Virus record (IMG/VR): IMGVR_UViG_3300035564_000051
Coordinates: 1 to 61,895 of that record
DNA from: a virus
Lineage: Duplodnaviria > Caudoviricetes
Direction: 5' to 3' (one strand)
DNA length: 61,895 nucleotides
Part shown: one piece after another, positions 1-61,895 of the stretch
Numbering within the stretch: position 1 is the stretch's first letter
Layout of the letters: each line of letters opens with the position of its first letter
Program-made: the position numbers and the translations under genes
The notes under the pieces: model-generated
What the model was told of the DNA's origin: nothing
The model's input: the letters and a program-made list of their open reading frames with translations, nothing else
Database searches by the model: none

Positions 1-1
1 A

Positions 2-823
2 ACCATGCCGGGTTATACAACTCTAACATCTGGAAATGCAAAAGTAGCAAAGGCAGATTCATCAACAATGCCCGGGTATGTCACACGCTCGCAAATCCTG
101 ACAGACTCAACCAATCGAAACGCCCTCCTTGCCCTCAAGGCTCCTTTAGCCTCTCCGACCTTTACCGGAACACCCGCGGCTCCTACGGCCTCAGTAGGAA
201 CAAATACAACCCAAATAGCTACCACGGCTTTTGTACTGGCTAACGCAGGAGCCGGTGCAACCGATTCGATCAAGGTCAAAGCCTCTGATGAAACCGACAC
301 CGGAACAGCCCTGCAAAATGATGATGATTTGAAATTCGGTATTGGAGCGAATCAGACTTGGATTGGATATGCGTTTTTGGATTGTCACGCTCAAAATGGA
401 ACTGATGGTGTTGGAACAAACACTTGCGGAATTATCTTTGCGATAAATGGCCCCAGTGGAGCTACCCTTACATTCAGTCTGTCCAATCAATACATCAATG
501 ACAATTATGGTGTTTCTGTCTATAACTATTATGAAACAAGACAGACTGCACTCAATACCAACACAAATGCACCTTTCCAAAATACCACCCCTGGCATTGC
601 CGGAAACTCTGACAAAATTGTCCACGTAACTTTTCTTGTAAAAAGTAGTAGCACAACCGGAACAATACAACTGCGCTGGTATCCTATTGCGGGAATTGAC
701 TCTGATCCTGGCCCAACAACTCAGTCTGCAACCGTTCGCGCCCGAAGCTATCTCTATGCAAGGAAGGTGGGTTCAATCATGTTTCTGATAATCTTCATAC
801 CGAAGCGACGTAAGGCGAACTAA
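2..823 (+). CDS. Tail fibre protein, C-terminal part (5' partial; probably continues the ORF starting at 61299)
   Basis: Frame is open from base 2. Contains the 32-aa repeat KADSSTMPGYVTRSQILTDSTNRNALLALK also seen at the window end, the phage tail-fibre motif KAPLASPTFTGTPAAPTASVGTNTTQIATTAFV, and a beta-rich C-terminal domain. Confidence 0.8.
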   Translation, partial: TMPGYTTLTSGNAKVAKADSSTMPGYVTRSQILTDSTNRNALLALKAPLASPTFTGTPAAPTASVGTNTTQIATTAFVLANAGAGATDSIKVKASDETDTGTALQNDDDLKFGIGANQTWIGYAFLDCHAQNGTDGVGTNTCGIIFAINGPSGATLTFSLSNQYINDNYGVSVYNYYETRQTALNTNTNAPFQNTTPGIAGNSDKIVHVTFLVKSSSTTGTIQLRWYPIAGIDSDPGPTTQSATVRARSYLYARKVGSIMFLIIFIPKRRKAN

Positions 824-1128
824 TGAAGAAACTTTTCTTCCTGTTGGCGATACCGTTGCTGGCTTGCGCCCAAGGGAAGTCTGATGAAATGGCTCCTTTG
901 TCATATTGGCGAGCACTAAAATATCAGGACACACTTGCAGTCCTGCAACATCAGCGTGACAGTCTGATTGTGCTGGCAAAAACATTCAAGTCGGCAAAGT
1001 CCAAAATCACAACACAAAGTGAAATCACCTACAAGTTCTCAGATGCAATGAAGATGATTGATTATTTGGATGCAGTCCAAGCGATTGAGCAAAAGATTGC
1101 GGTGCTGAAAAATCAACTTGCACAATGA
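823..1128 (+). CDS. Small exported protein (signal peptide, possibly lipoprotein), coiled-coil
   Basis: N-terminus MKKLFFLLAIPLLACAQ; LLAC could be a lipobox, or ACA|Q an SPase I site. Start overlaps the upstream TAA. Confidence 0.65.
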   Translation: MKKLFFLLAIPLLACAQGKSDEMAPLSYWRALKYQDTLAVLQHQRDSLIVLAKTFKSAKSKITTQSEITYKFSDAMKMIDYLDAVQAIEQKIAVLKNQLAQ

Positions 1129-1182
1129 CAAAACCACCGATCATAGGAATCTACTAACAGAAAGGCATCAGGCGATTCTAAT

Positions 1183-1749
1183 ATGCCAAACTTCTCAGCC
1201 AATGGACCGAACACCTACGGCGATGTCATTCAGGGTCTCACACAACTAAACCCATCCTCTGAAGGCATCAACACCATTGAGGATATAAGAAAACGCTTTG
1301 GCCTGACGGCAAGCCCCAGTACAGCCTTCGGCTCGGCACGGAAGAATCTCGCCAGTCAAAAGGCTAGAACTCTTGCCTCGACCAGTGCCCGAATGTCATC
1401 TAGGGTAGCCAACCCTGAAGCTATTTTCTCTGGCGTAGAAGGTGACTACGCCAATGCAGAGGGGAACCTTGAAGGCCAGCAAGCCAACGCGGAGCTCGGT
1501 CAGCAAATGAGTTTTGCCCAGATGCTTCAGTCGATGCTTCAAGGCCGCGATGCTTTCAACCTGAACAAGTCCTCTCAGATGTCCCAGAACGTCGGCGGAG
1601 CCCTTCAGCAACAGAACTATGAAGAATCTAAGCCCGGAGTGTTGGATGATTTTCTAGCAATACTGAAAACCGTTGGCGGAACAGCGGCGGGCGCAGCGAC
1701 GGGCGCGGGTGCGCTTGGATGGAAACCATTTGGTGCAAAACCGTCATAA
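1183..1749 (+). CDS. Putative internal virion (ejection/pilot) protein
   Basis: Gln/Ala/Ser-rich helical protein with a Gly/Ala-rich hydrophobic C-terminus; lies after the tail genes and before the large internal proteins. Confidence 0.55.
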   Translation: MPNFSANGPNTYGDVIQGLTQLNPSSEGINTIEDIRKRFGLTASPSTAFGSARKNLASQKARTLASTSARMSSRVANPEAIFSGVEGDYANAEGNLEGQQANAELGQQMSFAQMLQSMLQGRDAFNLNKSSQMSQNVGGALQQQNYEESKPGVLDDFLAILKTVGGTAAGAATGAGALGWKPFGAKPS

Positions 1750-1781
1750 ACAGCTTCACTTGAAAAGGATGCGTGATCTTC

Positions 1782-2900
1782 ATGGCCGGACAAATCTATC
1801 GAGCCTTGCAACGAAACCCCGATCCACTGGGCGGACTCTCCAGCTTGGCGCAGATGTATCTCTCGCACTTGGATCAGGAGCAGCGTAAGAAAGCTGTCTT
1901 TGACCGTCTCTCACAAACGAGCGTTAGACCCGTGATGGGAAATGAGGCGACTGTTCCGGTAGCCAATCCACCGGCAGCCGCGCCAGCACAAGCCCCGGCT
2001 CCTACCATGCAGCATCCGGTAGATGCCCAAGGTCTAGTCGGAATGCTTCCCAAAGAACCCGCCACAACCGAACTACCGCGCTTCCAGGGTACAGAGACCA
2101 CCACAAGACTGCGGCAACCATCAGAACTTTCAACACAGGAGAGGTTTGGACTCGGTAGTGATTTAGGAATGAACGCAGGTCAGATCCTGGATTTTCTAGC
2201 CAAGCCAGCACCACAGACTCACTTCGCTCCAGCTGGAAGTCAGCCGGGGTACTTTGATGCAACGGGAAAATTCGTTCCAAGTGGGGATCGGATTCCGAGA
2301 GAATTCCAGCCCCGAGCGCCGCAGCGACCACTTGCGCCGCAGAAGCCGGAATCTGTATTCTTGCGGTCTGAACCCGTAACAAAAAACGGAGTGACCAAGA
2401 TTTACGACCTCTACGGTCACAAGGACGCAAGCAATAAGGAAGTCGTCACCGAGCGCAAGCCGCAAGACTTCACAGAGAAATCCCCGTCCTCTCAAGGCTC
2501 TGGCGGAGCCGCCGATCATCGCGCAACCGAGGCGCAGATCACTAAACTCACTTCCACCAATCAGGAACTAGGCCGACAGATCACCTCCATTCAAAATGGT
2601 GTCTCGTCAATTCCTGAAGTAAAGGGAGAGAAACCCGAAGACAGGGCTACGCGACAAAAGGCGTACGTTGACAAACTCCGTTCAACCATCGACGAGAATG
2701 AAACCCACATAGAGCGATTGAACAAGCAAATCGGCGGCACATGGCGCAAGGGCGATTCAGAACAAGGCCAAGCCGCATCCGACAAACCCAAAATGAAACT
2801 CTCCGACATCAAATCAAAATGGGGAGCCGAAGCCGTTCAAGGATATTCCGACGATGAACTCAGGGATTATCTCAAGAAGCAAAACGTCGAGGTCGAATAG
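1782..2900 (+). CDS. Putative internal virion protein
   Basis: Pro/Gln-rich low-complexity protein with a coiled-coil C-terminal region; position in the ejection-protein block. Confidence 0.5.
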   Translation: MAGQIYRALQRNPDPLGGLSSLAQMYLSHLDQEQRKKAVFDRLSQTSVRPVMGNEATVPVANPPAAAPAQAPAPTMQHPVDAQGLVGMLPKEPATTELPRFQGTETTTRLRQPSELSTQERFGLGSDLGMNAGQILDFLAKPAPQTHFAPAGSQPGYFDATGKFVPSGDRIPREFQPRAPQRPLAPQKPESVFLRSEPVTKNGVTKIYDLYGHKDASNKEVVTERKPQDFTEKSPSSQGSGGAADHRATEAQITKLTSTNQELGRQITSIQNGVSSIPEVKGEKPEDRATRQKAYVDKLRSTIDENETHIERLNKQIGGTWRKGDSEQGQAASDKPKMKLSDIKSKWGAEAVQGYSDDELRDYLKKQNVEVE

Positions 2901-5900
2901 TGTCAATGCCAGCCTTTGACATACCGCCCCCACCGCCGAAGAAAGTAGCTGCCGCTGGTGAGTTTAACATTCCACCACCGCCACCGAAGAAGCCTGTTCA
3001 AACTCCCGGCCTCGGCAATACCGCGGCTTTCAACAAAGGAATTGATGTATCTACCCCAGAAGGTGCAAAAAAAGCACAAGGGCAAGCCAGCGTCAAAACC
3101 GAACCTTCAATTCTTCCGGGCGTAACCGTCACAGCCAAACGCCCAACCGAAGGCGCGATCAACCTTCCCCCGGTTCCAGAAAAAGAACTTCAAGCCGGAA
3201 TAAGGACACTACCTACTCCACCTTCGATCACAACTCCAAGTACAGAAACCGAACTCGCTTATGAGGGCTTCAAGAAGGAGATAGAGAAATCGACGGGTCA
3301 TAAGCAGCCGGAACTCTCAAGTATCGGTGAAGCGCAAAAGTATCTAGCCGAGATGGGTGGACGCGAAAGGTGGTTACAGGCCGCGCCGCTCTATGCAGAG
3401 GCGTTAAGGAAAGCTCCGTTCATTGGCCCAATCTTCGGGGGTGCGGAAACCGTAGCATTGGCAGCGAAAGAACCAGACAACCTATCGAAAGCACTTCAAG
3501 CCGCACAAGGTCTAGGTGAAGGTGCATTTGGAATTATGATGGCGCACGCCGCGGCCGCTCCCGCGATGCAGGCATTTCAAGCTATGGGACAAACCGGAAT
3601 AGATCCCGGAAAGCCTGTTCGGGAATTTTCTAGCAAGTATGCGCAGTGGGAAGCTCAGTCGAAACTCGGTATCAGCGATCCTCACCAGCTAGAAAAAGTT
3701 GGCGAGTTTGGTGGTATGGTAGGCGAACTCGGAATGTGGACGCTTGCGACGATGGCCCCCGCCTTACTGGGGAAATTTCAGGCAGGCACGGCAGGCCCGG
3801 AAGATGTCCGAGCCGCATTCGACATCATGCAGAATGCCCGCGCCGAAAACATCAAAGGCCCGGTGAGCGCGCACATCGTTGACCGCGTCGCATCTCAAGT
3901 GGGAAAGAACAAATTGGCCGGAGGACTGCTTGCCGGAATATCGAAGAAACTGGAATCTGGCGCAGCCTTATCGAATGAGGAAATGAACATTGTTCGTGAG
4001 AACTCGCCGGAGCAATACAAGACAGTCCTTGATGCTCTTCTGACCCGTCAGGAAGATGTCAGGCCATCCGAAGGCGCGACCCCGATCCTTGAAGGCAAAC
4101 CCGCACCAGAACAAGCGGGAATCGTTCAATCCAAGCCCGATGCGAATATCGCATATCGCGAACAGCAAATCTCTGACTTGATGAAGCGCAATCCATCAAT
4201 GCGCCGCGCCGATGCGGAAGCAATGGTTCAAGGCCAGAAGGCTCCTGAATCAAGACTCGTAAAGCCTCAAGGTGAAATCACTCGCACCGGAGAACAGGCA
4301 AGGGAAATTCCACCGCCACCGCCGAGAAGGATCGAATCTTCTGCGCGTACACCAGAAGTGCCGGGAAAAGGAATCACCCCGTTAGAGAAACCTATTCCAG
4401 CGATTGAAGAGAAGCCTATTCCGGCGGTGGAAAAGAAGGTTCCCGACATCAAAGAATTTGAAAAGAGGACAAAACTCTACAAGCCAGAGTTGGCACTTGG
4501 ACTACATCAGAACCCCTTCATCACTCCAGACGGTTTGCTCACGCCTCCGTACACCGCTCACAGCGACTTGGTTCGTGACTACAACGGGACGCGCGACATA
4601 CAAGGATTTATGAATGAAACGGGATATGTCAGACTGAAGGGAGAAGGCGACGCAATCAACGTCGAGATGGTGAATAAGCCAACATCCGAACAGTTTGAAA
4701 CGATTGAAACTGCATCCCCAACCGGAAAAATCCGATGGGATATTACCGGACCCGATGGGAAGATCAGGAAGAGCGGAGAGGCAGATGATTTAGAGACATT
4801 CAAACAACAAATGGATCGAGAAACTTTTTCTTCTCGACCCGCGCCTCAAACCTCTTCCGACTTCACCCAAAGAAGCCTTGAGAAGATCACAGAGAAGAAA
4901 GCAGCGAAGAAGACAGCAGTAGAACAGAGGAAAAAACCATTACCCCCCGGACAGAGGAAAAAACCATTACCCCCCGGTGAGATTCGCGGTAGCCAAGAAC
5001 CCACGTTACAGCCCGCGACGCAAGAACGTGGTGAGGCCATCGGGGAGGTAAAGGTTCCCGTCGCCCCCAAAACGATTCCACCCGGAGAACTCGAAGTCCG
5101 CAGTCTAGCCAAGCCAGCAACCGCGCCGCCATCCCCAGAGGACTTAGCCTCTCGCGCCGCAGAGAACAAAAAACAATCTCTCGGTCCAGTAAGGCATCAA
5201 GACATCACCAAAGCAGAACTAGACTACAAATCCAAGCTAGAACAATTTGGTGAGGACGCGCCCGAGACCAAAGCCGCAGAGCAAAAGGTCAAAGACCTTA
5301 CCCAGAAGTACGAAGCCGCGAAGAAACCCGCAACCGAACCTCTCCCCGAATTCAAATCATCCGAAGAGGCAGTTGAATTTGGCCGTAAGTACCCTGAGAG
5401 AATCCCAGAACTAGAAGCCCGCGCCAATGAAGCCACAGAAGCCTCACGGTCATTCAAGGATGAAGTCATTCCCGGTGAAGAACGCCCTCAAAGGTTAGAG
5501 CGCCTCAATCAAGCCATGCAACACGCAGTCCGCGCTCAACTAGCCCATGAAGCAATAGACTTCGCCAAAAATCCCAAGAGAGAAACCCCCATTGAAAAGA
5601 TCAGGAGGGAAGAGAAGGAAGCAGCAATCCCCAAGCCTCAGGCCCCAAAGGAGAAACAACCGTGGGAGCAAACCAAGGCTGAGTACATCAAGGCGAATGA
5701 AGGCGAGATCGTCCCGACCCCCGGTGAGAGGTCGAAACAGCGTCAATCCACAAAAGAAGAACGCGCATACGCTCATAAGAATATCGTTGCAAGTGCAATC
5801 GAACGCGGCGAATCTATTCCCGAATCAGTCCTCAAAGACTACCCTGATCTTGCTTTACCAAAGGAGAAAGCCGAACCAACGCTTCAAGAGAAAGCGGAAC

Positions 5901-7093
5901 CGCTAACTCGCCGCCAATCCGAATTGCAGAGGCAAATCAGGGCTATTGGCGAGAAGAAGGCTGGCAGGGCGATGGATCAGTGGGCGCAAGTTAGGGCATC
6001 CGCAGAACGAACACCCGATGGTCGCAAATTAGCAAAAGAGTACGATGAGGTTAGCCGCCAGATCATAAAGCTGGAAGAAGCCGAAACCAAACCCGAACCT
6101 CTCACTCAATCCAAGCTCGAAGAAGCCGCTCAGGCCGCTCCAAAAGCAGGACTCTCCCTTAAAGAACAGAAGAAAACATTGCTAGGGGAATTGGATAAGG
6201 CCAAAGAAATCGTTGGTGAGCGGGAACTCGGAAAGGTAGAGAAGGATCTCGTAGAAAAGACCGGAATGAATCTTCTCGATACCCGCCAAGAAATTAGCCG
6301 AATTGACAATCTGAGTAACGCAACTCGCAAACAAAGAGATTGGAAGTTCCAAGCAAGAGAGTTCTTGAAAGCCCATGAGGACGAAATCCAGAAAGAGATT
6401 GTCGATCGGTACGGCCCCGATCTAAAAAAGGCCGGACTGAAACTTGATGATGAGGGTAGAATTGTTGTTGACGTACCGGGAGACGGAACTTTTCACACGC
6501 CCATTGGTGCGATTGATGAGTATGCAAACAGAATTGAAAAGGGGTTCCCGAAGGATTCACGGCAAGCCAAAGCCGCGCCTGTTGAAGAGAAGCCAACACC
6601 TAAAGAACCCGAACAGGTTGCTCCCAAGTCTCCCGACCTCAAGAAGCGCATCAACTCTCTGGCTAACGAGAACATCTTGAACCTCTCCGGTTCTCGTAAT
6701 GCAGAATCCCGTAGAAAACTCCTTCAAGACCTCACAGGGGAAAAGGTCTCTAAGTCTGAGGCGGGAATAGGTAAGCTCCGCGATGCGCTCGCAAAAAGCG
6801 TCGGCATAGAACCAACTGAATCAGCAATCAACAAGTGGCTCCGCACCCCAGAGCCAAAGGTAGAACCACCCAAGCCACCTACACCCCAAGAGATTGCAGC
6901 AGCAAATGAGAAGATCGTCTCAGAGATTCCCCCAACTCATTTGAGAGAGATCGAAGTTGACACCAAAGTATTCGATGAGGAATCCGGCAAGGTCATTACC
7001 GAGAAACGTCCGGCAAAAGAAGCCCTTGAAGCCCTAGATGCAGATTCCAAGTTGATGAAAGCATTTCTTGATTGTGTGAAGGGACTAGCCTAA
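2900..7093 (+). CDS. Large internal virion / polyvalent-type protein (1397 aa)
   Basis: Very long Glu/Lys/Pro/Ala-rich ORF with Gly/Ala-rich hydrophobic stretches in the N-terminal third and small globular islands (e.g. PWEQTKAEY...VLKDYPDL); typical podovirus position. Confidence 0.6.
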   Translation: MSMPAFDIPPPPPKKVAAAGEFNIPPPPPKKPVQTPGLGNTAAFNKGIDVSTPEGAKKAQGQASVKTEPSILPGVTVTAKRPTEGAINLPPVPEKELQAGIRTLPTPPSITTPSTETELAYEGFKKEIEKSTGHKQPELSSIGEAQKYLAEMGGRERWLQAAPLYAEALRKAPFIGPIFGGAETVALAAKEPDNLSKALQAAQGLGEGAFGIMMAHAAAAPAMQAFQAMGQTGIDPGKPVREFSSKYAQWEAQSKLGISDPHQLEKVGEFGGMVGELGMWTLATMAPALLGKFQAGTAGPEDVRAAFDIMQNARAENIKGPVSAHIVDRVASQVGKNKLAGGLLAGISKKLESGAALSNEEMNIVRENSPEQYKTVLDALLTRQEDVRPSEGATPILEGKPAPEQAGIVQSKPDANIAYREQQISDLMKRNPSMRRADAEAMVQGQKAPESRLVKPQGEITRTGEQAREIPPPPPRRIESSARTPEVPGKGITPLEKPIPAIEEKPIPAVEKKVPDIKEFEKRTKLYKPELALGLHQNPFITPDGLLTPPYTAHSDLVRDYNGTRDIQGFMNETGYVRLKGEGDAINVEMVNKPTSEQFETIETASPTGKIRWDITGPDGKIRKSGEADDLETFKQQMDRETFSSRPAPQTSSDFTQRSLEKITEKKAAKKTAVEQRKKPLPPGQRKKPLPPGEIRGSQEPTLQPATQERGEAIGEVKVPVAPKTIPPGELEVRSLAKPATAPPSPEDLASRAAENKKQSLGPVRHQDITKAELDYKSKLEQFGEDAPETKAAEQKVKDLTQKYEAAKKPATEPLPEFKSSEEAVEFGRKYPERIPELEARANEATEASRSFKDEVIPGEERPQRLERLNQAMQHAVRAQLAHEAIDFAKNPKRETPIEKIRREEKEAAIPKPQAPKEKQPWEQTKAEYIKANEGEIVPTPGERSKQRQSTKEERAYAHKNIVASAIERGESIPESVLKDYPDLALPKEKAEPTLQEKAEPLTRRQSELQRQIRAIGEKKAGRAMDQWAQVRASAERTPDGRKLAKEYDEVSRQIIKLEEAETKPEPLTQSKLEEAAQAAPKAGLSLKEQKKTLLGELDKAKEIVGERELGKVEKDLVEKTGMNLLDTRQEISRIDNLSNATRKQRDWKFQAREFLKAHEDEIQKEIVDRYGPDLKKAGLKLDDEGRIVVDVPGDGTFHTPIGAIDEYANRIEKGFPKDSRQAKAAPVEEKPTPKEPEQVAPKSPDLKKRINSLANENILNLSGSRNAESRRKLLQDLTGEKVSKSEAGIGKLRDALAKSVGIEPTESAINKWLRTPEPKVEPPKPPTPQEIAAANEKIVSEIPPTHLREIEVDTKVFDEESGKVITEKRPAKEALEALDADSKLMKAFLDCVKGLA
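4924..4977 (+). repeat. Perfect 27-bp tandem duplication (QRKKPLPPG x2)
   Basis: ACAGAGGAAAAAACCATTACCCCCCGG at 4924-4950 and 4951-4977; in frame. Confidence 0.95.
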
Positions 7094-7410
7094 TGCCAAT
7101 CGTCAAGCACAAAGTACCATCGGCAGATCAGTTGAACGCCAAACAGGAATTTGAAGCCCTCAACGCGAACATCGAACTACTCTCGGATGCAGTCGATAAG
7201 ATTGCCGCCTCCGTAGCTGAGATCGAGTCAAAAATCAACCGGCCTGATGAACGCCTAAGTTCCCTTGCGATCAAAGTAGGAAACGTGGAAAAGGTCATTC
7301 AAGAAATGAAAGCATCTCAACCCAAGATGCCAACAAGTCTGATTCTGACCGTCACCGGAAGAAATGACATCACCGGACAAATTGACGAAGCACACATACA
7401 AGTAGACTGA
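7093..7410 (+). CDS. Hypothetical coiled-coil protein
   Basis: ATG overlaps the upstream TAA; heptad pattern followed by a short beta-rich tail. Confidence 0.6.
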   Translation: MPIVKHKVPSADQLNAKQEFEALNANIELLSDAVDKIAASVAEIESKINRPDERLSSLAIKVGNVEKVIQEMKASQPKMPTSLILTVTGRNDITGQIDEAHIQVD

Positions 7411-7412
7411 TA

Positions 7413-7787
7413 ATGGACGCTCACAAAAACTTTGCATATACGACCGTAACCGTAGCTCCAACACCGGCAAGCTCGGGGCTATCTCTGACCGTGGCCGACG
7501 GGACAGTGTTTCCGGCAGTTCCATTCAACTGCCCGGTATGGCCTATCAACGTGCAACCGTTGAAATCTAACGCTGAGATCATCAGGGTTACAAACATTGT
7601 GGGCAATGTGTTGACAATTCTGCGGAGACAGGAAGAAAGCTCTGCAAGGGAGATTCAGGCCGGAGATCAGATCATGGCTGGTATTACCGCCAAGACCCTG
7701 ACGGATGCAGAAAATGGAAACTATGACGGCGGCATTGCTGCAAGCGTCTATGGTGGCACAACTGGAATTGATGGAGGCACGGCTTAA
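7413..7787 (+). CDS. Putative virion structural protein (tail-fibre N-terminal-like)
   Basis: Beta-rich; EIIRVT...LTILRRQEES pattern resembles phage fibre attachment domains. No signal peptide. Confidence 0.5.
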   Translation: MDAHKNFAYTTVTVAPTPASSGLSLTVADGTVFPAVPFNCPVWPINVQPLKSNAEIIRVTNIVGNVLTILRRQEESSAREIQAGDQIMAGITAKTLTDAENGNYDGGIAASVYGGTTGIDGGTA

Positions 7788-7788
7788 T

Positions 7789-8238
7789 ATGGCATCGACA
7801 ATTCAAATCCGAAGGGACACGCTGGCGAATTGGGCATCGGCAAACCCAACGCTTGCTCAAGGTGAAATCGGAATCGAATCCGATACCAGGAAGATGAAGT
7901 TCGGCGATGGTGCGACCGCCTGGAACAGCCTGCCGTACTTCACAGGCATTGCATCATCCAATCCGATCAAGGGAAGTGCTGTTGTGGACTTCGGCAACGC
8001 TCCGGGCAAACAGCGAACAACCGTCACGGTCAACGATGCGAATGTGCTCACAGCATCGAAGGTCATGGTGTTCATAGATCCCACAGCAACGGCAAAGCAC
8101 AACGCGTATGAGCACAGCATGGTTCCCCTTGTCTTGTCTGCGGGAAGCATCGTCAATCAAACGTCATTCGTCATCACAGCAATTTGTGAATGGCCTCTGA
8201 CCGGGACTTTTAACGTAGCCTATATCATAAACATCTAA
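7789..8238 (+). CDS. Short fibre protein with Mtd_N / hyaluronidase-N-like domain
   Basis: IQIRRDTLANWASANPTLAQGEIGIESDTRKMKFGDGATAWNSLPY matches the major tropism determinant N-terminal motif. Confidence 0.75.
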   Translation: MASTIQIRRDTLANWASANPTLAQGEIGIESDTRKMKFGDGATAWNSLPYFTGIASSNPIKGSAVVDFGNAPGKQRTTVTVNDANVLTASKVMVFIDPTATAKHNAYEHSMVPLVLSAGSIVNQTSFVITAICEWPLTGTFNVAYIINI

Positions 8239-8251
8239 ACAGGAGGTTGTC

Positions 8252-9787
8252 ATGGGTTTTCAAAAAGAAGGTTCCAGCGGTAACGTCCAAGACGTTGACG
8301 TTAACCACAATGCTCTAGTTGCTCTTCCCGGTCATACTGCCGCAGGGGTTCCCCGTGGAGGTGGGCAGTCAGAGGCTGGTGATGTCGCACTGTTCTCTGA
8401 AATTGATGAGGGTGTAGTCACTGGGGTGCGCGAACTTATCAGTCCCGAGACTGATACCGACGGCAGGCTTCGTGTAACGGAAGATCATTTGCTGGACCAG
8501 GAGTTCTTCAACTACACAACGCACAATACAAGCAAGCACACCTTCACCTTTACCACGATGGCTGCAACTTGCACCGCCGCGGGGATTACGACAAACTCAG
8601 GCAGCGTCACAACGACTTCTATTGGTCTGACCTTTGGGACGTTTGCGGCCTTTCCCGTTGGCGGAAATCAGACAACGATCTGTGAAACAAGTGCCTCATT
8701 CACCGCGTTGGCGAACGACAATACCAACATTGATTTCGGATTGTTCTTGCGCGGAGCTACAACCGCTTTCGCACCGAGTGATGGAATCTACTTCCGTCTA
8801 TCTCCGGCGGGGTGGCAGGGTGTGGCAAACAACAACGGCAGTGAAGTTGCTACCACGGTATTCAAAGCAACTCCCGGTGGTGCGAACTGGACTCATGCCC
8901 TCAATACCATCTACCGCTTCAAGCTCCAGGTCAACAACACTAAGGCATCGTTCTTCATCAACGGTGTCAAGATGGGAGAAATACCCACACCTGTTGGTTC
9001 TGGTTTCCTGTGTTCCAACGTCTCTTTGCCGTGGAGTTTCCGTCATGCCATCGTTGGTGGCGTGGCTGGCGCAATTTGCTCTGCGGTGTTCAGTGATTAC
9101 AAAGTGATGGTCCGCGGTGCGATGTTCGCTCAGGACATGGGCAGTGTAGGCAATCGTATCTATGGTTCATACCAATACCTCTCAGGTCAAGGCGCGGTCG
9201 GTCAGATGATGGCTGGCACGGTTACAACGGGAACACTGGTCAAGCCGACAGCCGCGGTTCCGCTGAATACATCACTGGCGGCGAACCTTGCGGCTGGACT
9301 TTCGGGACGTTCGATAGAAACACTTAGCAGCGGTCTTGCTGTGAACGTGGATGGCATTCTCGCGCAGTATCAAGTCCCGGCGGGAACAAACATCATCCCC
9401 GGACGCAGGCTCAAGATCGTGGGCCTCAAACTTTCGAGTATCATTACGACGGTTATTGGCGGTGGCACGGCTGGCAGTGTGGAAGTCTGGATCGGTTACG
9501 GCAATACAGCGACCTCATTGCAAACCGCCGAGACCGGCTCAATGGTCACAGCCACAACGAAGGCTCCGCGGCGTGTGTTCTGCCCATCCTTGACTCAGCA
9601 CTATGTTGTCACTCAGGCCGCAGACACAGGGGTTGCTCAGAACGCATACTACGAAGATTTTTCAGCCGCGCCGATCTACGTCAATGCTGGCGAGTTTGTG
9701 GAAATCATTATATGCAAGTCATTCACGACCATTCCGACTTCTGGGATAGTTCAACACGCGTTCCAATTCGTTTACAGTTGGGAGTAA
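8252..9787 (+). CDS. Putative virion structural / receptor-binding protein (beta-sandwich, lectin-like)
   Basis: Thr/Gly/Ala-rich 511-aa ORF with strong SD (AGGAGG); ASFFINGVKMGEI resembles ConA-like strands. No signal peptide. Confidence 0.5.
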   Translation: MGFQKEGSSGNVQDVDVNHNALVALPGHTAAGVPRGGGQSEAGDVALFSEIDEGVVTGVRELISPETDTDGRLRVTEDHLLDQEFFNYTTHNTSKHTFTFTTMAATCTAAGITTNSGSVTTTSIGLTFGTFAAFPVGGNQTTICETSASFTALANDNTNIDFGLFLRGATTAFAPSDGIYFRLSPAGWQGVANNNGSEVATTVFKATPGGANWTHALNTIYRFKLQVNNTKASFFINGVKMGEIPTPVGSGFLCSNVSLPWSFRHAIVGGVAGAICSAVFSDYKVMVRGAMFAQDMGSVGNRIYGSYQYLSGQGAVGQMMAGTVTTGTLVKPTAAVPLNTSLAANLAAGLSGRSIETLSSGLAVNVDGILAQYQVPAGTNIIPGRRLKIVGLKLSSIITTVIGGGTAGSVEVWIGYGNTATSLQTAETGSMVTATTKAPRRVFCPSLTQHYVVTQAADTGVAQNAYYEDFSAAPIYVNAGEFVEIIICKSFTTIPTSGIVQHAFQFVYSWE

Positions 9788-9790
9788 GAG

Positions 9791-10063
9791 ATGTTCGGTG
9801 GATGCTATTTCGGTCAGACATATCCTTCAGGGCAAGTTCAGTGGGTGGCATCTCCAACTCCGCCACCCCCTGTTCCTGTACCGGAGGTCGTGACTCTTCC
9901 CGATCACACTGGAGGAAGCCCTACAAGGTACCGAAGAGATGAATATGAATGGCCTGAGATACTCCGCACACAAGTAAGGGAAAGGGCTTTAGTCAGAAAT
10001 GAATCAGACATCAGAGACATTGTTCAACTCGTAAGGATAGCTCTAGAGGAACTATGCCGGTAA
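9791..10063 (+). CDS. Hypothetical protein, Pro-rich linker
   Basis: Tightly packed ORF with an upstream GGAG. Confidence 0.5.
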   Translation: MFGGCYFGQTYPSGQVQWVASPTPPPPVPVPEVVTLPDHTGGSPTRYRRDEYEWPEILRTQVRERALVRNESDIRDIVQLVRIALEELCR

Positions 10064-13000
10064 ACCCATGCTTCGCAAAATACTTTCCTCAACTGGTCAA
10101 AGCTGATAGAGACCTCATCAGAGAATCTACCCAAGACTATATCAAGAAAGGGATGGATGAGAGAGAGGCTGCCCAAAAAGCTGTTAGTGATAAGATAGAT
10201 TCTCTCAATGCAGATCGCCGCCGCATCCACGAACAGCTCATCGCGGAATCTGAAAAGCTCAATCCTGAATTGGTGAAGGGACTCAGGGAGAAGTACGCGC
10301 CAAAACCAGAGGCCGCGCCGGAAGCAAAGGCCGAACCAACGTCGCAAGAAAAGAAGGAACCCGCGCCAGCCCAAGAAGAACCACCTCTTCGTAAAACCGG
10401 CACAGCCGGAATGCCTCTCTACTCCTTCGCCGCAGGTACAGTCCTCGGCATTCAAAAAGACGATGAAGGCAAGTACACCTACAACCCCGCCATAGGATTA
10501 CTTGGTGGTTTAGCTCTTGGAATGTTATCTCAAAAAGCCCTTGGAGCGTTAAAAGAGATTGAAACGGCTATTGCGAAAAAGGGACTCTCAGCCAAAGCCG
10601 CGGCAACAGAGTTCCAATCTGAGGTAAAGACCTATCTCGAAACTGAGGGCAAGTCGATGAAGCCCGAAGAGAAGGCCGAGATGGAGAAGTTGGCTACGTC
10701 AGAGCGCATCGCCCGTGCAATCCGAATCCAAGAAGGCAAGCAGGAACCTCTCGGTGGCGAGTTCACGCGCAAGCAGGGAATGACCAAGACCCTTCTTGCC
10801 TCAGCCGAAAAGAAGATCAGAGAACAAAGACTCAAGACATCCAGACCCCAGGAGATCACCGTTGAAGGTGGCGGACAGTTCAAAGAAGCTCTGAACAACC
10901 ACCGCCTCGACGCGTTGATGAAGGGCTTGACCGGAAAAGAACTTGTGGACTATGTGAGGCAGAAAGCAGTAGAAGAAATCTCCGCCGCCAAAGAACTAAA
11001 GCAGAAAGACGTTGATTCAGTTGCTCGCTGGCTGCAAAGGCTCGAAATCCGGCAGAAGCGATATGATGTTGAGCAGCGCGTCCGTGATCGTCGCTATGAG
11101 ATTGCCAACAATCTTGCCGACAAGATATTCACCGACAAACTGCCGAAGGAGCTTCAGGAACAGCTTCTTCAAACCGCTTCCCAGTTCCGTCGATCATCCG
11201 ACACGCAAGGAAAGTTCCTAGCAGGCTTCAAATCCCGCGTTTCCGTCATGGCCGATAGCTACGGCGCAGCCGGGGGAGAACTCTCAAACCGCATGTATCA
11301 AGGTGACATCTCCCGCAATCACTTCATGGAACTCGGTGAAGATGCCATTGGTAAGATCAGGGACACCTACGATGACCTCAAGAGCCCGTTTGAGAAACAG
11401 AAGGTCTCTGATGCCGTTATCAACGCTCTCGAACACCGGGACAACCCCAACGAGTATTTGAAAACCGAGCAGCAAAAGGAAGTATTCAAAACCGCAAAGG
11501 GACTCCTTGACCAGTTCAAAACAGAACTCAAGGCAAAGGCGTATGAGGTTCGGGAGGACTATTTCACCCACATCAGGGACGTTGATATTGTTGAACAGGT
11601 AATGAACGACGTTCTCGACCCCAAGAGGGAAAGCGTCGGCAGTCTGAATCAGATGATAAGCGACAAGTCAAGATTCCTGAAACCCCGCATTGATGCAGAA
11701 ATGGAGATTAGGCGGGATCTGCCGTACGTGCTCTCGACCTACGTACGATCGGTCTCGAAAGAACTTGCCTACCGGGATGCAGTCGAATACTACTACTCCC
11801 AATTCCAGAAAGACATTCCCGCAGCCTTGAGGCGCAATAGCATGGATCGGGCAGTAAGGATGATGCGCGGCGCACTGAATCCCGAACGGGGAAGGGGATT
11901 ATTCTACAACGGCATCAGCTTCATCCGTTCAAACGAGTACAGGAACTTCCTCGGAATGAACCTCAAGGCATCAGCCCAGAACATGACTCAGCCGGACTTT
12001 GCGCGTTGGAGATGGTCGCCGGAGGCCAATGCCCTTCAGAAAGAAGTCTGGTCAAAGCGCAAGTCGATCACTGGTCCGCTTGCCGATGCGATTTCAGTTG
12101 CTTCAAGTGATACTCCCCGTTTCCTCGAACTCATCAAGGAGCCAGGAGAAGAGAGAAAACATCTTCTCACAGAGAAGTTCAACCAGATTGACACCTTCCA
12201 ACTCTCTGAAGGCCGCAACTGGTCTGTCTCGGAGATGGGCGCAATACTCAATTCAGCAATGAAGGAACCGAGCTATAAAAAAGCCCTTGAGGCAGCCAAG
12301 GGTGACAAACTCAAGGCCGTTAATACGGTGCTGAAGAGTCAGGATGCCTTTGACCGCGCCGTAAGGGATGCAGCGGTGACATCAGCCGAAACGCAAGTAG
12401 CAAGCGCACCCTCGATGCGTGGAGAGTTCTACGACGATCCCCTAAAGCGTGTTATCGGAATGTTCACAGCATTCAAGATGCGCCAGTTGCAGGTACTCGG
12501 GGCCGCCCTCGGCAAACAGGAAGGAATCAACGGAGCTCGCGCCAAGATGATCCTGCGGCGCGGAATGAGTGGTGAAGTTGCTCCCGTGGAAGTATTGCGT
12601 GAAGTCGAAACAAACCGCGTAGCTCTTGAGAAGATGCTCAAAGAAGCCCAAAAGACCAAAGAGGACATTGGCGTTTCCTATGACAATGCCCAGACGTACA
12701 TCAATTATCTAAAGACTCAAGAACAAAGTCTCAATCAAATCATCAAGCAGATCGAACCCCTGGGCGGTGGCCGCGGCCGTCAGAGCGCGCTCGTCGGGAA
12801 ATACTTTCTGAAGGTCGCCGGAATCTCAATGGCATTCTCCCTTCTCTGGGATTCAGTGGACTACGCCATCACTGGAAACGAAAAGAAACAAGAGGACATG
12901 GTTCCTCGCGCAATGCAGAAGGCATTCTGGGATGTCTTTCCCTCTCCGATGTATGGCATGGACCCCGGCAAGTTCCTTGTCTCTCCGGTACTTCCAAGTC

Positions 13001-13290
13001 TTGAACACGCTATGAACTACGGGAAATTCTCAGGCCGCGGATTGGCAACAGACATTACCAGCTATGGATTGAATATGCTTCCGTTCCTCGGATTGATCGA
13101 CCGCGCCACGGGAAAGCATCTCGCAAAAGGAATTGTGAATCTCGTCGTTCCGCCTAAAGAAAAGCAAGCGCCATCGGGCATCAAGGCCGCGCCGATAGGA
13201 AAACAGACCGGGAAAACAAAGATTGGCGGCAAGTCCATCGGTTCAAACACACCGGACTACCTGGGAATGCTCGCGAACTCTAGGTCTTGA
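10054..13290 (+). CDS. Large internal virion (DNA ejection) protein (1078 aa)
   Basis: Long alpha-helical ORF with hydrophobic hairpin LYSFAAGTVLG...IGLLGGLALGML and C-terminal hydrophobic segments; last gene of the virion block. Confidence 0.6.
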   Translation: MPVNPCFAKYFPQLVKADRDLIRESTQDYIKKGMDEREAAQKAVSDKIDSLNADRRRIHEQLIAESEKLNPELVKGLREKYAPKPEAAPEAKAEPTSQEKKEPAPAQEEPPLRKTGTAGMPLYSFAAGTVLGIQKDDEGKYTYNPAIGLLGGLALGMLSQKALGALKEIETAIAKKGLSAKAAATEFQSEVKTYLETEGKSMKPEEKAEMEKLATSERIARAIRIQEGKQEPLGGEFTRKQGMTKTLLASAEKKIREQRLKTSRPQEITVEGGGQFKEALNNHRLDALMKGLTGKELVDYVRQKAVEEISAAKELKQKDVDSVARWLQRLEIRQKRYDVEQRVRDRRYEIANNLADKIFTDKLPKELQEQLLQTASQFRRSSDTQGKFLAGFKSRVSVMADSYGAAGGELSNRMYQGDISRNHFMELGEDAIGKIRDTYDDLKSPFEKQKVSDAVINALEHRDNPNEYLKTEQQKEVFKTAKGLLDQFKTELKAKAYEVREDYFTHIRDVDIVEQVMNDVLDPKRESVGSLNQMISDKSRFLKPRIDAEMEIRRDLPYVLSTYVRSVSKELAYRDAVEYYYSQFQKDIPAALRRNSMDRAVRMMRGALNPERGRGLFYNGISFIRSNEYRNFLGMNLKASAQNMTQPDFARWRWSPEANALQKEVWSKRKSITGPLADAISVASSDTPRFLELIKEPGEERKHLLTEKFNQIDTFQLSEGRNWSVSEMGAILNSAMKEPSYKKALEAAKGDKLKAVNTVLKSQDAFDRAVRDAAVTSAETQVASAPSMRGEFYDDPLKRVIGMFTAFKMRQLQVLGAALGKQEGINGARAKMILRRGMSGEVAPVEVLREVETNRVALEKMLKEAQKTKEDIGVSYDNAQTYINYLKTQEQSLNQIIKQIEPLGGGRGRQSALVGKYFLKVAGISMAFSLLWDSVDYAITGNEKKQEDMVPRAMQKAFWDVFPSPMYGMDPGKFLVSPVLPSLEHAMNYGKFSGRGLATDITSYGLNMLPFLGLIDRATGKHLAKGIVNLVVPPKEKQAPSGIKAAPIGKQTGKTKIGGKSIGSNTPDYLGMLANSRS

Positions 13291-13462
13291 TGCGGGAGAA
13301 AACGTAGCTGTAAGAGAAGAAGAAAGCCCAACACACAGCACAGTAAAAGGCGGCTCGAATGAAGTTGGAAACATCAAGAACTTGTCCGACAAAGAACAAA
13401 GCACACGCGACAACGCTGATTCCAAGAAAGGCCAGTAGCCGGTATGTATCAACTTTCTTCAC
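13280..13462 (-). CDS. Small two-TM membrane protein, opposite strand
   Basis: (V/M)KKVDTYRLLAFLGISVVACALFFVG...FIRAAFYCAVCWAFFFSY; fills the gap between two + genes; AGTAGG upstream of the GTG start. Confidence 0.6.
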   Translation of the reverse strand: MKKVDTYRLLAFLGISVVACALFFVGQVLDVSNFIRAAFYCAVCWAFFFSYSYVFSRIKT

Positions 13463-13536
13463 ACACAAACCTACTCATTCTGTGAATGACTGTCAACTGG
13501 ACAAATATGTCGCACTCACTTTGAGCCTTGAAAACA

Positions 13537-15867
13537 ATGGATGAATCACTCAAAAGTAAATGTTGCTGCGTGATAGATTTCGGAACCTGGCCCGAATTAG
13601 CCATCCGCCTCTCGCGTGAGTTCGGACGGGTACTCTATTTCTCCGCGTGGATTCAGGCATTCCCGAAACGAAACGACTATCAGGTAGGCATTGGTCTCGA
13701 CGGTGTAGAGCGAATAAGCGATTGGGAATCTCACTTTGACGAGATCGACCTTTTTGTTTTCCCACACCTCTACAACGCGCCGCTGCAAAATCTTCTTCGC
13801 TCGATGGGGAAACTCGTCTGGGGCAACGGTGGTGCAGAAGAAGCCGAACTCGACCGCTTCGCATTCAAGAAGTGGATGGAGCAGGTTGGCCTTCCGGTAG
13901 TTCCTACCGCGCAAATCATCGGCATGAAAGCTCTGAGAGACCATCTGAAGAAGGTCGAGGACAAGTACATCAAGACCAGCCGCTTTAGAGGCGATCAAGA
14001 AACCTGGCATCATGTCGATTATGAAACCTCAGAATCCTTCCTCGACAAAAGAGAGTACTCACTTGGCCCAATCAAAGATCAGGTGGAGTTCTTGGTGGAA
14101 GATTCAGTCAAGGGCATTGAGGTAGGTTTTGACGGCTGGACAATCAACGGGCAGTACCCCGAAGTGGCCTCACTGGGTTATGAGATCAAGGATGTCGGAT
14201 TTGTCGGAGTCATCAAACCCTATTCTGAATTTCCACCTGAGATGACAGCCATCAACGAGAAGATGTCGATGATCTTTCAGACAAATAAGTCTCGCGGATG
14301 GTACTCGAATGAAGTGCGAATCACGGAGGATGGAAGATTCTATTTGACTGATCCTACAATTCGATGCTTCAGCTCTGACACGGAGATTCTTACCGAGAAT
14401 GGATGGAAGTTGTTCCCCAATCTCATTCGCGGCGAGAAAGTAGCAACGCTGAACCCCGAGACCCGCCAGATCGAATATCAATCACCAACGGCATACATCG
14501 GCTATCCGTACGCAGGGGAGATGGTCTCGATTAAGTCGGACGGAAGAAGCCTTGACCAGCTCGTTACGCCCAATCACAACGTCTGGTATCTGACGCGCAA
14601 AGATACGGGACACGCCGAGCGGCTAACATCCTGCCGCGCCGATCAAATGTCCGGCAAGATGCGAATTCCCCGAACGGGAACATGGGTGGGGGAAGAACAG
14701 CCATTCTTCCAGCTTCCCGCGTATTCAAACGAATGGGATTCTGGAATGAATGGAAAAATTCACAAGAGAAAATACTGCCCGCCGATTGACATTGAGATGG
14801 ACCTTTGGCTCAAGTTCCTTGGGTTCTATTTGTCTGAGGGATCTTGTCATGGTGGCGGATGGTCGGTTCAGGTGACGCAGACGAAGCACCTAGAGGAATT
14901 CAGGTTCGTTATCGCACAACTTCCGTTTCCTTGGGGCGAGGACAAGGGCGGGCTTGCGCTACACTCGGTTCAGCTTCATCAATACCTAAGACAGTTCGGG
15001 CTTTGCGACAAGAAGTTCGTTCCTGATTTCGTTAAGAGGTTATCGCCACGCCAAATCAACATTTTCCTTGATGCGTACACGATGGGAGATGGCTACGTCA
15101 AGGGTGGCATCCAAAGAATAATCTCCACGACATCAAAACGAATGGCTGATGATCTTCAAGAGCTTTTCTTCAAGGTGGGTTCATTGGCGAACATCCGAAG
15201 AGACAGAGTAAAAGGAACACCAATGAGTGTTCGAGGTGGAAAAATCTATATCAGAAATCACGATGGCTATGTAGTGAAGGAGCGATCCCGCCGCTCGGTA
15301 TTCTATCTCGATACCTGCGACAAACGGTATAATTACGTCAAGCGCGTTCCATACGAAGGAATGGTGTTCGATGTGACAGTTCCCAACGGAATCGTCTATG
15401 TTCGCCGCAATGGGAAGCCCGGATGGTCCGGCAACTGTCCCTATCCACCCGGCGAAGCTCTGATGGAAGTCTATGAGAACCTCGGGGAAATTCTTTACTA
15501 CGGCGCGCAAGGCCAAATGGTAGTTCCGCGACCCTTAACCAAATACTTCGCCATTGCGCGCATCGAAGCTCCGACAAGTGAGGATGATTGGAACACTCTC
15601 TTCTTCCCGCCCGAACTCCGTCAGTGGATCAAGCTCCACGATCTTACCATCATCAATGGCAGATCCTATACCGTTCCCCACAGAATCGAAGAGTGGACGC
15701 GCATAGGAAGTGTGATTGGTTTTGGCGATACGGTCGATGATGCGATTGGAACAGTAAGGGAAAGAGCCGAGCAACTCAAGGGGTTCAAGCTCAGTACCAC
15801 CGAAGACAAACTTGATGAGGCGAAAGACGCGATTCAGGCAGGAGAGGAAGCAGGAATTGAATTCTAG
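13537..15867 (+). CDS. PurD-like ATP-grasp ligase containing an intein
   Basis: Exteins total about 420 aa, with AEEAELDRFAFKKWMEQVGLP, FLVEDSVKGIEVGFDG and YLTDPTIR|CPYPP, resembling glycinamide ribonucleotide synthetase-type ATP-grasp motifs. Confidence 0.75.
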   Translation: MDESLKSKCCCVIDFGTWPELAIRLSREFGRVLYFSAWIQAFPKRNDYQVGIGLDGVERISDWESHFDEIDLFVFPHLYNAPLQNLLRSMGKLVWGNGGAEEAELDRFAFKKWMEQVGLPVVPTAQIIGMKALRDHLKKVEDKYIKTSRFRGDQETWHHVDYETSESFLDKREYSLGPIKDQVEFLVEDSVKGIEVGFDGWTINGQYPEVASLGYEIKDVGFVGVIKPYSEFPPEMTAINEKMSMIFQTNKSRGWYSNEVRITEDGRFYLTDPTIRCFSSDTEILTENGWKLFPNLIRGEKVATLNPETRQIEYQSPTAYIGYPYAGEMVSIKSDGRSLDQLVTPNHNVWYLTRKDTGHAERLTSCRADQMSGKMRIPRTGTWVGEEQPFFQLPAYSNEWDSGMNGKIHKRKYCPPIDIEMDLWLKFLGFYLSEGSCHGGGWSVQVTQTKHLEEFRFVIAQLPFPWGEDKGGLALHSVQLHQYLRQFGLCDKKFVPDFVKRLSPRQINIFLDAYTMGDGYVKGGIQRIISTTSKRMADDLQELFFKVGSLANIRRDRVKGTPMSVRGGKIYIRNHDGYVVKERSRRSVFYLDTCDKRYNYVKRVPYEGMVFDVTVPNGIVYVRRNGKPGWSGNCPYPPGEALMEVYENLGEILYYGAQGQMVVPRPLTKYFAIARIEAPTSEDDWNTLFFPPELRQWIKLHDLTIINGRSYTVPHRIEEWTRIGSVIGFGDTVDDAIGTVRERAEQLKGFKLSTTEDKLDEAKDAIQAGEEAGIEF
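14365..15435 (+). mobile_element. Intein (357 aa) with LAGLIDADG homing endonuclease
   Basis: Block A CFSSDTEILTENGW; block B VTPNH; LAGLIDADG-like FLGFYLSEGS and FLDAYTMGDG; C-terminal VFDVTVPNGIVYVRRNGKPGWSGN followed by +1 Cys. Confidence 0.93.
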
Positions 15868-15876
15868 GAGAATGAT

Positions 15877-16380
15877 ATGATTATCAGATTCAAACCTGAA
15901 CAATGGAACCGATTCAAAGCGCAGATCATGGAACTTGAGAGAATCTGTTTCGGTGGCAAACTGGAAATGAGCGAGGCCGACACAAAGGAATGTATGTGTG
16001 CGCCGGGGGCGCTGGTCTATCTGGCAACATTCAACGGCGTTGTGATTGGAAATACCTATGGAAACATTCTCTCGAAGATTGACAAAGCATGGTTTGAGAA
16101 TCATTGGAACCCGCGCAACTATAAGCACGATGGCCCCAAGACGGTCTATATCACATCAACAGCCGTTCATCCCGACTTCCGCGGTCAGCACATTGCGACG
16201 AAGCTAAAAAAGGCAATGATGAAGGATTTGAGACAGAGGGGTTTCCGGTATGTCATTGGTCACGCGCACAAAGGCCCCATGCTCACAATCAACGAGAAAC
16301 TAGGCGCAAAGGTCATTCAGAAATTCCCGCGCTGGTACGGTTCAAAACAAACGCACTACCTATATGAGATCGAACTTTAA
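15877..16380 (+). CDS. GNAT-family acetyltransferase
   Basis: Acetyl-CoA motif A: YITSTAVHPDFRGQHIATKLK; SD AGGAG. Confidence 0.88.
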   Translation: MIIRFKPEQWNRFKAQIMELERICFGGKLEMSEADTKECMCAPGALVYLATFNGVVIGNTYGNILSKIDKAWFENHWNPRNYKHDGPKTVYITSTAVHPDFRGQHIATKLKKAMMKDLRQRGFRYVIGHAHKGPMLTINEKLGAKVIQKFPRWYGSKQTHYLYEIEL

Positions 16381-16804
16381 GCAGGATAGAGACTACAACT
16401 GTGGCATCTTCGCGAGCATGTATGTGTTGTGGAATTTCTGCGGCATTCGGAAACTCAACCCGCGATTCTTGGAAGAACTCGCATGGACCAAAAAGAGAGA
16501 TGGTACTAGACACGAAGGAATCTGTGAGATATTCAGGCACTATCAGATTGACACCGAATATGGAACCGGAACAATCGACCTCATTCGCGGCAAGGTTCCA
16601 GTGATCGTCAACTTCCAGCTTGACAGAAGCGGGCACTACGGCGTTATCATTGGTTGGAATGGTAGTGAAGTTCACCTATGGGAACCCTGGGGTGCGAAAA
16701 GTTATTGGTTGAGAGGGTCGGACTTCGATAAAATTTGGTTCAGCAAAAGGTTCGGTTCGCACTGGTTTTTACATCCATTTAACACGAAGGCGGCTTTGAC
16801 CTAG
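16364..16804 (+). CDS. C39-like papain-fold cysteine peptidase
   Basis: QDRDYNCG (oxyanion Gln, catalytic Cys), GHYGVIIG (His), WEPW (acidic residue); stand-alone, no ABC domain. Confidence 0.8.
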   Translation: MRSNFKQDRDYNCGIFASMYVLWNFCGIRKLNPRFLEELAWTKKRDGTRHEGICEIFRHYQIDTEYGTGTIDLIRGKVPVIVNFQLDRSGHYGVIIGWNGSEVHLWEPWGAKSYWLRGSDFDKIWFSKRFGSHWFLHPFNTKAALT

Positions 16805-16845
16805 AAACTTATGAATCTTAACACGCGGCTACCAGCGGAGGCTTT

Positions 16846-17262
16846 ATGATGTCCAAGAAAGAAAGAGAGATGTTTTTGGATCTTCACGCGAAAGTCACGG
16901 AAACACACGAAGGCATACAATTCATCCGTTACGGAATCAAGGTCAATGGACAGGAGGGATTGGAGCCGATTCTGGCAGAAAATCATGCGGTCAACAAAGA
17001 ACTCAAGTCTGATGTTAAAGACCTCAAAGACCGAACGAACTTCCTTTGGAAGATCACCGCCAAAACTCGCACCAGTTATGAACTCTGGGGTGCAATCCAA
17101 AGATGGGCCGAGCAGCACAAGATGTTCGCCTTCATGTTCAAAATACTTCTCAACAAGACAATGGCAAAGGTGCTGCTGATATTTTTGGGGATTATCTGTG
17201 TTGCTCTCTTTGGTGATAGCGCGCTCAACCTGCTAAACAGAATTGCTCACTTACTCAAATAG
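16846..17262 (+). CDS. Membrane protein (coiled coil + C-terminal TM), possible lysis accessory
   Basis: C-terminal VLLIFLGIICVALFG; SD GGAGG. Confidence 0.5.
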   Translation: MMSKKEREMFLDLHAKVTETHEGIQFIRYGIKVNGQEGLEPILAENHAVNKELKSDVKDLKDRTNFLWKITAKTRTSYELWGAIQRWAEQHKMFAFMFKILLNKTMAKVLLIFLGIICVALFGDSALNLLNRIAHLLK

Positions 17263-17272
17263 GAGGATAGTC

Positions 17273-17644
17273 ATGCACCCAATTCTCGCTATAAAACATT
17301 TCTTTGCCGGACTGTGGAAAGTGATTGTCGCGGTGGTAAGTTTCTTCGCCGCTGCTCTGACAGAAGCAGACGGCAACGGTGGCAAGGCTTCATTTGCCCG
17401 ACTGATGGGAACCTACGTCACCATCAGGATTGTAGAGTCAGAGATTCGCGGCGGCGCGGTCTCGCCCAATCTTATGACAATCTTCTGGGTGCTGGTAGGT
17501 TTTGCAATGGTCTCGAAAGTGCTGGCTCAGATGTCGCCTGCCGTGCTTGATATTGCAAGATCGTTTCTCGTCAAGGCTGGTGTTACGGTGAAATTGCCGG
17601 AGACCACGACTACCACTACCACACAGACGGAGACAAAGACATGA
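17273..17644 (+). CDS. Holin-like membrane protein
   Basis: Two to three hydrophobic segments, poly-Thr tail, SD AGGAGG, upstream of the endolysin. Confidence 0.45.
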   Translation: MHPILAIKHFFAGLWKVIVAVVSFFAAALTEADGNGGKASFARLMGTYVTIRIVESEIRGGAVSPNLMTIFWVLVGFAMVSKVLAQMSPAVLDIARSFLVKAGVTVKLPETTTTTTTQTETKT

Positions 17645-18054
17645 TCGAGCTTCTCGCTATCCTTCTGTTCGCCATAAGCCCGTTTGTCTGGGCGTGGTTT
17701 GAACATTTCATCTTTGACCTGCGGGATCTTCACATCGGCCCGCCGGATGTTCCCATTCCCGAGGTTCAACTTGTCTGGGAGTATCACGGTCCAATGGCCT
17801 TCATCGTCTTTACGCTCTCGGCGCTTCTCTCCATAATCTTCACAACTTGGCTCTGCCTGCTCTTGGCTGGCATCTGGCTCTTTGTTGAGGATGTTGCTTA
17901 CACGGTGATATTCTACCTGTGGAAGCGGAAGAAGGGACTATCGCAAAAGGATGCTTGGGCTGCAGCCGTTGAAGCCGATACGTTCGGCAAATACATCTAC
18001 TACGCATGGACTGTCGGATTCATCTACACCGTGACGGTGCTGTTTATTCTCTAA
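17641..18054 (+). CDS. Multi-pass membrane protein
   Basis: About four hydrophobic segments; ATGA overlap. Confidence 0.6.
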   Translation: MIELLAILLFAISPFVWAWFEHFIFDLRDLHIGPPDVPIPEVQLVWEYHGPMAFIVFTLSALLSIIFTTWLCLLLAGIWLFVEDVAYTVIFYLWKRKKGLSQKDAWAAAVEADTFGKYIYYAWTVGFIYTVTVLFIL

Positions 18055-18072
18055 CAATCTGACAGGGAGATT

Positions 18073-19131
18073 ATGGCGACAAAGCCAATCAGCGAGAATG
18101 TAAATTTCCCGAAATGGATGGCAAGGTTCAAAGAAATCAAGCATCTCGGCGGATATGTACAAGCTAGAAAGATGCGGAAGTTATTCGGTGGAAGTCTCAA
18201 TACATGGAAGACGCGAGTTGGTATGTTGGCAGATTTACTTGACGACCAATCGCGTAAAGAACGGCAACTCACCGAACAGGAAAAAGAGCAATACTTCGTA
18301 CAGAAAATCCTACTGCGGCCATATCCCTACCGCTTCCCCGGCCACAAGTTTGCAAGGAAGATCGACCTCGCCAAGACCCTGATTATCAGTGATCCACACG
18401 CGCCATACGAAAGCAAGAAACTCCAGGCTAAGATCCTTGCCGAAGAACACAATGCCGGACATTTGCACATCAATGGAGATGCGGCAGACTTCTATTCCAA
18501 GTCAAGGTTCCCAAAGGCTCAAGGACACATTGACTTCTATGCAGAGATCAGGGGTGTGTTCGACTATCTTGAGTGGTGCGCGATTCATTGGCATCGGGTA
18601 ACGATCATCCGGGGCAACCACGATGACCGACCAAAGAAAATGCTCATCGACTCACTCAAGTCTGATGAACTCTGGATGGTTGACTACGACCTCTTGAAAA
18701 GAATCACCTCCTACCTGCCGAACATCGAGCTGGTAGGGGAGAGGGTCAAGTCTGAGGAAAACGGTGATGTGCCGATAGAATTTGTTTGGCAGTTCGGGGA
18801 TGTGGTTTTCACTCACATCGAACGCTCACAGGTGCAGGCAAGCGGACTGCTCAAGACGGTTCACGATATGCTCATTGAGTGGTCGGAACATTTCAACCTG
18901 CAACCGTTCAAGTTCTTCGTTCAGGGACACAACCATAGGTGTGATACGAACCTTGTCGGGGGAAAGACTGGGTTCCTCTGTCCAATGGCCGCAGATCCAA
19001 CGGGAATGGGATTGAGGTATATCTATCATCCTTCAATGAGGGGGAAAGCCCCGGTTCTCGGTTACGCGGTTCTTGTCCGTGAGCATGGAAAAACAGTTTT
19101 CAACAAATCAAGAATCTATCGCTTGGAGTGA
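18073..19131 (+). CDS. Calcineurin-like metallophosphoesterase
   Basis: Motifs SDPH, NGD-AAD, GNHD, FTH and GHNH in the expected order. Confidence 0.88.
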   Translation: MATKPISENVNFPKWMARFKEIKHLGGYVQARKMRKLFGGSLNTWKTRVGMLADLLDDQSRKERQLTEQEKEQYFVQKILLRPYPYRFPGHKFARKIDLAKTLIISDPHAPYESKKLQAKILAEEHNAGHLHINGDAADFYSKSRFPKAQGHIDFYAEIRGVFDYLEWCAIHWHRVTIIRGNHDDRPKKMLIDSLKSDELWMVDYDLLKRITSYLPNIELVGERVKSEENGDVPIEFVWQFGDVVFTHIERSQVQASGLLKTVHDMLIEWSEHFNLQPFKFFVQGHNHRCDTNLVGGKTGFLCPMAADPTGMGLRYIYHPSMRGKAPVLGYAVLVREHGKTVFNKSRIYRLE

Positions 19132-19132
19132 A

Positions 19133-19486
19133 ATGAAAACAGTGTACGTAGCAGGACCGTATAGCAAAGGGGATTGCGCTCGCAATGTCCGCAACGCTAT
19201 CGACCTTCAAGAGTATCTCTACTGCAAGGGTTTCCATGTGTACAATCCACTGCTGACGCATTTCGTACACATGGTTCATCACCGGCCCTATGCTTTCTGG
19301 TTGAAAGAAGATATGTACTGGCTCTCAAAGTGTGATGCTCTAGTGAGGATTCAAGGTGAATCTTCCGGCGCTGACGGAGAAGTACAGGAAGCAATCAAAC
19401 TGAAAATCCCAGTAGGGGAGTTCCTCGGATTTTCTGCCGCGGGATTAAGTGCGCTGGATAAGTGGCTCGAAACATTGGAGGCTTAA
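19133..19486 (+). CDS. Nucleoside 2-deoxyribosyltransferase-like (DUF4406/DUF1937-type) protein
   Basis: VYVAGPYS ... YNP ... LSKCDAL ... SSGADGE pattern. Confidence 0.75.
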   Translation: MKTVYVAGPYSKGDCARNVRNAIDLQEYLYCKGFHVYNPLLTHFVHMVHHRPYAFWLKEDMYWLSKCDALVRIQGESSGADGEVQEAIKLKIPVGEFLGFSAAGLSALDKWLETLEA

Positions 19487-19759
19487 ATGGACTGGATAGG
19501 AAATGTTTTCATCGTCATTGGACTTTGGTTCATCGGCAACAAGAAAAGGTGGGCGTTCATCTTTTCAGTCATCGGCGAGACCGCTTGGATTATCTACGCG
19601 CTGACGATTGGGCTTTACAGTCTCGCGATCATCTGTACGGTGTTCGCTGGCCTTGCCGTGCGTAGCTACTGGAAGTGGGGCAAAGAGCAAACCCCTGCCG
19701 AGCGCGCCGCATGGACAATGAAACTCAAAGATGTTGGCAACGTGAAGGAGGTAAAGTGA
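19487..19759 (+). CDS. PnuC/SemiSWEET-like 3-TM membrane protein
   Basis: MDWIG...GLWFIGNKKRWAFIF...AWIIYA...YWKW; resembles a half-PnuC unit. Confidence 0.6.
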   Translation: MDWIGNVFIVIGLWFIGNKKRWAFIFSVIGETAWIIYALTIGLYSLAIICTVFAGLAVRSYWKWGKEQTPAERAAWTMKLKDVGNVKEVK

Positions 19760-20298
19760 AATCCAATTCCAACAAGTTCCTGACCATCGCCGCAGGAGTA
19801 ATCCTCACCGACGATCTGGATGATTTTGCAGTGAGTCTCGATCCACACTTTGAACTCTTTGGCGTTCATGCGATAATCACTTCCGCTGTTCGCACCGAAG
19901 CCTCTCAAATGGAGTTGATTCGTAAGAAAGCCATCGAGTGCAATCTCACCTTCGCATGGCCGGTTGAAACAATGAACATGGAAGAGCTTGTCGAGTGGGG
20001 TGATAAGACCGTTCCCTTCTGGCAAGTCGTCTGGTCGCAACTTCTTTCCATCGGTCAAATGATAAATCCCCCAATCCCCGCCAAAGCAGAATTTGAATAC
20101 ATCCATGCAGACGGAAGACACATTCCACCAGGGCATGAGGTAGGCATCAGTGAGCATCAGGAGAAGAAAGCCATTGACATCGCCCGCAATGAACTCCACC
20201 TGATTGAGAAATGTCTGGATCACGCGAAGCTCTCAGGTGTGAATCTCAAATATCTCATTGAGCCAAAGAACGGCTGTGTACACACGGTGAAGGTATGA
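19756..20298 (+). CDS. Putative endolysin, peptidase M15-like Zn peptidase
   Basis: ITSAVRT..SQ, SEHQEKKAIDI and a terminal CVH match the M15/LAS zinc-ligand pattern; GTG start after GGAGG. Confidence 0.65.
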   Translation: MKSNSNKFLTIAAGVILTDDLDDFAVSLDPHFELFGVHAIITSAVRTEASQMELIRKKAIECNLTFAWPVETMNMEELVEWGDKTVPFWQVVWSQLLSIGQMINPPIPAKAEFEYIHADGRHIPPGHEVGISEHQEKKAIDIARNELHLIEKCLDHAKLSGVNLKYLIEPKNGCVHTVKV

Positions 20299-20990
20299 AA
20301 GCCCTCGACATCTTGAAGAAGGTTCTCGAGTACTCCAAGTTCATCATCGCCATCTGTGTTGGCCTAGCCATCTACCATTTCTTCCTTCCGTCAAAGACCG
20401 TGTACGTTCAAAAGCCTGTGCCCGTCTACGACTCAGCGCGTGTAGCTGAAGCAAGCCAGAGGTATCAAAAGCTCATGGCCGATACAGTAGCAACTTTGTG
20501 GGAGAAGATTCTGGGGCTGAAACAGCGCACCGCGCCAACAGGTTACTACGGAAAGCTAGATCCCCTGCCAATTAGCCTCGGTGTACCAATCAAGTACGGC
20601 CATGACAGTCTGATAACCTACACGCCTCTAGCCTTCGACGTACCGATTGCAATGGAGGCAACGAGAGATCAAGTGAGCATTACGACTGAAAACCCCGCCA
20701 ATGCCGCAAGGGGAGAGCCTGCGGTCAAACTGTACCAATGGCCCAGAGTGACAAGAGATTTCTTCTTTGCGATTGCCCCGACAAGTGACTATGCAAGTCT
20801 AAATGGAATCAATCTAGTCTTCAAGAAGCGCGCCTTTGAATTTGATGGCTTCGGAATCATCCTCGGGGCTGGCTATCCAAGAGAGTATTACGCCGGAGTA
20901 GATGCGAGGTTCATCTTCTGGGAGCAGCTCGAACTCACACCGCGGCTATTGAGCACTCAAGCCAACATCGAGGCAAGGTGGAAGTTCTAG
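20295..20990 (+). CDS. Membrane-anchored periplasmic protein, spanin-like position
   Basis: One N-terminal TM, follows the endolysin, ends in amphipathic beta strands and a terminal Phe. Confidence 0.45.
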   Translation: MKALDILKKVLEYSKFIIAICVGLAIYHFFLPSKTVYVQKPVPVYDSARVAEASQRYQKLMADTVATLWEKILGLKQRTAPTGYYGKLDPLPISLGVPIKYGHDSLITYTPLAFDVPIAMEATRDQVSITTENPANAARGEPAVKLYQWPRVTRDFFFAIAPTSDYASLNGINLVFKKRAFEFDGFGIILGAGYPREYYAGVDARFIFWEQLELTPRLLSTQANIEARWKF

Positions 20991-21145
20991 GTAAAATAAG
21001 AAATTCCATATTTTAGGTTAGGCTGATTGTCTAAACCTCAGGATGGGAGTTGACAACTTCCCAACTCGGCACGGCTTTTGTAGTCGTAAACAAGTTGTAA
21101 ACCGTGGCACAGTTCTTTCCGCACAGAATTTTGTAAAATGAGGTA

Positions 21146-21174
21146 TTGACTTTCGACCCTCGCGGTTGTATCAT
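21146..21174 (+). promoter_or_regulatory. Sigma70-type promoter for the early region
   Basis: TTGACT (21146-21151), 17-bp spacer, TATCAT (21169-21174), in the main intergenic gap. Confidence 0.75.
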
Positions 21175-21224
21175 TACACCGTCATCTCGCAGCAATGACT
21201 CACAGTAGTCGGAGCTAAGAAACC

Positions 21225-21380
21225 GTGACCACAGCGCTCACCAAGAACTCTCTCATCGTTCAAGATCGTGGCTGCATCCGTCAGTACCACTTCCGCGCGT
21301 GTCTGTGTGTGTTCACATTAGCCTTCCGTGATTATCAAAACACTTGGAAGGTCATGCTGGCAAAAGTAGGGAGCAACTAA
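21225..21380 (+). CDS. Small hypothetical protein (51 aa; not in ORF track)
   Basis: GGAG then GTG; MTTALTKNSLIVQDRGCIRQYHF...KVGSN*; first ORF after the promoter. Confidence 0.45.
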   Translation: MTTALTKNSLIVQDRGCIRQYHFRACLCVFTLAFRDYQNTWKVMLAKVGSN

Positions 21381-21381
21381 C

Positions 21382-21612
21382 GTGCTCTGTGTTCAACTAA
21401 CCAACGCGAGATTAAGCAAGGCAAAGGCGCTGTCTTTTGCCAGAGCATTTTCGCGTCACATCACTTGCTACCTGCATCGCACTCCCTGGTCAAAGGACAA
21501 GAACAAACTCTATTCAGTTGTACGTCCCTATGAAGAAGCACCAGTATCTAAGACTGACAAAGTGAAGAAGATCCCAGATCAGAAGTTAGAGAAGGTGACA
21601 ATCACGAAGTAA
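21382..21612 (+). CDS. Hypothetical basic protein
   Basis: SD GGGAG, GTG start. Confidence 0.5.
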   Translation: MLCVQLTNARLSKAKALSFARAFSRHITCYLHRTPWSKDKNKLYSVVRPYEEAPVSKTDKVKKIPDQKLEKVTITK

Positions 21613-21621
21613 CCCGTGGAT

Positions 21622-21658
21622 GGCTCCCTGTTCGTCCCTTCCAGGACGGCGGGGAGTC
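21622..21658 (+). other. Intergenic GC-rich hairpin
   Basis: GGCTCCCTGTTCGTCC pairs with GGACGGCGGGGAGTC; no clean U-tract. Confidence 0.55.
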
Positions 21659-21696
21659 TGAAGCGGTTTTCAAAACATCCTGGAAGGATAAACCAA

Positions 21697-21987
21697 ATGG
21701 AAAACTCACTCTTCGTAATCGTTCCCGATCAGAGAAGGGTTCTTGCAGAACGGAAAGACTTAGGCCAGATCGAGTCGTTCCTGCGCGAACACGCGTACAA
21801 GTCAGATGCTCAAGAAGCCTGCGAATCTCTGGGCGCGGTGATTGCGATTGATTTCACCCTTGCCGCGGAAATGGAACACCGCGCGTATGTCAAGGGCTAC
21901 CAGCGCGCCATCACCGACCTTCGCAACCCCAAGAACGCACACATGAAGATTCATCGCTTCGCAACCGTGGAGGCCAATCATGGCTAA
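21697..21987 (+). CDS. Hypothetical protein
   Basis: ATG after AAGGA; the longer GTG start lies in the hairpin. Confidence 0.6.
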   Translation: MENSLFVIVPDQRRVLAERKDLGQIESFLREHAYKSDAQEACESLGAVIAIDFTLAAEMEHRAYVKGYQRAITDLRNPKNAHMKIHRFATVEANHG

Positions 21988-22201
21988 CATGAGCCTGCCC
22001 GGAATCAATCCGCCAAAGTCTACACACGAAGGCGCGCTCTTTGAGCCGACCCTTCACCGATCCTGCGATCATTCAAACGATCATCAGCTGACGCATCAAG
22101 ACAATTTCGTCACCTGTTACTTTTGCGGACGCGAATATATCTGGACATACGAACCCTGCCGATGTCCAGATTGCAAACGCCATCAACCCGATATTTTCTA
22201 A
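21980..22201 (+). CDS. Small Cys-rich (Zn-ribbon) protein
   Basis: CYFC ... CPDC; SD GGAGG. Confidence 0.6.
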   Translation: MANMSLPGINPPKSTHEGALFEPTLHRSCDHSNDHQLTHQDNFVTCYFCGREYIWTYEPCRCPDCKRHQPDIF

Positions 22202-22225
22202 TCAATCCCTGGAAGGAGCACTACA

Positions 22226-22750
22226 ATGCCCAACAAACCGCAAATGGAGTTTCCGTCAAACGTGCCGCAGACCGTTGAACTGGTCAAGATGTTCAAGCAC
22301 GGTCAGAACGATCACGGCGAGTACTACGCGTGGGAATTCAAGCACGAAGGAGTAAGCAAAGTCTTTTTCGCCAAAGAAGCCCTTCAGAAGAAATTGGTAG
22401 AGTTCAAGGCGGGTCAAACCGTTGTCGTCAATTACCAAGAGAAAAAGGGAGAGAAGGGAACATTCCATGTGTGGGATGTGAAGGAAGCACTCTTTGATGA
22501 AAAGGGCAAAGCCCCGAAACAGACTCCGCCTGACATCACCAAGAGCGAACCGGCGTACAAGACCTACCGCGAGAATCGCGTCCGCCTGATGAAAGAGAAT
22601 CTTCAGGATGCGGCGACAATCGCGCAAGGCTTTAACGAATGGCTCGGCAAACAAGGCAACGGCGAGTGGACCCGCCTGATGCTCGATCATTCGGATGTTC
22701 GCGCAATCGCGGTGAGCTTTGGAATCAGCTACGAAAGGAAAACCGCCTGA
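22226..22750 (+). CDS. Hypothetical protein, possible ssDNA-binding/recombination protein
   Basis: Aromatic beta-rich N-domain plus helical C-domain; SD AAGGAG; early-region context. Confidence 0.4.
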   Translation: MPNKPQMEFPSNVPQTVELVKMFKHGQNDHGEYYAWEFKHEGVSKVFFAKEALQKKLVEFKAGQTVVVNYQEKKGEKGTFHVWDVKEALFDEKGKAPKQTPPDITKSEPAYKTYRENRVRLMKENLQDAATIAQGFNEWLGKQGNGEWTRLMLDHSDVRAIAVSFGISYERKTA

Positions 22751-23484
22751 TGGAAACCACCGAACTGAGCATCTACCAAAAGGGCGAGATCACCCTGGCT
22801 GAGATTCAAGAGAAAGCCAAAACCCTTCAGATCACCGATGAATCTCTCGGCTACTGGGCGGAGTCAATGGCTATTGCAAGGAAACTCGCAACCAGCCTCG
22901 ATGCCGAGAGAAAACGCGAGAAAGAAGAACCCTTGCTCAAATGTCAGGAGATCGACGCTCGATACGGCGCGCTTATCAAGCCCTGTCAGGAACTCGGCGT
23001 GAAGATCGAAAACACCATTGCAGCCTTCAACCGGGCGAAGAAGGAAGAAGCCGAACGCAAGCAACGCGAGTACGAGCGTCAAGTCAGAGAAGCAGAAGAA
23101 GCCCGACTCGCAGAAGAACGCCGGAAGAAAGAAGAATACGAGCGAGAACTTGCCGAAGCCAAGAAGAAGCAAGAGGAACAAGCGAAGGAAGCGGAGAAGA
23201 AGGGCGTTGAACCCTTCCCTCCGGCAGAGATTCCGAAGCCACCCGAACCAGTGGTCCCGGTCTACGTCGCCCCGCCTCCGCCGATTGAGCCTCCAAAAGC
23301 AAAAATCGCAACCACACTCGGTAGTGTGAAGATCAAAGAGCGATGGACGTATGAAGTGGTGGACTTCAACCTCGTTCCGCGGGAGTTCATGATGGTCGAT
23401 CAAAGGGGCGTAATTGGTGCGATCAACGCCAAGATCGGATTTGTCCGAACCATCCCCGGACTCAGAATCTTTCCAGAGGAATAA
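22750..23484 (+). CDS. Coiled-coil phage protein (Gam/Gp157-like architecture)
   Basis: Long Glu/Lys/Arg coiled coil, Pro linker, C-terminal WTYEVVDFNLVPREF...IPGLRIF. Confidence 0.55.
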   Translation: METTELSIYQKGEITLAEIQEKAKTLQITDESLGYWAESMAIARKLATSLDAERKREKEEPLLKCQEIDARYGALIKPCQELGVKIENTIAAFNRAKKEEAERKQREYERQVREAEEARLAEERRKKEEYERELAEAKKKQEEQAKEAEKKGVEPFPPAEIPKPPEPVVPVYVAPPPPIEPPKAKIATTLGSVKIKERWTYEVVDFNLVPREFMMVDQRGVIGAINAKIGFVRTIPGLRIFPEE

Positions 23485-23486
23485 CC

Positions 23487-24044
23487 ATGCCAAAGTATTG
23501 CTTCCTCGACAGTGAGACCGGCGGAACCGACCCCAAGCGCCACGCACTCCTTCAGGTGGCGGGAATCATCGTCACCAACGATCAAGAAGTAGCCTCATTC
23601 AACTTCCACATTCAACCCTTCCCAACGGATGTGGTAGAAGATTCCGCTCTGGCAATCAACGGTATCAAGCGGGAAGAACTCTCAGGCTACGAAGATCCCA
23701 AGAAGGTACACGATATGCTTGTAGGGGCGTTGGGGATTCATGTGGACAAGTTCGACAAGCATGACAAGTACGTTTTCACTGGTTACAAAGCTCAGTTCGA
23801 CTACGACTTCCTCAGAGCATTTTTTGAGAAGTGCGGAGATCAGTACTTCGGCTCGTTTTTCTGGAACCCCGCGCTGGACATAATGACACTGGCATATTCA
23901 AAGCTACTTTCCCGGCGACCGATGATGCCAAACTTCAAACTGGGAACGGTAGCAGCAGAATTTAGCCTGAAGCCCGAAGGAACGCTGCATGATGCCCTGG
24001 CAGACATTCGCCTGACAAAACAACTATTCGACAAACTGAAATGA
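23487..24044 (+). CDS. DEDDh 3'-5' exonuclease (DnaQ-like)
   Basis: FLDSETGG, YKAQFDYDFL, LHDALADI. Confidence 0.92.
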   Translation: MPKYCFLDSETGGTDPKRHALLQVAGIIVTNDQEVASFNFHIQPFPTDVVEDSALAINGIKREELSGYEDPKKVHDMLVGALGIHVDKFDKHDKYVFTGYKAQFDYDFLRAFFEKCGDQYFGSFFWNPALDIMTLAYSKLLSRRPMMPNFKLGTVAAEFSLKPEGTLHDALADIRLTKQLFDKLK

Positions 24045-24436
24045 CCCCCTCAACAACGTCCGCGCTTTCAGAGAACTCTTTGGTGGGAATCGGGACCCTG
24101 GAGGCGCGGGCGAAGGAGAAAAAGAAACAGTACCTGACCGAGCAAAAGGTCTACCAGCAATCACTCATCACGTTTGAGAACTTGCGCGAAGAACTGGAAG
24201 AGACCGAACGAGCTATCGGAGATTTTGATGACGGCACATGCCCCGTCTGCCACAATCAGCCAGCAAAGACATTCGCTGACCTCAAGGCCAAGCGCACCGA
24301 ACTGGAAACTAAACTTGCAAAAGCCAACGAAGAAAAGGAAGAGAAGAACGTGCTTCTCTATGACATTAGCCTTGAAGTGAATAACCTCGAAACCGAGATC
24401 CATCAGGAACTTCTTAGACAGAGAGGGAAGCTATGA
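24041..24436 (+). CDS. Coiled-coil protein with central CxxC (zinc-hook-like)
   Basis: GTCPVCHNQ between two coiled coils. Confidence 0.55.
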   Translation: MTPSTTSALSENSLVGIGTLEARAKEKKKQYLTEQKVYQQSLITFENLREELEETERAIGDFDDGTCPVCHNQPAKTFADLKAKRTELETKLAKANEEKEEKNVLLYDISLEVNNLETEIHQELLRQRGKL

Positions 24437-24636
24437 TCGACCGTACCATGCTCTACTGTTTCGGAAGCCTGATGATTCTCTTTGTTGGCGGTGGTTATGC
24501 AGGGTGGTATCTGGCCGGTGACGATTGGACGCTTCGGGGTATGTTCACATTCGCCGGAGCATTCATAGGAAGTGCATTGTGGTTTATAGGAATGTTCGCA
24601 TGGATGAAATGGAAAACGTACAAAGGAACAAATTAA
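24433..24636 (+). CDS. Small two-TM membrane protein
   Basis: Two hydrophobic segments; ATGA overlap. Confidence 0.6.
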   Translation: MIDRTMLYCFGSLMILFVGGGYAGWYLAGDDWTLRGMFTFAGAFIGSALWFIGMFAWMKWKTYKGTN

Positions 24637-24649
24637 ACTAGGAGGAAAA

Positions 24650-25171
24650 ATGAAACGCACATCGCTTTACGGAATTCTTATCGCACTTGTGGCAGTCCTA
24701 TTTATGATTGGCCTGACCGCGCTGGTCCAGGGAGATTCCCCTGGAGCTTCAAAGGCATCTGTGTTTCGACAGAAAGCCAATAGGATAGTTCAACTCAGAG
24801 CGCACAATACACCAGTTTCAAAGGATGATTACCTATTGATGGGGTGTGACAATTCTTGCGCGCGCCGCAATCACCCACAGGTTCCAGAAGACGAACTAAG
24901 AGAGTTTATTTGGATGGCCGGAGGTGAAGATTTGAGCGAGCGAGAGGCGGGATATAATGCCGAGGCCACTCAGGATGCTAAAACCGGAAAATGGCACATT
25001 GATAGATTTTTGAACGACTGTACGAAATCCAAATATCAGGCATCTCCAGAGGAAGTCGCATGGCATTATTTGCGCGTGGTGGAACTCCGCGCAAAGGGAA
25101 TACCGAGAGATGAACGTATCGCTACAATGACGGCAGAAGCAAAGGGTAAGCCGTGGTTAAAGCTCAAATGA
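24650..25171 (+). CDS. Membrane-anchored or exported hypothetical protein
   Basis: N-terminal hydrophobic helix; SD AGGAGG. Confidence 0.6.
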   Translation: MKRTSLYGILIALVAVLFMIGLTALVQGDSPGASKASVFRQKANRIVQLRAHNTPVSKDDYLLMGCDNSCARRNHPQVPEDELREFIWMAGGEDLSEREAGYNAEATQDAKTGKWHIDRFLNDCTKSKYQASPEEVAWHYLRVVELRAKGIPRDERIATMTAEAKGKPWLKLK

Positions 25172-25176
25172 GTATT

Positions 25177-25271
25177 GAACCTTAACCCGCTTGTTCTTTT
25201 GTCATTTGGTGTAAGGTCTGACTCGCAGCAACTACATAAGCCATTGTAGTATCGGCGGCGGGTTGGGGTTC
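25177..25271 (+). ncRNA. Candidate structured intergenic RNA
   Basis: GAACCTTAACCCGC (25177-25190) pairs with GCGGGTTGGGGTTC (25258-25271) including G-U pairs; internal ACTACA/TGTAGT hairpin. Confidence 0.4.
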
Positions 25272-25287
25272 TTAAAAGGAAAGAAGG

Positions 25288-25821
25288 ATGGATCATTACG
25301 AATACACTAACGCAGACCGGGAAGCGCTCAAGCGCCAATACCGGAAAAAGTGGGCTGACGAAGAATGGGAACTTCAGCGACAACTTTGGGAAAAACGGGA
25401 AAGGGAAAGAAGGATGAAACTCTACATCTACGATGGGCCTGATGGAATCTTTTGGTCCAAGTATCCACCGAGCGCTCAAAGTCCACTTGTTCTCGGCACA
25501 ATCGAAGTCCAAGAGCCGGGGGAACGATTGCAAATCTTCGATGAACTCTGCCTGAAGTCGGAACTTAAACAGGTAGATGACCTTTTGGCCCGACTGGAAA
25601 TTGAACGATTCGGTTCGACATTTCGGACAAACAGACGAATCGAGCGCATTCTAGGATTGACGAGCGCCCCCAAGAAAACCGTGGTGAAGGAAATACCACT
25701 GCAACTCGTTCCACCAACACCGCGCACTCTGGATTCTGATGGCAATGTTCGTCATTCAATCGCGGTTGGTCTTCCTCCCAAGGCGTTCAACATAAAACTG
25801 ATCTACGAGGATGAACAGTGA
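25288..25821 (+). CDS. Hypothetical protein
   Basis: ORF fills the gap and overlaps the next start. Confidence 0.5.
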   Translation: MDHYEYTNADREALKRQYRKKWADEEWELQRQLWEKRERERRMKLYIYDGPDGIFWSKYPPSAQSPLVLGTIEVQEPGERLQIFDELCLKSELKQVDDLLARLEIERFGSTFRTNRRIERILGLTSAPKKTVVKEIPLQLVPPTPRTLDSDGNVRHSIAVGLPPKAFNIKLIYEDEQ

Positions 25822-27260
25822 AGTTCTCCAAGCGCGACTACATCTTTCTTGCCGTGATAGCAGCCGCAGTTCTGAGCGCGTACAGCCTGCGGTGGCTCTG
25901 TGACGATGTTTTCATAACCCTCCGCTACTCTCAGAACTGGTTAGCCGGAAACGGGATTGTCTACAACATCGGAGAACGGGTCGAAGGTTACACCCATCCA
26001 TTATGGCTAGGGCTCATCACTCTAGGATCTTGGTTAGGTGGAAAGCCTGAGACCCTTGTTCTCTACATGGGACTTGCCTCGCTTGGTGCTGTGCTGTGGT
26101 TCTCCGGCAAGCTGAATATCTTTGCGGCCATACTGCTTGCGATAAATTACGATTTCAGAGTTTGGGCGACGGGTGGCCTGGAGACCATGTTTTTCTCCAT
26201 GCTGCTCGTCGTCGGGGTTTGGTCTCTCTGGCGTGAGAAGTTTCTCTTGGCGGGAATCGCCATGAGTCTTGCGGTATTGACCAGACCAGATGGGATTATC
26301 TTCGCTGCCGTAGGGCTCGCATACATTTTCTACAATGACCGCTTTGAATTGTGGCACTACCTACCTCCATTCATGCTTGTGGTGATTCATCTTCTCTGGC
26401 GGTATTCCTACTACGGCGATCTACTTCCCATGAGCTACTACGCCAAATCAGGTGGGGGCGTGTACTTCTCACAGGGTTTTGAATATCTGTGGACATGGTT
26501 TGGGACCTACCCGTTGAGCCTGATATTCCTGCTGGCACTTCCACTCTTGCGGCGGAATAAGTTTCTCTCATTCCTGTTCGCCTCCATCACGTTCTACCTG
26601 ATACTCTTTGTCGCGCGTGTTGGAGGGGATTTCATGTTTGCCCGGTTTGTCATTCCGGTGCTTCCGATGATGTATCTGTGCGGAGCACTCTCAATCCAAG
26701 CCCTCTGGCCTAACTCCAAGACCTCGATACTCATAGTTCTCTGTGTTCTTTCGATCCGTGAGTCTTCCGTCAGGGATGAAATTCTCACGGCCAAACGTGA
26801 TGGATGGGTAGTAGAAGGAAGGATCATGGACGAGCATTACTTCTGGGTATCTAGTGACAAGCTGGAATCCAGCCGAAGCCTCGGCCTGATAGTGAAGGAT
26901 TATTTTGAAGGTGAAAAGGTAAGGGTTCTGCTTCGCGGTGGTCAAGATGCTTTTGGTTATTACGCCCAGTTCGACTACTGCATGGAAGCTGCGGGATTGA
27001 CAGATGCTCACATTGCAAAATCAGAACTGAGCCAGCGCGGTCAACCCGGACACGAACACGCAGCAACCTTAGACTACATCAAGGAAAAAGGAATTCACTT
27101 CGTATTCTTTCGCCGTGCCTATGACAGGGCCAACGCACAGATATTTTTGAACTTCGGCTCTGGTTACGGTCATGGAGAGATCATCACGCGAGATGATTCG
27201 ATGCTTGCGCGGCTCACAAGGAAATGGGGCAACGCCGTACTGATAGGAGAGAAGGAGTGA
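25818..27260 (+). CDS. GT-C-fold integral membrane glycosyltransferase (ArnT/PMT/AftB-like)
   Basis: About 10-11 TM segments; DD motif after TM1 (CDDVFITLRYSQN), GERVEGYTHPLW, GLET, LTRPDG, ARFVIP; soluble C-terminal domain. Confidence 0.82.
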   Translation: MKFSKRDYIFLAVIAAAVLSAYSLRWLCDDVFITLRYSQNWLAGNGIVYNIGERVEGYTHPLWLGLITLGSWLGGKPETLVLYMGLASLGAVLWFSGKLNIFAAILLAINYDFRVWATGGLETMFFSMLLVVGVWSLWREKFLLAGIAMSLAVLTRPDGIIFAAVGLAYIFYNDRFELWHYLPPFMLVVIHLLWRYSYYGDLLPMSYYAKSGGGVYFSQGFEYLWTWFGTYPLSLIFLLALPLLRRNKFLSFLFASITFYLILFVARVGGDFMFARFVIPVLPMMYLCGALSIQALWPNSKTSILIVLCVLSIRESSVRDEILTAKRDGWVVEGRIMDEHYFWVSSDKLESSRSLGLIVKDYFEGEKVRVLLRGGQDAFGYYAQFDYCMEAAGLTDAHIAKSELSQRGQPGHEHAATLDYIKEKGIHFVFFRRAYDRANAQIFLNFGSGYGHGEIITRDDSMLARLTRKWGNAVLIGEKE

Positions 27261-27562
27261 TGGTAAACGAGGTAAAAAGTCATTCAGGATCGCCTACAAG
27301 CGCGCAAAGAGACCTCTTGATACCTGAGTATAGGCGCAGGCTTCGCCTCGTGCTACGACGATATAAACGCGGAAAGTCACTTCGCTCACTATCGAAGGCT
27401 TTGGGGCTTTCTCATCCGACGGTGCGGACAATACTAGAGCATCCGAACACTTCCGTATCACTGAAGACCATGATGAAAGTTTTGAGAGCAACAAGCAAGC
27501 GCAGGATTCACCTAACCCTGAGTCTGATCGGTCATGTAACAAAAGCCCGGTGTCCGTTCTAA
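27260..27562 (+). CDS. HTH DNA-binding protein
   Basis: SLRSLSKALGLSHPTVRTIL. Confidence 0.65.
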   Translation: MVNEVKSHSGSPTSAQRDLLIPEYRRRLRLVLRRYKRGKSLRSLSKALGLSHPTVRTILEHPNTSVSLKTMMKVLRATSKRRIHLTLSLIGHVTKARCPF

Positions 27563-28641
27563 TGAAGGTCGCAATCATACTTAATCAGGTCTTCCCCTAC
27601 CGCAGTCCGGTGTTCGATCTACTGGGGTCTCACTATACGGTGATTTACAGTTGCCAGAAGGAGGGGAATAGGGGTTGGGAATCTCCCGAACTGAAGCACG
27701 ACTACATTTTCCTCAAACCCCGGATGATTCCCTATGGAGTAGAGGGATTCGCTCATGTCAATTTCGACATATTCAAAGCCTTGAGAGAAGTAGATCCCGA
27801 CGTAATCATTCTCTACGGCTTTGGCCCGACACAGCAACTAGCCTACCTTTGGGCGCGGCTTCACCGTAGAAAGATCGTCACATGGTTCGATGGATGGTCA
27901 CACACAGAGCGAAACAGAAGTAACCGGCAGCTTTGGATTCAGAGAATGTTCGTACGGCATTCTGAGGCGTGTATTGCGAGTAGCCAGAAGGGAAGTCGTT
28001 ACTTCTATTCACTCGGAGCATCAAAAGTATTTGTTGCACCAATGGCAGTTGACAATTCCAGATTCGCACCGGCAAAGAATAAACGTCCCTTCGATCTTCT
28101 CTTCGTCGGCCAGTTGATAGAACGCAAGGGGGTGCTCTTTCTTCCTGAGTTGATGAAAGAACTCCACGACAAGAAGCTAATGATTGTCGGTGACGGACCC
28201 CTGAAGGAAGAATTGCTCAAAAGGCTAATGAACATCCACGCAGACTTTCATCATGTGAGGTTCGTTCCCTGGGAAGAAATCCATTGGTATTATCAAAGGT
28301 CAAAGATACTTCTCTTTCCAACGCTGGATGATTCATGGGGGCTGGTTTGCAATGAAGCACTTGCCGCTGGATGTCCGGTCATAACCACAGACAAAGCCGG
28401 ATGTGCGGGAGAGCTGGTTCGTCACGCGGTTAATGGCGCGATTCCAGTAAGCATGGAACCCGTGTGGTTGTGGGCGCGACCAATAGATGAACTCTGCAAA
28501 CCCAAGTACCGGCGCGCCGCAATCGAATCAGTCAAAGGCTACACCCTCCAAGCTCAAGCCCAAGCGATAAGAGATGCAGTGGCTTGCGCGGCAAAAGAAA
28601 TTCTGTACAGAGAAACGAGAGATGTCTATGAAGAAAACTAG
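27562..28641 (+). CDS. GT4-family glycosyltransferase
   Basis: LFVGQLIERKG, IVGDGP, DSWGLVCNEALAAGCPVI. Confidence 0.9.
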   Translation: MKVAIILNQVFPYRSPVFDLLGSHYTVIYSCQKEGNRGWESPELKHDYIFLKPRMIPYGVEGFAHVNFDIFKALREVDPDVIILYGFGPTQQLAYLWARLHRRKIVTWFDGWSHTERNRSNRQLWIQRMFVRHSEACIASSQKGSRYFYSLGASKVFVAPMAVDNSRFAPAKNKRPFDLLFVGQLIERKGVLFLPELMKELHDKKLMIVGDGPLKEELLKRLMNIHADFHHVRFVPWEEIHWYYQRSKILLFPTLDDSWGLVCNEALAAGCPVITTDKAGCAGELVRHAVNGAIPVSMEPVWLWARPIDELCKPKYRRAAIESVKGYTLQAQAQAIRDAVACAAKEILYRETRDVYEEN

Positions 28642-28879
28642 TCGCGCAATCATTCTAACGCTCGCTTTCTTTGCCCTCCACGTTCTTGTCCGCATGATGG
28701 GAGATAAGTGGAATCCAACCGATGCCTTCATCTTCGGCTACACATGGGGTGGATGGGAATTTGAACTCTGGAAATTGGCCGGAACCCTGACGACGGTTAT
28801 TGTGTGCGTTGCGCTGGCTCTCGGCTTTGGATGGAATCTGGATGCGCTGCTCAAGAAATCGAAGATGAGTCAGAATTGA
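28628..28879 (+). CDS. Small membrane protein
   Basis: Two hydrophobic helices. Confidence 0.55.
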   Translation: MKKTSRAIILTLAFFALHVLVRMMGDKWNPTDAFIFGYTWGGWEFELWKLAGTLTTVIVCVALALGFGWNLDALLKKSKMSQN

Positions 28880-29178
28880 AACTATCGAAGGTCATAGGGT
28901 TGGTTCAGGAATCTCCGGCACTATTTCTCTTTGCACTAGCCTGCATCTGGGTTGTGTTTATCGAACTGTTCAGAAAGGGATTTCCGATGGATTACACATT
29001 CAAGGTCGAAATCATTCGTGAGGGAGAGGATAGCGAAACGATCCATCGGGCCGTTTCTGCAACCAGCTTCGATGAAGCACTCAAGAAATTGCGTAATGAA
29101 ATCAGGAAGCGCCGCCCCTTGGATAAGTACTACCCCCTGGTGAGAGTTCTCTGGTTTGAAATTAACAAAGTCATTTGA
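28876..29178 (+). CDS. Hypothetical protein (start uncertain)
   Basis: TTG start overlapping the upstream stop; an internal ATG is also possible. Confidence 0.4.
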   Translation: MKLSKVIGLVQESPALFLFALACIWVVFIELFRKGFPMDYTFKVEIIREGEDSETIHRAVSATSFDEALKKLRNEIRKRRPLDKYYPLVRVLWFEINKVI

Positions 29179-29857
29179 GGCGGAATTGAACAAAGAACTC
29201 ACATACGACAGACTGTTTGAAGTGATGAAGGCTCGCTCAAGCGACTACGACACAGAGCGTCGAGCCTATTGGCTTGTTGACCGTTTCTTGTATGGTAAGC
29301 TCTATGACAAGAAGGTGCTGGATGTCGGAGCCGGATGTGGCTATGCGACTCGGAAGTTAATAAACGACTTGGGGGATGTTACTGCGCTAGATATAAGCCC
29401 GAAGATGGTCGAACACCTTTCGCACTTTTGTTATGCTCAACAAGCAAACATCTTTGACGTGTGCGGGTATTTCGGAGCCAGTGCGTTTGATATTGTCCAT
29501 TCATCCGAGTGCATCGAGCACACCCCGAATCCCCCGGCTGCAATCCGTCAGATGTGTTGGGTGTTAAAACCCGGAGGCTATCTTGCACTCAGCACACCGA
29601 ACCTTTTGTGGTGGCCGATTGTAAAACTGGCGAGCATCTTGAAACTCCGACCCTTTGACGGCTATGAGAACTTCAGCACGTTCGCCGGTCTCAGAAAAAC
29701 TCTTGAAGATGCAGGAATGGAAGTCATAGAAGCGCGGGGTTTGCATCTGTTCCCATTTCAGATCCCGCTACACGACCTGTCAGGTTGGTGCGATATTCAC
29801 CTGCAATGCCTGAAGCACTTGATGATAAACATACTCATCCTCGCGAGGAAGAAATGA
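29156..29857 (+). CDS. Class I SAM-dependent methyltransferase (Methyltransf_11/UbiG-like)
   Basis: VLDVGAGCG, FDIVHSSECIEH, LKPGGYLALSTPN. Confidence 0.9.
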   Translation: MKLTKSFEAELNKELTYDRLFEVMKARSSDYDTERRAYWLVDRFLYGKLYDKKVLDVGAGCGYATRKLINDLGDVTALDISPKMVEHLSHFCYAQQANIFDVCGYFGASAFDIVHSSECIEHTPNPPAAIRQMCWVLKPGGYLALSTPNLLWWPIVKLASILKLRPFDGYENFSTFAGLRKTLEDAGMEVIEARGLHLFPFQIPLHDLSGWCDIHLQCLKHLMINILILARKK

Positions 29858-30168
29858 AAACCGGAAACATCTGGAAAGATCGAGGTAACTACAAGATTTA
29901 TTTCGACCGATGGAGAAACTACCTGGGAAGCGCCCAGTTCCTCTTGATCCTCATAATGTTCATCATTCAAACCAAGATGAGTCTATGGTGGATCGTTGGT
30001 GGATTTCTTCTGTCAGTAGTCTGGATGTGGGTTGACGTTCGCTACATCCTTTCGGCTGAGTACGAATCTCAACAGCGCAAGAACTGGGAACTCACATCGA
30101 GGATGAAGAAGATCGACCACATAGAAACGATGTTGGAGAAACTAACAGGAGAAAAGAATGCAGGGTGA
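29854..30168 (+). CDS. Membrane protein
   Basis: Two TM segments plus a helical tail. Confidence 0.55.
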   Translation: MKTGNIWKDRGNYKIYFDRWRNYLGSAQFLLILIMFIIQTKMSLWWIVGGFLLSVVWMWVDVRYILSAEYESQQRKNWELTSRMKKIDHIETMLEKLTGEKNAG

Positions 30169-30715
30169 AGGAATGAGATGTAGCGTTGATGGTTGTGATG
30201 TAGCCTACCACTCTCGCGGTCTATGCCATAATCACTACCGAATGTTTTTGAAATATGGCAGGTATTTCATTAGACACGCGGTGCGCGGCCCCAACCACGG
30301 ACTTTCCCGGACTCCTGAGTACGTAAGCTGGACATGCATGAAGGGCCGATGCTATAATCGCGCCATAAAGAGCTTCAAGCATTACGGCGGTCGGGGGATA
30401 AAAGTTTGTGATCGGTGGCTGCAATCCTTCGAGAACTTTCTCGCAGACATGGGTGAGCGCCCTTCACTGAGGCACACGATTGAGCGGATAAACAATGACG
30501 GAAACTACGAGCCGAATAACTGCAAGTGGATAATAGCGGAGCATCAGGCATTGAACAGGCGAAGCACAAAGATAACCCGAAGTCAGATAGCGGACGTTGT
30601 TGACCTTATTCGATCAAAGGACTATACGCACCTAGAGATAGCGAAAATCTACGGCGTATCGGAAAGCAATATTGCCTATTACCACAAGAAATATGCGAAG
30701 GGAGCAGCGGAATGA
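30158..30715 (+). CDS. HNH homing endonuclease
   Basis: CSVDGC...LCHNHY, YGGRGIKVCDRW, HTIERINNDGNYEPNNCKW, C-terminal HTH. Confidence 0.88.
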   Translation: MQGEGMRCSVDGCDVAYHSRGLCHNHYRMFLKYGRYFIRHAVRGPNHGLSRTPEYVSWTCMKGRCYNRAIKSFKHYGGRGIKVCDRWLQSFENFLADMGERPSLRHTIERINNDGNYEPNNCKWIIAEHQALNRRSTKITRSQIADVVDLIRSKDYTHLEIAKIYGVSESNIAYYHKKYAKGAAE

Positions 30716-31338
30716 GCCGGTACTACAGAGGTCTATTCTTCAAGAGGGGATATAGTGTGCGAATCTCGCTTTTGTTCGAGTGCTCGCTCCAACCTTTGTG
30801 TTCCTACTGTTGTTTGACGGTTCCGACGGGTCAACGGGCGAAATCTCGACGCGCAACACTTGAGGAATGGAAAACCTTCATCGAGAACTTCCCCCTCAAG
30901 ATCAAAGAACTCCATCTCTGCGGTGGGGAACCTTCTTTGCTATCGTGGATGCCACGACTCGCCAACTGGCTTCTCGACAAAGGGCATCACGTAACGATCT
31001 ACACCAATCTTCACAATGTAGAAACGCTTTGCCGAATCCGTCCGTCGAAAAGGTTGATGATTATTTCCACCTATCATCATCAGGATGATGCCCTCAAGTA
31101 CACGCGTTCCTACGAGCGATTGACTGCGGCGGGTTACGAGGTAAGGGTGGGGGAAATGAACGACGGTTCTCCGGGCTGGAAGAAGGTCATGCCCTATTCC
31201 AAACTCAAGACGCTCTATCCCGATCAAAAATCTCTCCACGACATTTCCGACAGGGAGCGACAACTCATCGTTGCGCCCGATCTGACGATCTACTCGGGTT
31301 GCTGGGAGCAATACATGGACAAGGGGAGGCCACAATGA
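30712..31338 (+). CDS. Short radical SAM protein (CX5CX2C variant)
   Basis: CSLQPLCSYC, LCGGEP, IYTNL. Confidence 0.75.
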   Translation: MSRYYRGLFFKRGYSVRISLLFECSLQPLCSYCCLTVPTGQRAKSRRATLEEWKTFIENFPLKIKELHLCGGEPSLLSWMPRLANWLLDKGHHVTIYTNLHNVETLCRIRPSKRLMIISTYHHQDDALKYTRSYERLTAAGYEVRVGEMNDGSPGWKKVMPYSKLKTLYPDQKSLHDISDRERQLIVAPDLTIYSGCWEQYMDKGRPQ

Positions 31339-31958
31339 CCCGCTTCCTCGGTATTGAACTGTACGAGAAAACCAAGTTGCTCAAGCGCGGGGAATCTGTG
31401 GTCCTGATGATAACCTTCGATTGCAACCTGGACTGTTCTTTCTGTCTGATTCACCTTCCCGGCGGCAAGAGGGCATACATGGAAAGTGAAGGAATCGGCT
31501 ATTGGAAACACGCCGTGGAACTGCTTCCGGTCAAGGTCAGGGAGTTCTACATATCAGGCGGAGAATTGACCCTGCCGCAATTTTCTTGGCTGCCAGAATT
31601 TCTCACATGGCTCTTAGATAAAGGCTATCACGTTACACTCACAACCAATCTCTATGACATCGCGCCGATACTGAAGATTCCGAAAAGGCACAACTTCCAG
31701 ATCAGTTCGACCTTCCACCCCGAGGCTGACCTGTGGGATTTTGATAACAAGTTTTGGAAGCTGAGAAACGCTGGCTACCGGATTGAGGCAAAGGAACTCG
31801 GCAAGAAGAAACTCCTGACCTATTCAACCCTGGAGCCGATCAGAAGTAAGGAGATGCTCTACTTTGACAAACGGATGCTTCACCTATGCAGTAAAAACAG
31901 AATCTACATCGGGGAATACGAGATGTCGATTGCATGTACACCGAAGGAGGCCAAATGA
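31335..31958 (+). CDS. Short radical SAM protein
   Basis: CNLDCSFC, ISGGE, LTTNL; paralogous to the upstream gene (WLLDKG.HVT..TNL in both). Confidence 0.82.
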   Translation: MTRFLGIELYEKTKLLKRGESVVLMITFDCNLDCSFCLIHLPGGKRAYMESEGIGYWKHAVELLPVKVREFYISGGELTLPQFSWLPEFLTWLLDKGYHVTLTTNLYDIAPILKIPKRHNFQISSTFHPEADLWDFDNKFWKLRNAGYRIEAKELGKKKLLTYSTLEPIRSKEMLYFDKRMLHLCSKNRIYIGEYEMSIACTPKEAK

Positions 31959-32608
31959 GCTTCTTCGCCCGGTTCAAAATACTTCGTCTCTTGAAAAGAT
32001 TCATCTGGGTGCATCTGAACATCTGGGCCTACCCCGATACGATCGTACGAGATGCGATCCTAAAGCATGTCAAGCCCGGAACTCGGTGTATTGATGTGGG
32101 TGCTCACAGGGGGAGAATGACAGACCTGATGCTCAAATGCTGTGGCACTTCGGGAATGGTCAACGCCTTTGAACCCCTGCCGGATTTTTGCCATGCCCTA
32201 GAGGACAAATACCGTCGGACGAGGAATGTGTTTGTGTTTAACACCGCGCTTGGTGATATACCACCTAGAAGGATGCCCTCAGTAGCTTGTTTTGCTCGAA
32301 CCGAAGATCCGCTGATGTCATCATTTCATCCCGACTCGAAGTGCAAGGTTATCGAGTTCCTCACGGTCTCTGTCCGATCTCTCGACTCATACCATTTTGA
32401 AGGAATCGGCTTTATCAAGATCGACGTAGAAGGATGGGAACCGGAAGTCCTGAAGGGTGCGGAAGAGACCATCAACAAGTATCACCCCGTGATAATCGCG
32501 GAATGTTTGCCCGGTTCAAAGAATGCAAGTCCGATGATAGAGTTTTTTGAATCACACGGATATGGAACAATCCACTATCCATACGAAATCCTTGCGGTGA
32601 AGATATGA
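31955..32608 (+). CDS. FkbM-family methyltransferase
   Basis: IDVGAHRG, AFEP, FIKIDVEGWEPEVLKGA. Confidence 0.9.
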   Translation: MSFFARFKILRLLKRFIWVHLNIWAYPDTIVRDAILKHVKPGTRCIDVGAHRGRMTDLMLKCCGTSGMVNAFEPLPDFCHALEDKYRRTRNVFVFNTALGDIPPRRMPSVACFARTEDPLMSSFHPDSKCKVIEFLTVSVRSLDSYHFEGIGFIKIDVEGWEPEVLKGAEETINKYHPVIIAECLPGSKNASPMIEFFESHGYGTIHYPYEILAVKI

Positions 32609-33459
32609 TGCTGAGAGAGCGTATCCACGACAGGCTTCTTCACTCGTACAGCAATCTCGTCATGCCAAGCGGCCAGCCGGGGGGAAGGGTTCTGATTCCC
32701 TGCAATGTGGGCTACGGAGACTTGGTATTTCTGCTTCCGGTCCTGCGGGCATTAGATGGTAAAGACACCACGCTGGTTCTTGATGATACCGACAAAGCAG
32801 ACTTCTTGCGGCAGGTGGGAATCCAGAACGCATGGATATTCCCCTGGGAGCGGCTTCATGCCACAGAGTATGATACCATCATCTGCACCCATGCCCAACA
32901 GTGGACTCCGATCATCTACCAGGTGATCGACAAAAGGATTCCATGCCGGATCGGGCATATCTGGAGGGAAAAGTACTCATGGGCTTGGACTCACAAGGTT
33001 CCGTTCGTGGACGGTTGGCATGAGAGAACCAATAACGCATCGCTCTTGGAACCATTTAAGTTGAAACCGATACACAGGAAGATCGAGATAGAACCCGAGC
33101 GAGGATTCGACGTTCTCATTGCCCCAAACACAACGAGTCCCGAGAAGGATTGGGATGGTTACGATGAACTTGCAAGGAAAATATTTGCGACACCGAACAC
33201 ATTCTCGTTCACAACGATATACGAGAAACTTCCGATGAATAAGCTCTTACGGGCCATCGCCGGTGCTCGCCTTATCATTGGCAACGACTCAGGGCTCCCC
33301 AAGATTGCCGATGCAATGGGAATACCTGCGATACAGATATTCAAAGCATGTGGCTGGCAACCATCGCGTTCAGGGCTCTCTCATGGAATTGACCTTGTAG
33401 AACCAACGGTAGATGAAGTTTTCACTCGCGCACAAATAATCTTACAGGAGAAACAATGA
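32605..33459 (+). CDS. GT9-family (heptosyltransferase-like) glycosyltransferase
   Basis: GYGDLVFLLPVLRAL, EKDW, IIGNDSGLPKIADAMGIPAIQIF. Confidence 0.85.
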   Translation: MMLRERIHDRLLHSYSNLVMPSGQPGGRVLIPCNVGYGDLVFLLPVLRALDGKDTTLVLDDTDKADFLRQVGIQNAWIFPWERLHATEYDTIICTHAQQWTPIIYQVIDKRIPCRIGHIWREKYSWAWTHKVPFVDGWHERTNNASLLEPFKLKPIHRKIEIEPERGFDVLIAPNTTSPEKDWDGYDELARKIFATPNTFSFTTIYEKLPMNKLLRAIAGARLIIGNDSGLPKIADAMGIPAIQIFKACGWQPSRSGLSHGIDLVEPTVDEVFTRAQIILQEKQ

Positions 33460-33749
33460 CCAAACAACTCTCTCTCATCACCGAGGACAAGTTAGATCCT
33501 CAGATAGCCAAAGACGCTGATCGTTACGTCGAGGCCGTCAAAGAGGTTAAGGACGCAACCGAGCGCAGGAAGAAGTTCGCGGGCCTGATTGTCCGCGCCC
33601 TGAAGAAGCTCGGCAAGTCAAAGGTTCGTCATGGCGACATCATCATCGAGGTCGCATCGAAGGAAGCCATTGACACCATCAAGATCAAGAAGGCAAAGGC
33701 CGCGCCCGTGAAGAAGGTTCAGCCAATCAAAGCGCCGGAAAAGAAATGA
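33456..33749 (+). CDS. Hypothetical Lys-rich protein
   Basis: SD AGGAG; ATGA overlap. Confidence 0.6.
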   Translation: MTKQLSLITEDKLDPQIAKDADRYVEAVKEVKDATERRKKFAGLIVRALKKLGKSKVRHGDIIIEVASKEAIDTIKIKKAKAAPVKKVQPIKAPEKK

Positions 33750-34048
33750 GTGTTGACCGTACTCCATCCGACAAGTTTGAGCGCTCCGAGACTCAGGCGC
33801 GCAATACTGCCAGAGGCCAATTAGAGATCATCCTTGCCAATCCGAAAGCACTTTTGTCTCTCAGGGGAGGGACAAAGAAGTTATCGGACGCAAGAGACCT
33901 TGACAAGCGAATGAAATCCGGCGAGCCGTTCAGTCCGGGGCAGTACTCGTACGTGGATGGTTTGTACGAAGCAACGATGAAAGGTCTCGGGCTTCCATCG
34001 GTAGATAATCACCGGGACAGACGATCAACACTGAGGCATCCCGTATGA
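33746..34048 (+). CDS. Hypothetical protein
   Basis: ATGA overlaps at both ends. Confidence 0.55.
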   Translation: MSVDRTPSDKFERSETQARNTARGQLEIILANPKALLSLRGGTKKLSDARDLDKRMKSGEPFSPGQYSYVDGLYEATMKGLGLPSVDNHRDRRSTLRHPV

Positions 34049-34314
34049 CCTCTTCCACCAGATACATTCTTGCATGGTTGGGGATGTGTATTTGTTTTCT
34101 GGCAATCTGTCAACTCTTAGTACCGTTGGTTATGAATTAAGGAGGATGAAATGGAAGCAATGAAACGCGCAGAAGAATTCGTTAAAAAATACCCCGAACT
34201 GTTCACTCGGCACGTACCCCGAGAACTCATAACCACTCGGCTTGCGATCCTGATTTTGGAAGCAGAGCGCGATGAAGTCAAGGCCGGAAGAAAAATGATT
34301 CAGGGGGTGAAAGT

Positions 34315-34527
34315 ATGACCTTCCGCGAGAGAATAGACTCATTTCCCGAACCACATAGGTCTCAGATGCTTGCTAACGCGAGCGAGGAAGTTCTGAAGTC
34401 TGAGGACAACAAACACACTGATGCGGGAATAGTTGCATCTGCTTTCAAGTGGGATGATTCACCGGAGATGTATGATTACTGGAGATCATTCTACCGAGAG
34501 CTTGACAAGAAGGAGAAGCCGCTATGA
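34315..34527 (+). CDS. Hypothetical protein
   Basis: ATGA-coupled; AFKWDDSPEMYDYW. Confidence 0.55.
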   Translation: MTFRERIDSFPEPHRSQMLANASEEVLKSEDNKHTDAGIVASAFKWDDSPEMYDYWRSFYRELDKKEKPL

Positions 34528-34724
34528 ACCGGCGAGGATTCTTTGGAGGACTGGCAGCATTACCGCTCGCGCTGAAAAATCAAGCCACAGAGGACAAAAC
34601 TATAACAGTCGAGCCGATTGAAGGTCACGAAATCTACGCAGGCGATATGCTGATGGTAACACAAACAGATGATCGGAAACTGAGAGCTTTCCCTGTGTTC
34701 TCTGCCGCAAAGGAAAAACCATGA
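34524..34724 (+). CDS. Small protein with twin-arginine (Tat)-like signal
   Basis: MNRRGFFGGLAALPLAL. Confidence 0.6.
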   Translation: MNRRGFFGGLAALPLALKNQATEDKTITVEPIEGHEIYAGDMLMVTQTDDRKLRAFPVFSAAKEKP

Positions 34725-35185
34725 GTGCCACAGAGATTGACGCGCGGCTCCGACCCCTATTCGATGAGATTCAAAAAGCCCGTACATGGGGAGTTACACA
34801 CGATCAGCTCGCAGATACCTTCGAGCGCGCCATAGGACGGACTGACTTCGAGAGATTCCTTGAGACGCGGAAGAACGCCAAACTTCAACCGGGCAACCTG
34901 AGAGAAAAGCGCAAGCACTATTCGCCATCCTACAAACAGAAACTCTATGACCATCAAGGCGGTGCGTGTCCCTGGTGTCCCGAACCCTTATTCATTCCAG
35001 CCAAGAGAAACGAGGTCGATCACATTAACGTGAACCTTCCGCCGGAAGAATATGAGACAAGGAAGAATCATTGTTTGGCTCACCCGAAATGCAATCGGTC
35101 AAAGAACGCAACGTCATTGGCCGATCTGTCTAAGCGAACCGGGATCACGATGGTAGAAATTCTCTCGAAGGGATTAGAAGCATGA
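34721..35185 (+). CDS. HNH endonuclease
   Basis: ACPWC, EVDHI, LAHPKCNRSK. Confidence 0.8.
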   Translation: MSATEIDARLRPLFDEIQKARTWGVTHDQLADTFERAIGRTDFERFLETRKNAKLQPGNLREKRKHYSPSYKQKLYDHQGGACPWCPEPLFIPAKRNEVDHINVNLPPEEYETRKNHCLAHPKCNRSKNATSLADLSKRTGITMVEILSKGLEA

Positions 35186-35457
35186 AGCGAATAAGCACGA
35201 AGAGCGCGTCGGGGCCAGCCGTGTCAAAGTGTCAATGTCCAAAAGAAGAAATGAAGTTTTGGACTTTTCGCAAGTCTGACGGCAAACCGATCTATCTTTG
35301 CAACAAGCACAATACATCGCGCGTACTGGATATTCCAATCACTGAGGTCAAGCGTGACTAAGACCAGCAGAATGTTCCTTACCATTGCGATCATCTTAGC
35401 CATTGCAGAGACTTTAAGGCGCGTAAAGAGAGCATTTGGGCCAAGAGAGGACGATCA

Positions 35458-35796
35458 ATGGTGGATATGAGCACATACTTAAACTCTGACCCGCGCCAGC
35501 TCAACATTTTCCATTTGGCCACCGAAACACGCGATGAGTCCTACCATGCAATGATAAAGGATCTCACCAACCGACAAAAGTCAGTTTATGACATTCTTTG
35601 TAGGGGGGATAGGTGCAATGAAGAGATTGCGGCAGCCCTAGGCTGGCCAATCAATAGGGTAACTGGAAGGGTGTATGAACTCAGAGGATTATCGAAGTCG
35701 CACCCGATGGACCCTCCGAGAGTATTTTCAGCCGGAAAAGAGATTAGACCCGGTACAAACAGGCGCGTAGAAGTCTGGACTGTTAAGAAACCATAA
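35458..35796 (+). CDS. Winged-HTH DNA-binding protein
   Basis: CNEEIAAALGWPINRVTGRVYEL. Confidence 0.7.
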   Translation: MVDMSTYLNSDPRQLNIFHLATETRDESYHAMIKDLTNRQKSVYDILCRGDRCNEEIAAALGWPINRVTGRVYELRGLSKSHPMDPPRVFSAGKEIRPGTNRRVEVWTVKKP

Positions 35797-35808
35797 GGAG
35801 TTCACCCC

Positions 35809-35862
35809 ATGATCCAAGTACTTACCGGCGATGCCTTGGAAGTGAAAGGACAAGGGAAATGA
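35809..35862 (+). pseudogene. 17-codon remnant resembling a DNA methyltransferase N-terminus
   Basis: SD AAGGAG, then MIQVLTGDALEVKGQGK*; its stop overlaps the next ATG. Confidence 0.4.
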
Positions 35863-36677
35863 AAACTTCAATCGAATGGACTGATGCAACGTGGAATCCA
35901 GTCACAGGATGCACGAAGGTCTCTCCCGGATGTAAGAATTGCTATGCGGAAGCGATTGCGCTTCGCCTGTGGGGTCGTCGGAAGTTCACCGACGTTCGAC
36001 TTGAATCTGCGCGCCTCAAATATCCGCTTCATTGGCGCAAACCGCGAATGGTTTTCGTGAACTCAATGAGTGACCTATTCCACCCAGACGTTCCATTCGA
36101 TTTTGTGGACGCGGTTTTCGAGACGATCTGCACCGCCAAGCATCACACCTATCAAATTCTCACCAAGCGGGGCGCGCGCATGAGAGAATACTTTGACCTG
36201 ATGAACAAGAACGCCTTCATCCCGGAAAATGTTTTGATTGGTGTTTCGTGCGAGAACCGCGAAATGGCGACCTTACGAATACCACAACTTCAAGACATTG
36301 ATCTTGCGCGGCGATTCATCAGCTTCGAGCCGCTCCTTGAGGACGCGGGCGAACTTGACCTCACGGGAATCGAATGGGTAATCATTGGAGGCGAATCTGG
36401 CCCGAACGCGAGACCCTTCAATATCGAATGGGCGCGCAACATTATCCGGCAATGCAAGGCCGCGAAAATCCCGGTATTTATGAAACAGGTGGGATCGAAT
36501 CCAGATGTTTACGACATAACGACGACGCGGCAAGGTGATACTGTTCGCATCAGAGAAAAGCGCGCGCGCTTGAAATCTCGCAAGGGTTCCGACCCATCTG
36601 AATGGCCAAAAGATTTGAGAGTGCGCGAATATCCTTCCCTTGCCTCAATCAATCCTCTTTTTTCAAAGGACCCATAA
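35859..36677 (+). CDS. Phage Gp37/Gp68-family (DUF5131) protein
   Basis: TSIEWTDATWNPVTGCTKVSPGCKNCYA, FVNSMSDLFH, WVIIGGESG. Confidence 0.93.
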   Translation: MKTSIEWTDATWNPVTGCTKVSPGCKNCYAEAIALRLWGRRKFTDVRLESARLKYPLHWRKPRMVFVNSMSDLFHPDVPFDFVDAVFETICTAKHHTYQILTKRGARMREYFDLMNKNAFIPENVLIGVSCENREMATLRIPQLQDIDLARRFISFEPLLEDAGELDLTGIEWVIIGGESGPNARPFNIEWARNIIRQCKAAKIPVFMKQVGSNPDVYDITTTRQGDTVRIREKRARLKSRKGSDPSEWPKDLRVREYPSLASINPLFSKDP

Positions 36678-36719
36678 CCAAATGACACAGAGAGAGCACC
36701 CCTCACTATTGGAGGCACA

Positions 36720-36974
36720 ATGAGCGAACAAACCTTACTTGAAAAAGCGAAATCATTCAAGCCGCCAGTTAATTCTCACGAAAAATTCAGCGACGAATAC
36801 GTTGAGTTGGCTGTGGCTTTTTTGAATGGCGAAGTAAGTAACTCTCAAGTGAAGCGTGCCATCGACAAGGAGAGGGCGGGGTCAAGTTATATTTACAGAA
36901 TCGGAATCGCTATTCGCACCGCTATTGCCGACGGTAGGCTCGAACCGATAACATTCAAACGGGAGGCCAAATGA
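36720..36974 (+). CDS. Hypothetical protein
   Basis: SD GGAGG. Confidence 0.6.
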   Translation: MSEQTLLEKAKSFKPPVNSHEKFSDEYVELAVAFLNGEVSNSQVKRAIDKERAGSSYIYRIGIAIRTAIADGRLEPITFKREAK

Positions 36975-37498
36975 GCGACCCTGAAATTCTCACCGAGGAA
37001 AAGCTGGACGAAATCTTAGCCGATCATCCACACCCCGAATCAGTAGCGCGAGACTATGTAGTCCACGAACTGATATTCAACATTCGGGAGGCGAGGAAAG
37101 AATTAGCGAAGGTAAGGGAAGAACACGCTGTTGTCATTCAGAATATCAACGACAACTGGCAAGGGCTTTACAATGCGAGAATTGAACAGGCAAACGCCCA
37201 ACTCTCTCAGGCAAAGGCAGAGGTGGAGAGACTTCAATCAATTACCCTTCACGATACAGGTCGTGTAGTAGATGCAGAAGCGAAGGTTGTTGCGCTTGAG
37301 GTCGATGTTGCCACCCTTCGCCGTGACTTGTCAGAGGCGTATGAGGCAATTAGGAAATCGCAAGCTGTTCTTGCGGGATGGATTGTTCCCGATAGCATTG
37401 TGACTGACGCTGAAGCTCTGGACAAACTACTCGGAATCCTCGATGACAAGAAACTTGTAGCGTTTCTCACCGCACAGAAAGCGAGGGATGGGGAATGA
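36971..37498 (+). CDS. Hypothetical coiled-coil protein, ends LTAQKARDGE
   Basis: First gene of the repeat-joined array. Confidence 0.6.
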   Translation: MSDPEILTEEKLDEILADHPHPESVARDYVVHELIFNIREARKELAKVREEHAVVIQNINDNWQGLYNARIEQANAQLSQAKAEVERLQSITLHDTGRVVDAEAKVVALEVDVATLRRDLSEAYEAIRKSQAVLAGWIVPDSIVTDAEALDKLLGILDDKKLVAFLTAQKARDGE

Positions 37499-37659
37499 CA
37501 AGCCGAATAGTGGCACTGATTGCACTTATTCTGATGATTCATGGATGGTTGATAGAAAGCACTCCGATGATGGTTGATGGTGTGGTTGCTACATTCATAT
37601 CAATCTTCATTCGTGGCATTGAAGAAACTCGGAAAAAGAAAGCGAGGGATGGGAAATGA
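37495..37659 (+). CDS. Small membrane protein (54 aa; not in ORF track), ends KARDGK
   Basis: MTSRIVALIALILMIHGWLIES...; lies exactly between two repeat copies. Confidence 0.6.
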   Translation: MTSRIVALIALILMIHGWLIESTPMMVDGVVATFISIFIRGIEETRKKKARDGK

Positions 37660-37847
37660 CACCGAAAGAACGAAAACAAGTAAGGTCGCTCATCAAGGTG
37701 TATGATGGTTACATCGAATTGCTCAACGCTGAACTTGAGGAAATTATTGTGCTTGCGACTTTGCACGGGTGGAAAAGTCACCGATACGAGGACGGCTTGA
37801 AAATGCGGAATCGAATCGCAGAACTGAAAAGGAGCATTTCACAATGA
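37656..37847 (+). CDS. Hypothetical protein
   Basis: Starts inside the repeat (ATGA). Confidence 0.6.
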   Translation: MTPKERKQVRSLIKVYDGYIELLNAELEEIIVLATLHGWKSHRYEDGLKMRNRIAELKRSISQ

Positions 37848-38398
37848 CCGCGAAAGAACTGAGAGAACAAATAACTGACGAGGTTCAGCGGGAGTTTTCA
37901 ATCAATGCCGAAGGGTGGAAGTTGGAAGGAGTCTATACTCGCACCGTCGGAAACAAAACTGTTCAAGCCGTTCCATCGGCACACGATACGAAACGGTTGC
38001 GTAATGCGGTGATTGAAGCCCGTCTATCTGCTCGCCAGCTTGAGTCCCTTCTGTCCGACTCACAGAAAGAGGTGGCGAAGGCAGAGAAGGGATGGACAGA
38101 GGAACGCAACCACGCCGAAGATTCAGAGTTGCAACTATTCGGCATCTCTCGAAAACTCAACATTGAGGGTAGCATTAAGAACTGGCAGACTTCAATCTAC
38201 AAGGCAATCGCTGACCTTCAGAAACAGTTGTCAGAGGCGTATGAGGCGATAAGGGAAGATTGGCCTATTTGGATAGGTCAAACACCATTGGCTTATTCGT
38301 GCTCCAGATGCAGGGCGTTTGGGGAGACCAAAGAAAACTTTCCTCACAAGCCCACCTGCATCGTTCTCACCGCACAGAAAGCGAGGGATGGGAAATGA
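37844..38398 (+). CDS. Hypothetical protein, ends LTAQKARDGK
   Basis: SD AAGGAG; starts MTAKELREQ. Confidence 0.6.
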   Translation: MTAKELREQITDEVQREFSINAEGWKLEGVYTRTVGNKTVQAVPSAHDTKRLRNAVIEARLSARQLESLLSDSQKEVAKAEKGWTEERNHAEDSELQLFGISRKLNIEGSIKNWQTSIYKAIADLQKQLSEAYEAIREDWPIWIGQTPLAYSCSRCRAFGETKENFPHKPTCIVLTAQKARDGK

Positions 38399-38679
38399 AA
38401 CCATTGATTATGCCAATTCAGCGAACAAGGGAACAGAAAGAGGCCGGCTGTCCGCAATTTATCCCTTTTGCAAACATCGACACATATGAAATTCGCAAAC
38501 AAGCCCTTGCTAATCACGACCAAACATTGGAGAGGCTGGCTGAACGTGTAGGAATGAGTCCACAAGAGATGTATGCGATGGCTCACGGGATTCGTGGTAG
38601 GGATACTGAAAAGATTCTGATGGCAACGGCAATTCAATGGTTGATTCTCACCGCACAGAAAGCGAGGGATGGGGAATGA
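38395..38679 (+). CDS. Hypothetical protein, ends LTAQKARDGE
   Basis: Starts and ends in repeat copies; QALANHDQTLERLAERVGMS. Confidence 0.6.
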   Translation: MKPLIMPIQRTREQKEAGCPQFIPFANIDTYEIRKQALANHDQTLERLAERVGMSPQEMYAMAHGIRGRDTEKILMATAIQWLILTAQKARDGE

Positions 38680-38701
38680 CACCGAAAGAACTGAGAGAAC
38701 A

Positions 38702-38917
38702 ATGACAATTCTCTGCGATAGATGTGGCAAGCCGATGGAGATTGATGAAAACCAGCCGACGGACTTCGGAGGCAATCCCTGTACTTTCGGGGAATACGTT
38801 GCTCTTGCGAAGAACAATGAGTGTGTTTGGATTTGTTGCCAACCATGCTGTGATGCAATGCCCGACGCTGGACACTTTTTTGAAACGGGAAACTTCACCG
38901 CCATTCCATTGAACTAA
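38702..38917 (+). CDS. Small Cys-rich protein
   Basis: CDRC ... CQPC. Confidence 0.5.
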   Translation: MTILCDRCGKPMEIDENQPTDFGGNPCTFGEYVALAKNNECVWICCQPCCDAMPDAGHFFETGNFTAIPLN

Positions 38918-39043
38918 CGAGGGAAAGCCAAATGAATCTACTTTTGCCAATACAGGCAATCATTGGTGTCATCATTGGCATCTTGGTAATCAACGGATTT
39001 GCCCAACTGGTTGTCAATTTTTTAATTAAGGAGAAACAACACC

Positions 39044-39511
39044 ATGAATGCTGATGAATTAAGACAGCAATATGCTGACGAAACGAAGAGATGGTTACTT
39101 AATCACGATGCTGAAATGCCCTATCCCCAGTGGCTTGAGTCCCTTCTGTCTGACTCGCAGAAAGAGGTGGAGAGACTGACGAAAATCACTGACGACTATC
39201 CCGACTACGTCAAGGGTCTGCAAACAGATTTGTATGTGTTGAACGCTTCTAACGTTGCGTTGAGGTCAACATATCTTGGCGTGGCAAAAGAAAGCGATTC
39301 CCTTCGCCAATCCTTGCAGGAAGCCAGAGAAGCGATAGAATGGTGCGAGTCTCACAAGTCTCTGATTCTGGATGCAGAGAATAATCCTGTCGCAATTGAA
39401 GTGAAAGTGCCGGTGAGCGATTTTATTCATGGATTTGTCGATGCAATTAAACTCCAACGCTCCACAGAGAAAGGAGAGAAAGATGAAACTTCCAACGAAG
39501 AAAGACATTGA
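39044..39511 (+). CDS. Hypothetical coiled-coil protein
   Basis: SD AAGGAG; shares LESLLSDSQKEV with the 37844 ORF. Confidence 0.6.
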   Translation: MNADELRQQYADETKRWLLNHDAEMPYPQWLESLLSDSQKEVERLTKITDDYPDYVKGLQTDLYVLNASNVALRSTYLGVAKESDSLRQSLQEAREAIEWCESHKSLILDAENNPVAIEVKVPVSDFIHGFVDAIKLQRSTEKGEKDETSNEERH

Positions 39512-39776
39512 GGCGATGAGGGTCGCGACACTTGAAAAGGCTAAGAACGCTACGCTTTCAGACAAGGCATTGATGGTTATTGACTCACTTCTCTCTGAGT
39601 GTGACGATGGGCGCGAAAATTCGCTCCTGAATAAAATCTATCGCATCGCGCATGGTTGTAGTCCGTTCACAAGTTGCTACAATGTTCACGGCGACTGGCG
39701 AAAAGAAACACTCATCGAATATGAAAACATCATTGCTGAATTGGAATCTTCCACCTCCAAGGAGACAGAGGGATGA
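39483..39776 (+). CDS. Hypothetical protein
   Basis: SD AAGGAG. Confidence 0.55.
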   Translation: MKLPTKKDIEAMRVATLEKAKNATLSDKALMVIDSLLSECDDGRENSLLNKIYRIAHGCSPFTSCYNVHGDWRKETLIEYENIIAELESSTSKETEG

Positions 39777-40015
39777 ACGGTCAACAAGATGGTGAGAAAA
39801 TCAAATGTCCCAAATGTGGGCATTGGTATTATCAGATAATGAAACGGGAGTACGGTGGCGGTCCGTCTATCTTCGTGCAATGTATGGCCTTCGGGTGTGC
39901 ATGGAGTACCGGCCAATATGAAACGCTGGAAGGGGCAATGGAAGAATTTCGCACCGGCCGCAAACCTCAAACCAGATGGCAACGCATCAAGAGTATTTTT
40001 TCCCCACCCCAATAG
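39773..40015 (+). CDS. Zn-ribbon (Lar-like) small protein
   Basis: CPKCG ... VQCMAFGC. Confidence 0.5.
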   Translation: MNGQQDGEKIKCPKCGHWYYQIMKREYGGGPSIFVQCMAFGCAWSTGQYETLEGAMEEFRTGRKPQTRWQRIKSIFSPPQ

Positions 40016-40027
40016 GAGAGAGACAGA

Positions 40028-40408
40028 ATGAACGAACTGAATAGACACATTAACATTATGGCGGGGCATTTCTTCTCTGCTATGAGTCAAGCGAACTTAG
40101 GAGAGATGGACGTCGCTAACAGTTATGCCGAAGAAGCCAAGAAGGAACTTGAATTGGTTAAGTCCCTTTCCACCCCTGCGCCAGATTGGGACGGTGGAAA
40201 AGAAGAATGTGGTGGGGGTTTGCACTTCTCACCGCGTCCGTCGGCAGCATTAGCCTTTGACAATCTCGCAACAAGGTTTATTGCCTGTCCGGTACTGCTC
40301 AAAGAAATCAAGGTTCACTCAAACGCGACTTACCCTGAAAAGGTGAAAGCCCCGCGAGTCTATAAACCATGCTATGAAGTGGACATTGACGGAAACAAAA
40401 AAGCCTGA
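40028..40408 (+). CDS. Hypothetical protein
   Basis: SD AGGAG; ECGGGLHFSPRP in the C-terminal half. Confidence 0.55.
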   Translation: MNELNRHINIMAGHFFSAMSQANLGEMDVANSYAEEAKKELELVKSLSTPAPDWDGGKEECGGGLHFSPRPSAALAFDNLATRFIACPVLLKEIKVHSNATYPEKVKAPRVYKPCYEVDIDGNKKA

Positions 40409-40459
40409 TGGAGTTATTCACATGATCTACTCAGGAATTACTCTCTACTGCGGGGGAAA

Positions 40460-41305
40460 ATGAACGAGCGCGGTCCTAAAAAGTTGCAGCACGTTCTCAT
40501 CAATGACCATTTCCAGAACTATAAGCCGTATCAGATTCCAAAGGCGCAGTTGGTTATCGCTGACATTCCGTACAACGTGGGGAAGAACGCCTATGGTTCT
40601 AATCCAGCTTGGTATGTTGACGGCGACAATGCAAACGGGGAAAGCAATTTGGCGGGTACGGAGTTCTTCGACACTGACAAGGATTTTAGATTGTCCGAGT
40701 TCCTTCATTTCTGTTCAACGATGTTGGTCAAGGAGCCGAAGGAGCGAGGGCGCGCCCCGGCGATGATTGTGTTTTGTGAGTTCGAGCAACAGTTTGAATT
40801 GATCGAAAAGGCGAAGCCATACGGTTTGAACGGGTATATCAATCTTGTTTTCCGCAAGAACTTCTCGGCGCAAGTTCTCAAGGCTAATATGCGGATCGTT
40901 GGCAACTGTGAGTATGGGCTTGTTCTGTACCGAGACAAACTACCGAAGTTCAACAACGATGGGAAAATGGTATTCAACTGCTTCGATGTAGAACGCGACA
41001 ACAAAACCCCGAAGATTCACCCGACGCAAAAGTCTGTACCGCTTCTCGAAACGCTGATAAAGATTTTCACAGATGAGGGCGACGTTGTTATCGACCCCGT
41101 TGCAGGAAGCGGTACAACGCTCTTAGCCGCAATCAACACAGGGCGAAGCGCGTACGGCTTCGAGATCAAAAAGAACTTCCACGCCGCCGCACAACAACTC
41201 ATAAGCGATCGACTTCTCGCCCTTGAGGAAATCAAGAAATATGGATTCGCGAAAACCGAAATGGGAAAAGAACACGCGTCATTATTCGATAAATACGAAG
41301 TTTAA
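40460..41305 (+). CDS. Orphan DNA amino-methyltransferase (N6A/N4C, beta class)
   Basis: Motif IV DIPY precedes HPTQK and motif I DPVAGSGTT. Confidence 0.92.
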   Translation: MNERGPKKLQHVLINDHFQNYKPYQIPKAQLVIADIPYNVGKNAYGSNPAWYVDGDNANGESNLAGTEFFDTDKDFRLSEFLHFCSTMLVKEPKERGRAPAMIVFCEFEQQFELIEKAKPYGLNGYINLVFRKNFSAQVLKANMRIVGNCEYGLVLYRDKLPKFNNDGKMVFNCFDVERDNKTPKIHPTQKSVPLLETLIKIFTDEGDVVIDPVAGSGTTLLAAINTGRSAYGFEIKKNFHAAAQQLISDRLLALEEIKKYGFAKTEMGKEHASLFDKYEV

Positions 41306-41370
41306 TCCTTTCCCTCACTTGGAGTTGAAATTCAAATGAATGTTGCACCAATGGGTACCTTTTACCGAAT

Positions 41371-42033
41371 ATGGACACCAAGAGCAAGGAACAGAGAGGG
41401 ATGCCTAAACTAAACTCGGAAGAGATCAACGCTGCAAAGCTGAAGTGTGCCACGCGTGATGGGCTCCGTTGTAACAACCCAGAGTGCCACAAGAAGCCAG
41501 GGGAGACCTATCTCGATTCTCATAACCAAGAGAAAAAGACCTATCTCGAACTCGATCATGTTGACGGAAATCCAGAGAACAATCCCCCCGATGGTAGTAA
41601 CTGGCAACTGTTGTGTGTTCCCTGCAATCGGTTAAAAAGCGCGCCGGACCGAAAAAGGAAACCTAAGTTCCGAAGTTTTGAGCAGTTGAAGAAGTGTAAG
41701 CTAGAGCGTGTGAGAAAGTATGGTAAGATGAATACTGAAAGTCTCTTAGTTCAATATGCGAGCATGCAGAAGAATCTAGTGGCAGAACCGATAGTAACAG
41801 TCTTCATCGACAGGACGGTTGAGGATCTGGGTTCAGTGGATCGCTCCGTGCTGATTAACGCCGCAGCCCAAGAGGTTTCGCTTCAAACAAAGGGAAAGTC
41901 GAGCATCGGTCAGGGAGCCGTGAGGGGTTATCTGGACAGAAGGTGCAATCCCATCAATGGAACACTGGAGTACTTCGAGCACCCCAAGCAATCCGGCCAT
42001 TGGATGGTACGTAAACGCAAGGAGGAAAAGTGA
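41371..42033 (+). CDS. HNH-domain protein with C-terminal extension
   Basis: RDGLRC...C, LELDHVDGN, NWQLLCVPCNRLK. Confidence 0.8.
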   Translation: MDTKSKEQRGMPKLNSEEINAAKLKCATRDGLRCNNPECHKKPGETYLDSHNQEKKTYLELDHVDGNPENNPPDGSNWQLLCVPCNRLKSAPDRKRKPKFRSFEQLKKCKLERVRKYGKMNTESLLVQYASMQKNLVAEPIVTVFIDRTVEDLGSVDRSVLINAAAQEVSLQTKGKSSIGQGAVRGYLDRRCNPINGTLEYFEHPKQSGHWMVRKRKEEK

Positions 42034-42383
42034 GCATCATAGGAAAGCCTATTGAGTGCAATCCCGAGGACTACTGCAAGACCTTCGGCCATAAACCCCG
42101 CAAGTACGGCGACGGGATCTTCTGTGAAACCTGCGATATTCCTATGGCTGATGCTATTCCAATCGTTCAAGACGGCAAGAAGCACGTATTCGTCATCAGG
42201 GATGATAAAGCCGTGGAGGTTCCCCCCGATCAGGTAAGAATCATTCAGAACCCGAACGCGCCTCAAGGGTGTACCTGTGGCACTGATAAAACCTGTTGGA
42301 AGCACGAGCGGCCCCATGATCTCGGTGAGTATTTCCCAAGCGGAAAGTTGCCGAGCAACGAGCCAATAAACTTTGAGGGATGA
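42030..42383 (+). CDS. Cys-rich hypothetical protein
   Basis: GTG after GGAGG; several Cys/His clusters. Confidence 0.5.
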   Translation: MSIIGKPIECNPEDYCKTFGHKPRKYGDGIFCETCDIPMADAIPIVQDGKKHVFVIRDDKAVEVPPDQVRIIQNPNAPQGCTCGTDKTCWKHERPHDLGEYFPSGKLPSNEPINFEG

Positions 42384-42640
42384 TGGCAGCCACCAGGTGT
42401 AAATGCGGAAAGAAGAAACTCCCCCAATCTCCGTGGTGTCAATCCTGTGGTCAGCGAAACCGCGCCAAGACCGAAAAGAAGCACGGTCATTGCCCTGTGT
42501 GTGGATTCTACATTGGAAACAATCGCGCCCCCGGTCGCAAGGAAGTGGTCTGCGTCTACTGTCTCAACCCCGTTCCAAAGGAAGCCAAGTCTAAGCATCG
42601 CCGCAGTGAAGCGGTCTGGGTGAACGTGAAAGTTGCCTGA
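42380..42640 (+). CDS. Basic Zn-finger protein
   Basis: CKC, CQSC, CPVC, CVYC. Confidence 0.55.
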   Translation: MMAATRCKCGKKKLPQSPWCQSCGQRNRAKTEKKHGHCPVCGFYIGNNRAPGRKEVVCVYCLNPVPKEAKSKHRRSEAVWVNVKVA

Positions 42641-42711
42641 CCCGCGAAAATCTTCTTTGAATCCTATTCCTTCTCGGTACATTTGTAGTAGGAACTAGCA
42701 TCGCACATGCG

Positions 42712-43257
42712 ATGAGGATGGAACAAATGAAACTTACTCGCAAGGAGCAAAAGTTCTGTGAACTGGTGCTCACCGGAAAATCTCAAACGCAATCGTACAA
42801 AGAGGCTGGCTACAAGTCGAAGAATGATCGCTCCGCTGGCGCGTGTGCCGTTCAAGTACTCGCGAAACCAAGGGTAGCGGAATACATCGCGAAGCGTCAA
42901 CTTGAGATCAATGAAAAGCTCAAAGAGGCCACACAGGTAACGAAGGAAAGGATTGTCGCCGAACTTGCCAAAGTTGCATTTGCGAACATGAGTGACTTCG
43001 CGAAAATAGATGGTCAGACGGTCACGTTCACAAATTTTGAGAATCTAAAACCAGATCAGTTGAGCGCAGTATGTGAGGTTGGGGAAACAGTGGGACGGAG
43101 TGGAGTATCACTTCACCTGAAACTGCACAACAAGATTGACGCGCTGACAAAACTTGGTGAGCAACTTGGAATCTTTCAGCCACGCAAAATTCAGTTATCA
43201 ACAGAAGATGGTCAGGCGCTTCCGTTTTGCCTAATCCCGGCGCAAAGGAAGAAATGA
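42712..43257 (+). CDS. terS: Terminase small subunit
   Basis: LTRKEQKFC...SYKEAGY...LAKPRVAEYI...ELAKVAF...KIDALTKLG; directly upstream of TerL. Confidence 0.9.
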   Translation: MRMEQMKLTRKEQKFCELVLTGKSQTQSYKEAGYKSKNDRSAGACAVQVLAKPRVAEYIAKRQLEINEKLKEATQVTKERIVAELAKVAFANMSDFAKIDGQTVTFTNFENLKPDQLSAVCEVGETVGRSGVSLHLKLHNKIDALTKLGEQLGIFQPRKIQLSTEDGQALPFCLIPAQRKK

Positions 43258-44822
43258 ACATCATCACCGCATCACAGGTCAAAGAAACCCCCGATAAGTT
43301 CAAGCTCGTATGGCAACCCGACGCACTCCCAACAGAGAAACCCGTTGAAGGCAAGCAATATGAATTCTTAACAGCAGGTGAAGATTATGTCGGGCTTGAT
43401 GGTGGCAAAGGTTCCGGCAAATCGGACCTGCTGATTTTCGATTGCATCCGTCCCGAAAAACTCTCAAGCCCTAGGTGGCACGGCGTTATTTTCCGTCGAG
43501 AGTACAAGCGTCTCACTGAAGTCATTGACCGCGCAACCTTTTGGTTCAACAAACTCCCGCAACTGAAAGCTCACTGGCAGGGCAATCAATCTCGTTTCGT
43601 ATTCCCCTCGGGTGGCTGGCTCGCATTTCATAACGTAGAGAACTTGGGCGATGAAGAAAAGTATCAGGGATGGGAGATAACCGACCTCAAGTTCGATCAG
43701 CTCGAAGAATTCGAAGAGTCGATGTTCGACTTCCTCGTATTGCAGAATCGCACCACCGACCCGAACCTCAAGGCGACAATCCGTTGGACGGCGAACCCCG
43801 GTGGGGTTGGTCACGCATGGGTCAAGCGCCGGTTTGTTGATTTTAAAGAACCGGGAAATGTTTACACATTCACTCAAACAGCCCGAGGCAAAGAGTACGT
43901 CCTAACTTATCGTCGTATCTTCGCCACAGTATTCGACAATCCCTACTATCGCAACGATTCAAAGTATATTGCACGACTTTTCAACGACCCGAATCCCCAT
44001 CGCCGCAAAGCGCTTGCTGAGGGAGACTGGTCGAGCGTGTTCGGTCAATTCTTCTCTGAGTTCTCTTCTCCCGTTCACGTTATCAAGTCGAAAACTCTTC
44101 CCGCAGAGTGGGAGCGGCTTACAGGGCTTGACTACGGAAATGTGAAAACAATGGAATTCCTCAGGGTAGACTATGAAGGCCGCGTCTACGTCGAGCATGA
44201 ATTCCACACCGAACCCAATGAACAACACCCATCAGGACTAACCGCCTCAGAATTTGGTGAACAATCAGCAAAATGGATGTTAGAGCGCGGATTGGGAGAG
44301 AACCTCTCAGTGATTGCCGATACAAATATGTGGTCTGCCACTGGTCGGGATGTTGGCAGTAATAAGACCCCGGAGCGCATCGTTTCGGAAATCTGGGAGG
44401 CGGCATTCAAAGCCAAAGACAAACTCCCGCCAATTCTGTTTCCCGCTTCAAAAAAAGCCAGAGAAGAATATCGCTTCCGCATCGCTTGTAACAGCGCCAC
44501 ACAAGACTATTTGCATTACGAGGCCGACGTATCAGGCAAGATCGGAAAGCCAGCAAGACTGTTCTTCTTGGATCGCTGCAAGTCCATCATTCAAACCTTG
44601 CCAGCGCTTGTGGTAGACCCTAATGACCCCAATGACATCAAAGATAAACAGGACGACCACGATTACGATTCCTTCAAATATGCTTTCATGCAGTTGATTG
44701 CGACCGACAGAAAGGCCGCGCCCAGGAAGAAAGAATGGTTCGAGGAAATTGCTCAATCCAATTCCGGCAACGAAGAAGAAGAATATTCGATATATAACCC
44801 GTTTAAGGTGAGCGGAGAATGA
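43254..44822 (+). CDS. terL: Terminase large subunit
   Basis: Walker A GGKGSGKS, coupling motif TANPGGVGHAWVK, nuclease GLDYG and DHDYDSFKY. Confidence 0.93.
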   Translation: MNIITASQVKETPDKFKLVWQPDALPTEKPVEGKQYEFLTAGEDYVGLDGGKGSGKSDLLIFDCIRPEKLSSPRWHGVIFRREYKRLTEVIDRATFWFNKLPQLKAHWQGNQSRFVFPSGGWLAFHNVENLGDEEKYQGWEITDLKFDQLEEFEESMFDFLVLQNRTTDPNLKATIRWTANPGGVGHAWVKRRFVDFKEPGNVYTFTQTARGKEYVLTYRRIFATVFDNPYYRNDSKYIARLFNDPNPHRRKALAEGDWSSVFGQFFSEFSSPVHVIKSKTLPAEWERLTGLDYGNVKTMEFLRVDYEGRVYVEHEFHTEPNEQHPSGLTASEFGEQSAKWMLERGLGENLSVIADTNMWSATGRDVGSNKTPERIVSEIWEAAFKAKDKLPPILFPASKKAREEYRFRIACNSATQDYLHYEADVSGKIGKPARLFFLDRCKSIIQTLPALVVDPNDPNDIKDKQDDHDYDSFKYAFMQLIATDRKAAPRKKEWFEEIAQSNSGNEEEEYSIYNPFKVSGE

Positions 44823-45316
44823 AAACAATCCCATTGACTCAAGGTATGGTTGCACTCGTTGACGATGAGGATTATGCAGATCTCGCACAGTTCAAATGGT
44901 ATGCACGAAAGAGCCCGAAGGATCACACATATTACGCAGCGCGTAACGTGAAACAGGCGGGCAGGCAAATAACAGAGCGAATGCACCGCCGCATTCTCAA
45001 CGCTCAGGTCGGGCAAATTGTTGACCACGAAAACCATAATGGCCTTGACTGTCAAAGACACAACATTAGGATTTGTACGCAACGTCAAAACAATGGCAAC
45101 CGCAGGAGAAACATTCACAGTTCAAGCAGATTCAAGGGTGTTACGTGGTACGGTCGTTACAAGAAATGGCGCGCACAAATTCAGAATAACGGAAAAGAGA
45201 TCCATCTCGGCTATTTTGATGACGAAGAACAAGCCGCTCATGCATACGACAAGAAAGCCATAGAGCTATTTGGTGAGTTTGCTTGTCTCAATTTTCCAGA
45301 ACGTAAGGCGGCATAA
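44819..45316 (+). CDS. HNH-AP2 homing endonuclease
   Basis: MHRRIL...VDHENHNGLD; AP2 domain SRFKGV...WRAQI...HLGYFDDEEQAAHAYD. Confidence 0.92.
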   Translation: MKTIPLTQGMVALVDDEDYADLAQFKWYARKSPKDHTYYAARNVKQAGRQITERMHRRILNAQVGQIVDHENHNGLDCQRHNIRICTQRQNNGNRRRNIHSSSRFKGVTWYGRYKKWRAQIQNNGKEIHLGYFDDEEQAAHAYDKKAIELFGEFACLNFPERKAA

Positions 45317-47526
45317 TGTCAACGCCAACAACACTCGATCACTCTCAAATTCTTTCCGGACCGCAGTCGCCCCAACCCCAGGCAGCGGGCGCGCAACCGT
45401 CCAAAGCGGTAAGCGCCAAACTGCCATTTGATATTTTTGACTCGGCGGATAAACAGCGTTGCGACAACCAGATGAAAAGTTGGTTAACAGAGGCGGATGC
45501 CGTCCATTCTCAGTATTGGCAAGAATGGAATAGCATTGATTCCCGTTTGGCCGGAGATATAATATTACCAGGGTTTACAAAATTATACTCTCAGAACCTT
45601 GCGGACCGCAACGATCCCCGAACCCGTGAAGCCGCAAAGCACACCAAGAGCTTCGTCAGTCTCAACCGCGCCCGTCCGAATCAGGAAGCCTTGCTCGGTG
45701 ATTTTCTCGCCACTCCGAAGAAACTTGAAGTCGAAGGTCGCACCCCGAACGACCAGAATATTGCCAAGGCCATGCGAGCCCGCATCGAGTATATCGAAGA
45801 CTCTGAGATGTTGCCCTCGAAGATATACTTTCCCGTGATGGACAATTCTTTTGCCTGTGGCCTGCACTGGATCAAAGGGGGCTTTAACCCGAGGAAGAAC
45901 CGTCTCCGCGGCAAGTTCGAGATCACCGAAGTCAACACCCGCGACATGCTCATTGATGCCAAAACCCGCGGCCCGTTCTTCGGCACGATGCACTACCTGA
46001 TTCACCGCAAGCAACTCTCGATCACAGAAGCCAGAAAGAAGTTCAAACGCTATAAACTCTTCAACGGAAATTCCCTTGCAGCCGACACCGACTATGACCG
46101 TCCGTACGGAAAAACAGAAGCCAGTAACACAGAGTATGCCACCTTCTACGAAGTCGAATGGAAGGAGACCGTCAATCACTGGTACTCCGCCGTAACCGGA
46201 GAAGCCGTTGAGATAAGCGAAGAGCAGTATGACCAGGCGCTAGATGATCCCCAACAAGAACCGTTCGTGTTTGAAGGTGAAGAGGAAGACAAGTACTACA
46301 TTGCCTTCTTCCACGGTGTGCAGGGATGTTTCTATCTTGCCGAAAATCCGCTTGGAATGTTCACAGCGATTCCGCTTATCAACATCGAAACCAACGGAAG
46401 ACTCTACCCCCAAGGCGATGTGCTGGTTTATTCAGAACTGCTTGACCTTGTAGATACCCTGATGACCGCGTACTTGGAGAATGTGAAGAACGCGAACAAG
46501 CCACGCGCCCGTGTCCGAGAAGACATCTACCGGAAATTCCAAACTCAGATCGACGCTGCCATTGCCAAGGGTGGAGCTGTGCCGGGACTGGAAGAAATGT
46601 TCTGGCCGACTGGAATCAACGCTGGCCTGCAAGGGCTTCTCAACATGCTCTTCGAGCAGATTCAAGACTCGGTATCAAAACACGCTGCATCCCGGGGAGA
46701 ACTACCTTCAAAGCAAATCGCCAAGGAAACCGTGCAGGCTCTCATGGCCAAGGACCGGCAGGCACAGGGACGGAAAGATATTATGGTCTCCTACACCCTG
46801 ACCATGCTTGCCAAAATGCTCTGCAAGATGATCGCCCTTTATGACAGCGAACCGGATTTCTTCCAGGTCACAGACAAGACCCCCGGCAAACGCGGCTACA
46901 TTCCCATCAATCAACGCTGGACAGAAGTAGAATATCTCTCATGGCTTCAGACGTTGGCGGGTATCCCGATGCCAAAGGATCAGTCTCAGGTTCCTCAGTT
47001 CGACCAAATGCTCGCCCAGTTCCGCGAGAAGTTTGAATCTGAGAACGATGTGAAGGAAGAAGAAATTGACGGATTTGTCATCCCCGGTCTTCCGCCCGGA
47101 GCCAACACCTTCAAGCCCGAAGAGGTCTCTTCATTGATCGAAGCGAAGGGATGGCCGCAGGAACTCTTCTGGCTCGTCTATCAACCGCAACCAGTCAAGA
47201 TGAAGATGTTTGTGGTCAACGACCTGTCCCGAGACCCGGATCTCAACATTCGCTACTTCATCGACAGCGATGAAAAGAACACCCCTGAGTATCAGGCGAA
47301 CCTTGCTCTTATGCTCAACGCAAAGGGAATGAAGTCTCGCGTTGATACCCTCAAGGCACTTGGACAGGTCAACCCCGAAGAGATGATCGAGAACGTGGAC
47401 AAAGAAAACCAGACGATCCAACTCGCCAAGCAACTTGCCTCGAATCCGAAGGCAATGGAAGCAGTAAAGATGATCTTAAGTCAACCCGCGGCAATGGCTC
47501 CCGCGGCAGCAAATCAAGGTCAATAG
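45316..47526 (+). CDS. Portal protein (P22-like size)
   Basis: 736 aa between TerL and scaffold/capsid; CGLHWIK strand motif and Gln/Ala-rich tail. Confidence 0.78.
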   Translation: MSTPTTLDHSQILSGPQSPQPQAAGAQPSKAVSAKLPFDIFDSADKQRCDNQMKSWLTEADAVHSQYWQEWNSIDSRLAGDIILPGFTKLYSQNLADRNDPRTREAAKHTKSFVSLNRARPNQEALLGDFLATPKKLEVEGRTPNDQNIAKAMRARIEYIEDSEMLPSKIYFPVMDNSFACGLHWIKGGFNPRKNRLRGKFEITEVNTRDMLIDAKTRGPFFGTMHYLIHRKQLSITEARKKFKRYKLFNGNSLAADTDYDRPYGKTEASNTEYATFYEVEWKETVNHWYSAVTGEAVEISEEQYDQALDDPQQEPFVFEGEEEDKYYIAFFHGVQGCFYLAENPLGMFTAIPLINIETNGRLYPQGDVLVYSELLDLVDTLMTAYLENVKNANKPRARVREDIYRKFQTQIDAAIAKGGAVPGLEEMFWPTGINAGLQGLLNMLFEQIQDSVSKHAASRGELPSKQIAKETVQALMAKDRQAQGRKDIMVSYTLTMLAKMLCKMIALYDSEPDFFQVTDKTPGKRGYIPINQRWTEVEYLSWLQTLAGIPMPKDQSQVPQFDQMLAQFREKFESENDVKEEEIDGFVIPGLPPGANTFKPEEVSSLIEAKGWPQELFWLVYQPQPVKMKMFVVNDLSRDPDLNIRYFIDSDEKNTPEYQANLALMLNAKGMKSRVDTLKALGQVNPEEMIENVDKENQTIQLAKQLASNPKAMEAVKMILSQPAAMAPAAANQGQ

Positions 47527-47541
47527 AAGGAGAACTGACCA

Positions 47542-47970
47542 ATGGCAAACGGTAACGGTGAAGCAAAAGTGCTCCCGATCAAGCGTAAGATGGAACCCTT
47601 GGTACCCGCGGCAGATTTCAGTGAAGTCATCATGCAACTGGTCGGTGATCCCAACTGTAAGACCTGTGGCGGGCGCTATTGGATTGGATTCATCAAAGTT
47701 CCCGACGGAGCGGTCAAACTTCAGGTCTGCCATTGTGCGAGCTTTGCCGAGACTCAGGTAGTCACAGTTCTTCGCGCCGTGGCTGTTATGGCCAACGATC
47801 AGGACGCGAGCAATAAAGCGATCATCGAGATTCTCACGCGCACCGAGAAGACTCAAAGCGCAATTCTTGAGATGCTGAAACCCAAGCCATACGTATTCAC
47901 GCGGGTGTTTGAGCACTTCAAGACTGTCAAAGAAACCATTGACAAGCACGACGAACCAAAGGTCGAGTAG
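47542..47970 (+). CDS. Hypothetical protein
   Basis: SD AAGGAG; CKTC ... CHC. Confidence 0.6.
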   Translation: MANGNGEAKVLPIKRKMEPLVPAADFSEVIMQLVGDPNCKTCGGRYWIGFIKVPDGAVKLQVCHCASFAETQVVTVLRAVAVMANDQDASNKAIIEILTRTEKTQSAILEMLKPKPYVFTRVFEHFKTVKETIDKHDEPKVE

Positions 47971-48356
47971 TGACGGACAGGGAATATGCAGCCCAAAAGA
48001 AACGAATCAAGACTCTGTTCAACAAATGGGTCAGCCCTCTTGGACTCGGCTCATGGAAGATCGAGATTCTCTTCGCCCGTTTGGGAATTCGTGAAAACGA
48101 CAAGGATGAAAAATGGCTGGCCTACTTCATAACAGAATGTCGATGGGAATATCAGCAGGCTCTTATCCGCGTCTCTGCGCCGGATGTTGCCACGTTGGAC
48201 GACAGAGAACTTGAGCGAGACTTCGTACACGAACTGGCGCATTGTATCTTGAATGAGGCGAAGCATTTTTCAGCAGAGGACGGTTCTGAACACGAGGAAA
48301 GGGTGGCAACCCAGTTGACAAACGCATTTATTTGGCTACGGGAGGAAAAGGCTTGA
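47970..48356 (+). CDS. Small zincin-like (HExxH) protein
   Basis: FVHELAHC followed by HEE. Confidence 0.7.
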   Translation: MTDREYAAQKKRIKTLFNKWVSPLGLGSWKIEILFARLGIRENDKDEKWLAYFITECRWEYQQALIRVSAPDVATLDDRELERDFVHELAHCILNEAKHFSAEDGSEHEERVATQLTNAFIWLREEKA

Positions 48357-48502
48357 CACCAGAGAAACTCGATAAGCTGCTTCAGAAGCTACGCGAGAAA
48401 CTCCGTCAGGACACGGTTCCCGACGATCTAACAGGAAGTATCACGATCAATGTTCAGTCGGGCGGACTATCAGGGAGTGTAACGGTAGAACAAAAACTCT
48501 AG
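48353..48502 (+). CDS. Small protein (49 aa; DUF2292-like pattern; not in ORF track)
   Basis: GGAGG + TTG; MTPEKLDKLLQKLREKL...TGSITINVQSGG...EQKL*. Confidence 0.55.
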   Translation: MTPEKLDKLLQKLREKLRQDTVPDDLTGSITINVQSGGLSGSVTVEQKL

Positions 48503-48550
48503 GACATATCTCGGCTCACGATAAGTAGCGCCGCAAGCGTTCAGCTCATC

Positions 48551-48597
48551 AAGCCACAGTTGGAACAGGGTACAGACCCTTCCGGCTGTGGCTTTTT
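48551..48597 (+). terminator. Long hairpin with U-tract upstream of the scaffold gene
   Basis: AAGCCACAGTTGGAA..GGGT/ACCC..TTCCGGCTGTGGCTT then TTT. Confidence 0.65.
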
Positions 48598-48634
48598 CAT
48601 TTAAGGGTGGCACAAGCCACAGGAGAATAATCAA

Positions 48635-49960
48635 ATGGCAGACGAACTCATAGACCTTCATCAATCCGATGCCCTTGAAGATGCGATCCGCATTCAGGGT
48701 AAGGCCGAACCAGTTTCCGGAATGACTCAACCCGCAGAACTGGAAAGAAAAGAAGCCGGTCTGCCGCCGGTAGTTCCGGCCCCCGTCGTCACCGAACCGG
48801 AGAAGAAGGAACCCGAAGTCAAGCCCGAGCCCGTCGTCCTTGAGGACTTGGAAAAGAAGCTCGCCACGGGAACCGAAGCGCTCACCGCCGACGAGCAGGC
48901 CGTTGTCGATGACATCAAGAAAAAGGAAGAGGATGCTGCCGCGGAAGCTGCAAAGAAGGAAGCTGAAACCAAAGCCGACCTCGGCAAGATCACTCACAAC
49001 ATCGGTGGAAAGAATTACAGCTTCGAGGAACTCGAAAAGAAAGCCCGAGAGGAAATGAAGTTCGGCAATGTGGACCTCTCCGTTGAAGCCAGAAAGAATC
49101 TCGTTGAAACCTATGTCAAGGCCGCCAACCGTTCCGATGCTGCCTACGCAGTCGGTGAGCGCCAGAAAGCCGTTGCCGCCGAACGAAAGCAGCTCGATGC
49201 AGAGAAGCTCGCTGCCAAGGCTGCCCTGGACACGACAAACGCACGGCTGAAGGCTCAACAGGAGATGCTCGCAACTCAGCGCACCCAGATGGAAAAGCGC
49301 AAGGTTAATCTGGAGAAAGCCGCGAAGAGCACCATCACCGAAGAGGAAACATTCAACGAGGAAACAGGCCGCCCGAACCTCGCCAAGCAAGCCGAATACA
49401 TGGAAAAGATTCGCGCCGAAAAGGAACTCGCCGCGCTTGCTGAAGAAGAAGAACAAGTTACAGCGGAGTCCGCGAAGCTCGAAGAGGCAGCCCTGCGGAA
49501 TCAGATCGACGAACTTGTCTTTGAGCACCCGCAGTACAAGACATCAGAGGATATAAACGAAGTATCGAAGAAAATGAGGTCCGGGGGTAATGTCACACCT
49601 GAAGATGCAGCGAGAGTGCTGGCGCTGATCGGCATGGTGACGACGGCTTCTACAATGAAGCTCCCACTAAAGACTGTCTATGAGTCACAGAAACTCATGG
49701 GGCAGACATTACCGGAAGAGGCCGCACAGACGACCAAACTGGAAGATTTGCCAGCATTACCAAAACCAAATCAATCTGCGGCTGACATGATTAGACGTCA
49801 TCGCGAACGTCTTGCAAAAGCCCCCGCATCACTCGGAGGCGGAGGTACCGGAGGCCAGCGCGGTTCCGGCAAAGTCTCCCGTGCAGCGGAAATGATCGCT
49901 GAGAGTGCCGAGATCATGGGGCATGACAATGATGCGCGCGAAGTGAACAAGCTGTTTTAG
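48635..49960 (+). CDS. Capsid scaffolding protein
   Basis: Acidic Glu/Ala/Lys coiled coil directly upstream of the capsid gene; SD AGGAG. Confidence 0.75.
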   Translation: MADELIDLHQSDALEDAIRIQGKAEPVSGMTQPAELERKEAGLPPVVPAPVVTEPEKKEPEVKPEPVVLEDLEKKLATGTEALTADEQAVVDDIKKKEEDAAAEAAKKEAETKADLGKITHNIGGKNYSFEELEKKAREEMKFGNVDLSVEARKNLVETYVKAANRSDAAYAVGERQKAVAAERKQLDAEKLAAKAALDTTNARLKAQQEMLATQRTQMEKRKVNLEKAAKSTITEEETFNEETGRPNLAKQAEYMEKIRAEKELAALAEEEEQVTAESAKLEEAALRNQIDELVFEHPQYKTSEDINEVSKKMRSGGNVTPEDAARVLALIGMVTTASTMKLPLKTVYESQKLMGQTLPEEAAQTTKLEDLPALPKPNQSAADMIRRHRERLAKAPASLGGGGTGGQRGSGKVSRAAEMIAESAEIMGHDNDAREVNKLF

Positions 49961-50018
49961 TCAGTCTCAGAGCTTTCCAGTTAAAGCAAAATACATCTGA
50001 AAGGATGGTTTGTTGAAT

Positions 50019-51197
50019 ATGGCCCTTCCAGTGCCAGTAGTTTACGGTGCTCGTACAATGGATTCGTCCGTTGTCACGACCGAAAGGGTTGACTTCTCAA
50101 CGGAGTTGACCAAGGATCACGAGAGCGAAGCCGTGCTCATTACGCTCTTGAACAAAATGAAATCCCAGAAGGTCAAGACGCATGACTTCAAGTATGCCGT
50201 CCAGCGGTTTGCGCCAACCAAGTCAACGGTTGTCACTGGCGCAGCGGCGGGATCTTCTGTCGATGCAATCATCACAATCGTTTTGACAGCAGCCGAGGCA
50301 GTCTATTTCCTGCCCGAAGATGTGATCGAAATTCAGCCACACGTTGATGATGCCACGTACACCTGGCAACTCCGTGTGGTCACTTCCGACGGCTCGGCAA
50401 CGATCACAGCCCGACCGTACAATCACACGCTGTATAGCGGTGTAGTCTCCGTCGGCGATACCGTCCAGATCATCAGCTCTGCAATGGGTGAGAAGTCCGA
50501 TGGAAGAGATTCTCGTCAGACTGTGCCAACGGTCAACACGCAGTATTGCCTCTCTCAAGAGGACTACTACGATGTGACGCGAATCGTTGACGTTGACGAT
50601 CAGTACACCGGCCCCGAGCGCGCTCGTCTGCGGGAAGAGTGCCGCATAAAGCACTTGATGGACGCTGAACGTGCCGGGTTCTTCCTGAAGAAAGCCGCCG
50701 ATCCGTACACCACGGGCAGTTATCGGTATCAGCCCGATGGTCTGTACGCTCTCTTGGGCGATAACCTGCTTGAATACAGCACCGCGCTGACGGACGACAA
50801 GCTGTATGACTTCATGCTCAAGATTCACAACCCGGCGTACTCCGGTGGCATGAAGCGGATTGTTCTCTCATCCGGCCAGTTGCTCGGATGGATCAACAAG
50901 ATCGCATCTCCGAAGATCCGCATTACCCCGCGCGATTCAACCTGGGGTCCGCAGATTTCGGAAGTTCAGTTCGCAGGCAAGGTATGGAGCTTCGTTGAAG
51001 CGCCTGTTCTGTCCGCAATGCGGCCCGGAGAGGGCATTGTCATTCAGCCGATGTTCCTGAAGAAACGCGTTCACACGCCCACGGTCTATGAACAGAACGT
51101 GCAAACCCGAATTGCCAAGTACTACAAGGACGGATTCTACTCAGTGTGGGCTCCGCAATACACGCTGGTGGAAACGGGTGGAACGATTCGTCCGTAA
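50019..51197 (+). CDS. Major capsid protein (HK97 fold; SU10/DUF5309-like, with insertion domain)
   Basis: About 390 aa after the scaffold; NTQYC...YYDVT, KHLMDAERAGFF, DGLYA pattern. Confidence 0.78.
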   Translation: MALPVPVVYGARTMDSSVVTTERVDFSTELTKDHESEAVLITLLNKMKSQKVKTHDFKYAVQRFAPTKSTVVTGAAAGSSVDAIITIVLTAAEAVYFLPEDVIEIQPHVDDATYTWQLRVVTSDGSATITARPYNHTLYSGVVSVGDTVQIISSAMGEKSDGRDSRQTVPTVNTQYCLSQEDYYDVTRIVDVDDQYTGPERARLREECRIKHLMDAERAGFFLKKAADPYTTGSYRYQPDGLYALLGDNLLEYSTALTDDKLYDFMLKIHNPAYSGGMKRIVLSSGQLLGWINKIASPKIRITPRDSTWGPQISEVQFAGKVWSFVEAPVLSAMRPGEGIVIQPMFLKKRVHTPTVYEQNVQTRIAKYYKDGFYSVWAPQYTLVETGGTIRP

Positions 51198-51229
51198 TCA
51201 TTCACGCATTAAAATGAAAGGTCACTCAC

Positions 51230-51625
51230 ATGAGTGCCAACAAAATGTATCACTTCGAGGCTTCTTCTTCCGGCGCACTGTTCTATATCCCGGATGGAAA
51301 CGGCAAAGAAATCAAGCTGGATTTCTCCAACGGTCACTGCGCTGTCGTTCTATCGGCAGAGGAACTGGCGGAGGTAAAGAAATACCGATCATACGGCGGA
51401 GCCTTTGCCTTGCAGGGCAAGCTCAAGAACCCTGCCAGTGGACATCAGGTGCAGGTAATCATCTCCAAAGGTGCATCACCGGGAGCGCCGCCGCCATCGA
51501 CATCGCTTGAAACGAACCTCACCGATGCCGAGGAACTCGAAGAGCAGAGAGCAGAAACCGCGCGTATCCAAATGGCTCTTGCACAGCAAGAAGCCGAAGA
51601 GAAGGCGCGGAACAAGAAACCGTAG
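51230..51625 (+). CDS. Hypothetical protein (post-capsid)
   Basis: Position; charged C-terminal helix. Confidence 0.6.
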   Translation: MSANKMYHFEASSSGALFYIPDGNGKEIKLDFSNGHCAVVLSAEELAEVKKYRSYGGAFALQGKLKNPASGHQVQVIISKGASPGAPPPSTSLETNLTDAEELEEQRAETARIQMALAQQEAEEKARNKKP

Positions 51626-51671
51626 CAAAACGAACCGTTCTATCAATCGTCATCTGAAAGGATGAAATGCA

Positions 51672-52244
51672 ATGAAACACATTATGAAACTCACAGCTCT
51701 CCTTGTCGTGCTTGCCTTGTTTGCGACCCCTGTGTTGATGGGTCAGGCGCAGTACAGGGTAGGCTACAAGATTATGACGGCAAAGGATGGGTGGACCTAC
51801 TACCGCTTCAGCGGGACGTTCATCTCGGCTACCGATACATTCTACTGCCCGGTGGCATCGCCCTTGCCAATCGGAATCAATGACACGATCAAGTTCGTTG
51901 TCAACCTTCAGACCGCGGCCTACTCTGCCACGCAGGACTCCATCAAGGTCTCGCTGGATTACCAGTGGTCGAGCTCTGACTTCTTGACTGCATCAGGTCA
52001 AACCGAAGCGGCTGTTGGCACGAGAGCATCACTCTTGTACGACTCGACTGCACAGGCCAATACTCTCTATAAGCTAAAGACAGCGGTTGTCGGCCATGAT
52101 GTTCTCAATGGTGGCTCTGCTCAACCCTTCAGCAGATTTAGGGTCCGGGGGGTGGCCGCTGCCACCGGCGGAGTTGCCAACCGAATTGGGGTTAAGTGGA
52201 TTCTCGATGTCATAGTCCCGAAGAAGTTGCCAGTGGTCCAGTAG
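51672..52244 (+). CDS. Signal-peptide-bearing beta-rich protein, capsid-decoration position
   Basis: MKHIMKLTALLVVLALFATPVLMGQAQ; D-S/T motifs DTF, DTI, DSI, DST. Confidence 0.7.
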   Translation: MKHIMKLTALLVVLALFATPVLMGQAQYRVGYKIMTAKDGWTYYRFSGTFISATDTFYCPVASPLPIGINDTIKFVVNLQTAAYSATQDSIKVSLDYQWSSSDFLTASGQTEAAVGTRASLLYDSTAQANTLYKLKTAVVGHDVLNGGSAQPFSRFRVRGVAAATGGVANRIGVKWILDVIVPKKLPVVQ

Positions 52245-52260
52245 CAGAAACTCAGGTGAT

Positions 52261-52334
52261 GGGCCCGGTCGAAACAGTTAGACTAACTCCTTCTTCTGAT
52301 TGTTTCTGTGCCCTGACCGGGCCTGTCTTCTTTT
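52261..52334 (+). terminator. Long bulged hairpin with U-rich tail closing the capsid unit
   Basis: GGGCCCGGTC/GACCGGGCCT and GAAACAGTTAGA/TCTGATTGTTTC, then TCTTCTTTT. Confidence 0.6.
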
Positions 52335-52352
52335 GTCGAATGAGGAAACACC

Positions 52353-53237
52353 ATGAATAGCGATTATCTCGTACGAGCCATAGCATCACATAGCATCTGG
52401 AAAAAACTGGGGAGCACTCCCGAGAAAGACCGGATCTACCTTGCCGGAACCTTCGCTCAGAAGGAGGTTCTGAACGAACTGAAATTGCTCGAACAGGTAG
52501 GCAATCTGGTGCTCGTCTCCGGTCAGGAGCGCTATCAGTTTCCACCCATTGCAATCACGGGCGGAACGGCTACGACTCCGATTCAACTTACAATCACCGG
52601 ACATCTATTCAACACAGGTGATACGGTGGTTATTACCGGGGTAAGTGGTCTTACGGGCGCAAACGGCAAATGGTCTACGATCACGAAGGTCGATGCAAAT
52701 ACAATTTCCCTTGACGGTTCAATCGGTGGAGGCACTTACACCGCAGCCACAGGCATAGCCTACCACATCCTGAGTGCAGCGGGCGATGTCAAGATGATTC
52801 GCAAAACCGGAAGCGCGACAGGACGCATACCGGAGATTTCACTCGTACAGTCAGAAACCGAGCGCGCTGATTTCGGTTCTCTGAACTCGGATGCCTCACA
52901 AGTAGGCGGTCACTATGTCATCTACGACGACCCTTTGATCCTCGGCTTTCGGGGCACTCCAGGAGCGACGATTCCAACAGAACTAACGATCTATCGCATT
53001 CCACTTCCATCGGAAGACATCAGCGCGACGGTTAATCCGATCATACCCGCGCAGTATGACAAACTCCTGTACAGGGCAACGCTCTACCATGTCTTTGACT
53101 TGATGGACGATCCCGCCTCAGAAGAAGTTCAAGCTCTTGCACTTTCAAAGTATGAGCAGGAGAAAGAGCGCGTCCGCAGCACGATGGGCGATAACAGACT
53201 TATTAAGCAAGAAGATTCAGACACACTTATCCTCTAG
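52353..53237 (+). CDS. Head-tail adaptor-like protein with inserted FCCH-like beta domain
   Basis: Helical termini (IPAQYDKLLYRA...YEQEK) around ITGHLFNTGDTVVITGVSG...ITKVDANTISLDG. Confidence 0.6.
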   Translation: MNSDYLVRAIASHSIWKKLGSTPEKDRIYLAGTFAQKEVLNELKLLEQVGNLVLVSGQERYQFPPIAITGGTATTPIQLTITGHLFNTGDTVVITGVSGLTGANGKWSTITKVDANTISLDGSIGGGTYTAATGIAYHILSAAGDVKMIRKTGSATGRIPEISLVQSETERADFGSLNSDASQVGGHYVIYDDPLILGFRGTPGATIPTELTIYRIPLPSEDISATVNPIIPAQYDKLLYRATLYHVFDLMDDPASEEVQALALSKYEQEKERVRSTMGDNRLIKQEDSDTLIL

Positions 53238-53251
53238 AGGAGGAATGCAAC

Positions 53252-53824
53252 ATGAAAAAGATTCTCTGTATCTCAATCCTGCTTCTGGTCATCTCGACCA
53301 TAGCCTTCTCTCAGGTCTATTGGAACCGCGTCGAGTTCCGGCGAGTCCCAAACCTGACCGCCTATACCATCGGTGATGTTGTCGGTCCAGACACGACCTC
53401 GGGAGCCTCCAATCTTTTCGCTCTTACAGGTCTCTCGCCGTCAGGTGGAGGCTATATCACAGGAATCAGACTGACAGCCGACACAGCGGTTGTCGCAACC
53501 GCAAGGTTCCGAATCTACTGGTACGCCGACACCGTGGGAAATGCCCGTCCACTGGACAACGCCGCATTTGTCCGAAGCATGAAAGAGGATAGTCTGATCT
53601 TCGCCTATACCGACCTCAATCTGCTCTCAATAGCTGGCACGGGCTCGGGCACTACGACCGCAGCGATTGATACAACCTTGAGTACGCCGATTCCTGTTCG
53701 CACGGTCAAGTTGACGACAGCTAAAATGTCTCAGACCTTCTTTGCCCGTATCGTTGCTATTGCTGCATACACACCGGCATTCAAAGGTAGGTTTCGGCTC
53801 GAAGTGTTTGTCAAACCAAACTAG
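53252..53824 (+). CDS. Signal-peptide-bearing beta-rich protein
   Basis: MKKILCISILLLVISTIAFS|Q; 5 of 8 Asp lie in D-(S/T)-(T/A/V/L). Confidence 0.72.
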   Translation: MKKILCISILLLVISTIAFSQVYWNRVEFRRVPNLTAYTIGDVVGPDTTSGASNLFALTGLSPSGGGYITGIRLTADTAVVATARFRIYWYADTVGNARPLDNAAFVRSMKEDSLIFAYTDLNLLSIAGTGSGTTTAAIDTTLSTPIPVRTVKLTTAKMSQTFFARIVAIAAYTPAFKGRFRLEVFVKPN

Positions 53825-53838
53825 GGGTCAGCAAAGCG

Positions 53839-54720
53839 ATGACAACCTATCTCAATAATCTTATCCTTGCCGCTGCAAGAAAGCTGAAGGACGAACGCAC
53901 CTCTGCCGCCTCATCGGATGATACGGGTCATGTGTATTCCTCTGCTCTCTTGACCGAGTATGCCAACCGCGCCGTGAGGGACTATCTGGCCGCCGAACTG
54001 AACAGTCTGGGGATAAAAGCCTTCACCCGTAAATATCCTGAGTACGTCAAACAGTCAAGCGCTCTCTCGCTTTCAAGTGGTTCAGTGGCTAAACCCGCGG
54101 ACGCGCTATTCGTCTTTGACCTGGTGCTGAGTGATCTGTCATTAAGGTTCGATCCCATTTCTCAGGAGAATGTTGCCCAGGCTCTCGCCGGTGAAGCAGG
54201 GCTCGGCGCTCCAAGCGCAACTCATCCAGGGTTCTATGAAGAATCTGGGAATATCAAGACCCTCGGAGTAACCTCGGGAACCGTGCTGGCGCGCTACATC
54301 AGTGTTCACCCCGATCTTGCAGTCATCACCACAGCCACAAGCGTTGGGATAATCTACACCACAGCCGCGAATCTCACATGGACAGCCGCAACGAAACTCT
54401 TGACCGTCGATGGTGAACTTCATCTTTTCGACACCATAGATCCCACCAACCAGATAATTCAGTTCTGGAAAAGCGGTGTGGTCTATACCGGACGAGTTTC
54501 GAGCTATCACATAACAATCGGTGGAGACGCAGAGGTTTATGTTCAGGGCGAGGCTCTCCCGGCAACTGATATTACTCCATCGAGCCTTCTCGGGCTTGCT
54601 ATAAGCGGACACGGCCCGGAAGCTGATGACTTGAAGTTGAACGAGCAATGGCACGGCGAAATCTTAGAGCGCATGGTTCAAATGGGCCAAGCCGATGCAG
54701 AACGATTAACGCAGCAATAG
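53839..54720 (+). CDS. Putative tail ring/adaptor protein
   Basis: Helical N- and C-termini (LTEYANRA; LNEQWHGEILE) around a beta core. No signal peptide. Confidence 0.55.
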   Translation: MTTYLNNLILAAARKLKDERTSAASSDDTGHVYSSALLTEYANRAVRDYLAAELNSLGIKAFTRKYPEYVKQSSALSLSSGSVAKPADALFVFDLVLSDLSLRFDPISQENVAQALAGEAGLGAPSATHPGFYEESGNIKTLGVTSGTVLARYISVHPDLAVITTATSVGIIYTTAANLTWTAATKLLTVDGELHLFDTIDPTNQIIQFWKSGVVYTGRVSSYHITIGGDAEVYVQGEALPATDITPSSLLGLAISGHGPEADDLKLNEQWHGEILERMVQMGQADAERLTQQ

Positions 54721-54739
54721 CCCAGGAGGGTGATTCACA

Positions 54740-55681
54740 ATGCGTAACTACACAACCTTTCTCGAACTCGATACCGAATGCCAGCGCGCCGCGCAGATCA
54801 ACGCCGACCAAATTCAATCGGCAGTCAGGCAGAGGATCATCAACCATGCCATCTACCAGACCTACGGCCTATTGGATGGAGCGAATCATCCATGGTGGAG
54901 GCGCATCATCAGCCTTGCAAGCTCTACTGACCTTGAGTTTCTGGCTGATTCAACGGTAAACAGTGGACTGCTGACCGCTTTGGATGCAAGCGCTCACACC
55001 ATCACCCGCAGCAATGGCGCTTTTGCCGCAGGTCAGTTGCTTGACATCGTGCTTGTCTTACGGTCAACCGGAGCCCGCGTTGCCCAGTATAAAGCGTTGG
55101 TGGTCTCGGGAACATCCACCTGCATCTACTCAGTCATTGGTTCTGTGACGGGAACAGAGACAACCTATGCTTCGGCAACGCATTGCTTATATGTGACGGG
55201 CCTCAAGAAATTCTCTGCCACCAGTTACGACCTCTCGTCATGGTACATCAAGGACATCATCAGGGTCTTCGACAACGCAGGCACGGGTGGAAAAGAACGC
55301 TCATTCCGGCAGATAATGGACTCGAAAATCTTCGGCTCTGTCTGGGACGATCCTTTCCATGTCAATGAGGTAGCTGTCTATCACGGCGGCGACACGCTGT
55401 ATTTTGATGTCGGCTCATCGGCTTCGGCGCTCTCACTGGTTCAGGCAGAAGTCACCATCAAGCCGGGAATCTACACCGATGCGACAAAGAACACACCGGT
55501 TGATTATCCGCCTGACGAAAATGGAACGGTCAAAGACCTCGTTGTTGCTGAATACCTGAGAGAGACCGGGGGAACACCGTCAGACAGCTTGCAGAAGTCG
55601 TTGGCTCTGATTCAGAAGCGCACCGAGCAGGCACAAGCCGACCGGATGAAAACAATGGAACTCCGGGGGAAATCCGAGTAG
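54740..55681 (+). CDS. Putative tail ring/adaptor protein
   Basis: Same architecture (RIINHAI ... VDYPPDE). No signal peptide. Confidence 0.55.
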   Translation: MRNYTTFLELDTECQRAAQINADQIQSAVRQRIINHAIYQTYGLLDGANHPWWRRIISLASSTDLEFLADSTVNSGLLTALDASAHTITRSNGAFAAGQLLDIVLVLRSTGARVAQYKALVVSGTSTCIYSVIGSVTGTETTYASATHCLYVTGLKKFSATSYDLSSWYIKDIIRVFDNAGTGGKERSFRQIMDSKIFGSVWDDPFHVNEVAVYHGGDTLYFDVGSSASALSLVQAEVTIKPGIYTDATKNTPVDYPPDENGTVKDLVVAEYLRETGGTPSDSLQKSLALIQKRTEQAQADRMKTMELRGKSE

Positions 55682-58600
55682 ATGCCTTCTCCACTCCATA
55701 ATGCGTTTCTGGGTCACAAACCAGACGTAGCAAACCCGCCTTTTAACTCCGCGAAGGCAGGACAGAATTACTCCATCCATCGTCACCGCGACCGTGAAAA
55801 CAAAATCGCTGGCTGGATTGAGCAATCAGACGGGTACGCGAAGAAGTTCTCCGCACTCCCGGCGAATGACTTGGCTATCAAGAAGATTGCGAACATCTCC
55901 TATCAAGATATTTACAATCTCTGGATTCCAGACCACGGCGGCCAGAATGTCACCGTTGTAGTAGCCACCTACACCAAAACAGGCTATGAACTCGCAACTC
56001 TTACCGGAACCGCTTGGGCCGTTGCTGGTGGCAGTCTCACCAAAGTCACCGGCACAGGAACCAAGTTTCTAACCGAGACCGCACCGGGTTCAAACATACT
56101 TCTTGATTCAACGCAGAAGGTAGTTCTCTCGGTCACAAGCGATACCGAACTGTATGTCACTGTGGCCTTCGGTGGAGCCGCAAGCGGAACGTCTCTTGCC
56201 GGTTCAGCTGTCATTAACCGTTTTGGAATCTTTATCAGACCCTATTGGAACGGCTCGACATGGATTGATGAATGGTTTGAAACAACCGAGATGATGATAT
56301 TCGAGATTGACAGTCTCGGAACGGGGGATGGTTCTGCGTTCTTAAATTCTTCCGGGTGGGTTGTTGATGGTCTTGGGTTCTGGTCCGGCAGTTTTGCCGC
56401 TGGCTGGACTCACTCAGCTCTTGGGGGCGCGGGAAGTACCGATCCACTCACACAAACGACCGCCGCGGTGAATGCAACATACTACGACATCTCCTGGACA
56501 GTCACAGGTCGAACCAATGGCTCATTCACGATTGCCTTTGGTGGTAATACGATCTCGGGCTTGACCGCAACCGGCACTCAGAGAATCAAATCATCTTCCA
56601 CGGGAAATCTTGTCATTACCCCGACATCGAACTTTGATGGGAAAATTGTCTTCTCCATCATCACCGAAGGCAATGTGAAGAAAATATATCTGGATGACAT
56701 CACCTCATCCAAGTATCACTTCCCAACCATTGACTCTGGCGCAACAGTATTCAAAACCGACTACTTCAAGAACTGGACGATTGTTGACCGGGATTTCCAC
56801 GGCGGCGACAATTACGAACTGGTAGCCGCGTCCGGTTACGACGGCTCTCAGTACTATCTTGGGCTGATTCACCCCAACAACGAATTCTATTCAGCTTGGA
56901 CCGCAGGCGACAAGTTGCTCGTCTATCGCTCGCTGCTGGAACTAACCTCAACGGGAACTGAAAAGCAACTCCCATCATCCATAGACTCATTCATCTACGG
57001 ACTCTTATCTGAGGCGCGCCTTACAACGGGAAACGATACAACCGATGTGGTGCTCTCACTGGCAAGCAAGACAACCGCATTCACCACGATCAGCACTCAC
57101 ACCTCAGATCCCTATGTAAAAACCATTGACGAGGTAATCGCAGGACCGGGAGTATTGGACATCTGGAAGTATGCTGCCGTCATCTCCTTTGAACCCACCC
57201 CGATTCCAGATGCAGCCGGACTCCCTGCGGGAACGTATTATCTCAAACATTCAATCGTGATGGATGATGGAAGCGAGACCGCGCTGTACGATTCACCCTC
57301 GGAAGTTGGCGGCTCTCCCGCAGATTGGTCGGGCACGAACTTCCTGACGCTGACAGAAGCATCAAACATCAAGATATATGCTCATCGCAGTTGGGGAACA
57401 CTTCCGGCTAGAGGCCGATTCCTGAGATGCTACGTCAGTGATGACAATGTGTATTTCTACAAGATGAAAGACTTCGATCTGAGAAGCTCTACACTCTTCG
57501 ACGCTGCTGCAATGCGCGGCATATCGCTTCTTGGTGGACAACACTACTTTGCGGTTGGTTACGCCGGATACCTCTTGACAGACCTTGATTGGTCCGCCGC
57601 CACGGGCGATTCCGGCATAGAAGCAACCGCGCAAATTGGAAGAAAGATTGATGATACAGGAGTTATTCAATTCAAAGCCGCCACAGTTGCAGGCCGCATC
57701 TGCTATGCTATCGGTGTAAGAAAAGATGCCACGGTCTCACCGAACACAATCTTTGCCAGCCTCCAGACGGGCGATGGCGCACCGGCGCGGGATGTTTTCG
57801 GACTCGTTGCCAACAACATGATTGACCTGGAATATGGTGACGGGGATGAACTGGCTGGCATCTACTCAAAGGGTGATGTAGTTCTCGCATGGAAACGCCA
57901 AAGGCTCATGTCGGTTCGTGAGGGCTCGGATGCTAACGGAAAAGTAGTCTATCTCGCGGACACGATCACTCAGGCCGATGGACTATGCAGCAGAAGGTCA
58001 ATAGTTGGTTTCGAGGATGTCATCTACTGGGCAGGTTACAACGGGATCTACTCGTACTCATCTCAGGGTGTACTCACACTCAACCGTGATTGGCTCGAAG
58101 AATGGAAAGCGGTCGATGTCGCGTACAAGGAAACAGCAGTAGCCAGCTTCGATCGTACCAACCGGCAGTATAGGATCGCCTACAATGGTCTTGAACGCTT
58201 GCTTGACATTGACACTGGAGAATGGACCCCCGGAGTTCCAACCGATCAACCGGCGGTATTTGCCGCCAACCAACGGCTCGGCACGGTGGATTTCCTCTCG
58301 GGCAGTCTGATTCAAACCCTCGGCTCCGGAACACGGCATGACGGTGTAAACTTCAGCATGGAGTATTTCAATAACGATTTTCTTGCACATCAACTAGACC
58401 CTAAGGGTCGCGCAACTCAGAATTGGGATGTCTTGCTATATGATGTGCGCGTTGCATACAACTCTAGTGTTGCGCTCACGCTGACTCTTTACCGGGACGG
58501 CATTGCACAAAGCCCCGTCGCGGGCGCAGCAGGGAACGGCTCAGTCACAATCAAAGCAGGGAAATCATTCCGTTGCAAAAAGTTTGGCCTTAAGATTATA

Positions 58601-58975
58601 GCCACAACGACCGCTGATAACCAGGTAGTCCAAATAAAAGAGATTCAACCGCGCTATGATCTAATTCCAACCGGAGTCTCTACACCAGCCTTTGCAAGTG
58701 AAGGCACTGCCGCAGCCATAGATCAGCGTCCAATGGCACTGGCCGATATAAGATCAGGCAAATACAACCTGACTGCCGGAGTGCTCACGACGGTTCCGTA
58801 CTCATATCCGTTCTCAGTTGCAGTAGGAACCGACTACCAACTCAAAGCCGATGTGTACAACAATGCTGGCGAGTGGATCATGTCCGCCGAAGCATCAAAT
58901 CAAACCCGAAATGGATTCGACATCACAAGCCCCGAGGATGGGTATGTTCGCTATATCGCCGCGTCAAATCAGTAA
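55682..58975 (+). CDS. Tail nozzle / tubular protein B-like (beta-propeller) with inserted domains
   Basis: 1097 aa; DGLCSRRSIVGFEDVIYWAGYNGIYSY propeller pattern; podovirus position. Confidence 0.65.
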   Translation: MPSPLHNAFLGHKPDVANPPFNSAKAGQNYSIHRHRDRENKIAGWIEQSDGYAKKFSALPANDLAIKKIANISYQDIYNLWIPDHGGQNVTVVVATYTKTGYELATLTGTAWAVAGGSLTKVTGTGTKFLTETAPGSNILLDSTQKVVLSVTSDTELYVTVAFGGAASGTSLAGSAVINRFGIFIRPYWNGSTWIDEWFETTEMMIFEIDSLGTGDGSAFLNSSGWVVDGLGFWSGSFAAGWTHSALGGAGSTDPLTQTTAAVNATYYDISWTVTGRTNGSFTIAFGGNTISGLTATGTQRIKSSSTGNLVITPTSNFDGKIVFSIITEGNVKKIYLDDITSSKYHFPTIDSGATVFKTDYFKNWTIVDRDFHGGDNYELVAASGYDGSQYYLGLIHPNNEFYSAWTAGDKLLVYRSLLELTSTGTEKQLPSSIDSFIYGLLSEARLTTGNDTTDVVLSLASKTTAFTTISTHTSDPYVKTIDEVIAGPGVLDIWKYAAVISFEPTPIPDAAGLPAGTYYLKHSIVMDDGSETALYDSPSEVGGSPADWSGTNFLTLTEASNIKIYAHRSWGTLPARGRFLRCYVSDDNVYFYKMKDFDLRSSTLFDAAAMRGISLLGGQHYFAVGYAGYLLTDLDWSAATGDSGIEATAQIGRKIDDTGVIQFKAATVAGRICYAIGVRKDATVSPNTIFASLQTGDGAPARDVFGLVANNMIDLEYGDGDELAGIYSKGDVVLAWKRQRLMSVREGSDANGKVVYLADTITQADGLCSRRSIVGFEDVIYWAGYNGIYSYSSQGVLTLNRDWLEEWKAVDVAYKETAVASFDRTNRQYRIAYNGLERLLDIDTGEWTPGVPTDQPAVFAANQRLGTVDFLSGSLIQTLGSGTRHDGVNFSMEYFNNDFLAHQLDPKGRATQNWDVLLYDVRVAYNSSVALTLTLYRDGIAQSPVAGAAGNGSVTIKAGKSFRCKKFGLKIIATTTADNQVVQIKEIQPRYDLIPTGVSTPAFASEGTAAAIDQRPMALADIRSGKYNLTAGVLTTVPYSYPFSVAVGTDYQLKADVYNNAGEWIMSAEASNQTRNGFDITSPEDGYVRYIAASNQ

Positions 58976-60038
58976 GGTTCTCATACTCTCGATTTTTCTG
59001 CCGCTGATGGTACTGGCTCAGAGATCAGTCACCATTCGCGTTGATACTTTGCGTCCATACCTGAACGGAAGTATCACATTCGTCCCGCCCTTGACTGGAG
59101 GCTACTGGTCCCGCACAGGTGGAAAGCTCCAACCCCTGTATTCCAGCGATACACTCTGGATGTCGTTCGCAAAACTCGATTCAATCAAGGTTAGAATTGC
59201 CTACCTCGATTCACTCTGGCTTGTGAGCACCAACGGAACGAACAAAGTTCTTCTCCAGTACACGGGAACGAACAACGGGTCTGTGATTATTCGGGACAGG
59301 GGAACCCCGGACTTCAAAGACACGATGATGACCTCAAGCAAGCTGCCCGCGTTCTTGAAGGGTCTCTTAAGTGGTAACTGGGCAGACTGGGCAAGTGGAG
59401 GTGGAGGCTATGGAAGCTATCAGGCATGGGGAACGGCAGGATTCGATACAACCAAGTTGAGAAACCCCTCGAACAATACAGTAGTCAGTATTGTCAATTC
59501 CACTTCCACATCCGATACAACGATCAACATTCTTGCGCTCGGTGGAGGCGCAAGCAATATCGGAGTAGTTGGAGTCATGGCCGACGAAACCCGAACCGAC
59601 ACAGCTCTTGTTGCCGACACCTATCTCATAGCGACGATGGCAGGAACAACAAGCCATTCATACGCGTACGGGGGAGTGTACGCGGGATATATCGACCTGT
59701 TTGTAGAAAACCCGTACACGCCGACAGGGATCGGTATTGGTTTCACCTTGCCCGACCCCGCGTACACCGTGATGAACGTGTATGCAGACTACTTCTATAC
59801 GATGGGCGACTCCGCCGTTTATCGCACCACCCCGATCACGACTGTCGTTAGTGATGCGAAAACGAACCTAACATGGACGGACGACTCACACTACTATCGC
59901 TATGTCCGATTGAATTGGTTCCTCGACAATCGCTACGGTTACTCCGGCCAACTCAAATTCCTTTGGGCTGCGCCGCCCAGTGGCACAACAACTAAAGTCC
60001 TTGCGGCAACAACCCTCGTAGGATACCGCCTCCAATGA
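58944..60038 (+). CDS. Signal-peptide-bearing fibre/spike-like protein
   Basis: GAGG + ATG at 58944; MFAISPRQISKVLILSIFLPLMVLA|Q; nine D-(S/T)-(L/I/M/T/A) motifs; C-terminal domain similar to 2..823. Confidence 0.68.
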   Translation: MFAISPRQISKVLILSIFLPLMVLAQRSVTIRVDTLRPYLNGSITFVPPLTGGYWSRTGGKLQPLYSSDTLWMSFAKLDSIKVRIAYLDSLWLVSTNGTNKVLLQYTGTNNGSVIIRDRGTPDFKDTMMTSSKLPAFLKGLLSGNWADWASGGGGYGSYQAWGTAGFDTTKLRNPSNNTVVSIVNSTSTSDTTINILALGGGASNIGVVGVMADETRTDTALVADTYLIATMAGTTSHSYAYGGVYAGYIDLFVENPYTPTGIGIGFTLPDPAYTVMNVYADYFYTMGDSAVYRTTPITTVVSDAKTNLTWTDDSHYYRYVRLNWFLDNRYGYSGQLKFLWAAPPSGTTTKVLAATTLVGYRLQ

Positions 60039-60838
60039 AAAAACTACTTTTCATATTACTCGTAGCGATCCCACTTCAGGCTCAAGAGTTTGCCCTGAGG
60101 ATGGGAAAGGACGTAGAAACAAAAACCGCCGCTCCAATAGTCGCGGACACTTTCGACTCTGGCGTTCTTCCAGAAAATTCGACTTGGGTTGTTCAGTACG
60201 AACTTATTTTCAGACTGTGGGAGGGCAAAGGTGAGTTTTGGTGGAACCGGAACTTTGGCCCCCCTATATGGCAAAATTGGGATGATTGCCCCATTGATGG
60301 CCCCGGTGGAACTCGCTACGACTCAGTGTACAATCTCTACGGGGGTGAATGGTTTGAACGGGTTGATGTTGCGTTTCAATTTCCAGAAGGGTCGACGCTC
60401 AAGGGTCAATTCAACTATTTGTCCCATGATGAAATTTTCGACACGACGGTTGCCGATTGGGTACCCGGTGACTACCAATGGCAATGGTTGTGGATTGGTG
60501 GTGGCGACTGCTACTGGGTTTTCGTTCCCGGTTACGCAACCACGTACAGGAAGGTCAACCCCTGGCCGTACTTTGAGGAAAACAAGAAGCTGGTCGGACT
60601 AACAAACTCCGTGGGCTATCAAGACATCGTGAACGGTCGAAGTTACGAGTGCGACTTCTTTCATTCGTACCGCGGTCTTGACACTAACTATGTAAGATTG
60701 AAAATGAGTTTCATTTTAAGCGTCGGCGGTACAGCGGGACACCTCTACTTTCTTTGGTCGCCGATAAAGAATGGCGGAGAAGCCGTTTGGGTATCTCTCA
60801 AACGCGGTTCAACTCTTTGGATGAAGAGGATAAGCTAG
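60035..60838 (+). CDS. Signal-peptide-bearing Trp-rich fibre-tip-like protein
   Basis: MKKLLFILLVAIPLQA|Q; C-terminal AGHLYFLW...KRGSTLWMKRI. Confidence 0.68.
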   Translation: MKKLLFILLVAIPLQAQEFALRMGKDVETKTAAPIVADTFDSGVLPENSTWVVQYELIFRLWEGKGEFWWNRNFGPPIWQNWDDCPIDGPGGTRYDSVYNLYGGEWFERVDVAFQFPEGSTLKGQFNYLSHDEIFDTTVADWVPGDYQWQWLWIGGGDCYWVFVPGYATTYRKVNPWPYFEENKKLVGLTNSVGYQDIVNGRSYECDFFHSYRGLDTNYVRLKMSFILSVGGTAGHLYFLWSPIKNGGEAVWVSLKRGSTLWMKRIS

Positions 60839-61302
60839 TGCTTAATCGTCTCAAAAAATTTGAATTTGAACTAACCCGAATGCTCGCCTATGGGCGCGAG
60901 AACATGGATCTTCGGCCCGTACTTACGAGCCTGGTCAAAATGCTCGGCGAGGAAGTAGACTATATCGAGAAGAATGTTACATCACAGGTCACTCCTGCCC
61001 CGGCATCAGGCGGAACGGTGATTATCAATGGAACCACCGTAGTCACTTCCGTAGGCGCTGCTCCTGTAGGAGTAATTGCGATCATCAATCAGGCTGTTGT
61101 CTCTGGAGCAAATACAATCACCTTTGCCTCACCGCTCATCAGCGCGGTCTATGGTGGCTTCTTGGTGCTGTCAGATTCAGAAGGCACATTGATCGACAGC
61201 GCGGAACTAAGAATGCGCTCTACCGGCATGACAGCCAATCAGTTCATCTACACCGCGCCATCAGCCGGACACCTGTACGGATTTGCGGTAGTCGCCACAT
61301 GA
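60838..61302 (+). CDS. Putative tail accessory protein
   Basis: GTG overlaps the upstream TAG; C-terminal beta domain resembles the end of the nozzle protein. No signal peptide. Confidence 0.5.
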   Translation: MLNRLKKFEFELTRMLAYGRENMDLRPVLTSLVKMLGEEVDYIEKNVTSQVTPAPASGGTVIINGTTVVTSVGAAPVGVIAIINQAVVSGANTITFASPLISAVYGGFLVLSDSEGTLIDSAELRMRSTGMTANQFIYTAPSAGHLYGFAVVAT

Positions 61303-61895
61303 GAAAGCTATTCTACATACTGATGATGCTTCCCTTGATTGCTCTCTCGCAGTCAACCCAGAAGCAGGCATTTCAAGAAGTGAAGGTTGACACCTTAAGA
61401 CCCAATCACTACGGACCCTCTTGGGGAATTGTCATTGCATGGCACGATACTGTCTCTGTGAAGATATTCAAGGACTCCATTCTCTTCGGGAAGGTCAGGA
61501 TTGGCTCAAGCGGTTCTTTGATCGACTCTGCAATCGTCCAAGCTGATACACTTCTGTTCTGGTCAGGGGGAAGCAAATACAAAGCTTTCAAGAACGGCAC
61601 TGGAAGCGGCTCGTCATTTGTTGCCAAAGCCGATAGCTCTCTGATGCCGGGGTACGTGACAAGAACGCAAATCGCAACTGATTCTACCAACAGAAACACT
61701 CTACTTGCACTTAAGGTTGCAAAGTCAGACTCGTCAGCTATGCCGGGTTATGTCACACGCTCGCAAATCCTAACAGACTCAACCAATCGAAACGCTTTAT
61801 TGGCCTTGAAAGTAGCGAAGTCTGATAGCAGCGCAATGCCCGGATATGCGACGCGTACAATGATTCAAACTGATTCCACGAACAGAAATGTTCTG
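61299..61895 (+). CDS. Signal-peptide-bearing tail fibre, N-terminal part (3' partial; not in ORF track)
   Basis: ATGA overlap; MRKLFYILMMLPLIALS|QST...; open for 199 codons to the window end, running into the 32-aa repeats. Confidence 0.8.
   Translation, partial: MRKLFYILMMLPLIALSQSTQKQAFQEVKVDTLRPNHYGPSWGIVIAWHDTVSVKIFKDSILFGKVRIGSSGSLIDSAIVQADTLLFWSGGSKYKAFKNGTGSGSSFVAKADSSLMPGYVTRTQIATDSTNRNTLLALKVAKSDSSAMPGYVTRSQILTDSTNRNALLALKVAKSDSSAMPGYATRTMIQTDSTNRNVL
61620..61895 (+). repeat. Imperfect 96-bp tandem repeat (about 3 units; further units at 1-140)
   Basis: The MPGY ATG recurs at 61644, 61740 and 61836; unit VAK(A/S)DSSxMPGYxTRxxIxTDSTNRNxLLALK. Confidence 0.93.

Follow-up and report, generated by a model that had tools for sequence, protein, structure and literature searches.

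Export signals and O-glycosylation sequons suggest that late proteins of an uncultivated podovirus and its relatives mature outside the cytoplasm

Described systems closest to the late module

Tailed phages assemble in the cytoplasm, and every documented Sec-exported tailed-phage protein that we know of is a non-virion protein, namely a lysis regulator, a spanin, an exclusion protein, or a moron. T5 Llp, Cor, and lambda Lom and Bor are Sec-dependent and are encoded among or beside tail genes; coliphage T4 RI is a further exported protein of a late operon or tail region. These coliphage proteins are single small accessory genes without fiber or spike homology, whereas the module described here holds five to six conserved genes, some of them large, with fiber-, spike-, and carbohydrate-binding module (CBM)-like modules. 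The idea of a glycan-coated tailed-phage particle has a counterpart in mycobacteriophages, whose glycosylated virions contain capsid and tail-tube proteins modified by the phages' own glycosyltransferases. That route is cytoplasmic, in contrast to the one we propose, which would combine Sec export with a host periplasmic system. To our knowledge, the general O-glycosylation of Bacteroidota has no experimental demonstration outside the class Bacteroidia.

According to a review of this system (PMC12871550), occupancy of motif sites in non-cytoplasmic proteins of Bacteroidota is nearly complete, and motifs introduced by engineering are glycosylated as well; the word "phage" is absent from the review. 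The late proteins resemble the substrates covered there (PMC12871550) in their predicted non-cytoplasmic location and in carrying the same three-residue motif above composition, and they differ in being phage-encoded, inside a virion module, and known from sequence alone. In the literature searched, no paper describes such phage proteins in its title or the opening of its abstract. A further likeness is found in the proposed Nixviridae, temperate phages of Porphyromonas gingivalis, which have genes annotated without a function whose products show predicted signal-peptidase-I cleavage exposing Gln (PMC10367356). The available text discusses these Q-rule proteins as candidates for altering the outer membrane of the host and makes no link to sequons, fiber homology, or a head-tail module (PMC10367356). 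The Q-rule itself is described for Bacteroidetes, with high values in Ignavibacterium too (PMC5837995).

The window analyzed here is the whole 61,895-nucleotide stretch. Its head-tail module contains the Pfam families SU10_MCP, SU10_adaptor, and P22_portal. We read the contig as the genome of an uncultivated podovirus whose capsid and adaptor are of the SU10 type and whose portal is of the P22 type. The capsid, adaptor, and portal families are thus those of SU10/kuravirus-type and P22-type podoviruses, but here signal-bearing genes are interleaved with the core capsid, adaptor, and nozzle genes. Neither the late region, the capsid protein, nor the first signal-bearing protein (SP1) had a nucleotide or protein match among GenBank phage records. 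Spacing between genes of the late block ranges from -85 to +108 nt, the frames being tightly packed or overlapping, and neither promoter-like nor terminator-like sites are in excess across it.

Export signals and sequons in the late proteins

Signal peptides were called with our own hydropathy and charge heuristic, not SignalP: a 10-residue Kyte-Doolittle window had to average 2.2 or more, be free of Asp and Glu, and be preceded by one or more Lys or Arg. Sequons were counted as D[ST][AILVMT], with the expectation taken from protein composition and P values from the Poisson distribution. The late features are as follows, with a slash at the predicted cleavage site.

50010..51197, + strand: major capsid protein; Pfam SU10_MCP, 1.2e-9; no signal; 2 sequons, 1.77 expected
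51672..52244, + strand: SP1, 190-aa predicted exported beta-jelly-roll protein; flagged; 3 sequons, 0.72 expected, P 0.03; MG/Q or QA/Q
52353..53237, + strand: head-to-tail adaptor; Pfam SU10_adaptor, 4.4e-7; no signal; 2 sequons, 1.36 expected
53252..53824, + strand: SP2, 190-aa predicted exported jelly-roll protein; flagged; 5 sequons, 0.83 expected, P 0.001; FS/Q
55682..58975, + strand: nozzle-position protein of 1097 aa; no signal; 4 sequons, 5.54 expected
58944..60038, + strand: SP3, 364-aa predicted exported protein; flagged; 9 sequons, 1.97 expected, P 0.001; LA/Q
60035..60838, + strand: SP4, 267-aa predicted exported Trp/Tyr-rich protein; flagged; 2 sequons, 0.53 expected, P 0.09; QA/Q
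61299..61895, + strand: SP5, N-terminal part of a predicted exported fiber-like protein running off the contig end; flagged; 8 sequons, 0.97 expected; LS/Q
2..823, + strand, frame 2: SP5, C-terminal part; more repeat copies, a tail-fiber collar motif, and a distal domain; GC 0.46
823..1128, + strand: SP6, 101-aa helical predicted exported protein or lipoprotein; flagged; 2 sequons, 0.35 expected

The heuristic flagged 7 of the 73 ORFs scanned (823, 24650, 51672, 53252, 58944, 60035, and 61299) and left capsid 50010, adaptor 52353, 53839, 54740, and nozzle 55682 all unflagged. These results agree with an earlier note on this DNA, which had named six of these seven, all but 24650, as signal-bearing late genes and their capsid, adaptor, and nozzle neighbors as free of signals. 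Read by eye, the predicted cleavage sites of all six place small residues at -3 and -1 and Gln at +1 (CA/Q in SP6). Leaving the SP1 family aside, the window and its relatives have 19 late ORFs with a signal, and the same small/Q arrangement was read in all 19; the majority of the SP1 family has A/T at the predicted cleavage site instead of Gln at +1. These sequence features support the view that the six proteins look like true Sec and signal-peptidase-I substrates of a Q-rule host.

Together, the six signal-bearing proteins contain 29 sequons compared with 5.2 expected (P 5e-13), with 2 to 9 in each protein, and 21 compared with 4.2 (P 5e-9) when the repeat-bearing 61299 is left out. The excess is individually weak and not significant in 60035 (P 0.09) and 823 (P 0.05). 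Proteins without a signal showed no excess, either in the whole window (67 proteins, 39 sequons versus 40.2 expected) or in the late region (15 proteins, 19 versus 21.2). Eight control motifs (the reversed motif; E, N, G, K, or Q replacing D; D[AG]x; and D[ST] followed by a non-permitted residue) gave ratios of 0 to 1.58 in the signal-bearing set, none of them significant. These data support a sequon enrichment specific to the signal-bearing proteins, and neither Ser/Thr content, the objection that the earlier note had raised against itself, nor the tandem repeat accounts for it. The residue counts made in that note proved exact: all 11 Asp of 61299 precede Ser or Thr (8 in full sequons), 5 of 8 Asp of 53252 lie in sequons, and 58944 has nine; the nozzle has 4, which the note had put by eye at about four. 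In 61299, a 96-bp tandem repeat present about three times holds 6 of the 11 Asp. Only 5 of the protein's sequons are independent, but 5 of 5 Asp in its N-terminal domain are in sequons.

SP1 lies between the capsid-side genes and the adaptor gene. Its structure model (pLDDT 85.3) consists of an N-terminal helix and a beta-sandwich, for which the periplasmic lysozyme inhibitor PliG was the top match (Z 9.3), with carbohydrate-binding modules and phage cement or turret proteins tied (Z 7-9); the fold matches of this predicted structure are generic. SP2 is directly downstream of the adaptor gene and falls in virus-only clusters of the ESM Atlas, with a jelly-roll-like model. SP1 to SP4 gave no family match in PHROG/Pfam-type searches and only generic beta-sandwich fold matches; gene position and such a fold are the only basis for the "decoration" label of 51672 and 53252. 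The name "nozzle" for 55682 is likewise positional because its PHROG match is only weak; the gene is syntenic with ORFs of 801-976 aa in relatives. SP3 starts 32 nt before the nozzle stop, and its public gene call (P0001, 292 aa) uses a later start that omits the signal. SP4 overlaps SP3 by 4 nt. Moron features are lacking in SP1 to SP4: each starts between -32 and +46 nt from the gene before it, their GC of 0.49-0.54 is like that of their neighbors, and they are syntenic in relatives.

SP5 is one fiber gene cut by the contig ends into 61299 and the frame-2 fragment 2..823, the break falling inside the repeat with a frame offset. A signal and a 100-aa N-domain are followed by 32-aa tandem repeats (repeat at 61644-61822), which match the repeats of 2..823 by BLASTP, and the latter fragment matches tail-fiber PHROGs (best E 1.6e-12). 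Directly downstream of this fiber gene lies SP6, an arrangement matching that of T5 Llp and Cor. SP6 had no family match; its h-region ends in a lipobox-like LLAC, and CA/Q also fits signal peptidase I. The GC of the SP5 C-terminal part and of SP6 is below that of their neighbors, the 0.43 of SP6 being the minimum of the late block. Just past the cleavage site, SP3 and SP5 have a short motif in common, VDTLRP; a short conserved motif is present at this place in relatives too. A sequon lies within the motif that SP3 and SP5 share, which would be unusual if that segment served for docking.

Conservation in relatives and host background

Signals and sequons are kept together in related phages, a check that the earlier note had named. 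In four related contigs, signal-bearing ORFs contain 53 sequons versus 12.0 expected, and the remaining ORFs 60 versus 61.1. The SP1 family comprises 83 representatives, 71 of them flagged, with 279 sequons versus 57.7 expected. In an alignment of 79 members, four sequon positions are retained in 64, 52, 57, and 65 members, at a mean column identity of 20%, and the third residue of the conserved sequons varies inside the permitted set. SP1 sits two genes downstream of the capsid gene, past a small ORF, in most relatives with downstream sequence available.

Homologues of SP2 in two relatives (L001 and L004) retain the signal and the D77-T78-A79 sequon, the sole homologue of SP3 (P0002, 40% identity) retains the signal and at least 6 of 9 sequons, and the L003 homologue of SP4 retains the signal along with two D-T positions and a pair of invariant Cys. 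The SP5 N-domain has a homologue, P0086, that is 67% identical. Relative L002 encodes a signal-bearing 850-aa ORF with a pectate-lyase-like domain of the tailspike type. In the complete relative G003, the largest fiber-like ORF (1151 aa) has a signal and 15 sequons versus 6.8 expected; neither an Mtd_N domain nor a homologue of 8252 occurs in this genome.

One of two bacterial genomes compared shows the same bias. Signal-bearing ORFs in 400 kb of an Ignavibacteriota metagenome-assembled genome (MAG) contain 336 sequons versus 122 expected, whereas those of a Myxococcota MAG used as a control are unbiased (18 versus 19.6). The ratio in the phage set is about twice that in the Ignavibacteriota MAG (5.5 versus 2.75). 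Shine-Dalgarno-like motifs lie upstream of 39 of 73 genes in the window, and of 17 of 29 long ATG ORFs compared with 14% at random positions. Common Shine-Dalgarno motifs are atypical for Bacteroidia, and their frequency here argues against a classical Bacteroidia host. The only pointers to the host lineage are the Q-rule, the sequon bias, GC, and homologues of a single gene; by these, the host is probably a Q-rule Bacteroidota/FCB bacterium and possibly Ignavibacteria-like.

Taken together, these data suggest that late proteins of this phage and its relatives mature outside the cytoplasm. On the sequence evidence, export and O-glycosylation of the six proteins are likely and well supported, as the earlier note had proposed; Sec signals together with the excess and conservation of sequons support that part of its proposal, and its further step, the loading of these proteins onto particles, falls outside that support.

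Possible fates of the predicted exported proteins

In the mechanism that we propose, the six late proteins would leave the cytoplasm via Sec, signal peptidase I would cut them and expose an N-terminal Gln, and the host general O-glycosylation system would modify their dense, conserved D-(S/T)-(A/I/L/V/M/T) sites. Fiber, spike, and carbohydrate-binding-like beta-sandwich modules would fold in the periplasm, gaining glycans and pyroglutamate, and would meet finished heads and tails once the inner membrane is breached late, with the outer membrane still enclosing the compartments. SP6 may alternatively be a fiber chaperone or a receptor-blocking lipoprotein.

That the signal-bearing proteins join virions as distal parts is quite possible, a little short of an even chance. 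A virion location is favored by the tail-fiber PHROG matches in SP5, the tailspike-type ORF of L002, the overlapping and tightly packed frames past the nozzle gene with no excess of promoter-like or terminator-like sites, and the signal on the largest fiber-like ORF of G003, which has no counterparts of 7705 and 8252. The position of SP1 past the capsid gene in most relatives was also counted for this reading, and the VDTLRP motif of SP3 and SP5 would be expected of exchangeable fibers with one docking site. Two fiber candidates of the window, 7705 (Mtd_N, Pfam 1.2e-14) and 8252, bear no signal, so a complete virion could exist without the signal-bearing set.

Those unsignaled candidates also fit a different fate, in which the exported and glycosylated proteins are never in the virion and work in the infected cell's envelope. 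If they are fiber-, spike-, or CBM-like binders or enzymes, they would cover or break down the receptor polysaccharide from the inside, leading to superinfection exclusion and keeping progeny off debris; alternatively, they could help or time envelope disruption. In this view the fiber cassette would be accompanied by SP6 as a blocker of the Cor/Llp kind. The same export and sequon evidence fits this explanation, as do the tail-gene neighborhoods of T5 Llp, Cor, and lambda Lom and Bor, the lower-GC cassette formed by the SP5 C-terminal part and SP6, and the best structural match of SP1, a periplasmic inhibitor tied with others. However, five to six large, conserved, packed or overlapping genes are a heavy cost for exclusion, SP1 belongs to the core genes of the lineage by its family size and its shared position in relatives, and G003 is without alternative fibers. 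A sequon density about twice that of Ignavibacteriota signal-bearing ORFs and sequon positions conserved over deep divergence are also unexpected for proteins needed only in the latent period. We therefore consider this fate possible but somewhat doubtful, and a role as distal virion parts slightly more likely than a wholly non-virion one.

Export beyond the periplasm before lysis, to the cell surface, outer-membrane vesicles, or the medium, where the proteins would serve as free depolymerases, binders, or decoys, is unlikely. The conserved post-cleavage motif of SP3, SP5, and relatives could be a sorting signal, and the pectate-lyase-like ORF and the lipobox-like LLAC of SP6 point the same way; yet a Pfam search of the six proteins (E up to 0.1), which could miss a divergent domain, yielded neither a type IX secretion C-terminal domain nor any other family, their sequences show no aromatic beta-barrel signature at the C terminus, and no secretion genes were recognized in the portion of the genome scanned against family libraries. 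Less probable still is that the hydrophobic N termini, instead of being cleaved signals, are membrane anchors or virion-internal segments and that the D-S/T-x bias stems from the structure of these beta-sandwich folds and not from glycosylation. Many h-regions in the SP1 family are anchor-like (18-22 residues), and sequons in the SP1 model lie at loop-to-strand transitions, where a structural role is conceivable. In all six proteins, however, Gln at +1 follows small residues at -3 and -1, a pattern difficult to account for without signal peptidase I, and the bias is common to four unrelated families, with a third residue that varies inside the permitted set. It is absent from beta-rich proteins without a signal (nozzle, 4 versus 5.5; 8252, 0 versus 1.3), from the reversed motif and the E and N variants, and from Myxococcota signal-bearing ORFs.

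Returning to the virion reading, we tentatively propose that morphogenesis may be split, with heads, portal, adaptor, and nozzle made in the cytoplasm and fibers, spikes, and the capsid-side beta-sandwich protein Sec-exported, glycosylated, and docked after the inner membrane is breached, a scheme that is possible rather than probable. The phage's periplasm-facing GT-C enzyme and its glycosyltransferase/methyltransferase cluster might further tailor the glycan. If this is true, the released virion would wear the host's own extracytoplasmic protein armor.

Signal peptides and sequons on the late genes

The record IMGVR_UViG_3300035564_000051 makes up the entire 61,895-bp window, and nearly all of its genes lie on the plus strand. 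The phage is podovirus-like, as judged from the family matches of four gene products.

Gene products with family matches (window start, identity, match)
43227, large terminase, weak match (1.9e-4, under the Pfam cut-off)
45316, portal, P22-type (1.8e-11)
50010, major capsid protein, SU10-type (1.2e-9)
52353, adaptor, SU10_adaptor (4.4e-7)

A search of 50,697 GenBank phage records at the DNA and protein levels revealed no match to the late region, the capsid protein, or the product of the late gene 51672 (SP1), and a capsid alignment identified no prophage relatives among GTDB species genomes. We detected neither tRNA genes nor an exact terminal repeat in the window. ORF 61299, open at its 3' end, shares a 32-residue repeat with the frame-2 reading of positions 2..823, indicating that the two are parts of one fibre gene (SP5) that the contig ends divide within a tandem repeat, the two parts being offset in frame. 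This 96-bp tandem repeat lies at both ends (61644-61895 and 1-130). Because the contig ends inside it with the halves out of frame, the assembly probably collapsed here, and the repeat number seen may differ from that of the real genome. Elsewhere, a 779-aa ORF (13528-15867) has a LAGLIDADG_3 domain (3.6e-6) and matches a nucleotide-metabolism PHROG over a short stretch; it may be an enzyme gene into which an intein or homing endonuclease has been inserted. A candidate lysis cassette (16364-18054) comprises a 146-aa ORF followed by small ORFs at 16846, 17243, and 17641, each with one to three predicted membrane helices; none of these candidates matched a PHROG.

Signal peptides were called on the 73 window ORFs with our own heuristic of hydropathy and charge. 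It flagged seven, namely the six late genes to which the earlier note had ascribed signals (51672, 53252, 58944, 60035, 61299, and 823; SP1 to SP6) and 24650, which belongs to another module. As that note had also claimed, the capsid, adaptor, and nozzle proteins were not flagged; neither were 53839 and 54740. Small residues occupy -3/-1 at the end of the signal in all six late genes, and the next residue is Gln, a pattern that the available text of PMC5837995 describes as the Bacteroidetes Q-rule. A wrong start for SP3 was rejected, as its homologue P0002 has the same signal, even though the public gene call (P0001) begins further downstream. BLASTP revealed no paralogy among the six genes, nor between them and the signal-less fibre candidates.

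We then compared the number of Bacteroidota O-glycosylation sequons, D-(S/T)-(A/I/L/V/M/T), with the expectation from 1000 shuffles of each protein; the counts in the earlier note proved exact.

Sequons in the six signal-bearing late proteins (observed, expected, P)
51672 (SP1): 3, 0.72, 0.03
53252 (SP2): 5, 0.83, 0.001
58944 (SP3): 9, 1.97, 0.001
60035 (SP4): 2, 0.53, 0.09
61299 (SP5, N-part): 8, 0.97, 0.001
823 (SP6): 2, 0.35, 0.05

Pooled, the six proteins contain 29 sequons versus 5.2 expected, whereas the 67 window proteins without a signal contain 39 versus 40.2, and the 15 late proteins among them 19 versus 21.2. The supposed enrichment in signal-bearing proteins is thus borne out against shuffles. 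Composition was ruled out as its source by the shuffles and by eight control motifs, which were flat in the signal-bearing set. A repeat artefact was likewise rejected: 6 of the 11 Asp residues of 61299 lie within repeat copies and all five of its unique N-domain are in sequons, and 21 sequons versus 4.2 remain once this protein is left out. Nor is the excess a general feature of beta-proteins, as the nozzle, 8252, 53839, and 54740 are unbiased, and so are signal-bearing ORFs of a Myxococcota MAG.

Conservation among related phages

Relatives were collected through a capsid-protein alignment, which yielded four IMG/VR contigs and further metagenome fragments; ORF starts in relatives and MAGs are longest-ORF starts. 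The conserved gene order runs from a scaffold-like gene through the capsid, an ORF of 106-159 aa, and SP1 to the adaptor. Between one and three signal-bearing ORFs come next, followed by a conserved pair of ORFs (~290 and ~315 aa), the nozzle, and more signal-bearing ORFs. Related phages also show the sequon enrichment: across the four contigs, 12 flagged ORFs hold 53 versus 12.0 expected, and 92 unflagged ORFs, counting two from L004 whose visible signals fell under the stricter threshold used, hold 60 versus 61.1.

The SP1 family provides the deepest view of this conservation. Its profile collected 83 representatives at 50% clustering, of which 71 pass the signal heuristic, those failing being mostly N-terminally truncated or bearing an acidic residue; together they contain 279 sequons versus 57.7 expected. 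The 79-row alignment has a mean column identity of 20%, and of its seven columns close to invariance, four hold the D and S/T of two sequons. The four sequon positions are intact as full sequons in 64, 52, 57, and 65 of the 79 rows, with V, A, L, I, T, or in some cases F as the third residue. This variation fits selection on the motif and not on particular residues.

The sole homologue found for SP3, P0002 (40% identity), retains the signal together with six or more of the nine sequons. Two invariant Cys are kept in SP4 and its homologue, and a wider search for the SP5 N-domain returned only the copy in L001. The SP2 slot of L002 holds an ORF of at least 850 aa with a Q-rule signal and a pectate-lyase-like domain (8.6e-16). 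In L012, two ORFs with Q-rule signals (226 and 192 aa; 3549-4818) precede the scaffold-like gene, with 6 versus 0.98 and 3 versus 0.44 expected sequons, so the signal-bearing set extends beyond the tail end of the module. Downstream of the run of Sec-signal ORFs in L001, an ORF of at least 449 aa (13487-14833) begins with a twin-arginine-type N-terminus (RRQF..) and would add another export route to the same module.

Probable host lineage and the glycan cluster

The Q-rule signals point to a host among the Bacteroidota in the wide sense. Shine-Dalgarno-like motifs are unusual in phages of the class Bacteroidia. Here, GGAG/AGGA motifs are found ahead of 39 of the 73 window starts, where G peaks at -11 to -8; among long ATG ORFs the count is 17 of 29, versus 14% at random positions. 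This frequency, unexpected beside the Q-rule signals, argues against a classical Bacteroidia host; its comparison with the MAGs is too noisy to be used because MAG start codons are uncertain. The Bacteroidetes -7 promoter motif TANNTTTG was not enriched in the window (27 found versus 23 expected).

Ignavibacterium album is also high for the Q-rule (77%; PMC5837995, available text). According to PMC12871550, non-cytoplasmic proteins are enriched in the sequon in nearly every family of the Bacteroidota, occupancy of the sites is close to complete, glycans are attached to an engineered motif, and the transferase is still undiscovered. As a host comparison we used 400 kb of an Ignavibacteriota MAG whose GC content (0.507) is like that of the phage. 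Its 60 flagged ORFs contain 336 sequons versus 122 expected (ratio 2.75), and 42 of them show a small residue followed by Gln; the flagged ORFs of the Myxococcota MAG contain 18 versus 19.6, with that pattern in 3 of 15. The phage ratio of 5.5 is about twice that of the Ignavibacteriota ORFs and within their range, eight of the 60 having at least three sites and a ratio of at least 4. G009, titled 'uncultured Alphaproteobacteria bacterium' (L121-L140), gave 303 versus 141.7 (ratio 2.14) and the Q-rule in 53 of 81 flagged ORFs; in both features it behaves like the Ignavibacteriota MAG and resembles an FCB-group organism, and the label may be wrong.

The window also holds a glycan-related cluster (24650-33459).

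Genes of the glycan-related cluster
25818-27260, multi-pass membrane protein, GT-C; first 100 residues match AftB arabinofuranosyltransferase (NCBIfam 6.7e-15; PDB 9dlf 6.8e-13)
27550, GT4 glycosyltransferase
29156, class-I methyltransferase
30712 and 31299, two paralogous radical-SAM-like ORFs
31934, FkbM methyltransferase
32605, GT9-like ORF

The co-occurrence in one phage of a GT-C enzyme predicted to face the periplasm and sequon-dense, putatively exported proteins is suggestive. The GT-C gene is absent in four related records, one of them complete, so the cluster does not always accompany the signal-bearing set. Cellular homologues of the GT-C gene (30-40% identity) among the 79 listed loci (L022-L100) are labelled Ignavibacteria-type (16), Kapaibacterium (2), Bacteroidetes/Bacteroidota (12), Chlorobi-type (3), Zixiibacteriota (11), Eisenbacteria (5), Krumholzibacteriia (6), Planctomycetota-type (8), Leptospira/Spirochaetota (5), and other (11), labels that lean slightly toward an FCB-group host.

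Possible fates of the putatively exported proteins

The predicted SP1 model (pLDDT 85.3) consists of an N-terminal helix and a beta-jelly-roll. Foldseek matches were weak (TM at most ~0.5) and included Eph ligand-binding domains, carbohydrate-binding modules, and phage fibre tips. An exhaustive aligner placed the periplasmic lysozyme inhibitor PliG on top (Z 9.3, rmsd 2.7, 110 residues), level with numerous beta-sandwiches, among them a phage cement protein (Z 7.6) and a tailed-virus turret protein (Z 7.4); the modelled fold does not settle the function of SP1. The Atlas clusters that contain SP2 are virus-only, and its model there is jelly-roll-like; the Atlas model of SP3 is poor and uninformative, and the SP5 C-part matches tail-fibre PHROGs (1.6e-12). 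SP3 and SP5 have a six-residue motif in common a few residues past the cleavage site. The genes are tightly packed: the nozzle and SP3 genes overlap by 32 nt, SP3 and SP4 by 4 nt, and SP5 and the ORF before it likewise by 4 nt, and the first base of SP6 is the final one of the fibre ORF. Neither promoter-like nor terminator-like sites exceeded shuffled expectation. GC content equals that of the neighbours in SP1 to SP4 and is lower in the SP5 C-part (0.46) and SP6 (0.43).

The signals, Gln at +1, enriched and conserved motifs, and fibre or spike homology are read directly from the sequences. Established knowledge makes it highly probable that, in a host with these systems, the proteins undergo Sec export, cleavage, pyroglutamate formation, and O-glycosylation. 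We suggest, tentatively, that they might then be loaded onto particles. Their core position among head and tail genes, closely packed or overlapping, the fibre and spike modules with a common post-cleavage motif, and a sequon density and positional conservation beyond the apparent need of a short-lived periplasmic protein argue for this step. So does the complete relative G003, which lacks an Mtd_N domain and a homologue of 8252; the largest of its fibre-like ORFs, which extends over 1151 aa across a 155-bp terminal repeat, carries a Q-rule signal and 15 sequons versus 6.8. In classical phages, finished particles can take up decoration proteins and fibres in vitro, so it is physically conceivable that loading would occur at a stage when the inner membrane has been breached and the outer one still surrounds the cell.

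It is also possible, if somewhat doubtful, that the exported proteins act in the envelope in a non-virion role. All precedents for exported phage proteins known to us are non-virion, and SP6 is placed like Llp/Cor. Q-rule genes of P. gingivalis phages are read as outer-membrane modifiers in the available text of PMC10367356. The window moreover has fibre candidates of its own without signals, neither of which occurs in any of the four related records that were searched.

Fibre candidates without a signal
7705-8238, 177 aa, Mtd_N (Pfam 1.2e-14), many tail-fibre/spike PHROGs, 1 sequon
8252-9787, 511 aa, Ser/Thr-rich, next after 7705, 0 sequons

Compared with particle loading or an envelope role, further sorting to the surface or to vesicles is less likely, indeed improbable, and a reading of the features as structural motifs and not signals is less likely too, and highly improbable.

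Sec signals on phage genes, the Q-rule (PMC5837995), and Bacteroidota O-glycosylation at the sequon (PMC12871550) are each known separately. In the literature searched, we found no description of their combination, host-specific signals and dense conserved sequons on core late genes homologous to fibres or spikes, across a whole lineage. Particle loading, if true, would be categorically new: the assumption that tailed-phage assembly is wholly cytoplasmic would fall, virion glycosylation would not need cytoplasmic phage enzymes, and the result would bear on how mucus, proteases, and immune systems meet such phages. Should the proteins stay off the particle, they would form a large new class of receptor-directed envelope effectors made from receptor-binding modules. 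Either way, Gln at +1 together with sequon density provides a cheap sequence marker for extracytoplasmic phage proteins, one that could also assign uncultivated phages to Q-rule hosts.

Follow-up and report, generated by a model that had tools for sequence, protein, structure and literature searches.

A tail-fibre gene probably split between the two ends of a phage record, with a predicted Bacteroidota-type signal peptide and dense O-glycosylation motifs

Introduction

Tail fibres carrying an SPxFTGxP...TQIATTAFV motif are represented by PHROGs 454, 2631 and 7032, by a chain of cyanophage A4 (9k09_A) and by the short-fibre CBD of A-1(L) (8ke9_A). The fibre gene described here has the same motif and a jelly-roll tip, and is also like them in its repeat-built shaft and its place after the adaptor and large tail genes. 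It differs from them in a predicted Sec/SPI signal peptide, in an N-terminal domain and a 32-aa unit without a match in Pfam, PHROG or NCBIfam, and in a high density of glycosylation sequons.

Such sequons and signal peptides are typical of a bacterial phylum. The O-glycosylation motif of Bacteroidota is given as (D)(S/T)(A/I/L/V/M/T), with an extension to S/G/F/C (PMC8550257, PMC8729774). According to PMC12871550, the general system modifies non-cytoplasmic proteins only, its sites are nearly fully occupied, and motifs engineered into proteins become glycosylated. Signal peptidase I substrates of Bacteroidetes follow a Q-rule, with Gln at +1, so that the rule indicates this group or one of a small number of related lineages, Ignavibacterium among them (PMC5837995). 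Bacteroidota O-glycosylation substrates, for example the heavily glycosylated Tannerella S-layer proteins, resemble our protein in having a Gln+1 signal peptide and many D-(S/T)-(A/I/L/V/M/T/S) sites (PMC8550257, PMC8729774, PMC12871550). Unlike those substrates, however, the protein considered here is encoded by a virus, lies in a tail module, carries a tail-fibre motif and tip, and has a glycosylation and a host phylum that are predictions.

Two phage systems also offer comparisons. Phages of Porphyromonas gingivalis encode Q-rule proteins that are predicted to be processed by host Sec/SPI and so to expose Gln (PMC10367356). That paper concerns five genes of temperate phages and discusses their products as modifiers of the host envelope, whereas the present locus has six genes within the structural module, one of them a recognisable fibre. 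The idea of glycans on the surface proteins of tailed-phage virions has a parallel in mycobacteriophages. Freeman et al. reportedly described in 2023 how phage cytoplasmic glycosyltransferases act on capsid and tail-tube proteins in mycobacteriophage virion glycosylation; our proposal differs in that a host periplasmic system would act on Sec-exported fibres. A literature search for exported or signal-peptide tail fibres found no report. What is unusual here is the occurrence, within a tail-fibre module, of a predicted Sec/SPI signal peptide together with the phylum-specific Gln+1 rule and a roughly 5-fold excess of sequons, a combination that recurs in three related contigs.

Results

Layout of the record

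The 61.9-kb window, meaning the whole stretch of 61,895 nucleotides that was analysed, is the whole virus record, with a completeness of 100% as estimated by CheckV. All listed genes lie on the + strand, as do the features described below, and they include TerS, a P22-like portal, an SU10 capsid and an SU10 adaptor. The fibre gene lies downstream of the portal, the capsid, the adaptor and a 1097-aa tail protein, and this order is kept in relatives. IMG/VR classes the record as linear, and an identical direct repeat at both ends is absent; similarity between the end copies is 83% over 98 nt, or 88% over 83 nt in another alignment. Gene order runs on across the record ends, judged by the relatives L087 and L088. 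The best explanation takes the window for the full genome of a podovirus-type phage, opened during assembly within the 96-nt tandem repeat of one gene.

Predicted signal peptide, N-terminal domain and shaft

The ORF at 61299..61895 (199 aa) starts at an ATG that shares bases with the stop of the gene directly upstream (ATGA), and is open at its 3′ end, with its last codon complete at 61895. The upstream gene (60754..61302), used as a synteny anchor, encodes a conserved 182-aa protein without a signal peptide, whose tblastn identity is 52-66% in L085-L089. The fibre ORF begins with a predicted signal peptide, MRKLFYILMMLPLIALS (61299..61349), whose n-region is basic and whose core is hydrophobic, with A/S at -3/-1; cleavage would fall before Gln18 (61350-61352). 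In the AF2 model of this N-terminal piece, residues 2-17 form a helix.

A conserved beta-rich N-terminal domain follows (residues 18-106; 61350..61616), delimited by alignment and AF2, with strands at 24-97 and a pLDDT of about 70. Its invariant positions are Q18, S19, Q26, E27, D31, T32, R34, N36-P40, W42, H49, D50, D59 and S60, giving the core pattern ...DT.R.NHYGP.W...HD...DS. Neither this domain nor the 32-aa unit that comes after it matched any family in Pfam, PHROG or NCBIfam. A fold search with the domain gave a best Z of 6.8, within the noise band, and ESM Atlas look-alikes of the N-terminal piece all scored <0.85 or TM<0.4. We propose that the domain is a docking module.

The remainder of the ORF (61617..61895) consists of shaft repeats, F followed by three units, identified by repeat searches and unit alignment. 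Units U1 (61620-61715) and U2 (61716-61811) are complete 32-aa units and U3 (61812-61895) retains 28 of 32 codons before the contig end cuts it, in agreement with a preliminary description in which the ORF left the contig end in 32-aa repeats. The unit consensus is VAKxDSSxMPGYVTRxQIxTDSTNRNxLLALK. Every unit retains one DSS and one DST, with DNA identities between units of 59-69% (82% for U2 against the unit at 44-139) and codon differences that are mostly synonymous (19 synonymous and 5 non-synonymous of 32 codons between U1 and U2), so that the reported persistence of both sites despite synonymous divergence holds. Tandem Repeats Finder detected the 96-nt period at 61644-61822, and a repeat search grouped 41-138 with 61617-61714 and 61713-61810. 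The near-identity noticed earlier between 68-122 and 61740-61794 amounts to 52 of 55 bases.

Fibre motif and tip

The record opens in an open frame (2..823; 273 aa), its first base falling at the third position of a Ser codon. The repeat continues in frame 2 over 1..139, as a degenerate short unit TMPGYTTLTSGNAK to position 43 and a full unit at 44-139, and gives way to the conserved tail-fibre motif APLASPTFTGTPAAPTASVGTNTTQIATTAFV (140..235), which reads SPTFTG...TQIATTAFV. Ten PHROG families match in or around residues 36-84 of this ORF (the matching stretches span 18-115); seven of the ten are annotated as tail fiber protein, the best E being 1.6e-12. Two tail fibre chains of solved structure, 9k09_A (E 0.0025) and 9cuy_g (E 0.0078), also match the motif weakly. 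These findings uphold the earlier recognition of a tail-fibre gene with the classic motif. Family matches are limited to the motif, with none in the N-terminal piece, and a PDB sequence search with the whole 3′ piece found nothing at E<=0.01.

Beyond the motif, AF2 and Foldseek place a beta-sandwich tip with a TNF/C1q-like jelly roll (residues 88-256; 263..769), the core blocks of which have pLDDT values of 73-91. A PDB search gave eleven hits at E<=0.001, among them the TNF-like lectins PLTL and BC2L-C-Nt, RANKL, C1q and cyanophage fibre chains. BFVD yielded 210 matches at E<=0.001 (best 8.3e-12), the named ones being mostly phage tail fibre proteins. A search for longer proteins related to the tip domain gave none at E<=0.001. 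Judging from the modelled fold, the tip is likely to be the receptor-binding part of the fibre. Domains of the TNF/C1q-like kind are usually trimeric, and the fibre would form a trimer.

The ORF ends with an extension, SIMFLIIFIPKRRKAN, and a stop at 821-823 (773..823), both read from the sequences. Within it, IMFLIIFIPKRRKAN was considered as a C-terminal membrane anchor and rejected, since its 8-residue hydrophobic run is too short and homologues lack the extension. The endings ...LVKQ and ...LVKK of homologues hinted at cargo of type IX secretion, an idea contradicted by a fibre end that is a 170-aa TNF-like domain with no CTD match. No CTD/Por_Secre_tail Pfam family was found in 21 homologues at E<=0.1 or in window proteins at E<=0.01, and the sole NCBIfam hit for 21 proteins at E<=0.1 was PhrK, spurious and sub-threshold, at the signal peptide of the 53252 product.

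Two ends, probably one gene

The ORFs 61299-61895 and 2-823 are probably the halves of one fibre gene of at least 483 codons. The preliminary description had the window start in frame within the same repeat in which it ends. The repeat is indeed the same and frame 2 is open, but a literal end-to-start join is one base out of frame, because the end ORF closes a full codon at 61895 and the start ORF lies in frame 2. Counted from the repeat register, the gap between the ends is at least 32 nt, plus multiples of 96 (32+96n). The two ends were also compared as a possible overlap, which was rejected since the sequences downstream of MPGY differ (ATRTMIQTDSTNRNVL versus TTLTSGNAK).

Relatives supply the context across the gap. 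Homologues of the last window genes (encoding 1097 and 182 aa) and the first (188, 375 and 1397 aa) are contiguous in related contigs. In L087, the 1097-aa homologue (2294-5533), the 182-aa homologue (7537-8001) and a fibre gene (8001-9512) are succeeded by the 188-aa homologue (9987-10403) and then by the 375- and 1397-aa homologues, with one signal-peptide fibre gene and a small ORF between the anchors. The order in L088 is the 182-aa homologue, a fibre gene, a second signal-peptide gene and the 188-aa homologue. One homologue, P0019, unites a signal peptide, repeats, an identical LLALKAPLASPTFTG junction and the tip domain in a single 1018-aa protein, to whose residues 795-995 residues 14-227 of the start ORF align with 42% identity (E 4e-32). 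Three others (P0001, P0005 and P0007) join an N-terminal domain of the 61299 type to shaft and tip in one ORF each. The earlier picture of one gene on a circular map broken in a repeat is thus supported indirectly, by the whole record, by the synteny of relatives and by P0019, although no junction sequence was found: exact 30-33-mers from both window ends were absent from the viral contigs searched, and the end 30-mer from the metagenome contigs searched. Unit numbers differ between homologues, which agrees with the suggestion of a shaft of variable length, in a comparison made across homologues only.

Alternatively, the ends could belong to two adjacent repeat-sharing genes, the gap holding a tip domain and a stop together with another signal peptide, or the record could be a linear fragment. 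A gene boundary could hide in the gap, since the closest relative (L003) encodes the N-terminal domain as a separate 145-aa ORF, with the repeat in the next gene behind its own signal peptide, and L088 has two signal-peptide genes between the anchors. A hidden stop or extra gene is likewise conceivable given that no read or contig spans the gap and that the two ends do not form an identical terminal repeat. Moreover, the end units match exactly over stretches of only about 23 nt, so that simple repeat collapse cannot account for the break; unresolved sequence or population variants are indicated instead, and the contig behind L086 and L087 does carry two fibre alleles. Nevertheless, three repeat units without a stop already follow in the N-terminal piece, the register of both ends agrees with just 32 nt missing, N-terminal domain, shaft and tip (or repeat, motif and tip in P0019) stand in single ORFs in the relatives named above, and completeness is put at 100%. 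We therefore regard two genes or a linear fragment as quite unlikely. With a single gene, the break at the contig ends is an ordinary assembly effect, and its consequence for annotation is that a gene of at least 483 codons is now recorded as two fragments, P0014 being the 3′ piece.

Predicted signal peptides of the structural module

Signal peptides were called by a heuristic rule that combines K/R, a hydrophobic core, a small residue at -1 and Q at +1. The rule is passed by 21 of 25 homologues of the fibre protein and by 6 of 73 window ORFs, all six of which lie in the structural module (51.6 kb to 1.1 kb across the ends) and have Gln at +1. The hydrophobic core varies, but all of the 19 aligned sequences and all of the 6 N-domain sequences keep Q18. 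The conserved pattern supports the earlier proposal that the 61299 product starts with a signal peptide, and its N-terminus is likely, judging from these sequences, to be a functional export signal. Taken by itself, the signal peptide would place the fibre product outside the cytoplasm.

The other five genes called by the heuristic surround the fibre gene or lie further upstream. The product of 58938..60038 (366 aa from the second Met) reads ...LPLMVLA before the predicted cut, and QRS and then RVDTLRP after it; VDTLRP stands just past the cleavage site in both the 61299 and 58938 products. The gene at 60035..60838 encodes 267 aa, with MKKLLFILLVAIPLQA before the cut and QEF after it. Directly downstream of the fibre gene, 823..1128 encodes a small protein of 101 aa (MKKLFFLLAIPLLACA, then QGK), in which LLAC also resembles the lipobox consensus. 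Two further products of 190 aa each are encoded between the capsid and adaptor genes (51672..52244) and downstream of the adaptor gene (53252..53824).

Following the Q-rule, the host would be a member of the Bacteroidota in the GTDB sense. SD-like sites occur upstream of 32 of 73 genes, a frequency atypical of classical Bacteroidia. A repeat-profile search for a host or prophage in 185,579 species genomes returned 23 pattern matches, 0 of them confirmed, and a tblastn search for the closest GenBank phages gave no match to the portal or to the N-terminal piece.

Sequon enrichment follows the signal peptides

The motif D[ST][AILVMT] occurs 32 times in the 7 signal-bearing ORF pieces against 6.6 expected, but 39 times against 41.3 expected in the other 67 ORFs. 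The enrichment in signal-bearing proteins is about 4.5-5.4-fold and persists when the fibre gene is left out (22 vs 4.3, Poisson P 1.3e-9). The related contigs behave alike: observed and expected counts in signal-bearing proteins are 28 vs 5.8 in L087, 16 vs 2.8 in L088 and 23 vs 4.3 in L003, compared with 6 vs 10.3, 2 vs 3.5 and 4 vs 5.1 in their other proteins. Control motifs in the signal-bearing set gave 0 vs 1.5 (E[ST]h), 8 vs 5.7 (N[ST]h) and 8 vs 6.8 (reversed), all three close to the expected counts, and 1 vs 2.4 (D[ST][KRED]) and 3 vs 6.1 (D[AG]h). Individual products with core sequons in excess include those of 58938 (10 vs 2.0), 51672 (3 vs 0.7) and 53252 (5 vs 0.8), and the signal-bearing proteins tested have no detectable mutual similarity; the signal-free 1097-aa tail protein has no enrichment (4 vs 5.6). 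In the N-terminal fibre piece (199 aa), S/T follows 11 of 11 Asp residues, with 11 extended motifs. Sequons number about 20-25 per 1000 aa, whereas the median density for 69 other fibre-motif ORFs is 3.1, and in a crude screen 4 of 73 other fibre-motif ORFs had signal peptides, without sequon enrichment.

The export signals and dense sugar-attachment motifs of the fibre gene and its five neighbours point to possible export of fibre proteins for glycosylation. The odds that the fibre is glycosylated at its D-(S/T) sites appear, from the sequences, to be about even. The regularly glycosylated stalk proposed before has become much more plausible, given an enrichment confined to signal-bearing proteins, with the glycan itself a prediction; "mucin-like", in contrast, overstated the case, since each stretch of 32 residues bears two sites and a Ser/Thr/Pro-rich tract is absent.

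It is also possible that the hydrophobic N-terminus serves as a trimerisation or tail-anchoring helix, or as a transient membrane tether, that assembly is cytoplasmic, and that D-S/T-hydrophobic is a helix cap or turn. Both AF2 monomer models, of low confidence (pLDDT 54.5 and 59.7 overall, <50 in the repeat), are helical around DST, which lies at or inside a helix whose start differs between them, so the D-S/T motif may be partly structural. Cytoplasmic assembly is the rule for tailed phages, the homologue P0022 has DS-type repeats but no signal peptide, and neither a T9SS nor another sorting domain was found. However, a variable core, small residues at -3/-1 and an invariant Gln at +1 are the signature of an SPI substrate, not of a structural helix. 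The enrichment is, in addition, specific to Asp, S/T and a hydrophobic third residue, and is common to the mutually dissimilar signal-bearing proteins yet absent from the 1097-aa protein. We judge a purely structural role to be unlikely.

Glycosylation, if any, might instead take place in the cytoplasm by the phage's own glycosyltransferases, as in mycobacteriophages, whose virion glycosylation is known. Genes for GT4 and GT9-like glycosyltransferases do occur in the window at 27.5-33.5 kb, together with those for three methyltransferases and two radical-SAM proteins. Yet sequon enrichment follows the signal peptide and not virion membership, and the motif is exactly that of the host system, which makes a cytoplasmic route highly improbable.

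Discussion

The best overall explanation, to which we assign a probability of roughly 0.45, is a single exported, O-glycosylated, trimeric fibre whose halves join across the record ends. Its protein would start with a Sec/SPI signal peptide that can be cleaved off (residues 1-17), leaving Gln at +1. A conserved beta-rich N-terminal domain would come next, then 4.5 or more copies of the 32-aa shaft unit, which lead through the SPTFTG...TQIATTAFV motif to a TNF/C1q-like tip. In a host from the Bacteroidota (GTDB sense), the fibre would be exported via Sec late in infection and cut before Gln18, which may then cyclise to pyroglutamate. The general periplasmic O-glycosylation system of the host would act on the D-(S/T)-x sites, two per shaft unit, and the fibre would fold as a trimer outside the cytoplasm. 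Lysis would mix the compartments, allowing the N-terminal domain to dock the fibre to the tail, and the tip would bind a surface glycan.

Attachment to the virion is the more tentative part of this scheme. Tailed-phage virions assemble in the cytoplasm, which counts against an exported fibre, and we consider it slightly less probable than its opposite that the mature fibre ends up on the particle. The signal-bearing fibre-like proteins might be exported and probably glycosylated without being virion parts, residing in the periplasm, the outer membrane or the medium, where they could mask or bind the receptor and so bring about superinfection exclusion, spare progeny from debris or act as decoys. 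The virion would then use the second fibre-like gene set, which lacks signal peptides and lies at 7413-13290 (7.4-13.3 kb); its first part (7413-8238) gives matches to Mtd_N and to tail-fibre N-termini in PHROG, and large ORFs come next. The signal peptides and sequons are as such a role would have them. The 823-1128 product is lipoprotein-like and reminiscent of T5 Llp, whose gene adjoins the T5 receptor-binding gene. The Q-rule proteins of P. gingivalis phages have been proposed as envelope modifiers (PMC10367356). On the other hand, the six genes lie scattered among those for capsid, adaptor and tail and keep their synteny in relatives, VDTLRP past the cleavage sites of the 61299 and 58938 products resembles a common docking module, and virion fibres are the proteins in which this tip fold and motif occur. 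A role away from the virion thus seems rather unlikely. If the proteins were nevertheless not virion parts, they would form a large conserved set of secreted receptor-binding-like proteins in infection.

If they are virion parts, a tailed phage would be divided between cell compartments during its assembly, and this would be the first case in which a host periplasmic system glycosylates phage fibres. Immune recognition, host range and the engineering of phages in Bacteroidota would all be affected. A wider and speculative extension, which we hold to be somewhat unlikely, is that, in a tailed-phage lineage on Bacteroidota-type hosts, some of the tail apparatus reaches its mature form outside the cytoplasm, as six Sec-exported, pyroglutamate-capped and densely O-glycosylated proteins of the structural module, a classical-looking tail fibre included, that are modified by the general glycosylation system of the host and join the particle only at lysis. 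If this were true, the fibre set would be glycan-coated and protease-resistant, and the glycan might even be reworked by the glycosyltransferases and methyltransferases that the phage encodes in a cluster.

Repeat Array at the Contig Ends

The ORF at the end of the window (61299..61895, 199 aa, 3′ end open) comprises a hydrophobic N-terminus, about 90 more residues and then 32-aa shaft units with the consensus VAKxDSSxMPGYVTRxQIxTDSTNRNxLLALK, located at 61620-61715 (U1), 61716-61811 (U2) and 61812-61895 (U3, cut after 28 codons by the contig end). The ORF at the start (2..823, 273 aa, frame 2) is open from the window's first bases and carries a short degenerate unit, a full repeat unit at 44-139 and APLASPTFTGTPAAPTASVGTNTTQIATTAFV at 140-235, followed by about 190 more residues; all of these features lie on the plus strand. 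Tandem Repeats Finder and a second repeat search recover the same array. Together with the ORFs and the aligned units, these searches confirm the preliminary description, in which the end ORF runs off in 32-aa repeats and the window opens in the same repeat. Segments 68-122 and 61740-61794, which had been called nearly identical, agree at 52 of 55 bases. Outside this stretch the units share only 59-69% DNA identity and the changed codons are mostly synonymous, again as described, with DSS and DST present in the unit consensus. The claimed in-frame continuation across the ends holds for the repeat but fails for a direct join, because the end ORF finishes on a full codon and the start ORF begins at base 2, which puts a literal end-to-start join out of frame. 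The repeat register demands at least 32 missing nt, plus any multiple of 96, so the joined gene would have at least 483 codons.

Evidence for a Single Gene

Exact oligomers from the window's end and start are absent from all other viral contigs, and the end oligomer is absent from all metagenome contigs. We therefore have no junction match in contigs for the proposed circular map broken in the repeat, but comparative evidence does support it. A profile search with the N-domain yielded five metagenome loci. In one of them (L087), a homologue of the window's 1097-aa protein, a signal-peptide protein and a homologue of the 182-aa protein (7537-8001) are followed directly by a 503-aa fibre (8001-9512) that starts with the same N-domain, then by a small hydrophobic ORF and homologues of the window's first genes (encoding 188-, 375- and 1397-aa proteins). 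In another (L088), the 182-aa homologue is followed by a fibre of 432 aa, then by a second protein with a signal peptide (258 aa) and the 188-aa homologue. These gene orders indicate that the window's two ends adjoin in relatives. Moreover, the homologous protein P0019 (1018 aa) has a signal peptide at its start and repeats, an identical LLALKAPLASPTFTG junction and a homologous tip at its end, matching start-ORF residues 14-227 with 42% identity (E 4e-32).

One of the main competing explanations is a gene boundary hidden in the gap between the window ends. In the closest relative (L003/L085), a 145-aa ORF of its own encodes the N-domain and the repeat lies in the following gene, which bears its own signal peptide; the L088 interval holds two genes. 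Weighing these comparisons of sequence, we put the probability that the two ORFs are one gene at about 0.8. The split across the window ends is an assembly artefact, and the contig break probably stems from unresolved repeat copies or population variants. Exact matches between the end units, read off the aligned units, are only ~23 nt long. A related 67,329-bp metagenome contig (L086 and L087) holds two copies of one tail module, 43,080 bp apart by contig ranges, with identical translations of its 1080-, 673- and 154-aa ORFs. Each copy is followed by its own fibre allele, P0001 (641 aa) after one and P0005 (503 aa) after the other; the alleles differ by a single substitution across approximately the first 95 residues. 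Assembly seems to have run past one genome length here, through two population variants of the fibre.

Fibre Identity and Tip Fold

Ten PHROG families match the 3′ piece (start ORF) in and around residues 36-84 (stretches 18-115), seven of them annotated as tail fiber protein (best E 1.6e-12), and the piece weakly matches two solved tail-fibre chains. An AlphaFold2 model from an 11-row alignment has a confident beta-sandwich at residues 88-256 (block pLDDT 73-91, overall 59.7). Foldseek returned 11 PDB matches to this tip at E<=0.001, including the TNF-like lectins PLTL and BC2L-C N-domain, RANKL/4-1BBL, C1q and cyanophage fibre chains, and 210 matches at E<=0.001 among viral models (best 8.3e-12), the named ones being mostly tail fibre proteins. 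The N piece (end ORF) has no Pfam, PHROG or NCBIfam family match. Among 1.84 billion representatives, a search returned only 27 proteins at E<=0.001, all unnamed or 'hypothetical', several of them on phage-sized contigs of 37-65 kb. The N-domain model is beta-rich, with fold matches within noise. Judged by motif, tip fold and module position, the gene adds a new member to an established kind of fibre.

The fibre gene ends (773-820) in SIMFLIIFIPKRRKAN, a hydrophobic run with a basic tail that occurs in no homologue. A type IX secretion signal, suggested by homologue endings (...LVKQ / ...LVKK), was rejected, with no CTD model matching.

The Phage and Its Other Genes

The window is an entire IMG/VR record of class 'linear', meaning that a terminal repeat was not found, with a CheckV completeness estimate of 100%, 50.3% GC, no tRNA genes and every plausible gene on the plus strand. 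Pfam matches include a small terminase, a P22-like portal (E 1.8e-11), an SU10-type major capsid protein, an SU10 adaptor and an Mtd_N fibre N-terminus, and a large-terminase match falls short of the cut-off. Neither the portal nor the fibre N piece has a tblastn match in 50,697 GenBank phage records. The phage is tailed and podovirus-like, of an undescribed lineage.

A second fibre-like set (7413-13290, plus strand), without signal peptides or sequon excess, is made up of ORFs of 124 aa (PHROG matches to tail-fibre N-termini), 177 aa (Mtd_N, E 1.2e-14), 511 aa and 1078 aa. The region 27550-33459 encodes a GT4 glycosyltransferase, three SAM methyltransferases (one FkbM-type), two radical-SAM-like ORFs and a GT9-like protein, which could act on glycans of the host, on DNA or on proteins that the phage itself exports. 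A possible lysis cassette (16364-18054) consists of an ORF for a C39-like cysteine peptidase (E 1.7e-7) and, after it, three small ORFs, of which two contain strongly hydrophobic segments. At 37464-38681, a 37-nt element (TTCTCACCGCACAGAAAGCGAGGGATGGGGAATGACA) occurs four times with 68-100% identity, each copy ending at the start codon of a small ORF; these ORFs also have internal repeats in common (families D2, D3, D5 and D11), and the region is a small array of paralogous genes that share a conserved leader. The 1397-aa proline/lysine-rich ORF contains a perfect 27-nt tandem duplication (4924-4977), and a 779-aa ORF (13528-15867) has a LAGLIDADG-like domain at residues 511-565, which could reflect a homing endonuclease or an intein inserted into a larger protein.

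Predicted Signal Peptides

The fibre N-terminus, MRKLFYILMMLPLIALS followed by QST, begins basic, continues into a hydrophobic core and carries small residues at positions -3 and -1, with Gln at +1. Signal peptides were called with our own heuristic (K/R, a hydrophobic window of nine residues, a small residue at -1 and Q at +1). Only six of 73 window ORFs pass (51672, 53252, 58938, 60035, 61299 and 823), all in the structural region. The homologue set numbers 25, being the 27 matches minus P0014, which is from the window itself, and P0016, an unrelated repeat protein; 21 pass, and the failures are P0021, which looks 5′-truncated, P0022, P0023 and P0024. A principal alternative is that the hydrophobic N-terminus serves as something other than an export signal. 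In a 19-sequence alignment, however, Q18 is the sole invariant column. The N-domain alignment shows a variable hydrophobic core next to conserved Q18, S19 and mature domain, which is how cleaved signal peptides evolve. This comparative evidence supports the signal peptide originally proposed at the fibre start. Gln at +1 is the 'Q-rule' described for Bacteroidetes SPI substrates (mean Q-value 71%), and the same source reports high Q-values in Ignavibacterium and low ones in most Chlorobi, Spirochaetes and Chlamydiae (PMC5837995).

Directly 3′ of the fibre lies a 101-aa ORF (823-1128). The LLAC in its signal peptide is a possible lipobox, and its C-terminal half looks helical; the product could be a lipoprotein that partners the fibre, or else a protein of exclusion or spanin-like type. 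In L003, the ORF after the fibre genes (5200-6546) opens with a leader of twin-arginine type (MTTRRQFIQRLGLVALGAPMMA) and is cut by the contig end.

Sequon Enrichment in Signal-Bearing Proteins

The general O-glycosylation system of Bacteroidota is reported to target Ser/Thr in (D)(S/T)(A/I/L/V/M/T), with glycoproteomes widening the third position to S/G/F/C (PMC8550257; PMC8729774). It is described as acting on non-cytoplasmic proteins only, with sites nearly fully occupied and engineered motifs glycosylated (PMC12871550). Both DST and DSS of the shaft unit fit this sequon. This Bacteroidota consensus, as D[ST][AILVMT], was counted against 300 or 200 composition-preserving shuffles per protein. 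With 300 shuffles, the seven signal-bearing ORF pieces contain 32 sequons versus 6.6 expected (19.8 per 1000 aa), and the other 67 window ORFs 39 versus 41.3 (2.2 per 1000 aa). The excess persists without the fibre gene (22 versus 4.3, Poisson P 1.3e-9), and the 25 homologues hold 296 versus 58.9 (200 shuffles). Observed/expected counts in signal-bearing versus other ORFs are 28/5.8 versus 6/10.3 in L087, 16/2.8 versus 2/3.5 in L088 and 23/4.3 versus 4/5.1 in L003. Control motifs in the window's signal-bearing set gave 0/1.5 (E[ST]h), 8/5.7 (N[ST]h), 8/6.8 (reversed motif), 1/2.4 (D[ST]+charged) and 3/6.1 (D[AG]h) with 200 shuffles; across 23 homologues the sequon ratio is 5.43 and the same controls give 0.89, 0.95, 0.97, 0.42 and 0.36. 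Ser or Thr follows all 11 Asp residues of the 199-aa N piece. Since neither of the two pairs compared, 51672 with 53252 and 58938 with 60035, shows BLASTP similarity (E>=0.14), the excess is not simple paralogy. Selection for sequons in proteins that leave the cytoplasm would produce such a pattern.

Several observations nevertheless count against a reading based on sequons only. P0022 has DS-type repeats without a signal peptide. The DST region is helical in both low-confidence models, the helix starting right after the DST Asp in one and running through it in the other, so part of the D-S conservation may be structural. Among 73 other viral-contig ORFs with the fibre motif and a complete 5′ end, four (L009, L013, L014 and L028) have a signal-like peptide followed by Gln (e.g. 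MKKILFLLLCTVSMYG before Q), yet these lack the sequon excess (0-3.1 per 1000 aa). Finally, a host search of 185,579 species genomes found no relative, and SD-like sites precede 32 of 73 ORFs versus ~8 by chance at random positions. Such a frequency is unusual for classical Bacteroidia. The label 'mucin-like' overstates the case. A regularly glycosylated shaft is a fair hypothesis.

Possible Role of an Exported Fibre

In the reading we favour, a single fibre gene would give a Sec-exported protein cut before Gln18, with O-glycosylation at two sites in each shaft unit and five more in the N-domain, and with a trimeric fold that ends in a lectin-like tip of TNF/C1q type. This fibre would dock on the tail, met once lysis merges periplasm and cytoplasm. 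The data show anatomy, conservation, motif statistics, synteny and tip fold, whereas each of these biochemical steps is our inference. Glycosylation might instead be cytoplasmic, by the phage's own glycosyltransferases, and a glycosyltransferase cluster is present at 27.5-33.5 kb; the sequon excess follows the signal-bearing ORFs. Another leading alternative is that the exported proteins act in the envelope, in receptor masking or superinfection exclusion, and that the virion's fibres come from the signal-free Mtd_N set at 7.4-13.3 kb. A VDTLRP stretch just past the predicted cleavage site is common to the fibre and ORF 58938, and the whole N-domain is conserved in five homologues (P0001, P0005, P0007, P0009 and P0010), which suggests attachment to a common site; VDTLRP and the N-domain look like a shared docking module.

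Full-text literature searches for tail fibres that are exported or bear a signal peptide gave no relevant reports. Relative to the literature found, a tail-module block of six predicted Sec/SPI, Q-rule, sequon-rich proteins, one of them a recognisable fibre, appears to be new. One of the nearest reports is of virion glycosylation, which is said to occur in mycobacteriophages. Also among the nearest are Q-rule genes of Porphyromonas gingivalis phages, noted in passages of PMC10367356 as encoding proteins of unknown function. Signal-peptide fibres may be a wider, overlooked minority.
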